The notes beneath the pieces were generated by a model, which was given only the letters and a program-made list of their open reading frames with translations, was not told the origin of the DNA and did no database searches. A stretch of DNA of 64,000 nt. Source: Candidatus Hadarchaeales archaeon. Its GTDB lineage: Archaea > Hadarchaeota > Hadarchaeia > Hadarchaeales > Hadarchaeaceae. Both the position numbers and the translations under genes were made by a program. The DNA lies in the NCBI GenBank assembly GCA_038851075.1, contig JAWCLG010000001.1:46206-110205 (forward strand), given 5' to 3'. Positions 1 to 64,000 of this stretch are shown one piece after another; the stretch's first letter is position 1; each line of letters begins with the position of its first letter.

Positions 1-322
1 TTACGAATGAGCTGCATTCAGTTCCGTATCCCCTTCCATGGGTAATCCTAACAACGATGACGGAATTATCACGTACCTCCACAGCGTAGTAACTTCCACC
101 AAGGCTCGGAGGTAGGTCCTTGAAGGGCTGCTCCCCGGAAAGCGCTGCAAATGCAGTTCTGCCGAGCTCATCTGCAAGCGAACTGGCCTCCTCCTGAACC
201 CTCATGTCCATCTGACGCTCGTAAACGGCCATGAACAGGGCGAATATCAGCATCCCGAGAATCACGCTGTAGAGCACTATAAGCGGGAAGCTGGAAGCAC
301 CTTCCTGACAAATGTCTCTCAG
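1..322 (-). CDS. Partial small pilin-like (class III signal-peptide-like) protein. Its 3' end lies beyond the left window edge and its start is unresolved.
   Basis: My own translation shows an open minus-strand frame from 331 down to position 2 that runs off the window. It reads ...RDICQEG|ASSFPLIVLYSVILGMLIFALFMAVYERQMDMRVQEEASSLADELGRT...LPPSLGGSYYAVEVRDNSVIVVRITHGRGYG... This is a short polar stretch followed by about 25 hydrophobic residues, like the pilin-like ORFs at 15.1-17.5 kb. The first ATG (253) and GTG (277) fall inside the hydrophobic helix. Only CTG (322, overlapping the upstream stop as CTGA) or ATT (313) precede it. It is absent from the ORF track because it has no stop in the window. 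Confidence 0.4.
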   Translation of the reverse strand, partial: MRDICQEGASSFPLIVLYSVILGMLIFALFMAVYERQMDMRVQEEASSLADELGRTAFAALSGEQPFKDLPPSLGGSYYAVEVRDNSVIVVRITHGRGYGTECSSFV

Positions 323-705
323 ACGCTCACCTCAACACCGTTCTCGACCCTCAGAAGCCTCATGTTCGCGGACGTGCCGCTCAGCGCCGGGCCAGATACC
401 TGAATCCCCACGTATACGTTATCGGCCCTGTTCCCGATGATGAAATTTACGGAGCTGTCTCCAAACGAAAGCTCACATCCGGATGGCACATATATCTGGA
501 GATGCCATTCTGTGCCGGGGTCCTGAGCCGCAAGGGACCTTATGCGGTTGGCGAGTTCCTCAACACTCCCGGCGAAACGCTGCTCTTCCATCGCCCTGCT
601 GTATCCGGTGTACAGCACAACGGCCATCGATATGAACATGGCCGCCATGATCGCATACGCCAGGTAGTTCAGCGCTCCCATTCGACCACTGATAATTATC
701 TGCAT
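319..705 (-). CDS. Small pilin-like or membrane-anchored protein of unknown function
   Basis: 128 aa. The N-terminus MQIIISGR|MGALNYLAYAIMAAMFISMAVVLY is followed by a helical segment and a beta-rich C-terminus. The architecture matches the small ORFs of the 15-17.5 kb pilus-like operon. Confidence 0.45.
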   Translation of the reverse strand: MQIIISGRMGALNYLAYAIMAAMFISMAVVLYTGYSRAMEEQRFAGSVEELANRIRSLAAQDPGTEWHLQIYVPSGCELSFGDSSVNFIIGNRADNVYVGIQVSGPALSGTSANMRLLRVENGVEVSV

Positions 706-766
706 GGTAAAAAAAGAATGTCAAACGTTTTAAAGCAGGAATGTTCATAAGATACGGGTGTACTGA

Positions 767-1000
767 ATGGTGAACGCGTACAGCCTCATATCAGCGGAAC
801 CCGGAAAGACTGCCGAGGTTTTCAGAAAGCTGAAAACCCTGCCCGGAGTGAAAAAGGTCGAGGCGGTTGCAGGCCCGTATGACATAGTTGCGAGGATAGA
901 GGTAGATTCCCTGGAGGCCCTAACGAAGTCAATTTTCGGGGAGATACGAAGCATACCCGGTGTGACAAACACGACCACTCTGATAGTGGTAGAGATATAA
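767..1000 (+). CDS. Stand-alone Lrp/AsnC ligand-binding (RAM) domain protein
   Basis: 77 aa. The segments AYSLISAEPGK...VKKVEAVAGPYDIVARIEVDS...IPGVTNTTTLIVV resemble the effector-binding half of Lrp/AsnC regulators, and no HTH is present. The stop overlaps the next start (TAATG at 998-1002). Confidence 0.7.
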   Translation: MVNAYSLISAEPGKTAEVFRKLKTLPGVKKVEAVAGPYDIVARIEVDSLEALTKSIFGEIRSIPGVTNTTTLIVVEI

Positions 1001-1965
1001 TGGCTCCGAGGATAATCGGGATAGTCGGGCCACAGGGTTCCGGGAAGACAGAGGTAGCAAAAATCCTGTTGGATCACGGCGCCGTTGTTGTGCGGATGGG
1101 AGACGCGGTATGGGAAGAGACGAAAAGACGCGGGCTTGAGATAAATGAGGAAAATATCGGCAGGGTTGCTGCTGATCTGAGAAGGGAGATGGGTCCGGCA
1201 GCCGTGGCCAAAATCTGCATACCCCTGATAAATGAGAAAGGCCTGGGGGCAAAACTCGTTATCGTCGATGGAATAAGAAGCATCGATGAAGTAGAAGAAT
1301 TCAGGCGGGAGTTCGGCCTTAACTTCAGGCTTCTCGCAGTCACAGCGGATAGAAGGCTGAGGATCTCGAGAATCATGAACAGAGGACGGGATGACGATGC
1401 CAGGAGTGAGGCGGAGTTCGACGAAAAGGACAGGAGGGAAGCCGGCTGGGGGCTACCTGAAGCCATTGAGAGGGCTGATTTCCTCATCCAGAACGACGGC
1501 ACGATTGACCAGCTTAGAGAAAAAATCGAAGGCATCCGTAACAGACTTGTGGGGAGAGGGATGCGCATAACTGTGAGGGCTGAGGTGAAACCAACCGAAG
1601 ACCCGAACAAGGTCAAACGTGCGCTTGAGAGGATATTTCCAGAGATCAAATTTATTTATTCAGACGGACTGCTGGTCGGAGAATCTGGCAATTCCGAGTC
1701 AATTTCAACGTTACGTCGGCTGCTGCGCCAGCAGGCGATACTCGATACCGCCAGGTCGGTGATGATATCAAACATGAAAGATGATGTGACACGCTTCATG
1801 CTGAACAAGCAGGCCGCATTTGTGGGAAAAGTGAGTTTCACGGAAGGTGAAAGCCCTCTGGGACCCATCGAAGTATTATTAAGGGCGGAGGACCCACAGC
1901 GCCTCATTGATCATCTGGCACCAAGAACCGAAAACGGCAGACCCGTGTGCGAAACCGAATATTAA
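1000..1965 (+). CDS. Fusion of a UPF0200 P-loop nucleotide kinase-like domain and a UPF0201 domain
   Basis: The N-terminal Walker A is GIVGPQGSGKTEVAK (dephospho-CoA-kinase-like). The C-terminal half (MRITVRAEVKPTEDPNKVKRALERIFP...) resembles UPF0201. I recall the same fusion annotated as the UPF0200/UPF0201 protein in Archaeoglobus. Confidence 0.65.
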   Translation: MAPRIIGIVGPQGSGKTEVAKILLDHGAVVVRMGDAVWEETKRRGLEINEENIGRVAADLRREMGPAAVAKICIPLINEKGLGAKLVIVDGIRSIDEVEEFRREFGLNFRLLAVTADRRLRISRIMNRGRDDDARSEAEFDEKDRREAGWGLPEAIERADFLIQNDGTIDQLREKIEGIRNRLVGRGMRITVRAEVKPTEDPNKVKRALERIFPEIKFIYSDGLLVGESGNSESISTLRRLLRQQAILDTARSVMISNMKDDVTRFMLNKQAAFVGKVSFTEGESPLGPIEVLLRAEDPQRLIDHLAPRTENGRPVCETEY

Positions 1966-1990
1966 TTCAGATTAACGCAGATTATATCTG

Positions 1991-2842
1991 ATGAGCATGT
2001 ACTATCGCGTTGTGAAAAAGAATAGGCTGGCCCCGGGAATTTTTTCAATAGATATCCACGCTCCCCTGATAGCCAGAAAAGCGAAACCGGGACAGTTCGT
2101 AGTGCTGATGACGGATGAACGGGGGGAGAGGATACCCCTCACAATAGCAGACTGGGACGTATCAGAAGGTTACGTGCGCCTGATATTTGAAGTCGTGGGC
2201 AGAACGACACGCAAGCTCGCCTCGATCGAAGAGAAACAGAACATTTATTCAATTGCTGGGCCACTGGGCAACCCCTCTGAAGTGGGAATCTATGGAAGGG
2301 TCGCGGTCATTGGAGGAGGAGTCGGGATAGCCGCGTGTTACCCTATAGCCAGAGGACTGCGGGAGGCCGGAAATGACGTAATATCAATACTTGGTGCCAG
2401 AAGCGGTGATTTCATAATACTGGAAAGCGAGATGAACAAACTTTCCGAGGTTATAATAACAACCGATGACGGCAGCCGCGGAATAAAGGGGTTTGTAACC
2501 GATGCTCTCAGAGACATTCTTAAAAAAGTGAACCTGAACAGGGTGTGGGCAGTCGGTCCTGCACCAATGATGAAGGCCGTTTCCGACATCACGCGTGGCA
2601 CCGGAATAAAAACAATCGTGAGCCTCAACGCAATAATGGTCGATGGTACCGGAATGTGCGGAAGCTGCAGGGTAACGGTCGGAGGAAAAATGAAGCTCAC
2701 ATGCGTTGATGGGCCAGAGTTCGATGGACATGAAGTAGACTGGAACGAATTCATACCCAGACTCCAGAGGTTTTCTGAGCAGGAAAGCTCCGCTTACCAC
2801 GGAGGTTGTGGTTGCGGTGAACCGTATGAGAGAGAAGACTGA
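1991..2842 (+). CDS. nfnA: Ferredoxin:NADP oxidoreductase / sulfide dehydrogenase small subunit (NfnA/SudB-like)
   Basis: 283 aa. It has a ferredoxin-reductase-type FAD/NAD-binding fold (VAVIGGGVGIAACYP) and a C-terminal Cys cluster (GTGMCGSCRV). It is immediately followed by a GltD-like partner. Confidence 0.75.
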   Translation: MSMYYRVVKKNRLAPGIFSIDIHAPLIARKAKPGQFVVLMTDERGERIPLTIADWDVSEGYVRLIFEVVGRTTRKLASIEEKQNIYSIAGPLGNPSEVGIYGRVAVIGGGVGIAACYPIARGLREAGNDVISILGARSGDFIILESEMNKLSEVIITTDDGSRGIKGFVTDALRDILKKVNLNRVWAVGPAPMMKAVSDITRGTGIKTIVSLNAIMVDGTGMCGSCRVTVGGKMKLTCVDGPEFDGHEVDWNEFIPRLQRFSEQESSAYHGGCGCGEPYERED

Positions 2843-2843
2843 G

Positions 2844-4223
2844 ATGGATCCGGTTCCTGTGCCAAAGAGACCTCCCCAGGAGAGAGTTCGCGACTTTAAA
2901 GAAGTTTCTCTGGGCTACTCGGAGGAACAGGCGATTCGTGAGGCTTTGAGGTGCCTTCAGTGCAGAAATCGCCCGTGCGTTAGGGGCTGCCCCGCGGAGG
3001 TGAACATTCCTGGATTCATAAGGAAGATAATCGAGGGAGACTTTGATGGAGCCTGCCTCGAGATAAAGAGAACAAACAGCCTGCCAGCGGTCTGCGGCAG
3101 GGTTTGCCCGCAGGAGGAGCAGTGCCAGCGTTCGTGCGTTTACGCCGCTAAGGGAAAGCCAATTCAGATAGGGGCGCTTGAGAGATTCGTGGCCGACCGG
3201 GCGACGGGGCGCATGACCGAGATTCCTGCCGAAAAGAAAGGCGGAGATGTGGCCGTCGTGGGCTCCGGTCCAGCCGGGATAACGTGTGCCGCTGACCTTG
3301 CGAGAATGGGACATCGTGTCACCGTCTTCGAAGCGCTTCACGTTCCCGGTGGAGTCCTTGTCTACGGCATACCCGAGTTCAGGCTCCCCAAGGAGATCGT
3401 CTCAACGGAAGTTTCATCTCTGGAGAGAATGGGGGTGAAGTTTATCTGTGACTTCGTGGTCGGCATGACGGAAACTGTTGAAGACCTGTTGAACGAGTTT
3501 GACGCTGTTTTCCTATCCAACGGTGCTGGCGCTCCTGAGTTCATGGGCATTCCCGGAGAAAGCCTGAAACAGGTGTACTCCGCAAACGAATTTTTAACAA
3601 GGACCAATCTCATGAAAGCGTATCTTCACCCGGAATTTGACACCCCGATAAACACCGGAAAAACTGTGTCGGTGATAGGGGCCGGGAACGTCGCGATGGA
3701 CGCTGCCAGGACCGCCCTGAGGCTGAAAGCGAACGAGGTGCGCATAGTTTACAGAAGGACGAGGAGCGAATCACCCGCAAGGGCTGAGGAGATAACGAAT
3801 GCGGAGGAGGAAGGAGTCAAATTTGAGTTCCTGACCCTTCCGGTAAGAATCATCGGAGACAGCTGGGGCAACGTGTCGGGAATGGAATGCGTGAAAATGA
3901 GGCTTGGTGAAAGGGATGCCTCAGGAAGGCCGGGTCCAGAGGTCATCAGCGGGTCAAACTTCACTTTGGAGACCGACCTCGTTATAAACGCGATAGGTAC
4001 AAAAGCGAACAGGACCGCGCTGAGGGGGGCTGAAGGGATACGCACCAACAGATGGGGATACATTGAAGTCGACCCAGATACGTGCGCAACTTCAATGAAA
4101 GGCGTATTTGCAGGTGGAGATGTGATTCGGGGTTCTGCCACTGTAATCTCGGCTATAGGTGACGGTAAAAAAGCCGCGAGGTCCATCCACAGTTACCTCG
4201 CGGGTATAAAAAATGCAGCTTAA
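2844..4223 (+). CDS. nfnB: NfnB/SudA-like NADPH-dependent oxidoreductase (glutamate synthase small-chain GltD family)
   Basis: It carries the Fe-S Cys motifs CLQCRNRPCVRGCP and CGRVCPQEEQCQRSC and two dinucleotide folds (VVGSGPAGITCA, VIGAGNVAMDAA). In-frame starts exist at 2808 (GTG), 2826 and 2844. The 2844 start lies 1 nt after the nfnA stop, and the longer forms overlap nfnA. Confidence 0.8.
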   Translation: MDPVPVPKRPPQERVRDFKEVSLGYSEEQAIREALRCLQCRNRPCVRGCPAEVNIPGFIRKIIEGDFDGACLEIKRTNSLPAVCGRVCPQEEQCQRSCVYAAKGKPIQIGALERFVADRATGRMTEIPAEKKGGDVAVVGSGPAGITCAADLARMGHRVTVFEALHVPGGVLVYGIPEFRLPKEIVSTEVSSLERMGVKFICDFVVGMTETVEDLLNEFDAVFLSNGAGAPEFMGIPGESLKQVYSANEFLTRTNLMKAYLHPEFDTPINTGKTVSVIGAGNVAMDAARTALRLKANEVRIVYRRTRSESPARAEEITNAEEEGVKFEFLTLPVRIIGDSWGNVSGMECVKMRLGERDASGRPGPEVISGSNFTLETDLVINAIGTKANRTALRGAEGIRTNRWGYIEVDPDTCATSMKGVFAGGDVIRGSATVISAIGDGKKAARSIHSYLAGIKNAA

Positions 4224-4247
4224 CGGTCACCGCAAACATTTTTAGAC

Positions 4248-4802
4248 ATGGCAAAAAGCAGTTATGGTTGCATGCCAGAGAACTCGAGACCAAGCAAGGA
4301 TGAATACTACCTGAGCATAGCTAAGGCGGTCTGCCAGAGATCACCGTGCATAAGGCGCCAGTTCGGTGCGATAGTCGTCAGGGACGATGTGGTGGTGTCC
4401 ACTGGATACAACGGTCCGGCAAGGGGTGTGGTCAACTGCATGGAGGTGGGGTGCCTGAAAAATGAGCTAAACCTACCGCATTACTCAGGATACGAGAGCT
4501 GTGATGCGGTGCACGGGGAAGAAAATTGCATAATCAACGCTGCGAGGCATGGAGCGAGCGTGCTGGGGGGAACGCTGTACCTCTACGGACAGGAGTTCGG
4601 GGATGCCAGGCCCATTGAGGGAAAACCGTGCGACAGGTGCAAGCGTGCGATAATAAACGCGGGAATAAAGGAAGTCGTGACGATGAAACCGGATGGAAGA
4701 ATAGTTCGATTTAAGGTTGCGGACTGGGTGAAGGAAGACACAGAAGACTATCTTGCGAAGCTAAAAGATGTCAAAAGGCACAGAAAAGAAAAAAAGCCAT
4801 GA
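4248..4802 (+). CDS. dCMP (deoxycytidylate) deaminase family protein
   Basis: It has the zinc-binding motifs of CMP/dCMP deaminases, HGEENCIINA (HxE) and PCDRCKRAIINAGI (PCxxC). Confidence 0.75.
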   Translation: MAKSSYGCMPENSRPSKDEYYLSIAKAVCQRSPCIRRQFGAIVVRDDVVVSTGYNGPARGVVNCMEVGCLKNELNLPHYSGYESCDAVHGEENCIINAARHGASVLGGTLYLYGQEFGDARPIEGKPCDRCKRAIINAGIKEVVTMKPDGRIVRFKVADWVKEDTEDYLAKLKDVKRHRKEKKP

Positions 4803-4879
4803 CGGGGATATATCTCCGGGCGATGAAGAGAAGAGGGTTAAGTGATCCCTGAGATGAACTTAGCTTTTACCTGAGCCCA

Positions 4880-5788
4880 CTACCGCCTGAGCGGTATGTT
4901 TATCTCGTCCAGATCACTTGGGGCGGTCACGTTTTCAAACACGGCGGCTGCATCCTTGAGTAGCTGGGACGTGTCAGTATATCGCGGACTTATGTGGAAA
5001 AGAACCAGCAGCTCCGCGCGCGCCTCCCTCGCAGTTTCAGCGGCCTCTCTTGAAGTGGAGTGCGAGTTCTCAGCCGCCTTATCCCTCAAGTCATCGGAAA
5101 AAGTGGAGTCGTGAATCAGCACGTTCGCTCCGGACGCTAGCTTGACTATTTCATCACACGGCCTTGTATCTCCGGTGTAGACTATCTTCCTTCCAGACCT
5201 GGGGGGACCCATCACATCCTCTGGTCTTACCACCCTGTTTCCCACCCTAACGATCTCGCCCGCCTGGAGCTTCGAAAAATCAGGGCCGGGCCTCACGCCG
5301 AGCGACTCCGCTTTATCCGGATAAAACCTTCCTGGTCTCTTATCCTCAACAAGAGCATACGCCAGCGATGGAACCGGATGCAGCGCTCTGCGGGCGAGTA
5401 TCCTGTATCCTCTCATTTCGATCTCTCCTCCATCCCGCAGACCGCCCACAGAGACATCAAAAGTCAGGCTGTACCTCGGAATCTTGATATATTCCCACAG
5501 TCTCTCCCTGTCCTCCAGCGGACAGTATATTCTGAGCGGCGTGCTTCTTCCGAGAAGAGCCATTGTCTGGATCAACCCGGCAAGGCCCAGAAAGTGGTCT
5601 CCGTGCAGATGCGTTATGAAGATCGAACTTATCTTTAAAGGGCTCAGTCCTGCTCTCGTCATCTGCACCTGAGTCCCCTCACCGCAGTCGAACAGAAGAA
5701 GCTCTTTTTCCCTCCTCACTGCCACAGCCGGAAGCGACCTCGTAGCGGTTGGGATACTGCCGCTGGTGCCGAGAAGGATAATCTTCAA
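4880..5788 (-). CDS. rnz: Ribonuclease Z (tRNA 3' endonuclease)
   Basis: 302 aa. The N-terminus is MKIILLGTSGSIPT and the metallo-beta-lactamase motif is ITHLHGDHFLG. Length and layout are typical of short-form RNase Z. Confidence 0.85.
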   Translation of the reverse strand: MKIILLGTSGSIPTATRSLPAVAVRREKELLLFDCGEGTQVQMTRAGLSPLKISSIFITHLHGDHFLGLAGLIQTMALLGRSTPLRIYCPLEDRERLWEYIKIPRYSLTFDVSVGGLRDGGEIEMRGYRILARRALHPVPSLAYALVEDKRPGRFYPDKAESLGVRPGPDFSKLQAGEIVRVGNRVVRPEDVMGPPRSGRKIVYTGDTRPCDEIVKLASGANVLIHDSTFSDDLRDKAAENSHSTSREAAETAREARAELLVLFHISPRYTDTSQLLKDAAAVFENVTAPSDLDEINIPLRR

Positions 5789-6819
5789 CCCTTCTTCCTC
5801 CTGAAAACCTGTACCTTTCTGGTGAGGCTTCTGTGAACCCTTTGTTCATGAGATTCTATCAGCCTGAATCCGACTCCTGCGGCGATGTCCTCAAGCTCCA
5901 CACCGTCCGGAGATGTGATGCACAGATACCCCTTTTCCTTGAGTATCTCCGCAATTGACGGAATAGCCTCTCTGTACAGTTTGACCAGTTCGGACCCCAT
6001 CGTTGAAGCCTGTCTTCCATAGGGCGGGTCGGTGGCCACAGCGTCAGCCTTAACCGGAGGCAGCTTCCGCGCATCCCCGACCATCAGCTGAAAGTTCGTT
6101 ATTCCAAATGCCTCAAGGTTTTTTCTGCTCCCTTCAATCATTTCCTTCTCAGCGTCAACGCCTATCAGTGTGGCCCCGATCAGCCCGGCCTCTATGAGTA
6201 TCCCGCCAACACCGCAAAAGGGATCCATAAAAGTCCCCCTTCTCGGGGTTCTCGCCAGGTTTACCATGCAGCGTGAAAGTATAGGGGGGAGGGTACTCGG
6301 ATGAAACGCCGGGCGTGCACTCGGTCTTCTCCTCAGGAACTGTTTTCTGTCGACCGACGCCAGGCTTGTTCCGAAAACGCAGACCTCCCCGGTCAGCACC
6401 CCCAGCAGCTCCACCTGCGGATGCGTGAGGTCGACCGTGAACTCAATCTCGCTGGCGATCATGTCCGCTATCTCTCTGGAGAGTACGATCGGGTCTATAT
6501 GGGGTGCGCTGTTTTTGATCCTCGTAATCCTCACCGCAAACGTTCTCCCGTGAGGAATTATGTCGAGGAGATCAGAACTTCCAACAGCGCCGAGTATATC
6601 GTCGCCGGCGCTGACAGTGCAGAGGTGCTGATATATGCCCCTCGTCATCGAAAGCCTTGAGGCGAGAACTTCCGGATTCACGCCGGTTTCCGCGAGAAGA
6701 ACCTGTTCGAACTGCTCCACCACCTTGAAAGCCTTGTGCTCCGCCTGCATCGCTGCCTGCGCCTCAGCTGACGGCAGGGTTGGATGCTCACCCGAGAGCA
6801 GGAACATCAGGACTGCCAT
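5785..6819 (-). CDS. tRNA (guanine(10)-N2)-methyltransferase, archaeal Trm-G10/Trm11 type
   Basis: A THUMP-like N-terminal half is followed by a class I methyltransferase domain (FMDPFCGVGGILIEAG, TDPPYG). It overlaps rnz by 4 nt. Confidence 0.7.
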   Translation of the reverse strand: MAVLMFLLSGEHPTLPSAEAQAAMQAEHKAFKVVEQFEQVLLAETGVNPEVLASRLSMTRGIYQHLCTVSAGDDILGAVGSSDLLDIIPHGRTFAVRITRIKNSAPHIDPIVLSREIADMIASEIEFTVDLTHPQVELLGVLTGEVCVFGTSLASVDRKQFLRRRPSARPAFHPSTLPPILSRCMVNLARTPRRGTFMDPFCGVGGILIEAGLIGATLIGVDAEKEMIEGSRKNLEAFGITNFQLMVGDARKLPPVKADAVATDPPYGRQASTMGSELVKLYREAIPSIAEILKEKGYLCITSPDGVELEDIAAGVGFRLIESHEQRVHRSLTRKVQVFRRKKG

Positions 6820-6826
6820 GAAGCGC

Positions 6827-7696
6827 TCACCCTAAGGCTTCCGCGATGAGCCCGGATACTGAAACCCTGCTCACTTCCCGCTCTATGGTATCCGTTGATA
6901 TTACATCTTTCACTCCGGCCCTCTTCATCCTGACCAGCGCATTGCCGCTCAGGACCGGATGCGTGCATGCTGCGTAGACCGCTCTGGCGCCCATCCTCCT
7001 CAGGCTCTTCGAGGACTCGGCGATGGTGCCACCGGTGCTTATTATGTCGTCGAGCAGTATTATGTCCCTTCCCCTCACATCAAAGCTCACCGGAGAGACC
7101 TCTACCTTTTCCGGAGATATTCTTCTCTTCTCAACATGGCTGTAATCCGCCCCCATCTCAAGCGCGGCGATCCTCGCCCTTTCTTCCGCACCCCTGTCGG
7201 CCCCGAGAACTATCGGTCTCTTCAGCCTCATCCTTTTTAGGTGCTCCCCGATGGCACGCGCGGCAGTTAGGTCAATCGCCCTTATCGAAAAGTGCGAGAG
7301 GGTTTCCCTGTGATGAATATCAACAGTTATGAATCCGTCCGCCCCGGCGCCCTCGATGAGCCTGCACACCGTCTTCACGCTGAGCGCTTCTCCAGGCCTG
7401 AAGCGCCTGTCCTGCCTGGCGTACGCGAGATACGGCACGACGGCGATAATCTCCTTAGCCCCCATGTCTCTGAGAAGATCCGTGATGAAGAGAAGCTCCA
7501 TCAGATTTTCGTCCTGAGGGGCTGCCGTTGACTGAACGACCACGGCTTTCTCTCCGTCCACCCGCTCCACAATCCTGACGTAGAGCTCTCCATCCGGAAA
7601 ACGTTTAACCTCTGGCCTGATTATCCTGCAGCACAGCTTTTTCGATAGCCTTGCAGATAGAAGGGGCGATGCAGACCCTGATACGACCGCTACCAT
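6827..7696 (-). CDS. prs: Ribose-phosphate pyrophosphokinase (PRPP synthase)
   Basis: Homology begins at the Met at 7696 (MVAVVSGSASPLLSARLSKKL...). The PRPP-binding loop is IILLDDIISTGGT. The 441-aa ORF in the track (to 8152) is an upstream extension antisense to the next gene. Confidence 0.85.
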   Translation of the reverse strand: MVAVVSGSASPLLSARLSKKLCCRIIRPEVKRFPDGELYVRIVERVDGEKAVVVQSTAAPQDENLMELLFITDLLRDMGAKEIIAVVPYLAYARQDRRFRPGEALSVKTVCRLIEGAGADGFITVDIHHRETLSHFSIRAIDLTAARAIGEHLKRMRLKRPIVLGADRGAEERARIAALEMGADYSHVEKRRISPEKVEVSPVSFDVRGRDIILLDDIISTGGTIAESSKSLRRMGARAVYAACTHPVLSGNALVRMKRAGVKDVISTDTIEREVSRVSVSGLIAEALG

Positions 7697-7710
7697 GCAA
7701 TCCACGCAAT

Positions 7711-7737
7711 CATTTATTTTGCCTCTTAAAAAATGTA
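7711..7737. promoter_or_regulatory. AT-rich divergent promoter region (TATA-like elements) between prs and the radical SAM gene
   Basis: The sequence catttattttgcctcttaaaaaatg contains TATA-like A/T blocks. They lie about 15-40 nt from the prs ATG (7696) and upstream of the candidate radical-SAM starts (7743 and 7827). Confidence 0.3.
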
Positions 7738-7742
7738 CTTGG

Positions 7743-8831
7743 ATGTGGAGAGCATACAGGCCGGATGCGCTTGAGGTCCTGAACGACAGAACTGCGAGGT
7801 CTTCACTCAAAAGGTACTTCGATGTAATGGAGGACAGGGCACCGGCCAGATTCGTTCTGTGCCGGAGCATAGAGGTCAAAGCAGACCTCTCGACCGGGAC
7901 CGATGTCCTCTGGAAGATGCACGAAGAAGGAATGCGAACTCTTGTGTCATACATCGGACAAAGGTACGCTTCTGAAAAAACAGATGAACTTCCCTGCCCG
8001 GAAGTCTCGCTTCTGGACCTGAAGATAGAACTCGCGAAAAGAATGCTGAAATCATGCCATTTCTGCGAGAGGAGATGCGGGGTCGACCGCACATCAGGAA
8101 AAACGGGGTTCTGCGGGGTCGGGGCGAACCCCAGGATAGCCTCTGAGTTCATGCATTACGGAGAGGAGCCCGAGCTGGTGCCCAGCTACACGTTGTTCTT
8201 CGCCGGATGCACTTTCAGATGCGCCTTCTGCCAGAACTACGACATATCCCAGGACCCACGCGCCGGCGTCGAGGCTTCACCAAGAATTATGGCGAAAATG
8301 GTCAGTAAAGCCAGGAGGGATGGGGCCAGAAACGTCAACTGGGTCGGCGGCTCCCCCACTCCCAACCTGCATGCGATACTGGAGGCTCTGAAGATGTGCG
8401 AGGTCAACATCCCCTCGGTGTGGAACTCCAACTTCTACATGACCGAGGAGAGCATGCGCCTGCTTGGCGGCACGCAGGATATCTACCTATCTGACTTCAA
8501 GTACGGCTCGGATCTATGCGCCTCTCGCCTATCAGGTGTTTCTGGATATCTCAGTGCTGTGAAACGCAACCACCTGCTTGCGCTAGAGGACTCAGAACTG
8601 ATAATCCGCCATCTGGTCATGCCAGGACACATCGAATGCTGCACCCGTCCGGTGCTGCAGTGGATATCAAAAAACCTTGGAAAGAACGTCAGAATCAACG
8701 TGATGGCGCAGTACAGGCCATGCTACAGGGCTGGGGAATACGAGGAACTGAAGAGGACTGTAACATGGGACGAGATGAAAACCGCGCTCAGGATAGCGGA
8801 GGAGTGCGGGATGAAAAACGTGATAAGCTGA
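7743..8831 (+). CDS. Radical SAM protein, PflX-like (pyruvate formate-lyase-activase-related, function unknown)
   Basis: The N-terminal Cys motif CHFCERRCGVDR is followed by the radical SAM CxxxCxxC motif (CTFRCAFCQNYD). The start is uncertain. The track start at 7695 would overlap the prs start codon, and in-frame Mets occur at 7743 and 7827. Confidence 0.7.
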   Translation: MWRAYRPDALEVLNDRTARSSLKRYFDVMEDRAPARFVLCRSIEVKADLSTGTDVLWKMHEEGMRTLVSYIGQRYASEKTDELPCPEVSLLDLKIELAKRMLKSCHFCERRCGVDRTSGKTGFCGVGANPRIASEFMHYGEEPELVPSYTLFFAGCTFRCAFCQNYDISQDPRAGVEASPRIMAKMVSKARRDGARNVNWVGGSPTPNLHAILEALKMCEVNIPSVWNSNFYMTEESMRLLGGTQDIYLSDFKYGSDLCASRLSGVSGYLSAVKRNHLLALEDSELIIRHLVMPGHIECCTRPVLQWISKNLGKNVRINVMAQYRPCYRAGEYEELKRTVTWDEMKTALRIAEECGMKNVIS

Positions 8832-8891
8832 TCCGTCGGCCGTTAAACCGATAGAGTATAATAGGCACGTGAAATCGTAAAGAGGGGGAAT

Positions 8892-9854
8892 ATGAAGAGG
8901 ATAGCTGTGGCCACAACCGGCGGAGACGCTCCCGGAATGAACGCCTGCATCAGGACCGTGGTCAGGACGGCGATAGCTGCCGGACTTGAAGTCATCGGTG
9001 TCGAGGAAGGATTCGAGGGAATGATACGGGGGAAGATGAGGAAAATGGATTCGAGATCCGTGAGCGGAATAATCAACCGCGGAGGCACAATACTGAGAAC
9101 GAGCAGGTGCGAGGAAATAAAAGCGGATGAAGGAATAAAAAAGGCCAACAGAAACCTGAAAAGATGGGGAGTGGACGGGCTGATCATCATCGGAGGCGAG
9201 GGATCGTTCAGAGGAGGATGGAGTCTCTACAGCAACTCCAACATACCGGTCGTCGGAATCCCCGCAAGCATAGATAACGACATAGCCGGAACCGACGTGA
9301 CGATAGGATTCGACACGGCGGTGAACACCGCAGTGGATGCGGTTAACAAGATACGGGACACCGCCTTCTCTCACGAACGGGTTTTCCTTGTTGAGGTCAT
9401 GGGGAGAACAAGGGGGTTTCTGGCGCTTGAGGTGGCTCTGGCGTGCGGTTCTGAGATGGTACTGATACCGGAGGTGGAGTACAGCGTTGATGAGATAGTT
9501 TCGAGACTAAAGGAGTGGAGAAAAGCAGGCAAGAAAAGCATAATAATTGTAATGGCGGAGGGAGCAGGAAGCCCAGATGCGATATCCGAACATATATCGG
9601 ATCTTACCGGATACGAGGTCAGAGTATCAAAACTCGGGTACATACAGAGGGGTGGATCTCCGACCGCAGCCAGCATAAGGCTTGCCACACTTTTCGGTCA
9701 TCAGGCGGTAAGGACCATCAGGGGTACTAAAGGGGCCAGGATGCTGGGTTTCACCAACGGAAAGGTGATCACGCGCCCGCTCAACTACCCTCTGACTCAC
9801 AGAAAGGAAATCGACATGAGCGTCTACAGGCTCGTACAATCAATGTCCATATGA
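8892..9854 (+). CDS. pfkA: 6-phosphofructokinase, PfkA family
   Basis: Classic PfkA blocks are present: IAVATTGGDAPGMNACIR, LIIIGGEGSFRG, GIPASIDNDI, VEVMGRTRG and LGYIQRGG. Confidence 0.85.
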   Translation: MKRIAVATTGGDAPGMNACIRTVVRTAIAAGLEVIGVEEGFEGMIRGKMRKMDSRSVSGIINRGGTILRTSRCEEIKADEGIKKANRNLKRWGVDGLIIIGGEGSFRGGWSLYSNSNIPVVGIPASIDNDIAGTDVTIGFDTAVNTAVDAVNKIRDTAFSHERVFLVEVMGRTRGFLALEVALACGSEMVLIPEVEYSVDEIVSRLKEWRKAGKKSIIIVMAEGAGSPDAISEHISDLTGYEVRVSKLGYIQRGGSPTAASIRLATLFGHQAVRTIRGTKGARMLGFTNGKVITRPLNYPLTHRKEIDMSVYRLVQSMSI

Positions 9855-10531
9855 GGGGATCTCCTCTGCCCTCCCGCTTGAAAGTTCACAGGCTGGGCGG
9901 CCGCGGCTTCGACTCCAACATTTACCTCATCGTTGATCAGAAAATCGCGCTGATAGACGCCGGGACCGGGAGCAACGTTGAAACAACGCTGGGCGAGCTT
10001 GGCAGGATCGGTGTTCGTAAAATAGACATACTCATCAATACGCACTGTCACTATGACCACGCTGGAGGAGATCACGAAATCAGAAGGAAATTCGGGTGCG
10101 ATATCGCGATTTACCGGGCTGAAGCAGAATTCCTTCGAAAAGGGGATTCTCACATGACGCTTTCAGCTGAATTTTTCGGTGAGACCATGAAAGCGGTTGA
10201 CGTGTCGCATGAGTTGAATGAGCGTGATGAAATAAATCTTGGAAAAAACAGCCTTGAGGTGATCCACACTCCTGGACACACCGAAGGCAGCATATGCCTA
10301 CACTGTCCTGAAGCAGGCGTACTTTTTTCCGGCGACACGGTGTTCGCCGATGGAATAGGCAGGACCGATCTTCCGTCCAGCGACCACGAAAAGATGAAAG
10401 AGTCGCTCGGCAGGATCGCCTCGATTGAATTCGATGAGCTGTTCCCCGGGCACGGCCCGGCCCTGAAGACCGGTGGACGGGAGACGGTAAAACGTATTCT
10501 CAGAGAGTACTTCCCGGAACGGGGTAAATAG
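9851..10531 (+). CDS. Metallo-beta-lactamase fold hydrolase (glyoxalase II-like)
   Basis: It has the HCHYDHAGG motif, HTPGHTEGSICL and a downstream GDTVF...GR motif. The start overlaps the pfkA stop (ATGA). Confidence 0.75.
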   Translation: MRGSPLPSRLKVHRLGGRGFDSNIYLIVDQKIALIDAGTGSNVETTLGELGRIGVRKIDILINTHCHYDHAGGDHEIRRKFGCDIAIYRAEAEFLRKGDSHMTLSAEFFGETMKAVDVSHELNERDEINLGKNSLEVIHTPGHTEGSICLHCPEAGVLFSGDTVFADGIGRTDLPSSDHEKMKESLGRIASIEFDELFPGHGPALKTGGRETVKRILREYFPERGK

Positions 10532-10532
10532 A

Positions 10533-11054
10533 ATGATAATCGTGCTGATCGCAATAATGATGGTGATCCTTCTATTTCTGGCCTCCCTTCTTATCACATT
10601 TTACTGGGGGGCACCATGGTCCCCCACTCCGATGAGGACTGTCAGAAAAATGCTCGAGCTGGCCGAGGTAAAGAAGAACGAAAAGGTGTACGACCTGGGG
10701 TCAGGCGACGGGAGAATAGCGCTGACCGCTGCAAGGGAGTTCGGCGCGCTTTCGGTCGGTGTGGAGATAAATCCAATACTCCATCTGCTGGCGCGCCTGA
10801 GGAGGTCCATTTCTGGTCCAGACAGCGGCGTGACCCTTCTCAGAAAGAACTTTTACGATGTCAATCTCGCGGATGCTGACGTTGTGGCTGTGTATCTCTC
10901 ACCCTGGGGGAACAGGAAACTGATGAAAAAGCTGATCAGGGAGATAAGGGCCGGGACGAAGGTGGTTTCTCACAAGTGGAGGTTCGATGAGTGGGAGCCC
11001 GCGAAGGTAGATAAAAAACATCAGATCTATCTTTATGTCTTCCAACGGAAGTGA
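10533..11054 (+). CDS. Membrane-anchored class I SAM-dependent methyltransferase
   Basis: The N-terminal TM helix is MIIVLIAIMMVILLFLASLLITF, followed by SAM-binding motif I (VYDLGSGDGRIALTAA). The start lies 1 nt after the upstream stop. Confidence 0.6.
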   Translation: MIIVLIAIMMVILLFLASLLITFYWGAPWSPTPMRTVRKMLELAEVKKNEKVYDLGSGDGRIALTAAREFGALSVGVEINPILHLLARLRRSISGPDSGVTLLRKNFYDVNLADADVVAVYLSPWGNRKLMKKLIREIRAGTKVVSHKWRFDEWEPAKVDKKHQIYLYVFQRK

Positions 11055-11055
11055 G

Positions 11056-11292
11056 ATGGTGGGTCCCAGAGAAACACTGAACAGGCTGAAGTGGTGCAAC
11101 GAGATGAAGGATGTGAAGATCACGATAATTCACAGAGGGGCTCCGGGAGACAGAAAAACATTCACCGAGGATGAAATCGTTGAACTGGGCAGAAGCTTCA
11201 TGCGGGTCAGGTCGAGTTCCGGAGAGGTCGAGATCCCGTACCACAGGATAGTGAGAATAGAGATTGGGGGCAAAGTGATCTGGGAGAGGTGA
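11056..11292 (+). CDS. UPF0248 (DUF504) family small protein
   Basis: The sequence MVGPRETLNRLKWCNEM...ITIIHRGAPGD...IPYHRIVRIE matches the UPF0248 pattern (LNKLKW...HRG...IPxHRI). The ATG at 11056 lies 1 nt after the upstream stop, and the track start at 11035 overlaps the upstream gene. Confidence 0.6.
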   Translation: MVGPRETLNRLKWCNEMKDVKITIIHRGAPGDRKTFTEDEIVELGRSFMRVRSSSGEVEIPYHRIVRIEIGGKVIWER

Positions 11293-11320
11293 TGTTCTGG
11301 AGCTCCTGGTCGAACTGCTG

Positions 11321-12463
11321 GTGCTGCTGCTGGTCGCCAAGGTGTTCGGCGAGATATTTCACCACTTCGGGTTCTCAGCGATGATAGGAGAGGTGCTCGC
11401 GGGAGTGCTTCTGGGACCAGCTGTCCTAGGACTGTTCTCGCAGAGCGCATACATTGAAACGGTAGCAATGCTCGGACTGCTAATATTGATGCTGGTGTCC
11501 GGGATGAATTCCAGGTTCGAGCTTCTGAAGACCATAAGGCTAAAGTCCGCTATAATCTCCCTGTTTGGAGTATGTGTATCCCTAGGACTCGGAGCGCTGG
11601 CAGGGTACCTCTGGACCGGAGATATATTTCCGGCGATATTCATTGGAGCGGTGCTCAGCAATACGGCCACAGAAGTTGTGGTCAGATTCACATCTAAAAG
11701 CTCAATTTCCCATCTGGTGACCGCGGCCGCCCTGATAGACGACATCATCGCCGTTTACATTCTGGGACTTGTGTCAACCTCAACTATAAAACAGGCGCTT
11801 GGACTGCCTACCGACCCGGCTGCAATAGCGATTACCACCGTAGGTATAATCGCGTTCTTCATCCTGACCATCTACCTCTCCAAGCTCGTAATTATCCGGC
11901 TGGATGTGATGAAGCGCCTCTGGAAACACAAGGGGAGAGGGATACCTGTAACTTTTGCGATGGTCCTTGCGCTGCTTTTCGCTGTTGTTGCGAGATACGT
12001 TGGGATGCATGAGATCATAGGCGCTTACATGGCCGGGCTGTTCATAGGCAGGCTCAGGGAAAAGCCTGACGCCCTCCTTCTGGGCAGAATAAGGCTGAAC
12101 GCCTTGCTCGACGACATGGGGACCGTCATGCAGGGGGTGCTGACCCCGTTCTTCTTTGCCTACGTCGGACTTCTCTTCCCACAGCTCGGCGGAATAAACC
12201 TCCTGATGCTCCTGGCATTCACCGCTGTGGCTTTTGGAGGAAAGATTGCGGGTGCAGGGATGGGGGCTTTAATTGTCGGATTACGTGGAAGCGAATCGCT
12301 GAAAGTCGGTGTTGCAATGTGCGCGAGAGGAAGCCTCGAACTGGCAATGCTCCAGTTCGGAAGGGTCACTGGAATAATAAGCCTTGAGTTATACTCCGTG
12401 ATGGTGGTGATGGTGCTTCTCACCGCCCTGCTGACCCCGGTCATCTTCAGACTGCTTAGATAA
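11321..12463 (+). CDS. Cation:proton antiporter (CPA2/Kef-NapA type Na+/H+ exchanger)
   Basis: 380 aa with about 11 TM helices. The N-terminus LLLVAKVFGEIFHHFGFSAMIGEVLAGVLLGP is typical of Na_H_Exchanger family proteins. It has a GTG start. Confidence 0.75.
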   Translation: MLLLVAKVFGEIFHHFGFSAMIGEVLAGVLLGPAVLGLFSQSAYIETVAMLGLLILMLVSGMNSRFELLKTIRLKSAIISLFGVCVSLGLGALAGYLWTGDIFPAIFIGAVLSNTATEVVVRFTSKSSISHLVTAAALIDDIIAVYILGLVSTSTIKQALGLPTDPAAIAITTVGIIAFFILTIYLSKLVIIRLDVMKRLWKHKGRGIPVTFAMVLALLFAVVARYVGMHEIIGAYMAGLFIGRLREKPDALLLGRIRLNALLDDMGTVMQGVLTPFFFAYVGLLFPQLGGINLLMLLAFTAVAFGGKIAGAGMGALIVGLRGSESLKVGVAMCARGSLELAMLQFGRVTGIISLELYSVMVVMVLLTALLTPVIFRLLR

Positions 12464-12504
12464 TCCCCTTTTATCCCTGGTCCTCCAAAAATAGCGGGGT
12501 CGAT

Positions 12505-12846
12505 ATGAAGGGAGGACTGGCGGCATCGGATATCATAAGATCCATGCTTATGCTTGGATACGGCCAAGGTCAGATATATGAGGTGCTTACCTGCGCCGGG
12601 CTGAACGGAGAGACGGTGCAACTGCTCATTGATAGAATACTTGCTGAAATCCCAGAAAACGTGACACGCAAGTCTGAACTCAAACAGGGTTTAGATGAGA
12701 TAAAGGAGGAAATTGAAAGCCTGAGGAACGAGATGGCCCTAAGAATAAACACGCTTGCCGGTAAGATCGTCATGGAAAAAGCTAAGACCCGCCCATGGCT
12801 CTGCCAACGAGAAATGACGCGAAGGCCAATAGGGAAAGCGCCATAA
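12505..12846 (+). CDS. Hypothetical small protein with a coiled-coil segment
   Basis: 113 aa with the helical heptad-like region LKQGLDEIKEEIESLRNEMALRINTLAGK. I recognised no family. Its 3' end overlaps the convergent transporter gene by 65 nt. Confidence 0.3.
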   Translation: MKGGLAASDIIRSMLMLGYGQGQIYEVLTCAGLNGETVQLLIDRILAEIPENVTRKSELKQGLDEIKEEIESLRNEMALRINTLAGKIVMEKAKTRPWLCQREMTRRPIGKAP

Positions 12847-13711
12847 GCTGCACTGCCAGCGCTTTCCTCGGAGCCGACCTCCACTCGCCCAGAACCATGG
12901 ACCACGCGTTACCTGTGAATATCTGGATGCCCATCATCATCGGATATGACAGCGCAACCCCCACTACATCTGCTGATGCGTAGTGGGAGAGAACCCCAAA
13001 CGAAAATATCACTCCACCGATCAGCGGCAAAATCAGGCTGCGCCAACCCCCTGAATTCACCCGCCGATTTCCACGTATGAACGCGCAGAGAGAGATAAGC
13101 TGGGCCATCCAGAAACCTCCGGTCAGCAGAAGGATCGAAGCCCATGTTCCAACCGCCGGACGTGATCCTCCATAGCCCAGCGCAAACAGACTGGAGAGAA
13201 ATCCTGACGCGATGCACACCGGAATTCCTTTTCTAAAGTTTCTCTTCTCTGGGGCATCACCAGACTTGAGGCTTCCAGAGTAGGAACTGATAAGGGTCCC
13301 GAACAAGGCGACCAGCATTCCGCAGATTCCATACAGGAGCGGCTCATCCGACATACCTCCGGAGAAAAAAACCATTGAAACAGAAGTTCCAACCAGCATT
13401 CCCAGCCCCAGTATTATCGCATATCCGAGCGCCAATCCCACTAGGGTCAGAGCATATCCGAAGCTGAGAGTGGCCAACCCCCATCCCAGCCCTCCACCCA
13501 GCCCCCATATCAGGCTTTGCAGATCCGCTCTGCCCAGGCTCGCCATCGTGTTTCCTCCAGCGATAAAACATCCGGCCGCAACTGTGAGGAAAGTCGTGGC
13601 AAAGAAAACCGTAAAAAAGGAGGTCAGACCGGGTCCTCTGTACTTCTTCAGCGTCAGCGACCAGGACCCAAAAAACACCCCTGACAGAATGGCTAGAATT
13701 ACGGGCAGCAT
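12782..13711 (-). CDS. RhaT-family (L-rhamnose/proton symporter-like) sugar transporter
   Basis: 309 aa with about 10 TM helices. The blocks WGLGGGLGWGLATLSFGYALTLVGLALGYAIILGLGMLVGT and GEWRSAPRKA resemble the conserved blocks I recall from E. coli RhaT. Confidence 0.55.
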   Translation of the reverse strand: MLPVILAILSGVFFGSWSLTLKKYRGPGLTSFFTVFFATTFLTVAAGCFIAGGNTMASLGRADLQSLIWGLGGGLGWGLATLSFGYALTLVGLALGYAIILGLGMLVGTSVSMVFFSGGMSDEPLLYGICGMLVALFGTLISSYSGSLKSGDAPEKRNFRKGIPVCIASGFLSSLFALGYGGSRPAVGTWASILLLTGGFWMAQLISLCAFIRGNRRVNSGGWRSLILPLIGGVIFSFGVLSHYASADVVGVALSYPMMMGIQIFTGNAWSMVLGEWRSAPRKALAVQLMALSLLAFASFLVGRAMGGS

Positions 13712-13730
13712 CTAAGCCCACTCAGCCGGG

Positions 13731-15062
13731 CTACAGGGCCGGGAGAAGCTTCTCCACCTCCCAGTTGTGAACATGTGTACGGTACTCATCCCATTCCCTG
13801 CCCTTTATGTACAGAAAGTGAGTGAACAGGTGCTCTCCGAGCGCCTCCTTAACAAGAGAGCTCTTCCTCATGTACTCCAGCGCCTGCCCGAGGCTCCCTG
13901 GAAGCATCTCTATTCCCGCCTCCTCCCGCGCCTCATGGCCCATTTTATAGATGTCCCTCTCTACCGGCTCGGGCGGCTCTATCCCTTCATCAATTCCCCT
14001 CAGTCCCGCCGCGAGCATGAGCGTGAACTGGAGGTACGGGTTTCCTGCAGGGTCTGGGCTCCTGAGCTCTATCCTGGTCCTCTGCCCCCTGCCGGCCGGG
14101 ACCCTTATGTAAGCACTCCTGTTCCTGTTTGCCCATGATATGTACACCGGCGCCTCGTATCCTGGCACCAGTCTCTTATACGAGTTAACCGATGAAGCGA
14201 GTACCGCGCATATCTCCTTTGCGTACTTCAAAAGTCCTCCTATGAAGTGCAAACACGTCTTGCTCAGCCTGTACTGACCCTTTGGATCGTAAAACACGCT
14301 CTTATCCGCTGAGGTCATCAGTGACATGTGTACATGCATGCCGGAACCATTTATTCCATATATCGGCTTCGGCATGAAAGTCGCGTACAGGCCATGCTTG
14401 TACGCCACGGTCTTAGTTACGTACTTCATCATGGCGACCCTGTCCGCAGAAACCACCGCGTCTGAGTATCTCAGGTCTATCTCGTGCTGGCCCGGCGCGA
14501 CCTCGTGGTGGGAAGCCTCCACCTCAAAACCCATCGCGTTCAGATAGGTGACTATCTCTTTTCTGACACCGTCTCCCCTGTCTCTCATCAGGTCGAAGTA
14601 TCCCCCGTGGTCCGATGGCTTCGTGGTAGGGTTTCCGTTCTCGTCCACCATGAAGAGGAAAAACTCGTACTCGGGTGCCGTGTTGAAGACCCATCCCTTA
14701 TCTCTGGCCACCTTCATCAGCCTCTCGAGGGCAAACCTCGGATCTCCTGCAAACCTGTTTCCCTCATGATCGTAAACGTTACATACCATTCTCGCGGTTT
14801 TTGTAGAGTCATCAGTCCATGGTATGACGACAAAGGTGTTAGGGTCCGGCTTCAGCCTCATATCTGATTCCTCTATTGTGGCATAGCCGAGCACCGAAGA
14901 CCCGTCAAAGAATATCCCCTCCTCGAGCGCCTTTTCAAGCTTATTATCCGGTATGGTTACATTCTTCACCGTTCCAAGGATATCCATGAACTGCATCTGA
15001 ATGAACTTCACATTCTCCTTCTTCACTATCTGGAGTATCTCATCTGCAGAAGTCATTTTCAT
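13731..15062 (-). CDS. glnA: Glutamine synthetase, type I
   Basis: 443 aa. It has the N-terminal beta-grasp domain (VKFIQMQFMDILG), FDGSS, the ATP-binding region (GSGMHVHMSL) and NRSAYIRVP. Confidence 0.9.
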   Translation of the reverse strand: MKMTSADEILQIVKKENVKFIQMQFMDILGTVKNVTIPDNKLEKALEEGIFFDGSSVLGYATIEESDMRLKPDPNTFVVIPWTDDSTKTARMVCNVYDHEGNRFAGDPRFALERLMKVARDKGWVFNTAPEYEFFLFMVDENGNPTTKPSDHGGYFDLMRDRGDGVRKEIVTYLNAMGFEVEASHHEVAPGQHEIDLRYSDAVVSADRVAMMKYVTKTVAYKHGLYATFMPKPIYGINGSGMHVHMSLMTSADKSVFYDPKGQYRLSKTCLHFIGGLLKYAKEICAVLASSVNSYKRLVPGYEAPVYISWANRNRSAYIRVPAGRGQRTRIELRSPDPAGNPYLQFTLMLAAGLRGIDEGIEPPEPVERDIYKMGHEAREEAGIEMLPGSLGQALEYMRKSSLVKEALGEHLFTHFLYIKGREWDEYRTHVHNWEVEKLLPAL

Positions 15063-15088
15063 CGCTCCACTAAATCTAACGGCTACCT

Positions 15089-15098
15089 GTTAAAAAAG
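15089..15098 (-). promoter_or_regulatory. TATA-like box upstream of glnA. The same T-run is a plausible terminator for the upstream pilus-like operon.
   Basis: The minus strand reads TTTTTTAACA, 25 nt upstream of the glnA ATG (15062), in the 48-nt gap after the last pilin-like gene. Confidence 0.3.
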
Positions 15099-15110
15099 AT
15101 GACGTGGACT

Positions 15111-15776
15111 TCAAGCCAGCGCCCTCCCTGCAAAATCATCCTTAACCGTGACTCTGACCCTCCCGCCCACGCGCTCTATATAAAAAGTCAGGAGCTCGCA
15201 TGAGTATTCCGTGTTGTATCTCCTCTCAAGATCTTCAAGGTCACCGTAGCTCAGCGCCTCTTCATACGCCTTATTTGCTAGATAATACATTCTTCCATAC
15301 CTGGGTACCACGCCCGCGGAAAGCTCAACGCCGAATCCTCTCGTTCCCGAGATGTGCGTCACCACCGCGTCAAGGTATCCTGCGGCCATGAGGCTGCCGT
15401 CGGGTAGCCAGACAAGCTTCAACGAGTTCTCATCGCTCAGCGGGACCACGATATCGAAGTTGGGATAGCTCCAGCCTGCCCCTATTCTCTGGTTGAAGTA
15501 CTCCCTCAGAGTGACGAGCACCCTCTCGCGATCCCCGCCAGCCCTGCCAACCTCATACATGGAAGCCTCCACCGATGTCCTCAGCGCCTGGTTGAGCTCT
15601 CTCTCCAAGGTCTCTGACATTGCCCGCGTGGTCTCAAGGGCAATCCTCCTCTCCATCGCGTCAAGCTGTTCCCTGTAGCCCTCTTCAAAGATGTAAACCG
15701 CGGCGAGAGATGTGATGATGACGAAAACGGAGAAAAACCCGAGAACCGGAGCCGAACCGCGAACCATTTTCTTCAA
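15111..15776 (-). CDS. Pilin-like protein 5 (class III signal-peptide-like N-terminus, long helical region)
   Basis: 221 aa. MKKMVRG|SAPVLGFFSVFVIITSLAAVYIF is followed by a helical segment (EEGYREQLDAMERRIALETTRAMSETLERELNQAL). It overlaps the upstream gene by 4 nt. Confidence 0.55.
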   Translation of the reverse strand: MKKMVRGSAPVLGFFSVFVIITSLAAVYIFEEGYREQLDAMERRIALETTRAMSETLERELNQALRTSVEASMYEVGRAGGDRERVLVTLREYFNQRIGAGWSYPNFDIVVPLSDENSLKLVWLPDGSLMAAGYLDAVVTHISGTRGFGVELSAGVVPRYGRMYYLANKAYEEALSYGDLEDLERRYNTEYSCELLTFYIERVGGRVRVTVKDDFAGRALA

Positions 15777-16288
15777 CCGCTCACCTCGAACATCTTCAGC
15801 TTGGCATTAACTTGGGCCACCCTGTTCTCACCCTTCCCCGCGATTATTAGCGTTACCTTGCCGGAGAACTCGCGAAACGCCACTGTGTCGGCGTGCGCAT
15901 CAGGCGGAAAAGTCTGGACCCACCTGTTGTCCCCGTATCGAAGCTCGAGTTCAAGACCATATCCCTGAGGGCATATGTACCCGAGAACGTTTTCCGTTCT
16001 ATCAATTATGTACTCTCCCGGAAGTGAGGCATCCGATCCAAAGTTCTCCATCACCAAGTTCTCCGATATCGCCTCAAGGTAGGTCAGAGAGGAATTCTCA
16101 ACATTGGAAAGCTCGAGAACCTTGTAAGCGTACTCCACCTTCATCTGGATCTGTCTCCCATTCGCGGATGATATCGCGTCGATGCCGTACGAGTGAAGGA
16201 GCACCCCCGCCAGTATCGCGATTATGAACATCACTGCTATGCTGAGTATATCGCTTATTCCCCTCTCAGAACGGCTCATGCCCTCCAC
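15773..16288 (-). CDS. Pilin-like protein 4
   Basis: 171 aa. MEGMSRSERG|ISDILSIAVMFIIAILAGVLL is a basic patch plus RG followed by a hydrophobic helix, as in archaeal class III signal peptides. Confidence 0.55.
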   Translation of the reverse strand: MEGMSRSERGISDILSIAVMFIIAILAGVLLHSYGIDAISSANGRQIQMKVEYAYKVLELSNVENSSLTYLEAISENLVMENFGSDASLPGEYIIDRTENVLGYICPQGYGLELELRYGDNRWVQTFPPDAHADTVAFREFSGKVTLIIAGKGENRVAQVNAKLKMFEVSG

Positions 16289-16725
16289 ACGACCACCTCC
16301 ATCTTGCCGGGGACATATCGAAAGTTATCGAAGATGATCACCGGCAGCAACAGCGCGCACCTCTCCCGCCCCTCCGCAGGTTCCGGTCCGAAGCTCCAGC
16401 TGGAACTCCCTGAATAGAACCGCAGCCCGTATTCAAAGTTCTCCCCTCCCATCGTCTCCATGAAGCTCAGCTGATTTACCCTGCCCAGATCAAGAACATA
16501 GCTTACCTCGGTATTTCCCTGTCTGAGCGCCAGCCTGTTGAGAACAAGATCGTTCGCCACGGTACCCGTGGCATCCACAAGAGCCGCTGTGGAGAGCGTG
16601 TATTTGTAGTGCTGGTAGGCTGAAAACATGAGAAAGAGGAATACGATGATCATGAATGCCGTCATAACTGCCTTGAATATCCTTATCAGGTCCATTCGAC
16701 CACCAGCCTGCCGTTCTCGGTCCAC
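16276..16725 (-). CDS. Pilin-like protein 3
   Basis: 149 aa with the N-terminus MDRERQAGGR|MDLIRIFKAVMTAFMIIVFLFLMF. An alternative start at 16695 (MDLIR...) is possible. It overlaps both neighbours. Confidence 0.5.
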   Translation of the reverse strand: MDRERQAGGRMDLIRIFKAVMTAFMIIVFLFLMFSAYQHYKYTLSTAALVDATGTVANDLVLNRLALRQGNTEVSYVLDLGRVNQLSFMETMGGENFEYGLRFYSGSSSWSFGPEPAEGRERCALLLPVIIFDNFRYVPGKMEVVVWRA

Positions 16726-17048
16726 ACCGTTATAGTGCGCCTTCCGGGGTCGACCGGAGGTATGCCGTCAGCGAACCTCATCAACAGACCCCCCTCCGGA
16801 ACAGAATATCCATCTACCGAAATCATGTTATCGCTGAAGGTCATCTTAAAGTTCCCCGGAATGTAAACATCGGCAACCTGATGCCCCCCAACCTGAACAG
16901 CGACCTCGCAGGCGTGCGCCACTTCTATCGCTGCCGCTCTGGCAGCGCTTTCATCCGACGCATGGCGAAACACAAGATAACAGAAAAAACCGATCACAAG
17001 CGCCATTATCGTTAGAACGAGAACTCCCAAAGTGCGCAGGGAAGGCAT
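16686..17048 (-). CDS. Pilin-like protein 2
   Basis: 120 aa. The N-terminus MPSLRT|LGVLVLTIMALVIGFFCYLVF is followed by a beta-rich C-terminus. Confidence 0.5.
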   Translation of the reverse strand: MPSLRTLGVLVLTIMALVIGFFCYLVFRHASDESAARAAAIEVAHACEVAVQVGGHQVADVYIPGNFKMTFSDNMISVDGYSVPEGGLLMRFADGIPPVDPGRRTITVWTENGRLVVEWT

Positions 17049-17054
17049 GGGAGA

Positions 17055-17507
17055 TTACACCAGCGTGAGTTCGAGCGTGGCCGTCTGCTCGATGTCGTCG
17101 GCGCCTCTCCCCCTTATCGTGAGCGTGACGGCTCCCGGGGTTGCCGTATTGTCCACGGTGATGGTCATTGTTGACCCGAATCTCGGCTGTCCGCTTCCCG
17201 GAGAGAAGCTGACCCTCACCCCGGTGGGCTCCCCAGTAACGGAAAGGGTGACCGTTTTGCTGTAGTCACCGATTTTTTCCACAGTCACTGAAAGGTTGGT
17301 GGACTCTGACCCGCTCTGAGGTATATTCAGGCTCACAGAGCTGGGGGAAACAGTTACGCTGAATGAGGTCAGCTGCTGTATTCCCCTGCCCGCCCAAGTG
17401 TAAACACCGTACGCTATGCTGAGCCCGATCACAAGAAGTATTATGCCTGCAAACAGCTTCATCGCCAGCGGCTCCACACCGCGTTCCTCCGCAATCGGTC
17501 CGAACAT
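17055..17507 (-). CDS. Pilin-like protein 1 with an Ig-like beta-sandwich C-terminal domain (candidate major subunit)
   Basis: 150 aa. MFGPIAEERG|VEPLAMKLFAGIILLVIGLSIAYGVY is followed by SVTVSPSSVSLNIP...TVTLSVTGEPTGVRVSFSPG...TMTITVDNTATPGAVTLTIRG. An SD-like AGGGGA lies about 7 nt upstream of the ATG. Confidence 0.55.
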   Translation of the reverse strand: MFGPIAEERGVEPLAMKLFAGIILLVIGLSIAYGVYTWAGRGIQQLTSFSVTVSPSSVSLNIPQSGSESTNLSVTVEKIGDYSKTVTLSVTGEPTGVRVSFSPGSGQPRFGSTMTITVDNTATPGAVTLTIRGRGADDIEQTATLELTLV

Positions 17508-17567
17508 CTTTTCTTCCCCTCAAAAAACCTTAACCCTGCGAACCTTTTAAATCAGTCGTTCAAGGCG

Positions 17568-19547
17568 CTACCTGATCCCAACTGTTATCAACGTCAGCAG
17601 AAAGCTCGTGATTGTGAAAATTGCGGCCGAAGACAGGGATGATTTTAACACGGCTGACCACATTTCAACCCTATCCGGACCTGCGCGGATCCTCGCAATA
17701 TAAGACGCCACTATCATCCCGAGTAATACCGCGGTAGCACCCATGAGAAAACGCAGTATCGCCAGATCCCCCTGTGCCATTACCCCAAAAAGGAAAGGCA
17801 TGCCCGTCACACCGGCTGCTGAAGCCTGGGCCGCCACCCTCATGCTGAGCCCCGCCATGAAGTCCATAACCCACACAGACATTGCGCATACCACTGGAAT
17901 CAGTACCACCGCAACCAACCACAGATTGCCCAGCGCCTCGCCGATCCTCTCTCTGAAGTTTCTCTCAACCCTGTGAAGCGTTCTCAAGAACTCAGCGGCG
18001 GTCATGCAGGCGCGCCCTGCCGCCAGCTCGCTGTCGCTCCTGATCCTGGATATCGTCGAGATGAAGCTCTCAATCAGCCAGTTGCCTCTCTTTTTGTTCC
18101 CTCTTCCGAATATGGACTCCTTCAGCCCCATCCCGTACCTCTCCATCTTAGCGCTCGCTGACTTTAACTGGGCTGACAGCGGGGAACCTTCCATCAGCGC
18201 CCCTGCTTCGGCCATTGCGCTTGAGACCGGCTTTCCGTCCAGCATTCTGGAGCCCATTGTGTTAAGCGCGTTGCTCCAGTCCTCCATCATCCTTCTCTCC
18301 TCATCACGCACCTTCCTTCGCGTGGAGGAGTAAAGGTATCCGTATGTTGCCAGGGCAGCCGCAAGAGCCCATACAAACCACATCGTGTTGAGGCTGCCCG
18401 CTACCAATCCTATAATTCCCTCACTCCATCCCATAAAGTGCAGTATGCCCGGGATTGAAAGCGCAAGAAAGACGATCGCGGTGGGGACTATCACCGGGAC
18501 CTTTCTGGAGAAGATAAAGCACTTTCCGGGAGGAGGCAGCCGGGGATCGTCCTCCGGCGGCTCAGGAGCGTGTATCGTGGCCGGCCTCCCCTTTGACATG
18601 TAGGCCGTGAATGCCCAGAATGCAAGTACCAGCAACGAACACATGAGAACGAAGAACTTTATGTCAAGTACCGATGTTCCTATCATCCCAAAAACCGGAG
18701 ATAGCCCGATGACCCCAATTATGGCAAGGGAGCTGAAAGTCAGGAAGGCGAGCGTTGGCATTATCAGGCCCCCGAGCTTTCTTGTCAGCTGTTCCTCCGC
18801 ACCCTCCAGCACTCTTGAAGGTGCCCTCGAAATATCCGCCAGGCGGGCCGACTCATCCTTTGTGCCGGTCGACCTCAGAAGGTCGAAAATCGCCTGTCTC
18901 GTGCTCTCATCGATCTCCCCCCACTCATTGGCTATGACCGTGAGGAGGTGTCTGACCGTGTCGTACTTCCTTCTCTCATCAAGGTCCAGCAGTCCCCTCT
19001 GGAGGTCCTCGGCGAGTCTGCCCTCAGTTGAATCCGCAGCCTGAACCACCGCGCTCCTCAAATCAGGACGGTGGTAGAGTGAAAAACTTAGGAGCATTAC
19101 CGTAAGCACCGCTTTGCCCTGAGCATCCGCCCTTCTGGATGCAGCAACCGATGAGGGATACACCTGAACAGCCATGAAAGCGAAGGCGCCCAGCAGTATT
19201 CCTGAAAGCGGGAGATAAAATGCGGTGAAGGGATCCGAGCCGGTAAACCAAATGGCGATCCAGAGTCCGATGAAAAGCAGGATCGGGACCGCCAGCGCGA
19301 GCACGCTGCCGCCAAGCCACTGCTCGGGCGTGAGATCTAGACCCGCCTCTCTAAGCTCCCTCCTTGACCTCTCGCTGATTTTGGACCCCTTCACGAGCCA
19401 TCCGAAAATCCTTCCCCCGGCATCACAGAACCTCTCATAGCGCGCCCGTTTCTTTTTCACAAGGCGCTCCACCAAAGAGCGCACATCGGCTGGAACCGGA
19501 AAAGCCTCTGGAATAGGCTTCAGGCTTTTTTCAGCCAATTTCGCCAC
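17568..19547 (-). CDS. Polytopic membrane platform protein, FlaJ/TadC (T2SSF)-like
   Basis: 659 aa. It contains two repeats of a cytosolic helical domain followed by TM helices, the architecture of type II/IV secretion F-family platform proteins. It sits directly downstream of the secretion ATPase and overlaps it. The start is either GTG at 19547 or TTG at 19538, and GGAGGAG lies 8 nt upstream of the TTG. Confidence 0.55.
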   Translation of the reverse strand: MAKLAEKSLKPIPEAFPVPADVRSLVERLVKKKRARYERFCDAGGRIFGWLVKGSKISERSRRELREAGLDLTPEQWLGGSVLALAVPILLFIGLWIAIWFTGSDPFTAFYLPLSGILLGAFAFMAVQVYPSSVAASRRADAQGKAVLTVMLLSFSLYHRPDLRSAVVQAADSTEGRLAEDLQRGLLDLDERRKYDTVRHLLTVIANEWGEIDESTRQAIFDLLRSTGTKDESARLADISRAPSRVLEGAEEQLTRKLGGLIMPTLAFLTFSSLAIIGVIGLSPVFGMIGTSVLDIKFFVLMCSLLVLAFWAFTAYMSKGRPATIHAPEPPEDDPRLPPPGKCFIFSRKVPVIVPTAIVFLALSIPGILHFMGWSEGIIGLVAGSLNTMWFVWALAAALATYGYLYSSTRRKVRDEERRMMEDWSNALNTMGSRMLDGKPVSSAMAEAGALMEGSPLSAQLKSASAKMERYGMGLKESIFGRGNKKRGNWLIESFISTISRIRSDSELAAGRACMTAAEFLRTLHRVERNFRERIGEALGNLWLVAVVLIPVVCAMSVWVMDFMAGLSMRVAAQASAAGVTGMPFLFGVMAQGDLAILRFLMGATAVLLGMIVASYIARIRAGPDRVEMWSAVLKSSLSSAAIFTITSFLLTLITVGIR

Positions 19548-21688
19548 TCCTCCATGACCTTACGATAATCCGGTGCGTTGCGCTTCACCGAGGAGAAGTA
19601 TGCGTTGTAGGCCCTGCTCACGAACGGAAGCTCCAAGAACCCGGGATTCTCGGATTTTCTGGCAAGCATTAGAATGTCGGACTTCATCTTCGCCTCGGTG
19701 AGTACGCCCTCTAAAAATTCTCCCTCATCCAAGGCGAGCCTCCTGCAGAGATCCGGAATGAGGTGGCTGCCTCCGTTTTCAGGCGGTAGAAACTCCAGAT
19801 TTCTAACAGCATCCTCAAGACTGAACTTTGAGAGATCCTGTGAATTTGCGTGCTCAATCGTCCTCCTGTTTCCCTTGAACAGGTTCCTGGGCTCCAGAAC
19901 GTCCTCCTTCCTGTTGTCGGAGAACATTTCGACGTACTCAGGCCTGTCGCTCCAGTCCTTAAGCACCTCAGATACCTCAACTATCCTTCTGACGGTTCCT
20001 GAGCGGGAGGTGAACCTTGCGGTGCTCACGATTAAGTCTACGTACTTGAAAGCCGCCTGATGCAGACCCATTATATGAACTATAAGGTCAAACATCTCGC
20101 GCTTGCTTCTCGAGTGAAAGCTCGCGACCACGGGTTGCGAGCCCTGCCTGGCTGCGGCGCCGAGCGCGGCTCTCACGGCCTCTGCCGCCCTGACCTCGGT
20201 GATCAGCCAGTAGCTCGCCCCTCCTCTCAGGAACGCGTTCACCTGCCGCTCAAGGTGCTCCGGATCCGAGACCCTCACATTCGCAAGCTTGTACCCCGAT
20301 CTTACGAACTCATCAACGTGAAGCTCCTCGGTGTCCTGAAATGCCACAATTCTGTTATCGGAACCAATCTCCGGGATGTAGGTTTCGAGCTGTGAGGTCT
20401 TTGCCGTTCCCATCTCGCCAATTACGAACGCGCTGGAGCCGAGCCTCAGCAGATTACCAAGCATGGAGCTGGCGAGAGGCGTCAGCGTGCCGCGGTCGAG
20501 GAAGAGAGGCTGGGTCCATGGAGTGGATCGCCTTCTCCTGATCGCCATCTCAACGCTCCTGGGCCATATCGCCGGGTGACGGCTGAGGAAAAGCCTCATC
20601 CCGAGCTCCGGGATCTCAGCGTCAAGCTGCGGATGTATTTCGTCAAAAGCGGTCCCGAGCCTGGAAGCCAGAGTCTCCCCGAGCCCTAGCAGTGAGGGCG
20701 TGGTGAGGTATATCCCTGTCTCCAGCTTACCCCAGCGCTCGTGATCAACCACAACCGGCTGCATCTCCGGAGGCGCGTGCACATATATGTCCGTGATCCT
20801 GTCGTCATGGGAAAGAGGCTCAAGTGCCCTGTAGGTGAGCCAGTTTGCCATCGTGCGTGCAAGATCTCTCACCTCTTCCGTTGAAACCCTTTTATCACCT
20901 CCCTCGAGCATCTGCATGAGCGCGGCGTACCACTCCTCCGCAAAAGAGCGTATCGCACCGGAACGGGCGAATCTGGCGTGTCCTGGTGCCTCGTCCACCT
21001 CAACGCGGAACGCCCTGTACAGGAGGGAGAGCTGCTCCTGCGGAATCCCAAATTCCGGAAGGTTAACGCTGTAGAATGGAACCGGATTATCCTCCCTCTC
21101 GTATATCTCCACGCTTCCCCTTCCACCTGGCAATTTGTAGCTGTCGATAACCGTTGCGTTGCGCGGTGGCGGGTGCCAGAGTCCATCTACGAAGAAAGGC
21201 TTCGCTCTGACCTCGAAGAATCTGTCATAACCGTCCTCCGACACCCTCTTCAGTCCCTTTATCTCTCCCAGATGTCCTTCAACGGTCTCCATCGCTTCCT
21301 TGAAGATCCCCTCACCGCGTTTTCCGTACACCTTTGTGAAAGAGCGCTTCACATCCCTGATCGTCTTCTCGTCCGCCCCGCTCGGATTCTCCATTATCGC
21401 TCTGAACAGTCCCTCCACCGCCTCCAGCTCCTTTTCATCCAGATCCAGGCTCTTCCTGCCCTCAACATGCAACAGGGCATCCACTACGGCACGTTTTGCG
21501 GCTGCCATCGCGGTGGCGAGCCTCGATAGCTCGATCGAAGTATAGGTTCTCGTGATTTCCCTTCCGATGGTTACCCGGTCAAAATCTCCCTCACCCGCGA
21601 GCCGGCTTAGAACGCATGCCCTGCATCCCGGATTATCAAGCGAGCTAGGACCTTCGCACCCAAAACAGTCGAACTCAGCCACCCGCAC
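19520..21688 (-). CDS. Type II/IV secretion family ATPase (FlaI/VirB11/GspE superfamily) with an extra N-terminal Cys4 domain
   Basis: 722 aa. The FlaI-like N-domain is IDSYKLPGGRGSVEIYEREDNPVPFYSVNLPEFGIPQEQL. The P-loop is FVIGEMGTAKTS, followed by RIVAFQDTEEL, WLITEVRAAEA and the His box VASFHSRS. The N-terminal ~180 aa are additional and begin with CFGC-x11-CRAC. Confidence 0.8.
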   Translation of the reverse strand: MRVAEFDCFGCEGPSSLDNPGCRACVLSRLAGEGDFDRVTIGREITRTYTSIELSRLATAMAAAKRAVVDALLHVEGRKSLDLDEKELEAVEGLFRAIMENPSGADEKTIRDVKRSFTKVYGKRGEGIFKEAMETVEGHLGEIKGLKRVSEDGYDRFFEVRAKPFFVDGLWHPPPRNATVIDSYKLPGGRGSVEIYEREDNPVPFYSVNLPEFGIPQEQLSLLYRAFRVEVDEAPGHARFARSGAIRSFAEEWYAALMQMLEGGDKRVSTEEVRDLARTMANWLTYRALEPLSHDDRITDIYVHAPPEMQPVVVDHERWGKLETGIYLTTPSLLGLGETLASRLGTAFDEIHPQLDAEIPELGMRLFLSRHPAIWPRSVEMAIRRRRSTPWTQPLFLDRGTLTPLASSMLGNLLRLGSSAFVIGEMGTAKTSQLETYIPEIGSDNRIVAFQDTEELHVDEFVRSGYKLANVRVSDPEHLERQVNAFLRGGASYWLITEVRAAEAVRAALGAAARQGSQPVVASFHSRSKREMFDLIVHIMGLHQAAFKYVDLIVSTARFTSRSGTVRRIVEVSEVLKDWSDRPEYVEMFSDNRKEDVLEPRNLFKGNRRTIEHANSQDLSKFSLEDAVRNLEFLPPENGGSHLIPDLCRRLALDEGEFLEGVLTEAKMKSDILMLARKSENPGFLELPFVSRAYNAYFSSVKRNAPDYRKVMEEWRNWLKKA

Positions 21689-21822
21689 CGGACCCAGTGA
21701 CCTTATCTCAAAGCTAGCCGGACCCCACAGGTTAATCCCGTGTTATTTATCCACCACACCATAAAAAAATGGTGCATAAGCAAAAGTCTCATAAATCGGA
21801 CGTGTTCAGATGAAGTGGTGAA

Positions 21823-22434
21823 ATGCTGAAGATATGCGTGATAGGAATCCAGGGGGCTGTTTCGGAGCATATCACTGCCGCGCGGGAAGCCATGAAAAAA
21901 CTTGGAATGAAAGGCGAAGTCATCTGGGCAGAAGATCCGCACGACTTCGACGGGGCTGACGGCGCTATAATTCCTGGAGGGGAAAGCACGACAATAGGGA
22001 AACTGATGTTGAAAACCGGGACCTTCAATGTACTGCAGGAGCTTGGAGCTTCTGGTTTTCCGATCATGGGGACGTGCGCCGGAATGATACTTCTATCCAA
22101 AAAAGGTGATGAAAGCGTGGAGAGGACCGGTCAGCCGCTCCTGGGCCTTATGGACATTGAGGTCATCAGGAACGCTTTCGGAAGGCAGAGGGAATCGTTT
22201 GAAGCAGATATCGAGATACCGATACTGGGCGATGAACCCTTTCCGTGTGTTTTCATACGCGCACCCGTGATCAGAAAAATATGGGGAGATGCCAGGGTAA
22301 TCGCGGAGTTCCGGGGAAAAATAGTTGGGGCCGAGCAGAAGAACATGATAGCGGTTGCCTTTCATCCGGAGTTGACAGCGGACACCAGACTGCACGAATA
22401 CTTCCTGAAAAAGTGCGTGGAGCAAAAGAGATAA
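21823..22434 (+). CDS. pdxT: Pyridoxal 5'-phosphate synthase glutaminase subunit PdxT
   Basis: 203 aa with MLKICVIGIQGAVSEH, IIPGGESTT, the catalytic GTCAGMILL and AFHPELT. Confidence 0.85.
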   Translation: MLKICVIGIQGAVSEHITAAREAMKKLGMKGEVIWAEDPHDFDGADGAIIPGGESTTIGKLMLKTGTFNVLQELGASGFPIMGTCAGMILLSKKGDESVERTGQPLLGLMDIEVIRNAFGRQRESFEADIEIPILGDEPFPCVFIRAPVIRKIWGDARVIAEFRGKIVGAEQKNMIAVAFHPELTADTRLHEYFLKKCVEQKR

Positions 22435-22463
22435 TAGCGCTCCTCTACCCTCATAAGATTGGT

Positions 22464-22551
22464 GGGCCCATAGCTCAGTGGTAGAGCGCTGGCTTCGCAT
22501 GTTTTCCGGAAAAGCCAGAGGCCGCGGGTTCGAGTCCCGCTGGGTCCACCA
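22464..22551 (+). tRNA. tRNA-Ala (anticodon CGC) with a 13-nt intron after position 37 and an encoded CCA
   Basis: I folded the cloverleaf by hand. The acceptor stem is GGGCCCA/TGGGTCC with G3:U70 (the Ala identity pair). The D arm is GCTC-AGTGGTA-GAGC, the anticodon stem is CTGGC/GCCAG and the loop is TTCGCA..A (anticodon 22496-22498). The intron at 22500-22512 is TGTTTTCCGGAAA. The T arm is GCGGG-TTCGAGT-CCCGC, followed by A73 and CCA. Confidence 0.8.
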
Positions 22552-22574
22552 TTTTAGATATTTTCATCTGAGAT

Positions 22575-23690
22575 CTACTGCCGTTTGGACATCTGCGTCC
22601 AGTTGTAGTTCGTTTCCAGATCCACGTTGGGATTGAAAAGCGAGCTGTTCGTCAGTATGTAATCGCCCTGCCCGTTTGTCCACGCATAATCGTAACCGTT
22701 TGGCAGTTCCACCGACGGGTGGTCACCCGTGCCGAATTCCACAATCCCCGGGGTTGGGTCATATGCTTCCACCCCTCGAATCACCTCACTCCACTCCATT
22801 GATATTTTTTCCATTGTCGCTTCCTGGTTTGAAAAAGTTGTATCTATTATCCTGGCGACCTCATTCTGCATTTGCACAACGGCCTGATGCCTCTCCATTA
22901 TCCCCTCGAGGAACCGCTGCCAGATGTTCACCAAAAGACTGGAGTAATTATCAAGCCATTCCTGATTCCACCTGAAGGAATTTAGAACGCTCATCAGCAC
23001 CCTCGCATTTTCTCGAGTGATCTCTCCCTCTGCCCGGAGAGACCATATGCCGCACGCGTACCAGAAAGTGCTGGTCATTCTCACACCCATGCTCTGCTCC
23101 ATCTCCGGCGTCGTTCTAAATGTATCAACCAGAATAACTGTCCATATCTCCTCCTCCACATTCTCACCGTTTTCTAGGTAGGACACCCTCAACCCGGCAG
23201 CATCGACTGCAACCTCCTCCAAAAACGCCACCTCGGGACGCTGGGACATCAAGTTTTCGATCTGTCTGATGAGGTCGCTGTCACTCAGCTGCATTTCGCT
23301 GACAACCCTGAGCCCGATGATGCCTGGACGATACCTCGGAATCACTATTTCTGATATGTAATCTGTCGGGTTCATTGGCTGAGACATTCCGTATCCCTGA
23401 TACTGCGCTGCGTACATTGCCCGCAGTTCCGGACCATAATCGTATGGTATTAAAAGACCGATGCCTTCCACCCAAAAATACGCCTCGTCTGGAAATACTT
23501 CCAACCTCAGACCCTCCGGCCCGCTAATCCTGAAGTCCAATGATGCAGGCAGAAGCGGTCTGTCCGCGCGCCAGGTTATTCCACCGCTGAGCTCCCACCC
23601 AAGGGGAACGATCACGCTGAAGGCCTCGAGATTCGTGCGTTCCTCGTCGATTACCTCTTCAGTTTTAAGGTATAGGCAGGCCGCGGTCAA
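22575..23690 (-). CDS. Hypothetical protein of unknown function (Trp-rich, probably extracytoplasmic)
   Basis: 371 aa as listed in the track, with a TTG start. I recognised no motif. The same frame continues upstream through a single TGA into an ATG-initiated signal-anchor (see 23730-23819). Confidence 0.5.
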   Translation of the reverse strand: MTAACLYLKTEEVIDEERTNLEAFSVIVPLGWELSGGITWRADRPLLPASLDFRISGPEGLRLEVFPDEAYFWVEGIGLLIPYDYGPELRAMYAAQYQGYGMSQPMNPTDYISEIVIPRYRPGIIGLRVVSEMQLSDSDLIRQIENLMSQRPEVAFLEEVAVDAAGLRVSYLENGENVEEEIWTVILVDTFRTTPEMEQSMGVRMTSTFWYACGIWSLRAEGEITRENARVLMSVLNSFRWNQEWLDNYSSLLVNIWQRFLEGIMERHQAVVQMQNEVARIIDTTFSNQEATMEKISMEWSEVIRGVEAYDPTPGIVEFGTGDHPSVELPNGYDYAWTNGQGDYILTNSSLFNPNVDLETNYNWTQMSKRQ

Positions 23691-23729
23691 TGCTCCCCCG
23701 TCCTGCTGTGTTCCGCCGCCGCGTTCGCC

Positions 23730-23819
23730 TCAGGAGCCCGACAGAAAAATCGCGGCTGCGGCAACTCCGACTATAACCACAACAACTATAAAAATCGCCA
23801 AGGCGGCCCCGATCCTCAT
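23730..23819 (-). pseudogene. N-terminal signal-anchor fragment in frame with 22575-23690, cut off by one TGA (a disrupted gene or a recoding candidate)
   Basis: My own translation from ATG 23819 gives MRIGAALAIFIVVVVIVGVAAAAIFLSGS, then TGA (23732-23730). The same frame continues GERGGGTQQDGGA-L(TTG)-TAACLYLK... into the 371-aa ORF. Confidence 0.45.
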
Positions 23820-24015
23820 TTGAGCGTGCCTCAAGCTCTCCGCATTAACCTGAACTTTTTCTAGATATATATTTCAGAGGGATGGAGGCCATCCACCCAT
23901 CACTTTATAAGCATCATATTCCGAATAAGGAAAGAGCACAACTGGCTTTTTGAAAAGCCTGAGAAACAGGGAACTGTTCCTCGAGTTGTGTGAAAAAGAA
24001 AAGGAGAGTTAGAAA

Positions 24016-24189
24016 ATGGCGTATGGAAGATTCGGTAGGCCGAGAAGGTTTGGACCACGCGAAATGCACAAAGCCGTCTGTTCGGATTGCGGTGCAGAGT
24101 GTGAGGTCCCGTTCAAGCCGACCGAGGGAAGACCCGTGTACTGCCAGACCTGCTGGCAGAAGCACAGGACATCCAGATCAGGTCCTTGA
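24016..24189 (+). CDS. Small zinc-ribbon protein, CxxC-x17-CxxC family
   Basis: 57 aa, below the ORF-track cutoff. The sequence is MAYGRFGRPRRFGPREMHKAVCSDCGAECEVPFKPTEGRPVYCQTCWQKHRTSRSGP. The REMHKAxCSDCG...VPF.P...RPVYC..C pattern matches the widespread CxxC-x17-CxxC domain family. AAGGAGAG lies 7 nt upstream of the ATG. Confidence 0.65.
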   Translation: MAYGRFGRPRRFGPREMHKAVCSDCGAECEVPFKPTEGRPVYCQTCWQKHRTSRSGP

Positions 24190-24217
24190 ATATGCGGATC
24201 TATCTCGGGTGATTAGT

Positions 24218-24261
24218 GGCCGCTGAAACGCAAAAGGAGCGGCCTTCAATTTTTAATTTTT
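24218..24261 (+). terminator. Hairpin plus T-rich tract downstream of the zinc-ribbon gene
   Basis: GGCCGCT (24218-24224) pairs with AGCGGCC (24238-24244) across a 13-nt loop. It is followed by ttcaatttttaattttt. Confidence 0.35.
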
Positions 24262-24304
24262 AGTTAATCTTAAATGAGGCTGCGGTTAAGTAGGTGGGGT
24301 GAAC

Positions 24305-24580
24305 ATGAGAGGATGGTTGATACTCGGAGCAATATGCGTGTTTGTCGTCATATTGCCCATAATTGCGCTCGGAGGATATTTCGGGGACATTGCAAGAACA
24401 GTGGGGCAGGTAGTACTCACCGTTGTCCTGCTTGGTCTTCTGGTCGCAACCGGCGCTTTTGGATACATATGCATCAGGGCACAGGCTGCCAAATGGGGCG
24501 CGGGACTGGTGCTGATAGCGGTGCTGTGCCTTCTTGCGGTATTTTGGATATGGACGGGCAGGATACTGCTGGTCATCTGA
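24305..24580 (+). CDS. Small hypothetical membrane protein (3 TM helices)
   Basis: The sequence MRGWLILGAICVFVVILPIIALGGYF...VVLTVVLLGLLVATGAFGYICI...LVLIAVLCLLAVFWIW is strongly hydrophobic and helix-like. The track start at 24299 is a GTG two codons upstream. Confidence 0.4.
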   Translation: MRGWLILGAICVFVVILPIIALGGYFGDIARTVGQVVLTVVLLGLLVATGAFGYICIRAQAAKWGAGLVLIAVLCLLAVFWIWTGRILLVI

Positions 24581-25646
24581 AAACGGTGAGCTGCGAGTAC
24601 CCGCTCTTCATCACTCTGACAGTGTCTTCCCACCTTGCTCCCCCGAGCCCAGGAACATAAACGCCTGGCTCCACGGTCAGGACCATGTTTCTTTTAAGGA
24701 CATCCTTTGAAACCGGAGAGAGGCTCGGGAGTTCGTGTATGTCAAGGCCGACTCCGTGCCCGCTCCCGTGAAGGCAAAAGCGCGAATAACCTGCCTGGCC
24801 TATCACCCTCCTTGCCTCACCGTCCACATCTCTGGCCATTTTTCCGTCTCTGACCAGTTTTAAAGCAGCCGTTTGCGCCTTTTTAACGGCCTGCACAAGC
24901 TTCTCCGCCTTTCCCGAAGCTCCTACTGAAAAAGTCCTGGTCATGTCGGAAGCATAACCCCTGTACGTGGCTCCCAGGTCAACGACAACGAGATCACCCT
25001 TCCTGATCCTTCGGTCACCCGCGCCAGCGTGGGGCATCCATGAGTTCGGACCTGAAGCCACTACGGTGCCGAACGGTGTCCCGTCGGATCCGGCGCGCCT
25101 CATCTCCCTCTCCACCTCGGCCGCAAGCTCTATCTCGGATATCCCTTGAGAGATGCACTCTGCCGCGCATCTCATCCCTTTTGACGCTATCATTGCGGAG
25201 CGCCTTAGGAGAGCCAGCTCATCCGGAAACTTTACCTTTCTGACCTCAAGCACAAGATCGGGCGCGCTTCTGTAAGACGCATCATGAGCTACTCTCATCT
25301 TCCTGACGGTTTCCCGTGAAAGCACATCGAATCCTATCACCCGCGCGCCGGCCTCCCTCAGGCATTCCACGATGATCTTCCACGGCTCGCAGAACAGGAC
25401 TCTCTCTCCCCGCATCAGGGGCGTCTTCCACGATGAGAACGCGATGACATTTTTTATCGCGCTTTCCGTCTTCGCCCTGCCCAGCTCAAGCCTGCTGCAT
25501 ATCATGACCGGATCCTCATCAAGCGCAACTATGACTGCCTTGCCGGCGTCGGTACCAGACAGGTATCTTACGCTCTGAACCGTGATATAAGCGTCAAATC
25601 CCCTTCGCTGCATCTCCCTCCTTACCAGTGATAACCTTCTCCTCAC
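24573..25646 (-). CDS. M24 family Xaa-Pro peptidase (prolidase / aminopeptidase P-like)
   Basis: It has the creatinase-like N-domain and the pita-bread metal ligands: VVDLGATYRGYASDMTRT, HGSGHGVGLDIHE and TVEPGVY...ARWEDTV. Confidence 0.8.
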   Translation of the reverse strand: MRRRLSLVRREMQRRGFDAYITVQSVRYLSGTDAGKAVIVALDEDPVMICSRLELGRAKTESAIKNVIAFSSWKTPLMRGERVLFCEPWKIIVECLREAGARVIGFDVLSRETVRKMRVAHDASYRSAPDLVLEVRKVKFPDELALLRRSAMIASKGMRCAAECISQGISEIELAAEVEREMRRAGSDGTPFGTVVASGPNSWMPHAGAGDRRIRKGDLVVVDLGATYRGYASDMTRTFSVGASGKAEKLVQAVKKAQTAALKLVRDGKMARDVDGEARRVIGQAGYSRFCLHGSGHGVGLDIHELPSLSPVSKDVLKRNMVLTVEPGVYVPGLGGARWEDTVRVMKSGYSQLTVFR

Positions 25647-25690
25647 AGGGCCACCAACACTGATTTAGCGTGATGTCATAATAATCCTGT

Positions 25691-26224
25691 TTGATGGAGA
25701 GAAAACTGGAAGTCATGAGGAGATATGACGAAACAGCACATATATACAACAGAAGATACTCAGCAATCCAGCGGAAGAAGTACTCCGCCATAAAAAAATT
25801 CATGCCGGGAAGATGCGGCGTTGCCCTTGACCTCGGATGCGGAAGCGGACTTTTCTTTGAGGAGCTGAGCAAAAGGGCAGAGATTCTCGTGGGGCAGGAT
25901 ATTTCAGAGGGCATGCTTAAAATAGCGGGTAAAATAAAACATCGGCTTCTGGTGCGCGGTGATGCGGAGCACCTGCCCTTTTCCGACGATGTCTTTGATC
26001 TTGTGGTAAGCGTGACCCTGATGCAGAATGTCGCTGACCCGGAGATGACCATGAAGGAGATCGCGAGGGTGCTCAAGAGGGGAGGAAGGGCCGTGGTGAC
26101 CTCCCTAAGAAAAAAATACGGATATAAGTATCTGAGGGAACTGGCTGAGAGATCCGGGATGCGAGTTCTGAAAGCGGAGGAGATCCAGGGCACGGAGGAC
26201 GATATGTGCGTTGCGGTCAAATGA
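25691..26224 (+). CDS. Class I SAM-dependent methyltransferase (Methyltransf_11-like)
   Basis: It has motif I (ALDLGCGSGLFFEEL), GDAEHLPFSDDVFDLVVS and LKRGGRAVV. Confidence 0.7.
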   Translation: MMERKLEVMRRYDETAHIYNRRYSAIQRKKYSAIKKFMPGRCGVALDLGCGSGLFFEELSKRAEILVGQDISEGMLKIAGKIKHRLLVRGDAEHLPFSDDVFDLVVSVTLMQNVADPEMTMKEIARVLKRGGRAVVTSLRKKYGYKYLRELAERSGMRVLKAEEIQGTEDDMCVAVK

Positions 26225-26264
26225 CATTGTTTTTATCCATGAGAGAAAGATTTAATGAGTATCC

Positions 26265-27062
26265 ATGGAGGGACATGATTTCAGGAAAAAGCTAGCAGAG
26301 GCAAGAAGAATAGTGGTGAAGGTGGGAACCAGTAGCCTGACCGGCAGAAATTCAGGGCTAGATCCTGTTAAGGTCGGCAGGCTCGTGAGCGGAATAATGA
26401 AACTGAGGGAGTCGGGCAGAGAGGTCATCCTGGTCTCATCCGGGGCCATAGGTGCAGGCATCAGCCGCCTCAATATGAAGAAACGGCCGAAGGAAATGTC
26501 AAAACTTCAGGCGGCTGCCGCCGTGGGGCAGGGAATTCTGATGCAGGTTTACTCAAGGTACTTTAACGAATACGGACAGATCGTGGCGCAGATGCTGCTC
26601 ACAGGGGAGGACTTCCTGGACAAAAAGAGGTATCAGAACTTCAGGAACACCATGCAGACGCTTCTCAAGTGGGGAGCGGTGCCGGTAATAAACGAAAATG
26701 ACACGGTCGAAATTGAGGAGATAAGGCTCGGAGACAATGATACGCTGTCCGCATACGTCGCTGTGGGCTCCAGGGCAGATCTGCTCATAATTCTTTCTGA
26801 CGTTGACGGCGTCTACATGAAACGCGGCGGCAAAAAAAGTGTAATAAAGACCGTGGAGAGGGTAACAAAGTCACTTGAATCCCTCGCGGAGGAGGAGTAC
26901 AGCGGCACAGGAGGAATCAGGACCAAAATACGCGCGGCGAGGATCGCCACAAGGGCTGGCATACCTGTCGTGGTTGCAAACTCAGCTGAGAAAAACGTTC
27001 TGGAAAAGATAGTTTCCGGAGCGGAGATAGGGACAATATTCCTGCCGGTGAAAAGACCATGA
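26265..27062 (+). CDS. proB: Glutamate 5-kinase (short form without a PUA domain)
   Basis: It has the amino-acid kinase fold RIVVKVGTSSLT, ILVSSGAIGAG and NENDTV....GDNDTLSA. It overlaps proA by 4 nt. Confidence 0.85.
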   Translation: MEGHDFRKKLAEARRIVVKVGTSSLTGRNSGLDPVKVGRLVSGIMKLRESGREVILVSSGAIGAGISRLNMKKRPKEMSKLQAAAAVGQGILMQVYSRYFNEYGQIVAQMLLTGEDFLDKKRYQNFRNTMQTLLKWGAVPVINENDTVEIEEIRLGDNDTLSAYVAVGSRADLLIILSDVDGVYMKRGGKKSVIKTVERVTKSLESLAEEEYSGTGGIRTKIRAARIATRAGIPVVVANSAEKNVLEKIVSGAEIGTIFLPVKRP

Positions 27063-28393
27063 AGATCCCGGAAAAGGTTGCCGCGGCGAGAAAGGCTGCT
27101 CTTGCGCTGGCAGAAACTTCAGACGAGGTCAGACGGAGGGCGCTCCAAGTTGCAGCGGAGATGATATCCAAACGGTACAACCAGATACTCGAGTCAAACC
27201 AGAAGGATATAGAGCACGCTGAACTTCTCCTCAGAAAGGGGAAGATATCAAAACCGATGCTTCAGAGGCTCAAGCTTGACGAGTCCAAGATTAAGGACAT
27301 AGTCAGGATGGTCGAAAGCGTGGCAAAACTTGAAGACCCGATAGGAAGGACGCTCTACGCCGTCGAGCTGGACAGCGGCTTGGAGCTCTACAAGATCTCA
27401 TGTCCGATAGGAGTCATCGGCGCCATATTCGAGGCCAGGCCTGATGTTCTCCCGCAGCTCTCGGCACTCTGCCTGAGGTCAGCGAACGCGGTTATACTCA
27501 AGGGCGGAAGGGAGGCGAGGCACACAAACAGAACACTTTTCAGCGTGATAAAGGAGGCCACGGAATCTGAGGGAGTTCCGGAGGGGTGGATACAGATCAT
27601 GGAGGAGAGAAAGGAGATAAGGGATATGCTAAAGCTCAGCGATATGATCGACCTGATAATCCCGAGGGGAAGCAGAGAATTTGTGAAATACATACAGGAG
27701 AACACGCGAATACCCGTTCTGGGGCATGCCGAAGGGATATGCCACCTGTATGTTGACGAGGACGCGGATCTGGACACCGCGCTCCGGGTATGCTATGACG
27801 CCAAAGTGCAGTACCCGGCGGTGTGCAATGCGGTCGAGAAGATACTAGTTCACAGAAAAATAGCAGGGGAATTTCTTCCGGCTCTTGCAAACAGGTACAG
27901 AGAGGCCGGCGTCGAGATAAGGGGATGCGATAAGACAAGAGAGATATTGAAAAACGTCAAGAAAGCCAGCGAAAAGGACTGGAGAACTGAATATCTGGAC
28001 CTGATAGTGACAATCAGAGTAGTCGACGACATGGGGCAGGCCATAGATCACATAAACACTTACGGTTCCAAACACACTGACGGTATAATAACAAAAAACA
28101 TGAAAAATGCCATTAAATTTATGAACAGCGTCGACTCATCCTCGGTTATGCTGAACGCCTCAACCAGATTCAGCGATGGATACAGGTATGGACTCGGTGC
28201 TGAAGTCGGCATAAGCACGGGCAAGATACATGCGAGGGGACCTGTCGGACTCGAGGGGCTCACGACAACAAAATATTATCTCATAGGAAAAGGGCACGTT
28301 GTTTCGGATTACATCGGGCAGAACGCAAGACCATTCACTCACATGCGCCTCAAAAGAGAATGGAAGGACTTTGTCTCTTCTATCGGAGGATGA
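27059..28393 (+). CDS. proA: Glutamate-5-semialdehyde dehydrogenase (gamma-glutamyl phosphate reductase)
   Basis: 444 aa, aldehyde dehydrogenase-like. The blocks are ILKGGREA, IPRGS.EFV and the catalytic region YPAVCNAVEKILVH, followed by NASTRFSDG. Confidence 0.85.
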   Translation: MKIPEKVAAARKAALALAETSDEVRRRALQVAAEMISKRYNQILESNQKDIEHAELLLRKGKISKPMLQRLKLDESKIKDIVRMVESVAKLEDPIGRTLYAVELDSGLELYKISCPIGVIGAIFEARPDVLPQLSALCLRSANAVILKGGREARHTNRTLFSVIKEATESEGVPEGWIQIMEERKEIRDMLKLSDMIDLIIPRGSREFVKYIQENTRIPVLGHAEGICHLYVDEDADLDTALRVCYDAKVQYPAVCNAVEKILVHRKIAGEFLPALANRYREAGVEIRGCDKTREILKNVKKASEKDWRTEYLDLIVTIRVVDDMGQAIDHINTYGSKHTDGIITKNMKNAIKFMNSVDSSSVMLNASTRFSDGYRYGLGAEVGISTGKIHARGPVGLEGLTTTKYYLIGKGHVVSDYIGQNARPFTHMRLKREWKDFVSSIGG

Positions 28394-28397
28394 GCTG

Positions 28398-28883
28398 TTG
28401 AAATACAGGTGCGTTGCCGTCGGTGGCACGTTTGACTACTTTCATGACGGACACAGGGAGCTGATATCCAAAGCCTATGAGATCGGAGAGAGGGTGTTAC
28501 TGGGGCTTTGCTCCGACGAGATGCAGGAGCTTCTGAGAAAGGATTCCGCCGGAGTGAGACCGCTGGCTGTGAGGATGTTCGAAGTCCTCAACTTCATCTC
28601 TAAAAATGGATGGCTCGAGAGAACTGAGATAGTGACACTTAACGACCCATATGGTCCTGCCGCTAGCAGGGGCAGCATAGACGCAATAGTGGTCAGTCCC
28701 GGCACGAGGAAAACAGCGGAGGAGATAAACAGAATTAGGTCAGAAAAAGGGATGCCCCCTCTGGAAATAGTGGAAATCCCCTATGTACTCGCACAGGACA
28801 GGACGCCAATATCCTCAATAAAGATAAGGTATGGAGAAATGGACGAACACGGTAAACTTCTCAAAAATTCCAAGGTCGCATGA
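28398..28883 (+). CDS. Phosphopantetheine adenylyltransferase, archaeal type (cytidylyltransferase family)
   Basis: The nucleotidyltransferase signature is VAVGGTFDYFHDGH. A TTG start at 28398 lies 4 nt after the proA stop and gives about 161 aa. The track ORF from 28299 overlaps proA. Confidence 0.7.
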   Translation: MKYRCVAVGGTFDYFHDGHRELISKAYEIGERVLLGLCSDEMQELLRKDSAGVRPLAVRMFEVLNFISKNGWLERTEIVTLNDPYGPAASRGSIDAIVVSPGTRKTAEEINRIRSEKGMPPLEIVEIPYVLAQDRTPISSIKIRYGEMDEHGKLLKNSKVA

Positions 28884-28904
28884 TGCGACGCACCGATTTA
28901 AGTC

Positions 28905-30266
28905 ATGGGCACGATTTTATATGGGAGCATGTCGGGCTACAGGGGTGCTGCGCTCAGGCTCATCAAAAGAGCCTCCGCTGATGTCGGCGACCTGATATTC
29001 ATCGAGACCGGGGGGCAGAGGTATGAAGGCGTGCTGATGCCGCGCAGCGGCCTTGCTGAGTCGGAGCACATAGTGATCAAATTGCGCAACGGCTACAACA
29101 TCGGAGTAAGGGCGGACAAAAGGACCAAAATGGGCGTGATTGAAAAGGGAAAACCTCCCTCACTCACGATGCCAGTCCTTCATGGGATCGAAAAAAAGGG
29201 CAATCCTGTTACCATCATCGGAACCGGAGGAACAATAGCGAGCAGGGTTGACTACAGGACCGGTGCGGTTTATCCCGCCTTCACTCCGCAGGAGATTTAC
29301 ACCGCTGTCCCAGAGCTCGCAGACATCGCAGAGATAAGGGCGCTGGAGGTGTGCAACGTATTCAGCGAGCACATGACGCCAGACCTCTGGGTGAAGATAG
29401 GCAGGGCGGTTGCACGGGAGATCAGAAGAGGGGCATCCGGAGTGGTTGTGGCTCACGGAACGGACACCATGGGGTACACAGCCGCTGCGCTCAGCTTCAT
29501 GCTCGGAAACCTGTACAGGCCTGTTGTTATGGTGGGCTCCCAGCGCTCCTCGGACAGGCCGAGCAGCGACGCATCCCTTAATCTTATCTCCGCGGTCAAC
29601 GTGGCGGCAAACTCAGATATAGCGGAGGTGACCGTCGTTATGCACGGCTCGATGGATGACGACCGCTGCCTGATTCACAGGGGCACCAAAGTCAGAAAAT
29701 GCCACACCAGCCGCAGGGACGCTTTTCTGTCTGTGAACGACCTTCCGCTGGGATCCGTAAGCGCGGGAAAAATCGAGATGATGAGAGACGATTACAACCA
29801 TGCCTCAAAAAGCGGAAACATCAGATTCATGGGGAAATTTGAGAAGAGAGTCGTGCTGCTCAAAGCCACACCGGGATTTCCGTCCGATCTCATGGAGAGG
29901 ATGATAAAGGCCGGTTGCAGGGGATTCGTGATTGAAGGGACTGGACTCGGGCATGTTCCGGAGAGCATGTTCCGCGGAATCAGAAGAGCAGCGGCATCAG
30001 GTGTGCCGGTTGTCATGACCTCGCAGTGCCTCTGGGGCAGAGTCAACATGAAAGTTTACTCGACGGGGCGGGACCTGCTCGACATGGGGGTGATACCGGG
30101 TGATGATATGCTGCCGGAAACCGCCTGGGTCAAGCTCATGTGGGTGCTTGGACAAACACGGAAAATCAGCAGGATAATCGAAATGATGCAGAAGAACATC
30201 GCGGGAGAGAAAACCCAAAGAAGCGTTCCCGAATCTTACGAGCCAAGACTCCTTGAAGGAAGCTGA
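28905..30266 (+). CDS. gatD: Glutamyl-tRNA(Gln) amidotransferase subunit D
   Basis: An N-terminal GatD-specific domain is followed by the asparaginase-like core: IIGTGGTIAS, HGTDTMGYTAAALSF and GTGLGHV. Confidence 0.85.
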   Translation: MGTILYGSMSGYRGAALRLIKRASADVGDLIFIETGGQRYEGVLMPRSGLAESEHIVIKLRNGYNIGVRADKRTKMGVIEKGKPPSLTMPVLHGIEKKGNPVTIIGTGGTIASRVDYRTGAVYPAFTPQEIYTAVPELADIAEIRALEVCNVFSEHMTPDLWVKIGRAVAREIRRGASGVVVAHGTDTMGYTAAALSFMLGNLYRPVVMVGSQRSSDRPSSDASLNLISAVNVAANSDIAEVTVVMHGSMDDDRCLIHRGTKVRKCHTSRRDAFLSVNDLPLGSVSAGKIEMMRDDYNHASKSGNIRFMGKFEKRVVLLKATPGFPSDLMERMIKAGCRGFVIEGTGLGHVPESMFRGIRRAAASGVPVVMTSQCLWGRVNMKVYSTGRDLLDMGVIPGDDMLPETAWVKLMWVLGQTRKISRIIEMMQKNIAGEKTQRSVPESYEPRLLEGS

Positions 30267-30268
30267 GT

Positions 30269-31168
30269 CTACACGATCCCAAAAAACTTCAGAGCGAATG
30301 TTGCACCGATGCTCACAAAAGTAGGGATGAAGACGCTCTGTGCTGTGGAACTGACATCAAGGCCGAATCTCGAGCTTATTATGACGTTGGTGAAGGCTGT
30401 GGGCATTATCGACATTATAATAAACGTGTTGCGCATGTTCCCGGAAATTCCAAGCACGACTATTAAAACCGCTGCAATCAGGGGCGATATCAAGAAGCGG
30501 ATGAACGTTATGAGAGCAGGCACCCTTCTTCTCAGGGTAAGGCTGTCCCTGGAGAGGGGTATCATGAGGCCTGCAAACACCAGGCTGAGATAGACGGTCA
30601 GTGACCCAAAGCCGGAAATCAGCAAGAATTCTCCAGACGAAGCGATGCCGCCAAGCAGGGGCCTCGCCAGAAGCCCTGCGGCGAAAGCGATAAGCGGGGG
30701 AAACTTCACGGACTCATATATGGTCCAGCGCACCCCCTCTCTTTTTCCCCATCTCGAGGCAAGAAAAACTCCGGCTGTGTTGTGAACGATCATGTAAGGA
30801 AGGCTGAAAACCAGCGCGAGGGAGAGGTCGCCGTAAAATGCGTAAATTAGGGGAAAAGGCAGGAACATCGAGTTAAAAAATGTGGAATTTATGACAACGG
30901 TGCCCATCTCGACCCTTGACATCCGGCGCGACAGGGCGTAACTGACCACGAAGCAGGTGCACATGTATAAAAGGGAAATCGCGATGGTCTCAGCTATCGA
31001 GATTGCGCCAAAGTTCATTCTGACCATCTCTGTGAACATCAGGATCGGGTATGTCACGTAAACTATGAAATTCTCCAGATATCTCCAGGGCCCTCTCTTC
31101 CAAGCCAGCTTGAGCCCTATCCCTGCAAAAAGCAGTACAGGTATCAGCGAAATTTTGAGGATATCCAT
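30269..31168 (-). CDS. AEC (auxin efflux carrier) family membrane transporter
   Basis: About 10 TM helices. The N-terminus MDILKISLIPVLLFAGIGL and two 5-TM halves fit the Mem_trans/AEC layout. The track start at 31234 adds 22 non-hydrophobic residues. Confidence 0.55.
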   Translation of the reverse strand: MDILKISLIPVLLFAGIGLKLAWKRGPWRYLENFIVYVTYPILMFTEMVRMNFGAISIAETIAISLLYMCTCFVVSYALSRRMSRVEMGTVVINSTFFNSMFLPFPLIYAFYGDLSLALVFSLPYMIVHNTAGVFLASRWGKREGVRWTIYESVKFPPLIAFAAGLLARPLLGGIASSGEFLLISGFGSLTVYLSLVFAGLMIPLSRDSLTLRRRVPALITFIRFLISPLIAAVLIVVLGISGNMRNTFIIMSIMPTAFTNVIISSRFGLDVSSTAQSVFIPTFVSIGATFALKFFGIV

Positions 31169-31283
31169 CGCATCCCGAGGGAGAGTATCAACATACGGAT
31201 AAAAATATGCTGATTCAACAGAACCAAGCTTCAAACGAGATTAGGTTAATTTAGACCGGAAACGCATTTGGAATGGTGCTGGC

Positions 31284-33194
31284 ATGGGGCTGAACTATGA
31301 AAAATTGGGGCTCAGAGCCGGGCTCGAGATACACCAAGAGCTGAGCGGCAGGAAACTGTTCTGCAGATGCCCATCAGAGCTCTCGGAAACAGGAGTGAAG
31401 AGAGTGGTGACAAGAAAACTCCGCCCAGCGCAGAGCGAAATGGGCGAGGTTGACCGGGCCGCGCTATCTGAATCCCTGAAGGGGAAGAAATTCAGATATC
31501 ACGTGTCAGAAAACTCATGTCTGGTGGAGCTCGACTGCGAACCACCACACGATGTGAACGAAGAAGCGCTTGACACCGCGCTGTTGGTTTCGCTCATGCT
31601 TATCGCAAAGCCCGTTGACGAAATCCACACTATGCGGAAGATAGTGATTGACGGCAGCAATCCATCCGGATTCCAGCGCACGCTCCTCATTGCGACCAAC
31701 GGTCACGCGGAAGTTGACGGAAAACGCTTCAGCATACCTACGATATGTCTGGAGGAGGACGCAGCGCGAAAAATCGGGGAAAGTGAAGAGTCCGTTGACT
31801 ATATGCTGGACAGGCTGGGAATACCGCTGATCGAGATAGCTACCGGGCCAGACTTCTCCGACCCTGAAACCGCCGCCAAGGCAGCCCTGTACATAGGTTC
31901 GGTACTCCGCGCCACAGGGAAGGTACGAAGAGGGATAGGAACGATAAGACAGGACATCAATATCTCAATATCGGGCGGGGCCAGGCAGGAGATAAAGGGA
32001 GTGCAGGAGCTCTCGCTGATACCCGAGGTGATAAAAAGAGAGGTCAGTAGACAGATGGCGCTCATCCGGATAAAAGAGGAGCTGGAGAAGCGGGGGATAA
32101 AATCGGCAGGATCGGACATAAGGGACGTCACACACATCTTCCTAAAGTCACGCTCCCGAGTAATACAGAAGGGACTGGAAAAAGGCGGTAAGGTGCTAGC
32201 GGTGCTTCTGCGCGGATTTGGAGGTCTTCTTGGGGTAGAAACACAGCCGGGGAGAAGGTTCGGAACCGAACTATCCGACAGGGCGAGAACATACGGAAAG
32301 GTGGGCGGGATATTCCACACCGATGAAATGCCGGCTTACGGAATAACTCCGGAAGAGATAGAAGACCTGAAAAGGGCACTTTCCTCAGGAGATCAGGATG
32401 CCGTCGTTTTTGTTGTCGCAGAAGAGGAAAGAGCCAGGGCGGCGCTGAGAGCCGTCGTTGAGCGGGCGGAAATAGCCATGCACGGAGTGCCGGAGGAAAC
32501 GCGCAGGGCCCTGCCTGACGGAAACACGGAATTCACGCGGCCACTGCCAGGCGCCGGGAGGATGTATCCTGAGACGGATGTACCTCCCTTACCGATAAGT
32601 TCATCAAGGTTACGGAAACTCTCAAGATTGCTCCCTGAAAAACCGGAGAAAAGACTTGAACGGATGATTAGAGAATACCACATGAGCCGGGAACTGGCAG
32701 GACGGATTTACATATCTGAGAACTTTGAAACATTCGAAAAACTCGTGAGGGAGACTGAGGCAGATCCGACCCTCGTTGCGGTTACTCTCGAGGAGACCAT
32801 GGTCAGCCTTAGAAGGGAAGGGGTGAACACTTCCAAAATTCATGAATCAGGGTTGAGGGACGCTCTGAAAATGGTCAAAAACGGGGATATTGCCAGAGAG
32901 GCGCTACCGGATATTCTCAGGCTGATGGCAGAGGGGCTATCCGCCGAAGATGCTGTCAGAAAACTTAACATTGCTTTAATCGCGAGGGAAGAACTTGAGA
33001 GGATAATATCTGAGACGGTTGAAAGCAAAACTGACCTCATAAAAGAAAGGGGTTCCGGAGCAATGAAACCTCTGATGGGCATAATCATGGAAAAGGTGCG
33101 CGGAAGGGCTGATGGGAGACTGGTAAAAGAAATTCTTGAAAAGGAAATTGAAAAGACTCTGAAGCTACTGGCGGTCCAAAAACAGGGCCAGTGA
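31284..33194 (+). CDS. gatE: Glutamyl-tRNA(Gln) amidotransferase subunit E
   Basis: 636 aa. The GatB/E core is GLEIHQEL...KLFC.C and IDGSNPSGFQRT. There is a GatE-specific insertion and a C-terminal YqeY/GatB tail. Confidence 0.9.
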   Translation: MGLNYEKLGLRAGLEIHQELSGRKLFCRCPSELSETGVKRVVTRKLRPAQSEMGEVDRAALSESLKGKKFRYHVSENSCLVELDCEPPHDVNEEALDTALLVSLMLIAKPVDEIHTMRKIVIDGSNPSGFQRTLLIATNGHAEVDGKRFSIPTICLEEDAARKIGESEESVDYMLDRLGIPLIEIATGPDFSDPETAAKAALYIGSVLRATGKVRRGIGTIRQDINISISGGARQEIKGVQELSLIPEVIKREVSRQMALIRIKEELEKRGIKSAGSDIRDVTHIFLKSRSRVIQKGLEKGGKVLAVLLRGFGGLLGVETQPGRRFGTELSDRARTYGKVGGIFHTDEMPAYGITPEEIEDLKRALSSGDQDAVVFVVAEEERARAALRAVVERAEIAMHGVPEETRRALPDGNTEFTRPLPGAGRMYPETDVPPLPISSSRLRKLSRLLPEKPEKRLERMIREYHMSRELAGRIYISENFETFEKLVRETEADPTLVAVTLEETMVSLRREGVNTSKIHESGLRDALKMVKNGDIAREALPDILRLMAEGLSAEDAVRKLNIALIAREELERIISETVESKTDLIKERGSGAMKPLMGIIMEKVRGRADGRLVKEILEKEIEKTLKLLAVQKQGQ

Positions 33195-33494
33195 AAATAG
33201 AGAAATTGAAAGGCTTATCGGTAGAGACACGAGCATCGCTCTCGGAGGATTTGTCTGGGCCACCATGCAAGTCGAGATTATAGGTATTGCCAGTGAAAGC
33301 AGGGCGAGCGCCGCTTTGAGGCGCGCAGATATACGGACCTCATGCATCATCGAGTATATCAGCGCGACAAAGCCCAGTGCACCGCAGACCAGAACCACCG
33401 CATCTGCTCCTTGTGATGTTATCGTGACTGAAAGCGCGGCGGTCGACATAAAAAGTCCCACTGCAAAGACCGCGCAAGTGTAAAATCTCTCCAT
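33165..33494 (-). CDS. Small hypothetical membrane protein
   Basis: 109 aa with three hydrophobic helices. I recognised no family. Its 3' end overlaps the gatE 3' end by 30 nt. Confidence 0.35.
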   Translation of the reverse strand: MERFYTCAVFAVGLFMSTAALSVTITSQGADAVVLVCGALGFVALIYSMMHEVRISARLKAALALLSLAIPIISTCMVAQTNPPRAMLVSLPISLSISLFSLALFLDRQ

Positions 33495-33497
33495 CGT

Positions 33498-34472
33498 CTA
33501 TCCTCCCAATATTTCATCCCGATGTAGAACGCTTGCCACTGCACCGTAAAGTCCTATGTCGTCACCCAACGGACTCACCTTTATTCTGGGAATTCTGTTC
33601 CTGGTGTAGTCCCTGACTGTCTTAACTATTGGGTCTATCACAAGGTCCTCATCCCTGAGAACAACGCTTCCTCCCATCGTTATCAGGGAGGGATCGTACG
33701 CATTAATCACGTCCGCCACGCCAATCGCGTTGAACCTGCTTATTTCATCCAGTATCGATTTTGCATGCGGGTCTCCAGCCCTGACGGCTTCAAAGAAAGC
33801 AGGTGCCTCAAAACTTCCACGTTCCATCGATCTTTTGAGATGGCTTCCTTTTGGAATCTGCGGGTTCTCGTCTACTCTCGCCCTGACATACTTCGGTATG
33901 TTCTTTCCCGAGCAGTATGCCTCCCAGTGCCCCGCCTTCCCACACCCGCACTTCATTCTACCATCAGGATCAACGACGACGTGGCCTATCTCTACCGCAT
34001 TTCCGTCTTTACCAAGAAGGAGGTGACCATCAACGATGGCCCCGCCACCTATACCTGTGCCTATGGTTATGTAGACCAGGTTATCGTACCTCTTTCCTGC
34101 GCCGAATTCCCTCTCTCCAAGAACCGCTGCGGTACAGTCATTTAGAAGAGTTACCTGAACACCAAGCCTTGTCCTGATGGGACGGACCAGATTAACCTCA
34201 GAAAAGGGTATGTTGGTCGGTCGGACCAGCTTTCCGGTCTTTATGTTGAGAGGACCGGTTGACGCTATACCAACGCCGGCGACACTAGAAAGCGACACTC
34301 GGGCTGATTTGCAGAGTGAGAGAATCCCGCCTATTATCTGATTAACCATGCCCTCTCTGCTGCTAAAGTCCGCGCTCTCCCTGAAACTCGCCATAAAGTT
34401 CCCGTCATCATCGGAAAGCGTACCCCGGATGTTCGTTCCGCCAAGATCTATTCCGACCACCAGCTTTTTCAT
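33498..34472 (-). CDS. ROK family sugar kinase (glucokinase-like)
   Basis: It has MKKLVVGIDLGGTNIRG, the ROK signature region LLNDCTAAVLGE....ITIGTGIGGG and the zinc motif GHVVVDPDGRMKCGCGKAGHWE. Confidence 0.8.
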   Translation of the reverse strand: MKKLVVGIDLGGTNIRGTLSDDDGNFMASFRESADFSSREGMVNQIIGGILSLCKSARVSLSSVAGVGIASTGPLNIKTGKLVRPTNIPFSEVNLVRPIRTRLGVQVTLLNDCTAAVLGEREFGAGKRYDNLVYITIGTGIGGGAIVDGHLLLGKDGNAVEIGHVVVDPDGRMKCGCGKAGHWEAYCSGKNIPKYVRARVDENPQIPKGSHLKRSMERGSFEAPAFFEAVRAGDPHAKSILDEISRFNAIGVADVINAYDPSLITMGGSVVLRDEDLVIDPIVKTVRDYTRNRIPRIKVSPLGDDIGLYGAVASVLHRDEILGG

Positions 34473-34562
34473 GCAACTGCCCACAAAACCATCGGGCTCG
34501 TTTTAATTATCCTTTGCGGTAAAGTTAAGAGGACCGCACGAAACGTTTTCTGGGATGATGCG

Positions 34563-36359
34563 ATGTGCGGCATCGTCGGATACATCGGGGGAAGGAGAGC
34601 CGCCCCGGTGCTGCTCAAATCTCTGAAAAGACTTGAGTACAGAGGATACGATTCCGCAGGAATGGCCACTCTATCAGGAAAGATACAGGTGAAGAAGGAC
34701 AGGGGGAGAATTGACGAAATTCATGCAAAGCTCAATTTTGAAGATATGGAAGGAAATCTTGGAATCTCGCACTCGCGCTGGGCGACTCACGGTGCACCAT
34801 CAATGGAAAATGCCCATCCACACACGGATAACGCGGGGAAAATCGCTGTCGTCCACAACGGGATTATCGAGAACTATATTGAGCTCAAAAAATATCTGAC
34901 GAAGCACGGCTACAATTTCAGGTCCCAGACTGACACAGAAGTGATCCCCAACCTCATATCTCATTTTATGGCAAAAGGGCTCACGCTTGAGGAAAGTGTG
35001 AGAAGAACGTGCGAGAGGCTCCGCGGGAGTTACGCGCTCGGGATCATATGCGCAGAAACTCCGGAAAAGCTGATAGGTGTCAGAAAAGAGAGTCCGCTCG
35101 TTGTTGGAGCGGGTAAGGGGGAGATGTTCATCGCATCCGACATTCCGGCCCTGCTTGATCACGCGCGCAAGTTCATACCTCTCGAGGACGGAGAGATGGC
35201 GGTCCTCACTGCAGAGGGCTACAGAATTTTTGATATGAAAAGTGGCAGAGCTGTTAAAAGATACCCGATGACCGTCAGCTGGACCGCTGAGATGGCCGAA
35301 AAACATGGATTTCCGCACTTTACAGTAAAGGAGATCTACGAGCAGCCTACGGCGATAAGAGAAACCCTGAGGGATCCATCCGGCGCGAAAAAACTGGCCG
35401 GCATGATGCTGAGGTCGAGAAGGACCTATTTCGTTGCATGCGGTACTTCATATCACGCCGCGCTTGTTGGAAAATATGCGCTGGCAAAGCTGGCTGACGT
35501 TCCGGTTGAAGCGGTGATATCATCTGAATTTAAGGAAAGCTGCAGACCCGGAAGAGGAGACCTCCTTCTGGCGATAACACAGTCCGGGGAAACCGCGGAC
35601 ACTCTGAGCGCCGTGAGATTCGCCAAGGAAAACGGAGCACGTATCGCATGCCTTACCAACGTGGTGGGCAGCTCAATAACACGCGAGAGCGATGCCGTAT
35701 GCTACACCCACGCCGGTCCTGAAGTCAGCGTGGTTGCCACAAAGACGTTTTCGGCTCAGACAGCATTTTTGCTTCATCTCTCAGCAGAGGCTGCTCGCCT
35801 CAAGGGACTCAGAAAGGAAGCCGACGCTCTCACGGCGGGGCTCAAGAAGGTACCCAATCTTGTCGGGAAGACCATCAACTCCTGCGAGAACAGAGTCAGG
35901 AGAATGGCGGAAAAACACTGCGGAGCTGACCATATATATCTCATTGGAAGAGGAATCGGTTATCCCATCGTTATGGAGGGCGCTCTCAAGCTCAAGGAGA
36001 TAACATATATACATTCGGAAGCCATGCCTGCGGGCGAGCTGAAACACGGCACTCTCGCGCTAATAGACAGGGGCACCCCAGTCATCGCCGTGGTTCCACC
36101 TGGAGAAAATCGAACCAGGATGATTAACAATATTGAAGAGGTGAAGGCCCGCGGGGCTACGGTTATAGCGATATCCGGAGGGGATGACGATATAAAGGAG
36201 CATATAGACGAGTCAATACTCATACCGCCAACTGAAGAGCTATTCAGCCCGTTCCTCTACATCATACCGCTGCAGTTGCTCGCATACCATATGACAGTGA
36301 AACGCGGTCAGGACCCGGATCGTCCCAGATCGCTGGCGAAATCTGTCACGGTGGAGTGA
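34563..36359 (+). CDS. glmS: Glutamine--fructose-6-phosphate aminotransferase (isomerising)
   Basis: It has the MCGIVGYIG Ntn glutaminase start, two SIS domains and the C-terminal LAKSVTVE. Confidence 0.9.
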   Translation: MCGIVGYIGGRRAAPVLLKSLKRLEYRGYDSAGMATLSGKIQVKKDRGRIDEIHAKLNFEDMEGNLGISHSRWATHGAPSMENAHPHTDNAGKIAVVHNGIIENYIELKKYLTKHGYNFRSQTDTEVIPNLISHFMAKGLTLEESVRRTCERLRGSYALGIICAETPEKLIGVRKESPLVVGAGKGEMFIASDIPALLDHARKFIPLEDGEMAVLTAEGYRIFDMKSGRAVKRYPMTVSWTAEMAEKHGFPHFTVKEIYEQPTAIRETLRDPSGAKKLAGMMLRSRRTYFVACGTSYHAALVGKYALAKLADVPVEAVISSEFKESCRPGRGDLLLAITQSGETADTLSAVRFAKENGARIACLTNVVGSSITRESDAVCYTHAGPEVSVVATKTFSAQTAFLLHLSAEAARLKGLRKEADALTAGLKKVPNLVGKTINSCENRVRRMAEKHCGADHIYLIGRGIGYPIVMEGALKLKEITYIHSEAMPAGELKHGTLALIDRGTPVIAVVPPGENRTRMINNIEEVKARGATVIAISGGDDDIKEHIDESILIPPTEELFSPFLYIIPLQLLAYHMTVKRGQDPDRPRSLAKSVTVE

Positions 36360-37305
36360 CGCCCACAAACCGTCCCCTTTTCATCAACACTTTTCCATCC
36401 ACTTTAACCGTTGGCTTTCTGAAAATCCCATCTATATGGATGCCGGCCTTAACTCTGCCACCAAAAGAGGAGTTATCTCCAAGCGCCACATGACAGGTGC
36501 CCAGAACCTTCTCGTCCTCAAGAACGTTCCCAATCAGGCGAGCACTTGGATTTGTTCCGATACCGAACTCTGCAAGGTTGGTTGAGCTGGGACCAGCGCT
36601 TCTTAGCATCTTAACTATTTTCTCGGCGGGTTTTCCGGAAAACCCGGTCGCGCGGCCTCCTCTTATCTCAATTTCAACCTTCCCCAGATTTCCTCCGGCC
36701 ATTGAGCCATCTATCACAACACGTCCCCAGCCGGTCCCCTCAACCGGGGCAAATGCCACTTCCCCCGCCGGCAGGTTGCCAAACTCCCCTGGATTGTGAT
36801 AAATTCCGGTGTCGATGTATGCCCTGCGACCCCTGATGCTGAATAGCAGATCGGTTCCCGCATCGGTGGTAACCTCGATCTCTTCTCCGCCCTCAAGCTT
36901 TGCAGCAAGTCTTTTTGTCAGCCTGCTCACCTTTCTGTAGTCCGCCAGCATCGCTCCGCGCTTCATCATGTCCTCGGTGATCATTGGCATTGTGGCGATT
37001 CTGGCTCCGGATTTCGTCGCTTCCCTCCTTGCACGTGTGTGGGTGAGAGAGAAAGTGGTAGGCGCTATCACGACGTCGTATTTTCTCATGGCGTAGGACA
37101 CAACACCCGGTGGCTCATCACCGTGCCTCCTCGTGACTCCCATGCATATCATGAGGCACCTTGCACCACTCTCCAGTGCGGCCATCTGAATTGCCCTGCC
37201 GATCTCTGCTCTGGGTGGGTCGGTAACCACCAGGACCTTCTCTCCCTTTCTGACACCCATGCAGGTGCCGATTACCTTCCTCGCACCCTCCATCAGGTCG
37301 CTCAT
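36346..37305 (-). CDS. M29 (aminopeptidase T/S, AmpS-like) family protein, short paralogue
   Basis: 319 aa. The C-terminal block LAEFGIGTNPSARLIGNVLEDEKVLGTCHVALGDN parallels AEFGIGTNPGAEYTGGSIIIDEKIFGTVHVAIGNN in the 379-aa paralogue at 41722. Confidence 0.65.
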   Translation of the reverse strand: MSDLMEGARKVIGTCMGVRKGEKVLVVTDPPRAEIGRAIQMAALESGARCLMICMGVTRRHGDEPPGVVSYAMRKYDVVIAPTTFSLTHTRARREATKSGARIATMPMITEDMMKRGAMLADYRKVSRLTKRLAAKLEGGEEIEVTTDAGTDLLFSIRGRRAYIDTGIYHNPGEFGNLPAGEVAFAPVEGTGWGRVVIDGSMAGGNLGKVEIEIRGGRATGFSGKPAEKIVKMLRSAGPSSTNLAEFGIGTNPSARLIGNVLEDEKVLGTCHVALGDNSSFGGRVKAGIHIDGIFRKPTVKVDGKVLMKRGRFVGVTPP

Positions 37306-37628
37306 AAAAGCCCGCTCTTGTAAAGCTCGTCCCTGAATGACACCATGACTTCCCTCACGCTACCCTCATCGGGTGCGTGTATTTCAACATACCCGGTGGG
37401 AAACAGAAGCAGGTAGCAGCTGCGTCTCAGATGAAACTTCGCCACGGTTTTCTTTGACGTTGTGATCTTCTGAACCTTGGGGACCCTGGCAAACACCTCC
37501 CTTATGTCCAGCTGTTCGCGCATCTTGGTGACCGCCCGCACAGATTTCATCTTTGGGGGCTCGAAGACATCGTAAAGCTTCGGCATCTCACTTACGGAGG
37601 GTTCACCTTCTCTCAGAACGCCACCCAA
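37302..37628 (-). CDS. Hypothetical small protein (possibly a single TBP-like fold repeat)
   Basis: 108 aa, overlapping the downstream aminopeptidase gene by 4 nt. The C-terminus CYLLLFPTGYVEIHAPDEGSVREVMVSFRDELYKSG loosely resembles a TBP half-repeat (LIFSSGK.V.TGAKSEE). This similarity is weak. Confidence 0.4.
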   Translation of the reverse strand: MGGVLREGEPSVSEMPKLYDVFEPPKMKSVRAVTKMREQLDIREVFARVPKVQKITTSKKTVAKFHLRRSCYLLLFPTGYVEIHAPDEGSVREVMVSFRDELYKSGLL

Positions 37629-37652
37629 AAAAAATATGCGACGTTACTTAAA

Positions 37653-37859
37653 TTATACTCTCTTCGCAGCCAGCCTTATATCAACATCTCTGACTGTCCT
37701 TCTGCCGGCATGTTCCGCAAGCTTCGCTGCCTCAACAGCTATCTGAACCCCTTTCTCCTCGAGCACCTCTGCGAGCGCTATCGCCGCGCTTTCGCTGACC
37801 CTCTTTGCGCCTCCCTTCCGGATAACACGCTCTATGGCCGCAACAGGTAGTTCAACCAT
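37653..37859 (-). CDS. Archaeal histone (HMf family)
   Basis: MVELPVAAIERVIRKGGAKRVSESAAIALAEVLEEKGVQIAVEAAKLAEHAGRRTVRDVDIRLAAKRV is 68 aa with a histone fold. AGGAGGAGA lies about 6 nt upstream of the ATG at 37859, and the track start at 37877 sits inside that SD region. Confidence 0.85.
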   Translation of the reverse strand: MVELPVAAIERVIRKGGAKRVSESAAIALAEVLEEKGVQIAVEAAKLAEHAGRRTVRDVDIRLAAKRV

Positions 37860-38060
37860 TATTTCTCCTCCTGACATTCCAAGATTACTTTTAACTAATT
37901 TTTCTTATTAGAACCTGTATTTAATCTTAACGTTTCAGAAAAGTTTTGTCAGAGCCCCGCTCATCAAAAATAAATGCTCAAGACGCTGGGTTTAGGTTTA
38001 TCTCTCCGAAAACGGCTTAACCGAAAAAATAAATGTATGGATGATTCGAGGGGTGAGTCA

Positions 38061-39902
38061 ATGGTAAACGATCCCTGGTCTGAGGTCAAGGATAATATAA
38101 CCTCCTGCATCGAGGCAGCCATGAAAAAACTTGGATGGTCAGCTCCGAGACCGGTGAGAGAAACGCTGGAGGAACCGCCAACTCCTGATCTTGGTGACGT
38201 CGCTTCCACCGTTTGTTTTGACCTTGCGAGGACGCTGCGCATGAGCCCGCAGGAGATATCTGCCAGGCTTTCTAAACAGGTTGAAAAATCTGAACTTGTG
38301 TCAGATGTGAAGGCGGCTGGCGGATACGTGAATTTCTTTCTTAATTTTTCCAGACTGGCTGAGATAACTATAAAATCTGTTGAAAAGGCGGGGGTCCGCT
38401 ACGGCTGTTGCGAGCCCACAGGCAAAAAGGTGGTTGTGGAGCACACCAGCATAAATCCGACCAAGCCCCTGCACATTGGGCACGGAAGAAACGCTGTGAT
38501 CGGAGACACGATAGTGAGGGTGATGAAAGCTCTAGGACACAGGGTGGAGGTCCACAACTACGTGGATGATATGGGCAGGCAGATGGCCGAGACCGTCCTG
38601 GCGTACAAGATCATTAAGAAAAAACCAAGGGCAAAGTTCGATCACCTGCTGGGGCTGATATACGCCGAAATGCACCGGCAACTGGAGGCTGACCTGAACC
38701 TGAATAACAGGGTTAACGAAATTCTTGAGGAACTCGAAAATGGAAAGGGCAGGTGGAGCAGTGAAGCGCGGAGAATAGCCGAGAGATGCGTGGACGCGAA
38801 CCTGAAGACCGCCAGCAGACTTAACGTAGGATATGATCTGCTGGTATGGGAAAGCGACCTTGTGAGGTCCGGTGTCATTGAAGAGGTAATCGAAAAACTG
38901 AAAAAAACAGGCAGGCTTGTCGAAGGAACCGGAGATAACGCGGGGGCGATGCTGATCAGGCTTAACGACCTCGGCATCGAGGATAAAATACTGATCAGAT
39001 CTGACAGAACAACTGTTTACACGGCACGGGATATTGCATATCAGCTCTGGAAGTTCGGGAAGACGAGAAGAAAACCCAGGTTCAAAATTCACTCTAGAAA
39101 AGCAGGCAGGACCATTTTCACGACATCTCCGAACGGCAGAACGATCAGTAAATTCGGGATGGGCGATATTGTGATAAACGTGATAGGCGCTGAGCAGAGA
39201 TTTCCCCAGCAGGTCGTGACCGCGGCGCTGAAGGTGCTCGGGCACGATGAGGAGTCAAAAAGATCAATGCATCTGGCATATGAGCACGTCTGGCTTCCCA
39301 CCGGAAAGTTCTCCGGAAGAAAGGGTACCTGGGTAGGATTTTCGGTGGACGACGTCATCGAGGAGGCCGTGGCGAGGGCGATGTCTGAGGTGGAGAAGCA
39401 CAGCCCAGAATCAGACCGAACCTTCAAGAAAAAAATCGCAGAGATGGTTGGGGTCGGAGCGATAAGATTCTCACTTCTGAGCACATCGCCTGAAAAGAAG
39501 ATAACATTTAGATGGGAGGACGCGCTCAACTTTGAGAGAAACAGCGGGCCTGCGGTACAGTATTCCCACGCCAGGGCACGCAGCATCCTTAAGAAAGCCG
39601 GAAAGTTTGGGGCTATAAAAAATTACAGGCTGAGTCTCCCCGAGGAGAAAAGACTGGTGAAGCTGATCGCCAGATTTCCAGAGGTTGTCCGTATGGCTGG
39701 AGATATGCTAGCACCTCACCTCCTGGCCCTTTACGCTTCCGACCTCGCCATTTCCTTTAACAAGTTTTACGAGGTGGCTCCCGTAATATCAGCTGAAACT
39801 GACGAAATAAGATTGTCGAGATTGCACCTCGTTAAATGTGTTGCAATAACCCTGAAAAACGCGATAAATCTTCTTGGAATAGAAGCCCCGGAACGCATGT
39901 GA
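38061..39902 (+). CDS. argS: Arginine--tRNA ligase
   Basis: It has class I HIGH (TKPLHIGHGRN), the Arg-tRNA synthetase core and a C-terminal DALR anticodon-binding domain. The GAGGGGTGAG SD favours the ATG at 38061, and in-frame alternatives are at 38037 and 37974. Confidence 0.85.
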   Translation: MVNDPWSEVKDNITSCIEAAMKKLGWSAPRPVRETLEEPPTPDLGDVASTVCFDLARTLRMSPQEISARLSKQVEKSELVSDVKAAGGYVNFFLNFSRLAEITIKSVEKAGVRYGCCEPTGKKVVVEHTSINPTKPLHIGHGRNAVIGDTIVRVMKALGHRVEVHNYVDDMGRQMAETVLAYKIIKKKPRAKFDHLLGLIYAEMHRQLEADLNLNNRVNEILEELENGKGRWSSEARRIAERCVDANLKTASRLNVGYDLLVWESDLVRSGVIEEVIEKLKKTGRLVEGTGDNAGAMLIRLNDLGIEDKILIRSDRTTVYTARDIAYQLWKFGKTRRKPRFKIHSRKAGRTIFTTSPNGRTISKFGMGDIVINVIGAEQRFPQQVVTAALKVLGHDEESKRSMHLAYEHVWLPTGKFSGRKGTWVGFSVDDVIEEAVARAMSEVEKHSPESDRTFKKKIAEMVGVGAIRFSLLSTSPEKKITFRWEDALNFERNSGPAVQYSHARARSILKKAGKFGAIKNYRLSLPEEKRLVKLIARFPEVVRMAGDMLAPHLLALYASDLAISFNKFYEVAPVISAETDEIRLSRLHLVKCVAITLKNAINLLGIEAPERM

Positions 39903-39904
39903 GG

Positions 39905-40873
39905 TCAAAAATCTCTTCTCAAGCGTTCCAAATCCTCCGGTCCTTCCATCGGCTCCGTAGCGTAAAGCTCCCTTCTCCTTGCTTCCAAAAGCAAGGGTTT
40001 CTTTCCAAGAAGACCTGCTGCCGTTACGACGCGATGACCGTGCCTGAGCGCCTCGTCCTCTGCAGATTTCATGAAATCCTGGTAGTCCAAGGACCTCAGC
40101 AGATGGTGATCAAATACCGTTAAAGGCACGTGCCTGGCTATCCTCTCCATGTTACTCCTCGCAGACTCAAGATCTGCTTCATCAATACGGTATCCTTTAA
40201 GATAAAGCGGAGGACCGCCAATAATCAGCATTTCAGGCTTCTCCTCGAGGATGAAAGACATCGGCTTTTCATCGATGGGTCCCTGTACATCCGAAGCATG
40301 GACAATAGCCGTATCTCCGAATTTCAGGCTTAACATTATGACGCTCCCGAGCTGTGATCCCCCAGGACCATGAAAAACCGGATCCGAAAAACGCAACACA
40401 GCTCTTCCGAACTCGAACCTTTTCCCATCAGCGGACTCTATCTCGCGAACAATGCTCGAGGCGAACCTGAGAAACTGTGCTCCCCTCTTCCTCTGGCTCA
40501 AGTTAATTCCGGACTCTATGTCCTTCGCAAGAACTATTTTTCCGCGGTAGACGCGCTCGGCAATTCTCTTAGAACTCCATACCCAAGTCCAGTCCTCAAA
40601 ATCTGGAACATAGTGGTCGTAGTGGTAGTGGCTTATGGTTATCACGTCAGCCTGCCTAGCTGCTTCCAGTATCTCCTCGCGGGAGCCTGCCAGAGCCACA
40701 TATTCTCTCCTGTGAGGCATCAGATTATACCTCGGTCCAAGAGCTGATCCCGGATCAACGAGCACGGATACATCATCTGTCCTGATGAGCGTTGCCATCC
40801 CCCTCACTCCGAAGCTCTCAAAGGCGATTGGGGCGACTTTCACCTCCCCATTGCCTATCTCAATCCAGTTCAT
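39905..40873 (-). CDS. UPF0282 family metallo-beta-lactamase-fold protein
   Basis: The segments VKVAPIAFESFGVRGMATLIRTDDVSVLVDPG and ITISHYHYDHY match the archaeal UPF0282 / COG2248 pattern. Confidence 0.65.
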   Translation of the reverse strand: MNWIEIGNGEVKVAPIAFESFGVRGMATLIRTDDVSVLVDPGSALGPRYNLMPHRREYVALAGSREEILEAARQADVITISHYHYDHYVPDFEDWTWVWSSKRIAERVYRGKIVLAKDIESGINLSQRKRGAQFLRFASSIVREIESADGKRFEFGRAVLRFSDPVFHGPGGSQLGSVIMLSLKFGDTAIVHASDVQGPIDEKPMSFILEEKPEMLIIGGPPLYLKGYRIDEADLESARSNMERIARHVPLTVFDHHLLRSLDYQDFMKSAEDEALRHGHRVVTAAGLLGKKPLLLEARRRELYATEPMEGPEDLERLRRDF

Positions 40874-40978
40874 GCCGCCACCATGCGATACTGGCGCTGC
40901 TGTTTAAAACCGGCTATGTTCTGGTACCGAAGCACGAGATTCCGACAGAGTTAAAATATACCCGGACTACTATCAAAG

Positions 40979-41707
40979 ATGACCGAAATAAAGGTAATCA
41001 GCAGACCTAAGCTGAAAAATCCTGTGATGCTGGCCGGACTCCCGGGAATAGGCAACATCGGGAAGGTTTCAGTTGAGTACCTGATATACAAGCTCGGGGG
41101 CAAAGTATTCGCAGAGCTTTATTCTGAGTACATGCCTGAGTGGACCGTCTTGGAGAACGGGGTGCTGAGGACCCTCAAGATAAACTTCTCGTATGCTAGG
41201 CCAAAGGGATCCGAAAGGGATATCATATTCATAACATCTGACGCCCAGGCAAATGCGCCACTCGGCCAGTACGTTGTGACCGGAGAGGTGCTTGATTTCG
41301 CCAAAAAGATGGGAGTGGACACTGTCGGAGCCATGGCTGCTTATGTCGTCCCTGCTAAGGGTCAATACGCCAGAGTGGTTGGAGCTGCGTCCGATCCAGA
41401 AACCAAAAAAATGCTGGAGCGCTCTGGTGTGAGGCTACTGGACGGAGGGACCATTGTTGGGATGAACGGACTCCTACCCGCACTCGCCCCGATGTACGGC
41501 ATGAAAGGTTTCTGCCTGCTGGGAACAACCAAAGGTGAGATCATAGACATCAACGCAAGCAAGGCGGTGCTGACCGTGCTGAGTTCAATGCTCAACTTCG
41601 AACTGGACGTGAGTGAGCTGATACAGTACTCGGATCTGTCAAAGTTAACCATGCAGATACCAAAACAGGCGGCTGCCCCGGAAGAAGAACTCGGATACAT
41701 AAGGTAA
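40979..41707 (+). CDS. PAC2 family proteasome assembly chaperone (PbaA/B-like)
   Basis: The N-terminus KLKNPVMLAGLPGIGNIGKVSVEYLI is characteristic of archaeal PAC2/COG1938 proteins. 242 aa. Confidence 0.7.
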   Translation: MTEIKVISRPKLKNPVMLAGLPGIGNIGKVSVEYLIYKLGGKVFAELYSEYMPEWTVLENGVLRTLKINFSYARPKGSERDIIFITSDAQANAPLGQYVVTGEVLDFAKKMGVDTVGAMAAYVVPAKGQYARVVGAASDPETKKMLERSGVRLLDGGTIVGMNGLLPALAPMYGMKGFCLLGTTKGEIIDINASKAVLTVLSSMLNFELDVSELIQYSDLSKLTMQIPKQAAAPEEELGYIR

Positions 41708-41721
41708 ACGGGTGGAGAAGA

Positions 41722-42861
41722 GTGGCAGAACTCTCTAGATCCGAGATGAGGAGAGTTGCCAGAGCCTTTGTGAGAGGCTCAATGCGCGTCGGTCATGGAA
41801 ACACATTCGAAGCCGTCAGGATCCTCCACAACAGAACCGACCCGACCTGCGAGAGATTTTCAATGATGGTTGAGGAGGAATGCTGGAGAACCGGCGCCCA
41901 CACCATTCTTCTGGGATTCACATCCGAGAGGGAAAAGCTCAGATACATCCTCCGGCCTGAAAAATCGCTGAAGATGATGAGCCCGTTTGCGGAGTCCATC
42001 GCAAGGAAAGCAGACGTAAGCATATTCATAGGAGAGGATGATAATCCGAACTGGGCAAAAGGGCTGGAGAAGAAGATAAAGCTCACGGCTCCTATCAGGG
42101 AAAAGCTTCACTGGATAATGGACCGCAGAAAGGTTCGATGGGCATACTTCGGATGGCCCGTTCCGGGAGCCGCCAGAGCCTACGGATGCCCGGTGGGCAG
42201 GTTCAGGAGCATATTCTTCAACAGCATAAGGAAGACGTTTGATGGGGGTGTGCGGCATCTCTGCAACGTGTACCGCTCCCTGCTAAGGGGTGCCGATGAG
42301 ATAAGAATAACGGCTGACGATGATACAGACCTGAGGTTCAGCATCAGAGGACGACCGTTGCTCGTTGACGACGGAGTCATATCGAACGAAGACCTCAGGC
42401 GCGGCGACGTTGGAGTCAACATACCTGCCGGCGAGGTTTTTGTTGCCCCAATTGAAACAAGCGCTGAAGGGAGGATATCATTCGAAGATATAGCAATACC
42501 TGGTTTTGGGAGGGTGCGCGGCCTTGAACTACGGTTCAGCAGGGGCAGGATAACATCGTACAGTGCGACTGTGGGGGAGAAGAACTTTAACAATTTTCTC
42601 AGGGCAAATACCGGAGATAAGGACAGGATCGCGGAGTTCGGGATAGGAACTAACCCCGGAGCTGAGTACACCGGCGGCAGCATAATAATAGATGAAAAGA
42701 TATTCGGAACGGTCCACGTTGCCATAGGGAACAACACCGGCGCCTATCACGGAAAAAACAGGGCTTCGAGCCATCTTGACATGATAAAGGATATGCGTGA
42801 GGGAGAGGTCACAGCTGACGGACATATCATAATGGAAAAAGGAAAACCTGTAAAAAAATGA
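41722..42861 (+). CDS. M29 family aminopeptidase (AmpS/PepS-like)
   Basis: 379 aa with GVNIPAGEVFVAPIE and AEFGIGTNPGAEYTGGSIIIDEKIFGTVHVAIGNN. It has a GTG start. Confidence 0.75.
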   Translation: MAELSRSEMRRVARAFVRGSMRVGHGNTFEAVRILHNRTDPTCERFSMMVEEECWRTGAHTILLGFTSEREKLRYILRPEKSLKMMSPFAESIARKADVSIFIGEDDNPNWAKGLEKKIKLTAPIREKLHWIMDRRKVRWAYFGWPVPGAARAYGCPVGRFRSIFFNSIRKTFDGGVRHLCNVYRSLLRGADEIRITADDDTDLRFSIRGRPLLVDDGVISNEDLRRGDVGVNIPAGEVFVAPIETSAEGRISFEDIAIPGFGRVRGLELRFSRGRITSYSATVGEKNFNNFLRANTGDKDRIAEFGIGTNPGAEYTGGSIIIDEKIFGTVHVAIGNNTGAYHGKNRASSHLDMIKDMREGEVTADGHIIMEKGKPVKK

Positions 42862-42869
42862 AAGGGGGC

Positions 42870-43220
42870 CTACTTCCCCTTCGCCATCTCGTATATCGCC
42901 TTCAGTGCGATTATCACGGCCCCAGCCCCTACGAGGACCGTGATGTTTGCAGCCAACCTCAAAAGCTCGGCCGGAATTGCAACATTGTTCATTGTTATAA
43001 GCCCGGACATGCCGGTGCATGTCACGATCAGAGCTATCGCTGCAAAGAGAAATGGACCGCTTTCTTTCGAAGTGATATTCATCAGTCCAACTATAACGCC
43101 GAGAACCGCCAAAGCAACGTATAGCCATCCAGTAGGTGCAACAAAAATCGTCAGCAGTGCGATTATCAGTCCAATGTAAAACGCTGCAGGTCCTAAGAGG
43201 GATATTTTGCCGCCCGCCAT
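42870..43220 (-). CDS. Small hypothetical membrane protein (4 TM helices)
   Basis: 116 aa, almost entirely hydrophobic helices (FYIGLIIALLTIFVAP, LYVALAVLGVIVGL, FLFAAIALIVTCTG, ITVLVGAGAVIIAL). Confidence 0.5.
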   Translation of the reverse strand: MAGGKISLLGPAAFYIGLIIALLTIFVAPTGWLYVALAVLGVIVGLMNITSKESGPFLFAAIALIVTCTGMSGLITMNNVAIPAELLRLAANITVLVGAGAVIIALKAIYEMAKGK

Positions 43221-43275
43221 ATTTTTTTACCTCCAGAACCAAATCTACTTGACCGAATTTAAACATTAAGGTAAG

Positions 43276-43899
43276 ATGATGACTGCCGGATTTTTCTACG
43301 GTGGAATGTGGTTCAGGCTCAATCACGAGGTATACGAGCCCGCAGATGACTCATTCATGATTGCCGAAAACATGGAAATTTCACCCGGAGAGGAAGTGCT
43401 GGAAATAGGGACCGGATGCGGATTTCTGGCAATCATCGCGGCAAAAAGAGGCGCGAGGGTGGTGGCCACCGACATAAACCAAGCTGCCATCCAGTGCTCC
43501 AGAGAAAACGCTGCGATGCACGGGGTTGAAAAAAACGTAGACCTCAGGCTCGGAGATCTGTTCGACCCTGTACTGGAAGAGAGGTTCGATCTGATAATCT
43601 TCAATCCGCCCTACCTGCCGAGCACACTGGAGGAAAGGCGCGGGGGACGTTTGGAACTCTCATGGGACGGCGGTGATGACGGAAGGAGGGTAGTTGACAG
43701 GTTCATTGAAGGGCTGCCAGCACATCTGAAAAAGCGGGGGAGGTCTCTCTTCGTTCAATCTTCGCTCACCGGCAATGAAAAAACTTTGGAGCTGATTGAA
43801 AAAAACGGACTCAGAGGGGAGATAGTTGCCCGCAGGAAATTTTTCTTCGAGGAGATTGTGCTTATCAGGTGCGAAACGCCCGATACCCGTAAGTTATAA
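43276..43899 (+). CDS. HemK-related N5-glutamine methyltransferase-like protein (Mtq2/PrmC-like)
   Basis: It has motif I VLEIGTGCGFLAIIAA and the catalytic NPPY motif (IIFNPPYLPS). The approximately 200-aa archaeal form is usually annotated as a HemK-related putative methylase. Confidence 0.7.
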   Translation: MMTAGFFYGGMWFRLNHEVYEPADDSFMIAENMEISPGEEVLEIGTGCGFLAIIAAKRGARVVATDINQAAIQCSRENAAMHGVEKNVDLRLGDLFDPVLEERFDLIIFNPPYLPSTLEERRGGRLELSWDGGDDGRRVVDRFIEGLPAHLKKRGRSLFVQSSLTGNEKTLELIEKNGLRGEIVARRKFFFEEIVLIRCETPDTRKL

Positions 43900-43983
43900 G
43901 CATGACGGAAAATCTACTTAGAGGGTTCTGAAGGGGGAGTTCACATAGGCAAGAGACCGCGAAAGTGGAAGAAGAAGGGAAGG

Positions 43984-44052
43984 ATGCGCTGGAAGTGGGT
44001 CAGAAAAAGGATGCGCAGAAAAATAAGAAGAATCAAGCAGAGGAAGGTCTGA
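43984..44052 (+). CDS. rpl41e: Ribosomal protein L41e (eL41)
   Basis: This is a micro-ORF missing from the track, [22 protein letters not shown], which aligns with eukaryotic L41 ([25 protein letters not shown]). The frame is open upstream to 43906 (...[14 protein letters not shown]-), which resembles the longer archaeal L41e forms I recall. However, the only candidate start there is ATA (43945), 5 nt after GGGGGAG. Confidence 0.6.
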
Positions 44053-44120
44053 TTCTGAACGCTGCAAAGTAACTCCAAACTTTTATATCATACGTTGGAT
44101 AATATATCCAACGTGAGATT

Positions 44121-44783
44121 TTGCAAAGATTTAACAGAGTGGCGTGGAAGCTCTGGGGCGGAGAAAATCCCGATGAAGTTCTCCTGAAGAGATACCGGCT
44201 CTTTCTACTTGCTGGTGTGTTCCTGATTGCGATGTTTGCAGTATACAGGTCTCTAGCCGGGATAGAATTCCTGCCAAACACCGAATGGATAATACCCGTC
44301 CTAGTAGTCACGGGATCTTTCACGCTACGCTGTAGAAGGCCAAAATCAGTGAGAATAACGAGCAGGTATTTCGGGGTAATTTCACTGATAAGCGTTTTCG
44401 TGGTGTGGTTCGTGACATACGGATTTATTCCGATACATGTGTTCTGCTGGTCCGGTTTCATCTTCATCTGGCTTTTTTCAAAGAAGCTGAAACTCTCGTA
44501 CTTTGACAGGTTTTCAAGAATTCTGCTGAAAAGCACCCTTGCCACCGCGATCGCCATTATCATATACGATGTCTGGACCGGAGTGGTAGGGCACACCCTC
44601 ACCACAGGGGCTCCGCTGTGGCTGTCCATCATTGGGCAGGTGGAATTCACGCTGCGCCATCTTACCTCGCTGTTTTTCGTGCCTCCCATCGTCTGGGCTG
44701 GAAAGCTTATTATCAGGATTCCCGTGCCTGCACGGGCTTCGGTGGCCAGATCATGCTCCCAGACTCAGGGGGAGGGGAGGTGA
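44121..44783 (+). CDS. Hypothetical polytopic membrane protein (possibly an ECF-type substrate-capture component)
   Basis: 220 aa with about 6 TM helices and a TTG start. Its stop lies 4 nt before a DUF4430-like gene, and that family is often paired with vitamin transporter S components. The functional guess rests on context only. Confidence 0.45.
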   Translation: MQRFNRVAWKLWGGENPDEVLLKRYRLFLLAGVFLIAMFAVYRSLAGIEFLPNTEWIIPVLVVTGSFTLRCRRPKSVRITSRYFGVISLISVFVVWFVTYGFIPIHVFCWSGFIFIWLFSKKLKLSYFDRFSRILLKSTLATAIAIIIYDVWTGVVGHTLTTGAPLWLSIIGQVEFTLRHLTSLFFVPPIVWAGKLIIRIPVPARASVARSCSQTQGEGR

Positions 44784-44787
44784 AAAG

Positions 44788-45192
44788 ATGAGAAAATCCA
44801 TGCTTGAGATACTCGCTGCTCTGATGATAACCGGAGTGATATGTTTCGGGGCCGGAGTCTACGCTGTGGGTGGGAAAACAACCGCCTACGCAACAACCAG
44901 GGAAATTTCAGTGCACGTCACGATTGAAACAAAAAACAGCGGAATCATTGAAAAAACCGTAAAAATCAGGGACGGGATGAGTGCCTTCGATGCTCTTCTG
45001 AAAGTGACCGACACAAGGACTCAGTACTGGGAAAGCTTCGACTCATCGATTATTACTTCAGTGGGTGGAGAAGAACTCGGACCGAACGAAGGATACGTAT
45101 TCATGGTAAACGGCGAATCACCAAGCGCAAGCATGAGTGACTGTCAGCTCCACGACGGTGACAACATTCTGATAAAGTATATTTCATGGTGA
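44788..45192 (+). CDS. DUF4430-like secreted/anchored protein (transcobalamin-like beta-grasp)
   Basis: 134 aa from the ATG at 44788, with the GGAGGGGAGG SD upstream. It has an N-terminal TM/signal (MLEILAALMITGVICFGAGVYAV) and then the pattern IRDGMSAFDALLKV...SVGG...GYVFMVNGESPS...L.DGD.I typical of DUF4430. Confidence 0.55.
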   Translation: MRKSMLEILAALMITGVICFGAGVYAVGGKTTAYATTREISVHVTIETKNSGIIEKTVKIRDGMSAFDALLKVTDTRTQYWESFDSSIITSVGGEELGPNEGYVFMVNGESPSASMSDCQLHDGDNILIKYISW

Positions 45193-45753
45193 TTTGTGGA
45201 GGGTTCTGGCCGCGGCACGGGCGCCCTCCTCCGCAAGCCTCAGGTCATCCGCCGTCCCAATGACAATCACATCGCCATCTTCAGGGCTGAGCTTGCTAAA
45301 CAGCTCCTCCTCTGCATCACTGCCAACCTTCATGAAACGGTCTGGAAACACCAGCCTGCCGCCTTCACATATGAGCACGGTGGCCCCCTTAGCACCGACC
45401 TTTATCGCCTCATCCCTCTGCTCTATGCCCCTCCTGACAAGATGAGAAGCCTTCCTGACGAGTATTGCAACATTAACGCTTCCCACGGTGATTCCTGAGA
45501 CTGAAACAACCGCTGACTCTCGAGGTGCGCCCGCCATTTTTATTCCTCTCTCCGTCAGGAAATGTCCTGATCTGGTTGAGCGGACCAGCCCCCTATTCTT
45601 AAGTTCTTTCATTATTGTCCTCACGCTTCCCTCACCTATGCCCATCCTCTTGGAGAGCTCTTTTCTGCTCATTCTGCTCTCATTCAAAAGTAGGTCCATG
45701 GCCTTTCTCACGTGAACCTCCCCAAATCTCGGCAAGGGACCTTTATCCGACAA
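45184..45753 (-). CDS. Winged-helix transcriptional regulator with a C-terminal DUF4443-like domain
   Basis: The N-terminal wHTH is LLNESRMSRKELSKRMGIGEGSVRTIMKELKNRGLV. A C-terminal alpha/beta domain of about 120 aa follows. It is divergent from argG-argH. Confidence 0.55.
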   Translation of the reverse strand: MSDKGPLPRFGEVHVRKAMDLLLNESRMSRKELSKRMGIGEGSVRTIMKELKNRGLVRSTRSGHFLTERGIKMAGAPRESAVVSVSGITVGSVNVAILVRKASHLVRRGIEQRDEAIKVGAKGATVLICEGGRLVFPDRFMKVGSDAEEELFSKLSPEDGDVIVIGTADDLRLAEEGARAAARTLHKSP

Positions 45754-45784
45754 TTCACCACCAGAGATATATGCGCTGAGTAAA

Positions 45785-45794
45785 GTTTTAAATA
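45785..45794 (+). promoter_or_regulatory. TATA-like box upstream of argG(1)-argH
   Basis: GTTTTAAATA ends 27 nt before the argG ATG (45822). This spacing is consistent with a near-leaderless archaeal transcript. Confidence 0.3.
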
Positions 45795-45821
45795 CGGTCG
45801 TGCCTAAAGAGTAGGAGTCAC

Positions 45822-47054
45822 ATGGGGATCGAAGAAATAATAAAAAAAATAGAGAACACGCCTGTGCCGAAGGTTAAAAAAGTGGCGTGCGCCTTTTCAG
45901 GAGGTTTAGACTCCAGCCTCAGCATAGAGCTCCTGAAACGCAAGTACAAGGCAGAGGAGATCATTCCAATAACCGTTGATGTCGGACAGGGTGAGCAGGA
46001 GCTAGAGATGGCAAGAAAGCACGGGAAGATGCTTGGAGTCAATCCGATCATAATTGATGCCAAGGACGAATTTTCAAATCACTGGATAGCAACGGCGATA
46101 AGGGCTAACTCAGACTATGAAGGCTATCCTGTTTCAACCTCAATGACAAGACAGCTTATAGCCAGAGTAGTTGCTGAAAAAGCGCGCGAGCTGGGATGCG
46201 ACGCCCTCATAGAGGGAAGCAGCGGGAAGGGCAATGACCAGTTCAGAATGCACAACGTGTTCACACTATTCGCCCCCGGGCTTGAGATACTGGTCCCGGT
46301 GAGAGACTTCGATCTGAGCAGAAAAGATGAAGAAGAGATCTGCAAAGCATGGGGAGTTCCAGTTGCCGAGACCATAACCGGTGGGGACGACAAGACACTG
46401 TGGTGCAGATCCATCGCAAGCGGAGCGATAGACCTTGACCAAGAGCTTCCAGAGGATATATGGATGTGGCTAAAGCCTCCGGAGAAGGCAAAGAACGAGC
46501 CCACGGTAATAGATATCGAATTCAAAGAGGGGATACCGGTGAAACTCAACGGTGAGAAGCTACCACTCTTCGATATCGTCTACCGACTGAATTACATCGC
46601 CGGAGAGAACGGCATCGGGAGAATAGATATGTTTGAGGACGGGATAATGAGCCTCAAATCTAGAGAGATATACGAGGCCCCGGCTGCACACGTGATACTG
46701 ACACTTCACAGAGATCTGGAGCAGTTCTGCCTGACCAAGGATGAGATCATGTTCAAGAAAATCGTCGATCAAAAGTGGGCATACATGATATATCACGGAC
46801 AGGCATATCATCCTCTGAGATACGAACTGGACGCATTCATCAACGAGTCTCAAAAGAGCGTTGAAGGTGAATACAGAGTAAAGCTGTATAAAGGAACAAT
46901 AGAGATACTGAGAAGAAGGTCCGATACAGGACTATTTGCGCCCGAGATAAGATCGATAAAGGCCAAAGGTTTTGACCAGCGCATGTCTAAAGGAGCCGCT
47001 CACATAGGAGGACTTATTTATCAGGTACTCGCTATGAGAAAACGAGTGAAGTAA
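45822..47054 (+). CDS. argG: Argininosuccinate synthase-family protein, copy 1 (the more divergent paralogue)
   Basis: It has the PP-loop CAFSGGLDSS, GSSGKGNDQFRM, IGRIDMFEDGIMSLKSREIYEAPAA and RVKLYKG. The region equivalent to the canonical SIDENLWGRSIEG block is GGDDKTLWCRSIASG. It lies 1 nt from argH. Confidence 0.75.
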   Translation: MGIEEIIKKIENTPVPKVKKVACAFSGGLDSSLSIELLKRKYKAEEIIPITVDVGQGEQELEMARKHGKMLGVNPIIIDAKDEFSNHWIATAIRANSDYEGYPVSTSMTRQLIARVVAEKARELGCDALIEGSSGKGNDQFRMHNVFTLFAPGLEILVPVRDFDLSRKDEEEICKAWGVPVAETITGGDDKTLWCRSIASGAIDLDQELPEDIWMWLKPPEKAKNEPTVIDIEFKEGIPVKLNGEKLPLFDIVYRLNYIAGENGIGRIDMFEDGIMSLKSREIYEAPAAHVILTLHRDLEQFCLTKDEIMFKKIVDQKWAYMIYHGQAYHPLRYELDAFINESQKSVEGEYRVKLYKGTIEILRRRSDTGLFAPEIRSIKAKGFDQRMSKGAAHIGGLIYQVLAMRKRVK

Positions 47055-47055
47055 G

Positions 47056-48408
47056 ATGCCAAAGCTATGGGAGAAGGGCTACAAGCTAGATCCTTATATA
47101 GAGTGTTTTACTGTTGGTGAAGACTACCTGATAGATCGAAAGCTCATTGAATCAGATATTTACGGAAACATTGCACATGCCCGCATGCTCCATAAAATAG
47201 GCATACTCTCATCAACGGAGTTCTCCAAACTAAAAAGGTGCCTGATTGAGATACTCAAAAAGTCGAAAAATGGAACTTTCACCGTGAAAAATGTGGATGA
47301 GGACGTTCACACCGCGGTTGAAAACTATCTAACGAACAGGCTCGGCAAGATCGGGAAGAAAATTCACACGGGGAGATCAAGAAATGATCAGGCCCTGCTT
47401 GACATCAGGCTGTACGCTCGCGGAGAACTCATCAAAATATTTGAAGAGCTGCTGGAACTGGCGGAGACTCTGGCAAAATTTGCATCCAAGCACAAATCGG
47501 TTCCAATGCCCGGAAGAACTCACACGCAGAGAGCTATGCCCTCGTCGGTGGGGCTCTGGGCTGCCGCTTTCGCGGAGTCGCTGATGGATGACATTAAACT
47601 GCTAAAGACCGTGTACTCCCTGAACAATCAGTGCCCGCTGGGGTCAGCTGCCAGCTACGGAGTTCCTCTTCCGATAGACAGACAGATGGTGAGCGATCTT
47701 CTCGGATTTGAAAAAGTCCAGAACAACGTGCTCTATGCGAACAACAGCAGGGGGAAAATTGAAGCCATGATAGTTTTTGCAATGACGCAGATTTCCGAGG
47801 ACCTGTCAAAGCTCGCAAATGACCTGATTTTCTTCAGCATACCCGAACTGGGATACTTCTCGCTTCCAAAGGAGTACTGTCCCGGCTCGAGCATAATGCC
47901 GCAGAAGCTGAACCCCTGCCCCCTCGAGATAGTCAGGGCGCGGTCGGCTGGAAACATCGCCAGGCTTGTTCAGCTTATTGTGACGATAAGAAACCTGCCA
48001 TCGGGGTACAACAGAGATTTTCAGGAAACTAAAAAGCCTCTCATGGAATCTCTGGAATCAACCATGCAGTGTATAAAGACAATGAGGATGATATTCAATA
48101 AGCTCAGGGTGAACAGGGACGTGCTGATCAGCTCATTCACTCCTGAAATTTTTGCCGCGGACATGGCTCTAAAGATAGCGGTTGAGGGAAAAATGCCATT
48201 CAGAGATGCGTACAGAAAAGTCGCTGGAGAGCTTGAGAGCCTTAAAGCGGAGGATCCGGTGAAAAACATAATGTCTAAGAGACATATGGGAGCCACGGGT
48301 AATCTAGGGATAGATCGGCTCATGATGGAAATAAACTCCGAGAAAAGAAAGGTTAGATCCGAGAGAAAAAAGGTTGAGGAAGTCTACAAAAAGCTGAAGA
48401 ACCTCTAG
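47056..48408 (+). CDS. argH: Argininosuccinate lyase
   Basis: 450 aa of the fumarase/aspartase family, with HTGRSRNDQ, MPGRTHTQRAMP and the signature GSSIMPQKLNP. Confidence 0.9.
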   Translation: MPKLWEKGYKLDPYIECFTVGEDYLIDRKLIESDIYGNIAHARMLHKIGILSSTEFSKLKRCLIEILKKSKNGTFTVKNVDEDVHTAVENYLTNRLGKIGKKIHTGRSRNDQALLDIRLYARGELIKIFEELLELAETLAKFASKHKSVPMPGRTHTQRAMPSSVGLWAAAFAESLMDDIKLLKTVYSLNNQCPLGSAASYGVPLPIDRQMVSDLLGFEKVQNNVLYANNSRGKIEAMIVFAMTQISEDLSKLANDLIFFSIPELGYFSLPKEYCPGSSIMPQKLNPCPLEIVRARSAGNIARLVQLIVTIRNLPSGYNRDFQETKKPLMESLESTMQCIKTMRMIFNKLRVNRDVLISSFTPEIFAADMALKIAVEGKMPFRDAYRKVAGELESLKAEDPVKNIMSKRHMGATGNLGIDRLMMEINSEKRKVRSERKKVEEVYKKLKNL

Positions 48409-49328
48409 CGGCTCTTAATAATCTTCAGAAGCAGTGCTTTCTGAGCGTGCATTCTGTTCTCAGCCTGATCCCAAACAACGGACCAGCGCCCGTCTATCAC
48501 ATCCGCAGAAACCTCCTCCCCGCGCTTTGCGGGAAGACAGTGCATAAATATCGCATCACCCTTGGCAGCCTTCATCAGCTCCGACGTTACCTGGAACCCC
48601 TTAAAGTCCCGCATTCTCTTTTCTTTCTCCGCCTCCATGCCCATCGAGACAAAAACATCTGTATAGACAACATCGGCTCCAGTCACCGCCTCAACCGGAA
48701 CATTCAGCAGCTCAACTCTGCTTCCGCTCTCCCTCACATTTTTTTCAGCCAAAGACAGCACATCGCTGGGTGGCTCGTATCCTTTAGGACATGCGAGCGC
48801 AAAGTCTGCACCAACGGCTGTACATCCGAGCAAAAGCGAGTTGCATACATTATTGCCATCGCCGACCCACGCCACCTTCAATCCCTTCAGCCTGCCCTTG
48901 TGCTCCTGCATCGTCATGAGGTCTGCAAGAGTCTGGCATGGGTGATGGAGGTCCGTGAGGGCGTTGATCACGGGTACGCTGGAGAACCTTGCAAGCTCCT
49001 CGATATCCTGATGTTTGAAAAGCCTCGCCACGATCACGTCCACGTACCTTGAGAGGGTGCGTGCGGTATCGGCTATTGTCTCACCTCTACCCAGCTGCAG
49101 GTCGTTCCATCCCATGTATATCGCATGACCGCCGAGCTGTGTCGTCGCGACCTCAAAACTGACCCTTGTGCGGGTGGAGGGCTTGGAGAATATCATTCCT
49201 ACTGTTTTCCCCATCAGGTCCTTTCTCATCTTTCCGGCCCTGAGTTCCCGTTTCAGGGCCACGGCCTTTTTCAATATTTCCAGTATCTCTCTTTTTTTCA
49301 GGTCCTGTATCGAAAGCAGATGCCTCAT
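48405..49328 (-). CDS. argF: Ornithine carbamoyltransferase
   Basis: It has the motifs STRTRVSFE, HPCQ, DVFVSMG and HCLPA, which distinguish OTCase from ATCase. Confidence 0.9.
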   Translation of the reverse strand: MRHLLSIQDLKKREILEILKKAVALKRELRAGKMRKDLMGKTVGMIFSKPSTRTRVSFEVATTQLGGHAIYMGWNDLQLGRGETIADTARTLSRYVDVIVARLFKHQDIEELARFSSVPVINALTDLHHPCQTLADLMTMQEHKGRLKGLKVAWVGDGNNVCNSLLLGCTAVGADFALACPKGYEPPSDVLSLAEKNVRESGSRVELLNVPVEAVTGADVVYTDVFVSMGMEAEKEKRMRDFKGFQVTSELMKAAKGDAIFMHCLPAKRGEEVSADVIDGRWSVVWDQAENRMHAQKALLLKIIKSR

Positions 49329-50524
49329 GGTTGCACCTTATCCAGTATTTTCTCAAGAGCGAATATCAGACCATCTATATGTTTTTTCTCAACTATTAAA
49401 GGAGGCGTGAACCTGAGCACCCTGCCTGCAGTGCGATTTATGAGAAAACCCATGCCGGCTGCCATTTTAACGGCATTCTCAGCTTTTTTATCGTTATCCA
49501 GCTCCATGCCAAGCAGCAGCCCGAGGCCTCTCACGTCAACAACGGACTGAAACCTGTCCTTTAACTCCATGAGCCTCTCTTTAAAATATCCTCCAATTCT
49601 GTCGGACCTGCGTGGAAGGTCAAGACGCCTCATTGTCTTTACGGTGGCTATACCCGCAGCGCAGGCGAGAGGATTTCCCCCGAAGGTGGAGGCGTGATCA
49701 CCAGGCGAGAAAGAATCCATTACTTCGTCACTCGATCCGAAGCAACCTATTGGAAATCCCCCGCCCAGACCCTTTGCAATTGTAATTATATCCGGTCTCA
49801 CCTTCCAGCGCTGACAGGCAAACCACCTTCCCGTTCTACCCATTCCTGTCTGTATTTCATCGCAGATCAGCAGGGCCCCTTTCTCCTCGCAGATCTCTTC
49901 AAGCCCTTTCAGATAATCATCGGAAGGGACGTTCACACCGCCCTCGCCCTGAACTGGCTCCACAACAACTGCAACTGTGTCATCATCAACGGCCTTGCGT
50001 GCTGCCTCTAGGTCATTATACGGCACAAAGGTGAACACGTTTGGAATGATGGCGCTGTAAGGCTCCCTGTAGCGTGGGGTCCAAGTAGCCCCAACTGCCG
50101 CAGCGGTTCTTCCGTGGAACGACCCTTGCATCGCAACTATGCGTTTTCTTTTGGTATACTTCACGGCTAGTTTAAAGGACCCCTCAATTGCCTCTGCCCC
50201 AGAATTGCAGAAAAAGAACTTTCGTATTGAGTCCGGTACTATTTTCGAGAGAAGCTCTGCGAGTTCGACCTGCTGCTGTATATAGTAAAGATTTGAAACG
50301 TGCATTAACCTTCTAGCCTGATCCGATATCGCTCTGCTAAGATCCGGGTGACAGTGCCCAAGCACGCAGACCGCGACACCTCCGGTAAAGTCAGCATATT
50401 TTTTTCCATCAGAGTCCCAAACAAACATTCCTCTGCCCCGGAGCGGAGCTATGGGCTGCCGGGAATAAGTATTCGCAAGGTACTGCCCGGCCGCCTTGAT
50501 GATGTCCGCAGTCCTCAACACCAC
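49325..50524 (-). CDS. argD: Acetylornithine aminotransferase (class III PLP aminotransferase)
   Basis: 399 aa with NSGAEAIE, DEIQTGMGRTG and the PLP lysine region DIITIAKGLGGG. It overlaps argF by 4 nt. Confidence 0.85.
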   Translation of the reverse strand: MVLRTADIIKAAGQYLANTYSRQPIAPLRGRGMFVWDSDGKKYADFTGGVAVCVLGHCHPDLSRAISDQARRLMHVSNLYYIQQQVELAELLSKIVPDSIRKFFFCNSGAEAIEGSFKLAVKYTKRKRIVAMQGSFHGRTAAAVGATWTPRYREPYSAIIPNVFTFVPYNDLEAARKAVDDDTVAVVVEPVQGEGGVNVPSDDYLKGLEEICEEKGALLICDEIQTGMGRTGRWFACQRWKVRPDIITIAKGLGGGFPIGCFGSSDEVMDSFSPGDHASTFGGNPLACAAGIATVKTMRRLDLPRRSDRIGGYFKERLMELKDRFQSVVDVRGLGLLLGMELDNDKKAENAVKMAAGMGFLINRTAGRVLRFTPPLIVEKKHIDGLIFALEKILDKVQP

Positions 50525-50528
50525 AACC

Positions 50529-51431
50529 TCACGTTGAATTCGTGGGGTTCTGGCCCCGCTCGATCATCGTTCCCACGCCGCTCTTAGTCAATATCTCCAG
50601 AAGAAGAACATGTGGTTGAGTTCCCTTGAGTATGTGTGTCTTTTCTACGCCTCCCTGAATTGCCCTAATGCAGGCCTCGACTTTTGGTATCATCCCTTTC
50701 TTTATAACACCATCCTGAATAAGCTTCTGCGTTTCCTCCACCGTCAGTGACGAGATTATGCTGGATTCGTCGTTCGGGTCTCTGAGCACCCCGGTCACGT
50801 CTGTGAGAAGTATCAGCTTCTTTGCCTTCATTGCTATCGCTATCTCAGCTGCTGCGGTGTCCGCGTTAATGTTAAGACTGTGTCCCTCGCCATTCACCCC
50901 TATCGGAGCAACCACAGGTATGCACCCGCTTTTTATGAGATTGTTCAGTATCGTTGGATCCACCCGTTCCACCTCGCCAACAAAGCCCAGGTCCACCTCA
51001 ACTTCCTTTCCTTTGCTGGTGGTGGTTTTGTAAATCATCTTTCTCGCCCTTATCAGGTTTCCGTCAATTCCTGAAACACCAAAGGCCTTGCCGCCGTACT
51101 GGTTTATCCCGAGGACTATCTGCTTGTTTATCTTCCCGGCAAGCTGCTCGTGGATGATCTCTATGGTCTTCTCATCAGTGACCCGCAGTCCCTCAACAAA
51201 CTTCGGCTTTATGTTCATCTTTTTCATTTCCTCGCTTATCTCCGGACCTCCGCCGTGCACCAGCACCACCTTCATCCCGAAAAGGTTGAGGAGCACAATG
51301 TCTCTTAACAGGGAATCCAGTGACTGATCCTGACTGAGAACGCTCCCTCCAACCTTCACAACTATTGTCTTACCGTGGAACTCCTGGATGAAAGGAAGCG
51401 CTTCAAGCATCACCTTCGCGCGGTCTTCCAT
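50529..51431 (-). CDS. argB: Acetylglutamate kinase
   Basis: It has LPFIQEFHGKTIVVKVGG, VLVHGGGP and the INADTAAAEIA amino-acid-kinase blocks. GAAGGAG lies upstream of the ATG at 51431, and the track start at 51452 is a GTG inside that SD. Confidence 0.85.
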   Translation of the reverse strand: MEDRAKVMLEALPFIQEFHGKTIVVKVGGSVLSQDQSLDSLLRDIVLLNLFGMKVVLVHGGGPEISEEMKKMNIKPKFVEGLRVTDEKTIEIIHEQLAGKINKQIVLGINQYGGKAFGVSGIDGNLIRARKMIYKTTTSKGKEVEVDLGFVGEVERVDPTILNNLIKSGCIPVVAPIGVNGEGHSLNINADTAAAEIAIAMKAKKLILLTDVTGVLRDPNDESSIISSLTVEETQKLIQDGVIKKGMIPKVEACIRAIQGGVEKTHILKGTQPHVLLLEILTKSGVGTMIERGQNPTNST

Positions 51432-51534
51432 GATATCGACCTCCTTCCCCACCGCTAAAATTGTGCGCCGCGATTAAAAACATTTGGTAAACCATAGTCC
51501 CCCAACCCCCTTTAGGAGGCTGTCAGATTCTGGC

Positions 51535-51831
51535 CTATCTCTGCAGCAAAAGCTTGAGAGAAATCAAAAGTGACCCTATAAGAATGCAGGTCCCGCCAAC
51601 CAGACATCCTATGTATATCCCAGCAGCCCCAATCTGCTCCGCAATAGAACTCTCCCCAATTTCCTGAATGAACTCTGCAAGAAGCTGGAAACCGAGCCTT
51701 ATAAGAAGGAACATCGCACCGACAACAAGCAGTGATACTCCTCCATCGATTCGCCTTCCCCGCAGATGATAGACTATGACGGCTGCCGACAGGACAGCGA
51801 CGGGCGCCAGCACTCCTTCGATACTTATCAT
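51535..51831 (-). CDS. Small hypothetical membrane protein (3 TM helices)
   Basis: 98 aa of hydrophobic helices. I recognised no family. Confidence 0.4.
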   Translation of the reverse strand: MISIEGVLAPVAVLSAAVIVYHLRGRRIDGGVSLLVVGAMFLLIRLGFQLLAEFIQEIGESSIAEQIGAAGIYIGCLVGGTCILIGSLLISLKLLLQR

Positions 51832-51877
51832 CAGACCAATATTAGATTGAATTAAACCATTTTAATCCTGCTGTATG

Positions 51878-53911
51878 TCACTTTCTCTTTATCAGTTCGA
51901 ATATATCTGGAGATATCATCTCGCGTCTGCGCTTGATCTTCCGGGCGATGAGAAATATAACGATTGCCACGACCACGATAACCGCCACTATCACAATCAA
52001 TCCCGTGTTTCCTTCCTCAGGACCAACGATAAGAGTTATGCTCTTGACGTGCCTCTCTCCTCCGTAAACGAGCACGAGTTCACCCATATAAACGCCGTAT
52101 TCCGCGTACTGTGGATTGGCAACCGTAAAAATTATCGTGCTCTCAACCCCAGGCTCAAGAGCTATTATTATCTCAGCGGGCTTTACATCCCAGCCTGGCG
52201 GAAGTTCCAGCCTCACGCGCACCGGCACCGTGTTCTCGGTTATGTTATTCAAACAAACGTGTATCTCGCCAGTCCCCCCAAGAAACATCTGCTTGGAGTA
52301 TAACCGGACCACCTGAATCGCCGCGGCGCCTGTTTCATAAATCGCGGTGAGCTGTTTCACTTGCCAGTAGAAAAGCGGAGCCAGCTCGTCCTCGATTTTT
52401 CCAACTGAGTACGATACGCGTCTCCTCTCGTAGGATTGTATGCCGGACAGTGCCCACCTGACCACCGGATCGCTCTCCAAAATTTCTGGTTCCGGGTCGA
52501 ACGAAACTTCCTCGGCGCTCGCTACCATCGTTTTCGGTATTCCCTCCGTTATCTCAACCGAACTCAGCGGAAGTCTGGAGTTCACAACGTGCAGAAAAAC
52601 ATTCGTGCTGTAATCCGCACCGTCTATCTCGACAGTTCTGGTCAAAACCGGGCTGGCGTCCGAGCACTGTTTAACCCGTATAATCGCGACTGCGTCTGCT
52701 GCTGCGTTTCCGCTGCTTGCCCTGAACCTGAGCCAGTAATCCCCGGGCGAAGTATTCCCGGAAACGCTGAAAACTCCGGCCAGAGATACCTCCTCGAGAG
52801 CGGCCAGAGTGAACGCTCCAGGCACAAACGTCGCCATGTTCTCCGCAGTTCCAGATAACGCGACCGTGATTCCAGACAGCTGCACACTGCCATTGTTCTT
52901 TATCTTGACATCAAGGAATCTGGTCTCCCCCTGAACCATCTCGACGAGAATCGGCCTGAGTTCCCAGCTCAGATACTCCTCAACCGGTAACACCAGCCCG
53001 CCTATCCCGAAATATGAAAGACCATCGGACTCTGCAGAGTAGAACACGTGCGACACATTTTCTCCAGTCTTCGATGTGGGGAGCGGCCTCCAAGTGTTCC
53101 CAATGTACCGATACATCCTGACTGAGGATTCGTCTATGAAGTTGACCGAAAGCCAAGACTTCTCCACCGAAAAAAACAGTGTCACGCTGCTGACAGCATC
53201 CTCCGAAATTCCGCTGACATCGACTCTAAAATACTTATAGGGGACGGCTGGGATCGCTGGAAGAGATCCGGGAGGAACGCTCCCAAACTGATAAACCGTA
53301 ACAGAGCAGTCATCTATGCTCTCACTCACCACTACGGTTATCCGTCTAATAACCAGGGCACTGAAGTTGAAGACCGCAGGATTTTCCGGTCCAGCCTGGA
53401 AAAACTTTGCGTTTTCCACCAATTCAGATTCCACGATCACCTCAGGCGGAAGCGGGGGCTGTTCCTCCAGCACGGAAAACGGAGTGGAACTTGAAACAGA
53501 ATGATCATCGTAGATTATCACAGCTGTAGCCTGGTAGTTCTCAGCCGTAATATTCTCAACTGTCCATATTAGCGTTAGCTCCACCTCTCCTTCCGGCGGG
53601 ATGGACTCTCCGGGTGGAGTAAAATAAAGGGTTTTAACAGTGCTTCCTGCCAGAGATATCTCCACACGGGAAACCCCAGATATGTCAATTGGCAGATCCC
53701 CTACATTCCTCAGGCGAACGTAAAATTCCACAACCTCTCCCGGAAGAGCCTCATTGGGGGTGACGCTGAACTCCTCAATAATCGCTCCCATTTGAGAAAC
53801 TATGGCAATAACGCCGCCCGACGCCTCCTGAGCGTCAGCATGGGGTAGAAAAAACGATAAAATAAACAAGACTAAAAACAGTGCAACTGCAGCCGAATGG
53901 CAGGAGGACAA
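51878..53911 (-). CDS. Cell-surface protein with CARDB/NEW3-like beta-sandwich domains, a PGF-pre-PGF-like domain and a C-terminal TM anchor
   Basis: 677 aa. The TTG start follows GGAGGT, and the Sec-type signal is ...FFLPHADA|QEAS. CARDB-like segments are ALPGEVVEFYVRLRNVGDLPID and GETRFLDVKIKNNGSVQLSG. The central block is VYQFGSVPPG...YKYFRVDVSGISEDAVSSVTLFFSVEKSWL...VRMYRY..NTWRPLPT...SDGLSYFGIGG (the PGF-pre-PGF pattern). The C-terminus is LIVIVAVIVVVAIVIFLIARKIKRRRE. Confidence 0.7.
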   Translation of the reverse strand: MSSCHSAAVALFLVLFILSFFLPHADAQEASGGVIAIVSQMGAIIEEFSVTPNEALPGEVVEFYVRLRNVGDLPIDISGVSRVEISLAGSTVKTLYFTPPGESIPPEGEVELTLIWTVENITAENYQATAVIIYDDHSVSSSTPFSVLEEQPPLPPEVIVESELVENAKFFQAGPENPAVFNFSALVIRRITVVVSESIDDCSVTVYQFGSVPPGSLPAIPAVPYKYFRVDVSGISEDAVSSVTLFFSVEKSWLSVNFIDESSVRMYRYIGNTWRPLPTSKTGENVSHVFYSAESDGLSYFGIGGLVLPVEEYLSWELRPILVEMVQGETRFLDVKIKNNGSVQLSGITVALSGTAENMATFVPGAFTLAALEEVSLAGVFSVSGNTSPGDYWLRFRASSGNAAADAVAIIRVKQCSDASPVLTRTVEIDGADYSTNVFLHVVNSRLPLSSVEITEGIPKTMVASAEEVSFDPEPEILESDPVVRWALSGIQSYERRRVSYSVGKIEDELAPLFYWQVKQLTAIYETGAAAIQVVRLYSKQMFLGGTGEIHVCLNNITENTVPVRVRLELPPGWDVKPAEIIIALEPGVESTIIFTVANPQYAEYGVYMGELVLVYGGERHVKSITLIVGPEEGNTGLIVIVAVIVVVAIVIFLIARKIKRRREMISPDIFELIKRK

Positions 53912-54041
53912 ACTTAGACCTCCAATTAAATAATACCTCTACATCGTATATGACATTTCCTCTTATTCGCCGGCGAAATAATCACAGAATTCATGACCTA
54001 AACCGAGCTGCCCTTACATAGCGGCAAAAAAATCGTGCTAA

Positions 54042-54797
54042 CTATTTTTTCTTTGTTCGCCGCCTGTTTCTGCTTACCGCTGCAGTCTTGGCGGCCTTTC
54101 TCATCTTGTAAGCCATGACTGCCGTGAGACAGACAAAGGCCCCCACCGCAACAATTGCAACCCATATCGGAGGTGGTAGAGTAACAGTGGGAACAGGAGG
54201 ACCGATAACATAGAACCGTGGCTTTGCTTCGTACGCTATTGCGACCTCGAGTCCGGTGCCTATCACCTGGGAGTTCTCCCTGCCCGTAAACGGAACATGA
54301 AGCTGATATTCACCTCTGGGCACATTTTCGGAAGCGGTCAGGATGAGCGTCACCATTATGGCCAGGGCATACCTGTTATCTCCCAATTTGAGGTAGATAT
54401 CAAAACCCTCTGGAAGCTCCTGAGATGAGTAAGTGAAGTAATCCGTGTCGGGGATGTAAAAGTTGGCACTGACGTTTTCCGTCTTCCATCCAAAATCCAC
54501 CTCAAAAATCTGCGGCTCCGGACGAACTTCCACATTCCACCACTCCGACGGCGTTGGCTCCCCATCGGGGGTTGTTATCGTGATATCATTTTCATCTATG
54601 CTCACAAAGAAACCCTTATCTTTACCAACGTTGAAGACATACATCACTATGTTCTCCGAGCCACCTTGGGGGACTCTGGGATTCTGCGATGCCTCCCCGT
54701 TGTAAGATATTCCGTAGCCGGAGACGAGGGGGACCGGAAAAACCAGCTGTAAACACAGACTCAACAAAACAAGAAATTGGAAGTAAGGTCTCCTCAT
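54042..54797 (-). CDS. Secreted, C-terminally anchored hypothetical surface protein
   Basis: 251 aa. The signal peptide is MRRPYFQFLVLLSLCLQLVFPVPLVSG, followed by a beta-rich body and a C-terminal TM helix with a basic tail (WVAIVAVGAFVCLTAVMAYKMRKAAK...RRRTKKK). Confidence 0.55.
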   Translation of the reverse strand: MRRPYFQFLVLLSLCLQLVFPVPLVSGYGISYNGEASQNPRVPQGGSENIVMYVFNVGKDKGFFVSIDENDITITTPDGEPTPSEWWNVEVRPEPQIFEVDFGWKTENVSANFYIPDTDYFTYSSQELPEGFDIYLKLGDNRYALAIMVTLILTASENVPRGEYQLHVPFTGRENSQVIGTGLEVAIAYEAKPRFYVIGPPVPTVTLPPPIWVAIVAVGAFVCLTAVMAYKMRKAAKTAAVSRNRRRTKKK

Positions 54798-54900
54798 TGC
54801 AACACTCCCATCTGTGCAAATTTTCGGGTTATTTGTATATAGTTTTTGCTTACGGATTACGGGGCATCAAAGTCTGGAGACTGATCCAACCAGCTTTTTA

Positions 54901-57900
54901 TCACTCTGTTGAGACGAGTTTCACCCATATTGTGCCGTTGTAGGTGCCTCCCATCTGGTCCTCCCTCGTTCTGATGAACAGATACACGTTCTGGGTGTTA
55001 TCGTCTCCGGATGGGACCGCTATGCTGGTCAGCCAGGGGATGTCCTGGTACGAGGTGGAGAGCCTGAGGATGGGTCCGCCGTCGTAGCACGTTGAACCGG
55101 TTCCCTCGTCGAAGTGCCACACCGCCAGCGTGTTGTCGTCCACCCAGAGCCTCCTCCCGGAGCCTGAGTTGTAGTGATCGGCAACTTCAGATGCGGTGAG
55201 GACGCGGTTCTCCAGCCTCACCTCGTCTATCTTTCCCCTGAAATATCGAGTGGAAACATCTGTGGTGTAACGCCCTATGTAGAGGCTGTTCTCGGTATCG
55301 CTCACTATGTTCCCTGAGCCACCGGAGGCCCATGTATCGTATGTCACCTCAGACCCGTTTATGTAGATGATGATCTGCCCGTTGCTTCCGTTGTAGGTGA
55401 CGACGATGTGGTTCCATGCGTTTGCAGTTATGTTGTCCTTGGCGGAGACTCCCCAGTAGTTGCCGGTTGGCTTTATGACGACCACGAGGTCCAGTTTCTC
55501 GAGTTCCTCGCCGGCACCACCGTTCTCCAGATAGATGTCCCAGCCGTTGGTCGGAGGCCAGGTGTCACCGCGCTTTATGAGAAGCCTGGGCTGACCGGAG
55601 GAGAAGTTCTCCGGATATATCCACATCTCGACGCTCAGGTTTGGCAGCCCGCCCGCCGGGGCAAGTTCGTCCGAATGGGGGATTGCGACATAGTCGCCGC
55701 TGCCGTCAAACACGAGCGCGTTGTCAAGCTTCCCGCTGGTCCACGCCGCGTCCCCGTAGAGCGTCCCGTTGTCCCGGTATGATGTCGTGCCGTTACTCAT
55801 GCCAACGTTGTCGATGCCTATGTAGTCTGGATACGTTCCGGTCTTCTGGAGGTTGTCACTTCCTTTAACCTGGGCTTTTGTGGGTGTTGACGTGGTGGAC
55901 TTTATTATGATCTCCATCGGATTGCCGTTGTCCGGGTCGGCTATCCGATCCACGGCACTCTTTGGCAGGTCTGACCACTTCGGCAGCTTATTTATCTCCA
56001 CGTCGATGACAACGGGGGGCGAGCTGTAGCTTATCCTCACCTCTGAAATCACCGGAGTCTGGACTCCTCCCGTGAACTCAATTATGTACTGCAGATAGCG
56101 GTTTTCCCACGGCAGATCGCTCCCGTTCTCGGCCTCCACCCAGTCCGACCAATCAGAATTATCGCTGGAACTCCTTGTCCTCACAACCACGGATGTGTCT
56201 GGAGGAGTTGTGTTGTCGAACTCAATGATATCCCACATAACGATTTCTTCGGCGTCTTTAACAGCAGATGTGTAAACTCCGGATGGTTTGTAATTTTTCG
56301 CGTGCTGAGCTATCTCGGTCGGACTTAGGGCCCTATTCTCTATGCGAATCTCGTCAATCATTCCCTTAAAAAAATTTTGAAGATTAAAGGCCTCGCAACC
56401 AACTGTGAGGTCATTATCACACCAGTTAAGATTCCCGGAATACCCTCCCTGATTCACATTTGTCCCATCAACGTACAGAATTGCGTTGGAACCATCAGCG
56501 ACTCCAACAATGTGATACCATCCCTGCTCGAACGTCGTCTGATAACTCACCCACGTTCCCCATTCGCTTCCTGTGCTCCCAACCCCCCACGTTATCTTGA
56601 AGTTGTTGGAGCTATCCGTTTCTATTTTTAATATGTAACCCTTTACATTCCACGAGCCACCCCAGAAATTCTTTGAAACTATCGTCTGAGCTGAGTTCAA
56701 CGCGGGTTGTTCATAAAAATAGGCCCAGCATTCGACCGTGATCTCCTGTGTTGGATTCAAACTCGCATCATTTTCCACTCTCACGTATTCGCTCCCGTTG
56801 AACCACAGGGCACTGCCAAACTTTCCGCCCTTCCAGATGGGGCACTCTGTGGAAGACCCGTCATTACCGCAGGCGGAAGAATCCCCGACGCAATTGTCGG
56901 CGCCCTCGTTCATGTGCCAGAGACCGACGGTGCTCTCATCTGAATCGAGTTCCTGATCGTTCTCATAATTACCTGCGATCTCGTTGGAGGATGCATTGTC
57001 GGAGGGTGTCCATTTCAAATGATCCAAATAAAATAGCCTGTAGGTGCCCCCTTCCACGGTGATTTTGAAGAGATACTTAACATGACCGAGGTCAAATCCG
57101 CTGAAGTCATCAAGAGGGATTGATATGGGCTGCCAGGTGTTTTCACCGTTCCACCCATAGTCGCCTATGTAAAGCGGGCCTCGGTTGCCTCCCGTGTCTT
57201 CCACTTCGACCTTGAGATTATACGCGGTCTTGACCCAGAACTTCAGATGCCCCCCGGAGTAAGACGATAGATCTTTGTCACCAACATGTGCCCCCCAGCC
57301 AGCCCAGCTGCCGGAATTTGTTTTCGTCTCAAATGACTTGGTTCCCTCCGGAGGAGTCTCAGCGGTTGAACTCGCATCAAAGCTCCCGGCATCCCCATCC
57401 GACCATGTATACCAGTTTACGCCGGAGACAAAACCAGCATCATTGTATATTGGATAGTTCTCTGTTCCGGTCGGGGAGCGGTTCTCAATACGCACCTCAT
57501 CTATGGTGCCGTTGAATGCCTCCATAGCTCCAGCCGACACCTCCTTCCAACCACCAATGTAGATGGCTTCGGGCGCAGGATAATCACCTGAAAGCGCTGC
57601 TGTGTTCCTCAACTCCCCATTTATGTACAACTTCAGGTCGGTTCCTTCCTTTACCCCGGCTATGTGATACCACGTATCCGCGTTGAGAGACATTGGATAC
57701 TGTGCCTTATATGTACTTCCAGCGCTGTTCTTGAACTCAAACGCAACCAGATCGTTCCACTCCTCATAACCAAGAACCCAGGAGTAGTCCCATATGTCAC
57801 CTGATGTGTTGTCCTGACGCACGAATACTCTCCACCCGTCCTCAGCAGTTGGGTAACTCGCGGCGGGCTTCACCCAGCACTCCACGGTAAAGTCCCCGGA

Positions 57901-58431
57901 AATGAAATTCAGGCTGGAGCTGTAAGGTATCTTCACGTACTCGGGTGTTCCAGTGTTCTCGAATCTGAGTCCGTTTTCGAACTTGCCGGAGGTCCACCTA
58001 GGGCCGCTCCCAACAAGCGTCCCGGTGTTGTTTTTTGACGAGTTATCATATGCCACCGCTCCGCCGTATTCGTTGAAGTGCCAGAGCGCCACAGTGTTAT
58101 CGTCCACCTCAAGCTCGTTGTTGTCCAGTTGCAGGTCACCATCTCCCGTAACCACAACGTTTTCAAGCGTGCCCTGGATAAAGTCCTCCCAGGTCGTCTG
58201 AGTCCAAGTTGGGTCCGATGAATCCGGAAAACACGGTATGGTGGAAACCCGCGTAATCTTTGAACTCTGTGGGCGATATAAAAGAGTCCACATTGATCCA
58301 AACGCAAAAAACAGCAAAAACGTGTATGTGAAAAACTGGTCCCCTCTACGTGATGCTCCCGTGAAACTCAACTGGCATCGCCCCCTGAAATCAAATAATT
58401 TTAGGTTTCCTCCAACTTTAAGCTTAAACAT
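54901..58431 (-). CDS. Giant surface protein with three full LamG (Laminin_G_3 / concanavalin-like) modules, a fourth N-terminal fragment and a CBM-like domain
   Basis: 1176 aa. Module starts repeat: DDNTVALWHFNEYGG, DESTVGLWHMNEGAD, and ...NGTLYGDAAWTSGKLDNALVFDGSGDYVAIP. Module ends also repeat: FNGTIDEVRIENRS, FKGMIDEIRIENRALSPTEI and FRGKIDEVRLENRVLTASEV. A final DDNTLAVWHFDEGTG is not followed by a full module. The N-terminal hydrophobic segment is FFTYTFLLFFAFGSMWTLLY. An alternative TTG start at 58371 is preceded by a TATA-like box. Confidence 0.75.
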   Translation of the reverse strand: MFKLKVGGNLKLFDFRGRCQLSFTGASRRGDQFFTYTFLLFFAFGSMWTLLYRPQSSKITRVSTIPCFPDSSDPTWTQTTWEDFIQGTLENVVVTGDGDLQLDNNELEVDDNTVALWHFNEYGGAVAYDNSSKNNTGTLVGSGPRWTSGKFENGLRFENTGTPEYVKIPYSSSLNFISGDFTVECWVKPAASYPTAEDGWRVFVRQDNTSGDIWDYSWVLGYEEWNDLVAFEFKNSAGSTYKAQYPMSLNADTWYHIAGVKEGTDLKLYINGELRNTAALSGDYPAPEAIYIGGWKEVSAGAMEAFNGTIDEVRIENRSPTGTENYPIYNDAGFVSGVNWYTWSDGDAGSFDASSTAETPPEGTKSFETKTNSGSWAGWGAHVGDKDLSSYSGGHLKFWVKTAYNLKVEVEDTGGNRGPLYIGDYGWNGENTWQPISIPLDDFSGFDLGHVKYLFKITVEGGTYRLFYLDHLKWTPSDNASSNEIAGNYENDQELDSDESTVGLWHMNEGADNCVGDSSACGNDGSSTECPIWKGGKFGSALWFNGSEYVRVENDASLNPTQEITVECWAYFYEQPALNSAQTIVSKNFWGGSWNVKGYILKIETDSSNNFKITWGVGSTGSEWGTWVSYQTTFEQGWYHIVGVADGSNAILYVDGTNVNQGGYSGNLNWCDNDLTVGCEAFNLQNFFKGMIDEIRIENRALSPTEIAQHAKNYKPSGVYTSAVKDAEEIVMWDIIEFDNTTPPDTSVVVRTRSSSDNSDWSDWVEAENGSDLPWENRYLQYIIEFTGGVQTPVISEVRISYSSPPVVIDVEINKLPKWSDLPKSAVDRIADPDNGNPMEIIIKSTTSTPTKAQVKGSDNLQKTGTYPDYIGIDNVGMSNGTTSYRDNGTLYGDAAWTSGKLDNALVFDGSGDYVAIPHSDELAPAGGLPNLSVEMWIYPENFSSGQPRLLIKRGDTWPPTNGWDIYLENGGAGEELEKLDLVVVIKPTGNYWGVSAKDNITANAWNHIVVTYNGSNGQIIIYINGSEVTYDTWASGGSGNIVSDTENSLYIGRYTTDVSTRYFRGKIDEVRLENRVLTASEVADHYNSGSGRRLWVDDNTLAVWHFDEGTGSTCYDGGPILRLSTSYQDIPWLTSIAVPSGDDNTQNVYLFIRTREDQMGGTYNGTIWVKLVSTE
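58393..58402 (-). promoter_or_regulatory. TATA-like box inside the annotated 5' end of the LamG ORF, which supports the TTG start at 58371
   Basis: The minus strand reads AAAATTATTT, 21 nt upstream of TTG 58371. No comparable A/T box lies upstream of the ATG at 58431. Confidence 0.3.
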
Positions 58432-58581
58432 CTGCGAGTCATATCGAAGCCCATCCTGAAGAGCTCTGCTGCGAGTGCTGCATCACCTTTTGACCAACTC
58501 CCTGCTGGATACCACATGGTTGGACGGCCCGATTTCATCTGTCTGATTACGACCACGGGATTTGGTTGATGGAAAGGAAGC

Positions 58582-58590
58582 GATTATAAA
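58582..58590 (+). promoter_or_regulatory. TATA-like box upstream of the DUF998 gene
   Basis: GATTATAAA ends 30 nt before the ATG at 58621. Confidence 0.3.
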
Positions 58591-58620
58591 CGTGAAATAT
58601 TATCCAATAGTGGCGACAAC

Positions 58621-59204
58621 ATGAAATTGCTCAGAATTTCTGGGATATTTGGTCTTACCGCGCCGGCGGTGCTGTTGCTATCAGTACTTGCGGCTGTTTC
58701 GACTTCGACCACCTTCAGCTGGTCCGGAAACGCTCTCAGTGATCTGGGAACTCAAGCTGGTTCGGACACCCTATTCAACACCGGACTGACAGTCGCTGGG
58801 GCACTGGTTGCCGTTTTTTCTGTTGGTATGATAGCAACGCTTAGGAAAAGCAAAACCGGCATTCTTGCGTCATTATTTCTTTTGCTGGAAGCCATCGCTT
58901 TGGCCGGGATAGGGATTTTCACGGAAAATACAATGGAGCTGCACATAACATTCGCCGTCGCGTTTTTTGCTTTAACAGCCGTTACGAGGATCTTGTTCGC
59001 GATTTACTTTTTCAATGGCAATCTAAGGTTTGGGGTGCGCTGTCGGTAATTGTCTTGATTTTGGCGTTTTTGCCATGGATATCTGTTTCAAGCCTGACGG
59101 AGGGGATTGCGATTCCGGAATTTGTCTCTGTTTTATTCTCATATGCGTGGCTGATCGCGATAAGCGTGAGGCTGTTAATCGGAAAATTTGAAACTTCAGT
59201 GTGA
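58621..59204 (+). pseudogene. DUF998 family membrane protein gene interrupted by a frameshift near 59029-59035
   Basis: Frame 1 (58621-59049) gives 142 aa that end ...FFNGNLRFGVRCR*. The +2 frame continues from 59028 as VWGALSVIVLILAFLPWISVSSLTEGIAIPEFVSVLFSYAWLIAISVRLLIGKFETSV* (stop at 59202-59204). These are two more TM helices, as expected for a DUF998 protein of about 190 aa. The switch point is a TTTGGGG run. Confidence 0.5.
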
Positions 59205-59217
59205 CGAGAACTTTTTG

Positions 59218-60450
59218 CTACGTGGTATAACGGGAGTTTATCCTGACATAATCGTATGTGAGATCGCACCCCCACGCGGTGGCGCACGATTTTCCGGCCG
59301 CGAGGTCAACTTGGATCTCTATCTCCCTGCTTCTCATAATATCTCTGGCTCTCTCCAGCGCTCTCCTGCTAGCAGGCTTTCCCCTTCTGACAAGGTCGAC
59401 CCTTCCTCTCTCGCTCACAAGCTCAAGGCTGACCTTATCTGGGTCAAATGACGCACCTGAGCTGCCGAGAGCTGCAACCACCCTGCCCCAGTTCGGATCC
59501 CTGCCAAAAACCGCTGCCTTTACGAGGTTGGATCCCACAACCGCCCTCGCCGCCTTTCTGGCATCCAGGATATTTCTTGCACCCCTCACGCTGACCTCAA
59601 CAAGATGTGTTGCACCCTCGCCGTCCTTCGCTATCATCCACGCGAGTTCCTCGAGCACGTAGTTAAGTCCGGCCTGAAACTGGCTGTCTGCTCGTTCGGG
59701 CGTGATCTTCCTGTTTCCCGCCCTACCGTTTGCCATTACCAGAACCATGTCACTGGTGCTCATGTCGTTGTCTATGTTCAGCATGTTGAAGCTCTTATCA
59801 ACACCTTCGCGCAGTGCTGCCCTGAGCGCCTCGGAGGATATGCTGGCATCCGTTGTTATGAATGAAAGCATGGTTGCAGTTTTGATCTCGGGTCTGATCA
59901 TTCCTGCGCCCTTAGCTATCCCCGCTATCGTTATCGGTGTTCCGTCGCTGAGCTCAACCCTCACCGCAACCTCCTTCGGGAAAGTGTCAGTCGTCATTAT
60001 GGCCTTCACCGCATTCAGGGCTGCCTCTCTGGAGTCCGAAAGCTCCTTTGCGGCTGCCCTTATTCCCGCTTCAACCTTTCTCATCGGAAGATAAACTCCG
60101 ATTATTCCGGTCGATGCAACACCAACCTGGTGCTCCTTTAGTCCAAGGAGCTCAGCGGTGAGTGCACACATCCTTCTTGCATCTGCAAGCCCTCTCTTTC
60201 CCGTGTATGCGTTGGAAATGCCTGAATTTGCCACAACCGCACCAAGAAAGCCATTCTTCACGTGCTTTTTTGTTAGGATCACCGGCGCCCCCTTCACGAG
60301 ATTGCTTGTGAAGGCACCTGCGGCGGGGACTGGCCCATCCTGTGAGTACAGAAGCATCAGGTCGAGTCCTCTTCTCTTTATTCCCGCTCTCACACCTGCA
60401 GCCAGAAACCCCTGAACCCTTGTTATTCCGCCCTCAAGGACAGTTATCAT
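59218..60450 (-). CDS. argJ: Bifunctional glutamate N-acetyltransferase / amino-acid acetyltransferase ArgJ
   Basis: 410 aa. The autoproteolytic site context is KGAGMIRPEIKTATMLSFITTDA, and the C-terminus ends ...DYVRINSRYTT. Confidence 0.9.
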   Translation of the reverse strand: MITVLEGGITRVQGFLAAGVRAGIKRRGLDLMLLYSQDGPVPAAGAFTSNLVKGAPVILTKKHVKNGFLGAVVANSGISNAYTGKRGLADARRMCALTAELLGLKEHQVGVASTGIIGVYLPMRKVEAGIRAAAKELSDSREAALNAVKAIMTTDTFPKEVAVRVELSDGTPITIAGIAKGAGMIRPEIKTATMLSFITTDASISSEALRAALREGVDKSFNMLNIDNDMSTSDMVLVMANGRAGNRKITPERADSQFQAGLNYVLEELAWMIAKDGEGATHLVEVSVRGARNILDARKAARAVVGSNLVKAAVFGRDPNWGRVVAALGSSGASFDPDKVSLELVSERGRVDLVRRGKPASRRALERARDIMRSREIEIQVDLAAGKSCATAWGCDLTYDYVRINSRYTT

Positions 60451-60481
60451 GCGAACATCTCCTCAGTGCTCTCACCCGGGA

Positions 60482-61504
60482 TCAGGGACGCAGCGGGGCA
60501 AACCTCAATCCCTCGGTCTCATCAACACCGAACATTATGTTCATGTTCTGCACAGCCTGTCCAGATGCCCCCTTCACCAGATTATCTATCGCAGCAACGA
60601 TAACAGCCCTGCCCTCTCCATCGACTTCAAGCCCAATATCACAGTAGTTCGATCCGTAAACATAGTTTGTCTCAGGCAGAGAATCGAGCACTCGCACGAA
60701 TGGCTCCCCGCTGTAAAATTTTCTGTACGTCTCAATGAGATCATCCTTGGACATGTCCTTTTTCAAAAACACGTGGGCCGTTGACAGTATACCCCGCACA
60801 ATCGGGACCAGGTGCGGAGCAAAGCCGACCCTCACCGACCTGCCCGCAAGACGTGAAAGCTCCTGATCTATCTCAGGCGCGTGCCTGTGGCTGAGTACAG
60901 AATACGCACGAACGTTGGCGCCTATAGTCGGGTGATGAGTTGCCTCGGACGGCGTCGCCCCTGCTCCGGATGTCCCTGTCTTAGCATCGATCGAAATGTG
61001 GTCCAGATCCAAAAGAGCCTTTTTAACCAGCGGAGCCAGCGAGAGGACAGCCGCGGTTGGAAAACACCCCGGATTAGCCACTAGGTTGGCTTTTTTTATT
61101 TTTGTTCTGTGCAGCTCCGGCAGACCATAAACTCCCTTAACATCCGGACTTTCATGCTTCACGTACATTTTTTCATAGACCCTCACGTCCTCGAATCTAT
61201 AATCGGCGCTAAGATCAACAACCCTCACCCCCGCATCAAGAAGGCGCGGCACGAATGTCATCGGTACCTTGTGGGGAACAGCGGTGAAAACAAGATCGGA
61301 GTTCTTCGAAATTCGGTCGTAGTCCACCTCCCTTATCACCATGTCTACAATGCCTCTGAGGCCCGGATGGACATCGCTGACCCTTTTTCCAGCGTTCTTC
61401 AGCGCATAAGCATCGACGATTTTAACCACTCTGTGCTGAGAGAGCAATCTGAAGAGCTCGGCTGCTGTGTAACCTGAGGCCCCCACAACAGAAACCCTGA
61501 TCAA
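60482..61504 (-). CDS. argC: N-acetyl-gamma-glutamyl-phosphate reductase
   Basis: It has VSVVGASGYTAAEL and the catalytic Cys block ANPGCFPTAAVLSL. It overlaps the upstream argG(2) by 4 nt. Confidence 0.9.
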   Translation of the reverse strand: MIRVSVVGASGYTAAELFRLLSQHRVVKIVDAYALKNAGKRVSDVHPGLRGIVDMVIREVDYDRISKNSDLVFTAVPHKVPMTFVPRLLDAGVRVVDLSADYRFEDVRVYEKMYVKHESPDVKGVYGLPELHRTKIKKANLVANPGCFPTAAVLSLAPLVKKALLDLDHISIDAKTGTSGAGATPSEATHHPTIGANVRAYSVLSHRHAPEIDQELSRLAGRSVRVGFAPHLVPIVRGILSTAHVFLKKDMSKDDLIETYRKFYSGEPFVRVLDSLPETNYVYGSNYCDIGLEVDGEGRAVIVAAIDNLVKGASGQAVQNMNIMFGVDETEGLRFAPLRP

Positions 61505-62676
61505 CCTGCAGACCTCCTTGCGATCTTTCCCTGAAGGCCATGTATCCTCAGAATTGCCGCCGCATCTCTCTGATCAAAATCCTCGCTCTCAAATGAAACC
61601 ATCTTCTTGTCATAGATGGAGTTAGGAGACTTACGCGCGATTACCCTGGAATGTCCCCTGCACATCTCAACCATCACGTCACCCTTCACCCTCCTCTGGG
61701 TCAAAGCTATGAAGGCATCCAGATCATCCTTCAGTGGATGAAGCCAGAGCCCGCTGTAAACTAGGTCGGCCCACTCTCGATCAACGATCTGTTTGAACCT
61801 GATTTCATCCTTGGTCAGGACAAGCTCCTCCAGCGCTCTGTGTGCCTGTAGAAGAACGGTGGCAGCGGGCGCCTCGTAGTTCTCTCTTGCCTTCATTCCA
61901 AGTATTCTGTCCTCAATCAGCTCTATCCTTCCAACCCCGTGCTCACCAGCCAGCTTGTTGAGGGCCGACACAAGCGAAACTCCATCTCTCTTTTTTCCGT
62001 CTATTGCGACCGGTACTCCTCTATCAAATGTTATCCTGACCCTCCTGCCGCCTGCCGGTGCTTTCTCCGGAGAACGCGTCCATCTGTAGATCTCCTCGGA
62101 GGGCGGCCTTGACGGATCCTCAAGCTCGGCCCCCTCAATCGATCTGCCCCATAGATTCTCATCTATGCTGAACTTCGTCTCCGTGTCTAGCAATATGCGT
62201 TTCTCCTTTGCATAGTTTCTCTCCCAATTCCTGTCCAGGTTGAGTTCACGTATTGGAGCGATAATTCTCATCTCAGGCGCAAGAAATCTCACCATTGTAT
62301 CGAACCTGAACTGATCGTTTCCCTTTCCAGTGCACCCGTGTGCCACCGCATCGGCATTTTCCTTTCTCGCCACCTCCACCAGCTTTTCCGCAATAGGATA
62401 TCTTGCAAGAGCGGTGGACAGAGGGTATCCCTCATATGAGCCGTTGGCCATTATGCTGGGGAAAATGTATCTCTCCACGAAGTCCTTTTTGGCATCGACC
62501 TGCACGTGCTTTAAAACTCCCATGCGCCTGGCCTTCTCCGCGGATTTTAGAATATTCTCCCTGGGCTGACCGACATCGACTGTGAGCGTTATCACATCGG
62601 CCCCGTATTTTTCCTGCAGCAGCTTTATGGCCACGAGCGTATCCAGACCGCCGCTGAAGGAGAGCACGACCTTCAA
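61501..62676 (-). CDS. argG: Argininosuccinate synthase, copy 2 (the more canonical paralogue)
   Basis: It has KVVLSFSGGLDTL, HGCTGKGNDQFRF, FSIDENLWGRSIEG and VGRIELIEDRILGMKARENYEAPAA. The likely start is TTG 62676 (M-KVVLSFSGG), preceded by a TATA-like box. The track ORF to 62784 would leave only 20 nt to the divergent gene. Confidence 0.8.
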   Translation of the reverse strand: MKVVLSFSGGLDTLVAIKLLQEKYGADVITLTVDVGQPRENILKSAEKARRMGVLKHVQVDAKKDFVERYIFPSIMANGSYEGYPLSTALARYPIAEKLVEVARKENADAVAHGCTGKGNDQFRFDTMVRFLAPEMRIIAPIRELNLDRNWERNYAKEKRILLDTETKFSIDENLWGRSIEGAELEDPSRPPSEEIYRWTRSPEKAPAGGRRVRITFDRGVPVAIDGKKRDGVSLVSALNKLAGEHGVGRIELIEDRILGMKARENYEAPAATVLLQAHRALEELVLTKDEIRFKQIVDREWADLVYSGLWLHPLKDDLDAFIALTQRRVKGDVMVEMCRGHSRVIARKSPNSIYDKKMVSFESEDFDQRDAAAILRIHGLQGKIARRSAG

Positions 62677-62703
62677 GTACCCACCATTTCGCCATCGCGT
62701 TCG

Positions 62704-62714
62704 TATTAAATAAA
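62704..62714 (-). promoter_or_regulatory. TATA-like box upstream of argG(2)-argC-argJ
   Basis: The minus strand reads TTTATTTAATA, 27 nt upstream of TTG 62676. It lies in an AT-rich stretch that the track translates as the argG N-terminus. Confidence 0.35.
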
Positions 62715-62804
62715 TGTGAGCACATCCCAAAACTTTTTTTAAAGCATCATGCATTGAATATAGATGCGTGATACACATGAACACGGGACAGAGATAGTGA
62801 TGAA

Positions 62805-63107
62805 ATGGAAATCACGGTAAAGCTTTACGGTCCATTCAAAGAACATGCTGGAACTGAATCGATAAGGGTAACGATATCCGAGGACGAAACCGTGGATACT
62901 CTCCTGATGAAGCTGAGCAGGAGATATCCTAAAGTCGTGGAGGATGTGCTGGACCCGACCACCGGAGACCTCAGGGAAAACTGCAACATAACGCTGAACG
63001 GTAGGAGGATTCAGCAGATACGCGGGATACACACAAAGTTGAAGCACAAGGATGAAATCGCTCTCTCTCCGCCAGAGGAAACTACGGGAAAGTCCGCGTC
63101 AGTCTGA
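62805..63107 (+). CDS. MoaD/ThiS-like beta-grasp (ubiquitin-like) small protein with a non-canonical C-terminus
   Basis: 100 aa. MEITVKLYGPFKEHAG...ITLNGRRI......L.HKDEIALSPP follows the MoaD/ThiS/SAMP pattern (..V.lfa.l.e..g.... vNg.........l.dgDEva..PP). It ends EETTGKSASV instead of the usual xGG. Confidence 0.5.
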   Translation: MEITVKLYGPFKEHAGTESIRVTISEDETVDTLLMKLSRRYPKVVEDVLDPTTGDLRENCNITLNGRRIQQIRGIHTKLKHKDEIALSPPEETTGKSASV

Positions 63108-63178
63108 GATTCTGACTCACTGGCTAATCGCACGGGTGTTCTGTTAAATTCCTGTACAACCGAATATCTTAGAGAGAG

Positions 63179-63757
63179 ATGCCGCTGCTGGTATTTGTCG
63201 GAAGATCAAACGTTGGAAAGTCCAGCCTGATAAGGACGCTTACCGGTAAGAGAATAAGAGTCGGTAAAAGGCCTGGCGTGACCCGCAGAATGGCCAGATA
63301 TGAGTGGGGCGGAATCGAAGTGATTGACATGCCCGGATTTGGATTTATGTCAGGGGTCCCGGAAAGGACTCAGGAAAAGATAAGGACTAATGTGGTTAGA
63401 TACCTGGAAAGCAGCAGGGGACGCATATCGGCGTCTGTGGAGGTCATCGACGCAAAGGCTTTCTCAGATATAGTCGAGCGGTGGGAGAGAAGGGGGCATA
63501 TTCCTGTAGATGTAGAGATGTTTCATTTTCTTCAGGAGCTCGATCTGAACCCCATCGTCGCCGTTAACAAGATAGACCTGATACACAGGGCGGACCGGGA
63601 CATTCTGCTGGATTACATTGGAGATAAGCTCGGGCTTCTTCCGCCGTGGAGGCAGTGGACGGACATCATGGTGCCTGTGTCCGCAAAAACGGGACATGGA
63701 ATCAGAGAACTGAAGGCGCTTATCCTTAGAAGGCTCAAAAACCGCATAGCATTTTAA
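63179..63757 (+). CDS. engB: GTP-binding protein EngB (YihA/YsxC family)
   Basis: It has G1 GRSNVGKSSLI, G3 DMPGFG and G4 NKIDL. 192 aa. Confidence 0.8.
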   Translation: MPLLVFVGRSNVGKSSLIRTLTGKRIRVGKRPGVTRRMARYEWGGIEVIDMPGFGFMSGVPERTQEKIRTNVVRYLESSRGRISASVEVIDAKAFSDIVERWERRGHIPVDVEMFHFLQELDLNPIVAVNKIDLIHRADRDILLDYIGDKLGLLPPWRQWTDIMVPVSAKTGHGIRELKALILRRLKNRIAF

Positions 63758-63788
63758 ACAGATTCGGGGAAGTTGTAAAGGAGATGTG

Positions 63789-64000
63789 ATGCCTTCCCAG
63801 AACGACATAACAAACGTGGCAGCAATCCTTGTGACAATAGCATCGCTTTTCGCGGCGATAAGCTGGATAACATCGGGAGGCGCCGGAAGCGAGGCGAGCT
63901 CCTCCAGAATGTCGGCGCTGGGCTTCATGATGCTGCGTCTGGAGTGCACGACAGAGGCGTCGAACTCCCGCGTTCAGGCGCAGTCGTACCTGACCCAGGC
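63789..64000 (+). CDS. Partial hypothetical protein with an N-terminal hydrophobic helix (continues beyond the right edge)
   Basis: My own translation from ATG 63789, which has AAGGAG 6 nt upstream, gives MPSQNDITNVAAILVTIASLFAAISWITSGGAGSEASSSRMSALGFMMLRLE... The frame is open to the end of the window. Confidence 0.35.
   Translation, partial: MPSQNDITNVAAILVTIASLFAAISWITSGGAGSEASSSRMSALGFMMLRLECTTEASNSRVQAQSYLTQ

Follow-up and report, generated by a model that had tools for sequence, protein, structure and literature searches.

The seven co-directional genes between positions 15111 and 21688 of the window (the whole 64-kb stretch of Hadarchaeota DNA that was analysed) constitute an operon that probably encodes a complete, lineage-specific assembly module for a type IV filament (T4P-like), the product of which is most likely a surface fibre resembling a pilus. 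The locus adds a new branch to a well-known machine rather than a machine of another kind, and we regard it as a lineage-specific variant, not previously described, of the type IV filament machinery of archaea. The function served is most likely to be adhesion or cell-cell contact.

Operon layout and gene starts

The open reading frame listing confirmed seven minus-strand ORFs of 722, 659, 150, 120, 149, 171 and 221 aa, here called A to G, and gave exactly the coordinates reported in an earlier note on this DNA. All seven are real genes, as claimed there, with homologues at the protein level for each, and the homologue and synteny comparison recovered the same gene order in 10 other Hadarchaeota loci (L001-L004, L013 and L081-L085). 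The genes and the flanking elements are listed below.

21689-21822, no strand assigned: divergent intergenic region between the A gene and a pdxT-like gene, including the A/T-rich ATAAATAA (approximately 21750-21743)
19520-21688, minus strand: A, predicted secretion ATPase, 722 aa
17568-19538, minus strand: B, predicted platform protein, 656 aa from the TTG at 19538 (longest ORF to 19547, 659 aa)
17508-17567, minus strand: B-C spacer with TTTAAAA (17551-17545), a run of six T (17527-17522) and GAGGGG (17521-17516), as read from the sequence
17055-17507, minus strand: C, candidate major pilin, 150 aa
16686-17048, minus strand: D, small pilin-like protein, 120 aa
16276-16695, minus strand: E, small pilin-like protein, 139 aa from the ATG at 16695 (longest ORF to 16725, 149 aa)
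15773-16288, minus strand: F, small pilin-like protein, 171 aa
15111-15776, minus strand: G, largest pilin-like protein, 221 aa
15092-15097, minus strand: run of six T, 13 nt past the stop codon of G, as read from the sequence

The gene overlaps of 28, 40, 13 and 4 nt recorded in the earlier note are arithmetically right for the longest ORFs, but those between A and B and between D and E shrink when the starts are corrected. The B gene most likely starts at the TTG at 19538, which is the start called by NCBI. Its homologues open with MAEK, a GGAGG sequence precedes the TTG by about 10 nt, and with this start A and B overlap by 19 nt rather than 28 nt. For E, the most likely start is the ATG at 16695 (139 aa), which is preceded at 3-4 nt by a Shine-Dalgarno-like motif, GGTGGT, and leaves a D/E overlap of 10 nt rather than 40 nt. 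The codon equivalent to this ATG is ACG in 8 of the 10 syntenic loci. A conserved peptide, GPASFEIRSLGP, is also encoded in frame upstream of the GTG of A, as far as the CTG at 21730, in a stretch that has no canonical start codon.

The divergent region upstream of A presumably holds the operon promoter. GAGGGG is 8 nt ahead of the ATG of C, and the elements in the B-C spacer may be an internal promoter and a ribosome-binding site for the candidate major pilin. The run of six T beyond G is a candidate archaeal oligo-T terminator, which would set the operon apart from glnA.

The seven-gene arrangement is not universal in the phylum. In most Hadarchaeota lineages only A and B adjoin, and there are loci in which A and B stand alone, with D and G kilobases away or on another contig. 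This agrees with the habit of archaeal ATPase/TadC modules of using pilins encoded in trans (PMC4858521).

The ATPase and the platform protein

From its sequence, A is clearly assignable to the secretion ATPases of the FlaI/GspE/CpaF superfamily (T2SSE), as had been proposed under the name FlaI/VirB11 superfamily. It scored 23.7 bits (E 2.2e-5) against Pfam T2SSE (PF00437; cut-off 24.9), a domain carried by about half of the close A homologue clusters in a precomputed table, and its best PDB matches were GspE2, FlaI and CpaF (E 2.5e-14 to 1e-9). The best-scoring curated model was the NCBIfam FlaI model NF058587, with 82 bits over residues 251-594 (cut-off 550). The scores for TadA (TIGR03819; 57.9 bits, cut-off 373) and BasE (NF053672; 31 bits, cut-off 1000) were lower, and A falls below every curated cut-off among the Pfam and NCBIfam profiles. 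An NCBI MAG labelled Candidatus Hadarchaeales encodes a protein with 100 % identity to A. The ATPase comprises an N-terminal CxxC...CxxC domain (approximately residues 1-250), the second CxxC pair of which is lost in the window copy, a core (approximately 250-600) and a C-terminal helical extension.

The canonical forms of the Walker A motif (GxxxxGK[ST]) and the Asp box (EDxxE) and the Gly of Walker B are absent from A. The corresponding motifs are GEMGTAKTS, FQDTEEL and WLITEVR: the P-loop (GxxGxAKTS) has Ala in place of the Gly before the Lys, Gln replaces the first Glu of the Asp box, and in Walker B Thr replaces the Gly and the Glu is kept. These substitutions make the ATPase activity of A only putative. 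They spare the catalytic Lys, Thr/Ser, Glu and His (K430, T431, S432, E498 and H525 are invariant). The deviant motifs are common to all of the Hadarchaeota members, whereas the DPANN relatives have canonical motifs.

B has about nine TM helices and two cytoplasmic helical bundles (approximately residues 130-260 and 415-540). At the sequence level, neither B nor any of its 74 homologue clusters matched T2SSF (PF00482), and a profile built from 16 B members found no match among the PDB sequences. The FlaJ/TadC-like assignment made in the earlier note is therefore missing its direct T2SSF match, but it holds by fold and through DPANN homologues. The AF2 model of B (pLDDT 79.8) matched the cytoplasmic domains of EpsF (3c1q/2vmb), OutF (5nbg) and PilC (2whn) with Foldseek probabilities of 0.99-1.00 and target TM-scores of 0.60-0.75. 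The B HMM matched DPANN proteins from end to end (E 1e-61), and these homologues have sub-cut-off T2SSF matches that cover the whole profile at residues 158-288 and again at 457-587 (E 5e-4 to 8e-4). A role for B as a PilC/GspF/TadC/FlaJ-like platform is thus supported by predicted fold and by transitive homology to the DPANN proteins. The two platform repeats previously ascribed to B are visible in the predicted structure and in the T2SSF matches of the DPANN homologues, but not at the level of sequence profiles, where comparison of the two halves detected no internal repeat (hhalign probability 2.6 %).

The small proteins and their leaders

Each of C to G has a short polar leader, a conserved G or A and about 22 hydrophobic residues, these being the single N-terminal hydrophobic stretch of the protein, which bears out the earlier description of polar or basic N-termini followed by such a stretch. 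The predicted leaders, with a slash at the putative cleavage site, are as follows.

C: MFGPIAEERG / VEPLAMKLFAGIILLVIGL
D: MPSLRTLG / VLVLTIMALVIGFF
E: MDLIRIFKA / VMTAFMIIVFLFLMF
F: MEGMSRSERG / ISDILSIAVMFIIAILAGVLL
G: MKKMVRG / SAPVLGFFSVFVIITSL

The small ORFs are conserved in the syntenic loci with the G/A site ahead of the hydrophobic helix, and every one of the five families retains G or A at -1, even between members that are only 27-33 % identical. A simplified rule, [KRDE][GA] followed by a hydrophobic stretch, was applied in place of FlaFind. C, E, F and G pass this rule; D, which has G/A at -1 and a basic residue at -4, has a non-canonical site with no charged residue at -2. Elsewhere in the window the rule picked out only a 93-aa multi-TM ORF (24290-24580), short unannotated ORFs and internal start codons. 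The class III signal layout that had been proposed is consistent with the conserved G/A and with the four of five proteins that pass, but at E <= 1 none of C to G matched Pilin_N (PF07790), the class III signal peptide/DUF361 model or TIGR02537. The cleavage sites originally placed in C (ERG/VEPL), F (ERG/ISD) and G (VRG/SAP) are conserved in homologues, but those placed in D and E are not, and conservation points to MPxLRTLG/ and MDLIRIFKA/, respectively.

The statement that these proteins resemble no pilin proved too strong, as a Pfam-confirmed Pilin_N pilin from another Hadarchaeota genome can be aligned in register with the N-termini of both F and C. For F, the hhalign probability was 74.6 % (E 2.7e-5, 43 columns in register) and the F HMM matched the same pilin at E 0.0019; the Iho670 filament core is also matched from +1 onwards, though weakly and without significance. 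[KR]G/[VI]SD is conserved in the F family. For C, the probability was 36.8 % (E 3.6e-4), with the leader xKxLDQRG/VEPLA aligned in register to MKRLDKRG/VSPVV of the pilin, and the motif [DE]x[RK]G/VEPLAM is conserved in 10 homologues. The Ig-like domain recognized earlier in C is a single beta module (approximately residues 45-150) after the leader region, 32-42 % identical to the tandem beta modules of protein P0194, and Ig-like modules occur in many archaeal pilins (Makarova 2016, PMC4858521).

Distant members of the D family (L006 and L088) still have G or A at -1. The conserved E peptide shows abundant synonymous third-position changes, as purifying selection predicts. The long helical region previously seen in G corresponds to a 70-residue N-terminal helix in the AF2 model (pLDDT 88.2), which begins exactly at the predicted +1 residue and is followed by an alpha/beta domain; no PDB fold match was found for the globular domain. 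The G leader ends in a G conserved in 21 diverse members, and in L086 the protein is fused to a C-terminal extension of approximately 290 aa. In a set of 1.84 billion proteins, the homologues of G amount to only 39 representative clusters. All five families were found only in Hadarchaeota loci, on a library-wide search for G and among the loci examined for the other four.

In agreement with the earlier note, inspection of the window's membrane ORFs revealed no prepilin peptidase, nor was one found beside approximately 22 related Hadarchaeota loci. A canonical Pilin_N pilin is present in L008, from which we infer that the phylum has a peptidase of the PibD/FlaK/EppA type.

Proposed filament assembly, alternatives and relation to known systems

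None of the seven proteins attains the cut-off of a curated NCBIfam or Pfam family, which indirectly excludes an exact match to a characterised archaeal pilus (Aap, Ups or Epd), and six of them are labelled 'hypothetical' in the databases because the parts have diverged so far. The cut-offs missed include those of the curated archaellum, bindosome and Tad families, and the operon holds no archaellum accessory genes (FlaC-H type), as had been observed before. Taken together with the superfamily of A, the fold of B and the conserved leaders, this means that the original description of an uncharacterised, non-archaellum type IV filament machine stands.

In such a machine, C to G would be inserted into the membrane via the N-terminal hydrophobic helix, and the leader would be cut after the conserved G/A by a class III signal (prepilin) peptidase from another genomic locus. 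A hexamer of the ATPase A would dock on the cytoplasmic helical bundles of B, and ATP-driven movement of B would raise the subunits out of the membrane and pack them into a fibre, helix against helix. C is the candidate for the repeating subunit, because it is encoded by the first pilin gene, with its own TATA-like element and ribosome-binding site, and has the most canonical leader and a single Ig-like domain. D, E, F and G would be low-copy minor pilins that prime assembly and occupy the tip.

Instead of a long adhesive pilus, the same machine could produce a short pseudopilus retained in the cell envelope, serving DNA uptake (Com-like), protein secretion (T2SS-like) or the display of binding proteins (bindosome-like) as a piston or scaffold, but we consider this unlikely. 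The seven-gene layout is that of comG and of the T2SS pseudopilin set, four of the five small proteins resemble minor pilins with none a PilA-family pilin, and a canonical PilB3/TadC/Pilin_N system, which is also present in at least one Hadarchaeota genome, could provide the ordinary adhesive pilus. Archaeal TFF machines are, furthermore, often functionalised with binding proteins, as argued in a 2026 preprint (10.64898/2026.04.22.720090). However, genes for a DNA channel, a nuclease, substrate binding or secreted cargo are linked to the operon in none of the loci, the score of A against BasE is low, and the separate promoter-like element of C is what would be expected for a highly expressed repeating subunit.

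It is more doubtful still that no filament is made, with A and B forming a membrane ATPase complex and C to G serving as uncleaved bitopic scaffold or stator proteins, like PilN/O or FlaF/G. The frequent isolation of the A-B pair, the deviant catalytic motifs, the -2 residue of D and the failure to find a linked peptidase are compatible with this, and G (a TM helix, a long helix and an alpha/beta domain lacking a pilin fold match) would also fit a PilO/GspM-type scaffold. There is a precedent in the two-gene Thermoproteales subclade 4D, for which another role was proposed and loss of the T4P function considered (Makarova 2016, PMC4858521). Against it stand the conservation of G/A at -1 in all five families, the register of the F and C leaders with a real pilin, and the position of D and G within a few kb of A and B even where the operon is broken. 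Moreover, the DPANN relatives of A and B adjoin canonical pilin-like genes (e.g. MKAQG/LPLNTIVLG) and genes for giant N-terminally anchored adhesin-like proteins. Barely credible is a third alternative, in which the locus is a relic undergoing decay and A an inactive pseudo-ATPase: the non-canonical motifs of A, its lost CxxC pair and two genes without a canonical start at the conserved position could be read that way, but reading frames are intact in approximately 115 ATPase and 74 platform clusters at 40-73 % identity, the deviant motifs do not themselves vary, and the E peptide bears the mark of purifying selection. Neither a dN/dS near 1 throughout the family nor frequent frameshifts or stop codons in high-quality genomes, which would favour decay, are apparent from the data.

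A type IV filament module being the favoured reading, a closest known system is the euryarchaeal clade 2/system 2 pili (PilB3/PilC3-PilA of Haloferax; PMC4858521; Sivabalasarma & Albers 2026 preprint). Shared features are an ATPase with extended N- and C-terminal regions followed by a single-gene platform, several pilin-like genes, some with non-canonical signals, an ATPase/TadC module separable from the pilin genes and, in the DPANN relatives of A and B, large adhesin-like genes. However, A lacks the PilB3_N and PilB3_C domains, has a non-canonical P-loop and is only 23 % identical over 257 aa to a true Hadarchaeota PilB3-like ATPase, which scores 119 bits against T2SSE (23.7 for A). The canonical Hadarchaeota platform likewise scores 95 bits against T2SSF, which B does not match, and the operon includes no pilin of the PilA/Pilin_N family.

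The archaellum is represented by FlaI, both as the best-scoring curated model for A and among its best PDB matches (4ii7), but A has approximately 250 extra N-terminal and 130 extra C-terminal residues, its FlaI score is 82 against a cut-off of 550, and FlaH, FlaF/G, FlaC/D/E/X and archaellin genes are absent from the operon. The comG operon of Bacillus subtilis encodes an ATPase, a platform, and one major and four minor pilin-like proteins, with the prepilin peptidase elsewhere. The gene order and the peptidase in trans are the same here, though this is an analogy only, with a sequence relationship that goes no further than the superfamily; the leaders are of the archaeal [KR]G/V type without the conserved Glu5, and competence genes are not linked. 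Subclade 4D (arCOG05558), compared by description, resembles A in the small Cys-rich N-terminal domain of its ATPase and resembles the Hadarchaeota loci in a two-gene core of ATPase and membrane protein that has no adjacent pilins in many genomes. However, its ATPase has no C-terminal domain and its partner only 4-5 TM helices, whereas A is C-terminally extended, B has about nine TM helices and pilin-like genes are present.

The remaining relative is an unnamed family from DPANN and Methanosarcinales-labelled MAGs (L016-L080) with long ATPases (750-780 aa) and long platforms (690-750 aa). Unlike A, the DPANN ATPases keep SGKTS, EDTxEL and VGEIR and pass Pfam T2SSE (67.7 bits), and their loci hold three 5-TM paralogues, two coiled-coil cytoplasmic proteins and giant adhesin-like proteins in place of homologues of C to G. 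The ATPase and platform genes are adjacent and in the same order, the platforms match B over their whole length, and the A-B pair appears to be a fast-evolving offshoot of this large family.

Organisation and conservation of the operon

The earlier note had described seven co-directional genes on the minus strand at 15111-21688, and all seven ORFs are present at the coordinates it gave. We refer to them as A (ATPase), B (platform) and C to G (five small pilin-like proteins). In public records, six of the seven products are annotated 'hypothetical'.

Genes of the operon and its flanks (window coordinates)
21823-22434, plus strand, pdxT-like gene, divergent, upstream of the operon
19520-21688, minus strand, A, 722 aa
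17568-19547, minus strand, B, 659 aa (656 aa from the corrected, more likely start, TTG at 19538)
17055-17507, minus strand, C, 150 aa
16686-17048, minus strand, D, 120 aa
16276-16725, minus strand, E, 149 aa (139 aa from the corrected, more likely start, ATG at 16695)
15773-16288, minus strand, F, 171 aa
15111-15776, minus strand, G, 221 aa
13731-15062, minus strand, glnA, downstream of the operon

A T6 run lies 13 nt past the stop codon of G, and the 60 nt spacer between B and C contains TTTAAAA, a T6 run and GAGGGG, the last 8 nt before the start of C. These elements suggest that the block is transcribed as a single unit or as two, A-B and C-G. A sigma-70 promoter scan of the region was set aside as irrelevant for an archaeon.

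The ATPase alignment was scanned against 185,579 species-representative genomes, which recovered 15 Hadarchaeota loci and 65 more distant loci, and eight further Hadarchaeota loci were added by exact-sequence look-up. The comparison of syntenic loci in related genomes suggested earlier found all seven proteins, in unchanged order, in the loci numbered L001-L004, L081-L085 and L013 (where the contig ends inside F). Identity of the small proteins across these loci is 33-67 %, and glnA usually comes next after the operon. In distant Hadarchaeota lineages (ATPase 50-58 % identical), adjacency is kept for A and B only and the remaining genes are dispersed. In L006, D, E and F follow B, and G lies upstream together with another D-like gene; in L009 and L088, G, a D-like gene and the gene for a 315-331-aa N-terminally anchored protein are 3-7 kb away; and in the L014 assembly G is on a separate contig, fused to a ~290-aa extension. 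As A and B remain adjacent while the other genes disperse, they are the fixed core; of the other five genes, D and G are retained with them most widely, and the complete set of seven in one operon is a feature typical of a single subclade. The five small-protein families were seen in Hadarchaeota loci only, the library-wide search being for G, which is represented by 39 clusters among 1.84 billion proteins.

A 128-aa ORF at the window's left edge (319-705, minus strand; MQIIISGRMG/ALNYLAYAIMAAMF..., where the slash here and below marks the predicted cleavage point) matched the D-family HMM (E 4e-5) and had no match in Pfam or NCBIfam. It is a D-like paralogue, and a second small cluster may continue past this edge.

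Two start codons are unusual. Immediately 5' of the annotated GTG of A, the peptide L-W-GPASFEIRSLGP is encoded in frame (21689-21745, minus strand) and matches the N-terminus of homologues (MVGPASFEVKESGPLKVAEFDC). The sole codon aligned with the Met of the homologues is CTG (21730), so that the operon may have a second non-canonical start here, unless the start codon was lost recently. At the D/E junction (16686-16725, minus strand), the apparent E start codon is ATG in the window and in L085, and the codon at this position is ACG in eight of the ten syntenic loci (L001-L004, L013, L081, L083 and L084). It is located 3-4 nt past a conserved GGTGGT motif and a few nt ahead of the D stop codon. 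In the eight ACG loci, the stretch from the preceding in-frame stop to the conserved peptide DL[IV]RIF[KR][AS]V is free of ATG, GTG and TTG codons, and the many synonymous changes within this peptide indicate that it is translated. The pattern suggests ACG initiation or termination-reinitiation at E, perhaps keeping E low-copy. Fusion of D and E by a -1 frameshift is an unlikely explanation for the lack of an E start codon, as there is no conserved slippery site and two loci have a plain ATG at this position.

The ATPase and the platform

A has a 100 % identical counterpart in a MAG deposited at NCBI under the label Candidatus Hadarchaeales archaeon. Its assignment to the FlaI/VirB11 superfamily in the earlier note is upheld by its relatives in the PDB, of which the nearest are A. 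fulgidus GspE2 (E 2.5e-14), FlaI (2.7e-12) and CpaF (1.2e-9), and by sub-cut-off FlaI and TadA scores. The PDB matches are confined to residues about 270-590, so that A has ~250 extra N-terminal and ~130 extra C-terminal residues. Against T2SSE, the Pfam family of secretion ATPases, A scored 23.7 bits (cut-off 24.9), and the NCBIfam scores for FlaI (82 bits, cut-off 550), TadA (58), TrbB (33), VirB11 (33) and BasE (31) were all far under the respective cut-offs. The N-terminal part includes CxxC...CxxC, and the second CxxC pair found in most homologues has been lost from the window copy.

Motifs were compared in 16 aligned Hadarchaeota ATPases (40-73 % identity). The Walker A motif G-x-x-G-[TS]-A-K-T-S, the Asp box [FY]QDTEE[LI] and the Walker B motif W[LF][IF][TS]EVR were present in all 16, and K430, T431, S432, E498 and H525 of A are invariant. 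The Hadarchaeota ATPases thus deviate at positions where those of distant relatives retain the canonical SGKTS, EDTxEL and VGE[IV]R. From these motifs, A can be read as a putatively active but atypical enzyme, and as a naturally occurring secretion ATPase with the Walker A glycine replaced it offers a test case for P-loop tolerance.

B had been described as a FlaJ/TadC-like platform, and this stands by fold, transitive homology and position but not by direct profile match. Neither B nor any of its 74 homologue clusters, which come exclusively from Hadarchaeota, carries a Pfam domain; the annotation is 'hypothetical' throughout, and a profile of 16 B sequences found no match among PDB sequences. 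The AlphaFold model built from the 16-sequence alignment (pLDDT 79.8, pTM 0.73) is all-helical, with ~9 long hydrophobic helices and two cytoplasmic bundles. The high-probability Foldseek matches were to the cytoplasmic domains of EpsF, OutF and PilC (probability 0.99-1.00, target TM-score 0.60-0.75) and to the GspF-like SpoIIIAB (0.97-0.98 and 0.62-0.64), and to these only. Whole-chain Foldseek E-values were poor because the structure library has no full-length platform. In 58 of the 65 distant loci, the ATPase is accompanied, nearly always immediately downstream, by a platform homologue of ~690-750 aa (blastp E 1e-8 to 1e-41), and the Hadarchaeota platform profile aligns with these distant platforms end to end (E 1e-61). 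Three of the nine distant homologues tested gave sub-threshold matches across the whole profile of T2SSF, the Pfam platform family, and the best T2SSF stretches (residues 158-288, 169-294 and 457-587) fall at the two expected positions. The predicted fold, together with homology and position, indicates that B is PilC/GspF/TadC/FlaJ-like. The two repeats claimed for it are seen as the two bundles of the model and as T2SSF stretches at both positions in homologues, but not at the sequence level, where hhalign of the two halves of B detected no internal repeat.

The five small proteins

To assess N-terminal conservation, the syntenic loci were translated from stop to stop and the residues preceding each hydrophobic helix were compared.

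Conserved N-termini of the small proteins
C, x-K-x-L-D-Q-[RK]-G / V-E-P-L-A-M, leader canonical-looking
D, M-P-A-L-R-T-L-G /, residue -1 G or A even in distant members, basic residue at -4
E, M-D-L-I-R-I-F-[KR]-[AS] / V, from the corrected start codon
F, ...[KR]-G / [VI]-S-D-[VI]-L, leader canonical-looking
G, ...[KRENQ]-G / [SAG]-[AV]-x-[TV]-L, in 21 representatives, down to 27 % identity

A simple leader rule, applied to all six frames of the window, called for a start codon, 3-30 leader residues with [KRDE][GA] at the end, and a following 20-residue stretch averaging >= 1.7 in hydropathy. It picked C, E, F and G; its further matches were a 93-aa multi-TM ORF (24290-24580), two short ORFs without annotation, and start codons internal to other ORFs. 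None of C to G matched Pilin_N, the class III signal model or TIGR02537. A pilin in L008, a Hadarchaeota locus, is Pfam-confirmed as Pilin_N (57.8 bits), and the F family aligned with it over 43 columns (hhalign probability 74.6 %, E 2.7e-5), in register at the leader, cleavage site and helix. The C leader aligned with the same pilin over 13 columns (E 3.6e-4).

Beyond their N-termini the small proteins had been said not to resemble each other, and hhalign of the C and F profiles, the pair compared, found no relationship outside this region; by sequence, the five families are not detectably paralogous. The C, F and G profiles had no significant match among PDB sequences. An Ig-like domain had been proposed for C, and its globular part does resemble such a module, being 32-42 % identical to a ~100-aa beta module present in at least five tandem copies in a 919-aa protein with weak Ig/fn3 signals. 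Large proteins sharing this Ser/Thr-rich module were the sole returns of a concatenated C-G database search, which was therefore informative for C but not for D to G. Just upstream of the ATPase in two loci (L083 9496-9936 and L004 3164-3658) is a gene for a C-type Ig-like module protein (C HMM E 5e-13 and 5e-11), with an ordinary signal anchor at the N-terminus that is not pilin-like.

The long helical region noted in G appears in the model built from 21 sequences (pLDDT 88.2) as a 70-residue helix beginning at the predicted +1 residue, followed by a second helix, a four-stranded sheet, two helices and three further strands. Foldseek found no meaningful match to this model in the PDB, and we therefore make no claim of a 'pilin fold' for G. 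The ~290-aa C-terminal extension of the G homologue in the L014 assembly (L086 8001-9527), on a different contig from the ATPase-platform pair, is Gly/Thr/Ser-rich and beta-rich, as would be expected for a tip-located adhesin-like minor subunit.

Also as noted previously, the window encodes no prepilin peptidase; there was no Peptidase_A24 match and no suitable GxGD motif among its membrane ORFs. A GxGD motif screen over ~22 Hadarchaeota loci found no peptidase. L008 carries a canonical KRG/VSPV pilin, and hence a peptidase is presumably present in the phylum.

Nature of the machine and its relationship to known systems

The best-supported reading, and probably the correct one, is that the operon would encode a type IV filament assembly module served by a trans-encoded peptidase; C would be the major subunit, and D to G would serve as minor or tip subunits. 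In the main rival, to which we give a modest chance, the machine is unchanged and its product would be a short pseudopilus for uptake or secretion. By analogy, the gene order matches comG, and an ordinary PilB3/Pilin_N system is also present in at least one Hadarchaeota genome (L008). Somewhat less likely than this rival is a reading in which A and B form the core of a distinct archaeal envelope machine, e.g. a pseudopilus secretion/uptake device, and no longer drive ordinary pilus assembly; the P-loop of A is rewired yet invariant, and B is unrecognisable as a platform from its sequence. If this were true, its subunits would be the five families from Hadarchaeota loci, and the ACG of E could set low copy. 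Apart from the bindosome, we know of no pseudopilus-based secretion/uptake device demonstrated in archaea. A non-filament role, with C-G as uncleaved scaffold proteins, is improbable, as all five families have kept G or A at -1, and a decaying system is excluded for practical purposes by the conservation.

We regard the operon as specifying a lineage-specific variant of an established type of machine rather than a novel type. The Hadarchaeota are archaea widespread in the subsurface and in hot springs, and almost all that is known of them comes from metagenomes. The candidate filament module is invisible to standard annotation, as the platform and pilins match no Pfam family, and arCOG-based finders of type IV filaments would probably also miss it. 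With its recognition, the Hadarchaeota lineages carrying the operon gain a candidate surface filament, and five new pilin-like families come with it. In a culture-based study from 2024 (PMC11297162), the Hadarchaeota concerned (Ca. Melinoarchaeum) were reported to have no gene for a PilA pilin and to occur as single cells. The phylum is outside the coverage of Makarova et al. 2016 (PMC4858521) and is unmentioned in a 2026 census that used arCOG-derived models for 12 subsystems (10.64898/2026.04.22.720090).

Elsewhere in the window (51878-58431, minus strand) are three consecutive putative surface-protein genes, encoding proteins of 1176 aa (Laminin_G_3, 236 bits, and other Laminin G-type matches), 251 aa (no match) and 677 aa (CARDB and NPCBM_assoc). 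These proteins may be part of the cell envelope that the filament must cross.

A fully canonical type IV pilus locus directly follows the A and B pair in L008 (11638-18224), with genes for a KaiC-like ATPase, a Pilin_N pilin, a MinD-like protein, a PilB3-type ATPase and a T2SSF platform, so both systems are found within the phylum. A canonical PilB3-type ATPase from a Hadarchaeota genome other than that of the window scores 119 bits against T2SSE, has PilB3_N and PilB3_C, and shares only 23 % identity over 257 residues with A.

The 65 distant loci are from Woese-, Aenigmat-, Nano-, Pace- and Parvarchaeota MAGs and Methanosarcinales-labelled MAGs. Their ATPases (750-780 aa) align with A over the full length at 23-29 % identity, and the partners differ, namely three paralogous 5-TM proteins, two coiled-coil cytoplasmic proteins encoded on the opposite strand, canonical-looking pilins such as MKAQG/LPLNTIVLG, and giant N-terminally anchored proteins of 900-2090 aa. 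A conserved neighbourhood without family assignment is found ~1-4 kb upstream of the ATPase in L020, L026, L029, L038, L046 and L075. Its opposite-strand cytoplasmic proteins are ~125-170 aa and ~212-284 aa (the pair tested, from L046, gave weak coiled-coil matches only), and the 5-TM paralogues (~170-215 aa) number one to three per locus, with three in L020, L046 and L075. Giant anchored proteins, up to 2090 aa, are near the pair in L016, L019, L021 and L075. The Hadarchaeota pair therefore has the look of a rapidly evolving offshoot from a broad family that has been poorly described. Its link to the large DPANN family, in which ATPase and platform are both long, suggests that the archaeal type IV filament tree has a branch still under-described, and the broad family resembles 'system 2' as set out in the 2026 preprint (10.64898/2026.04.22.720090).
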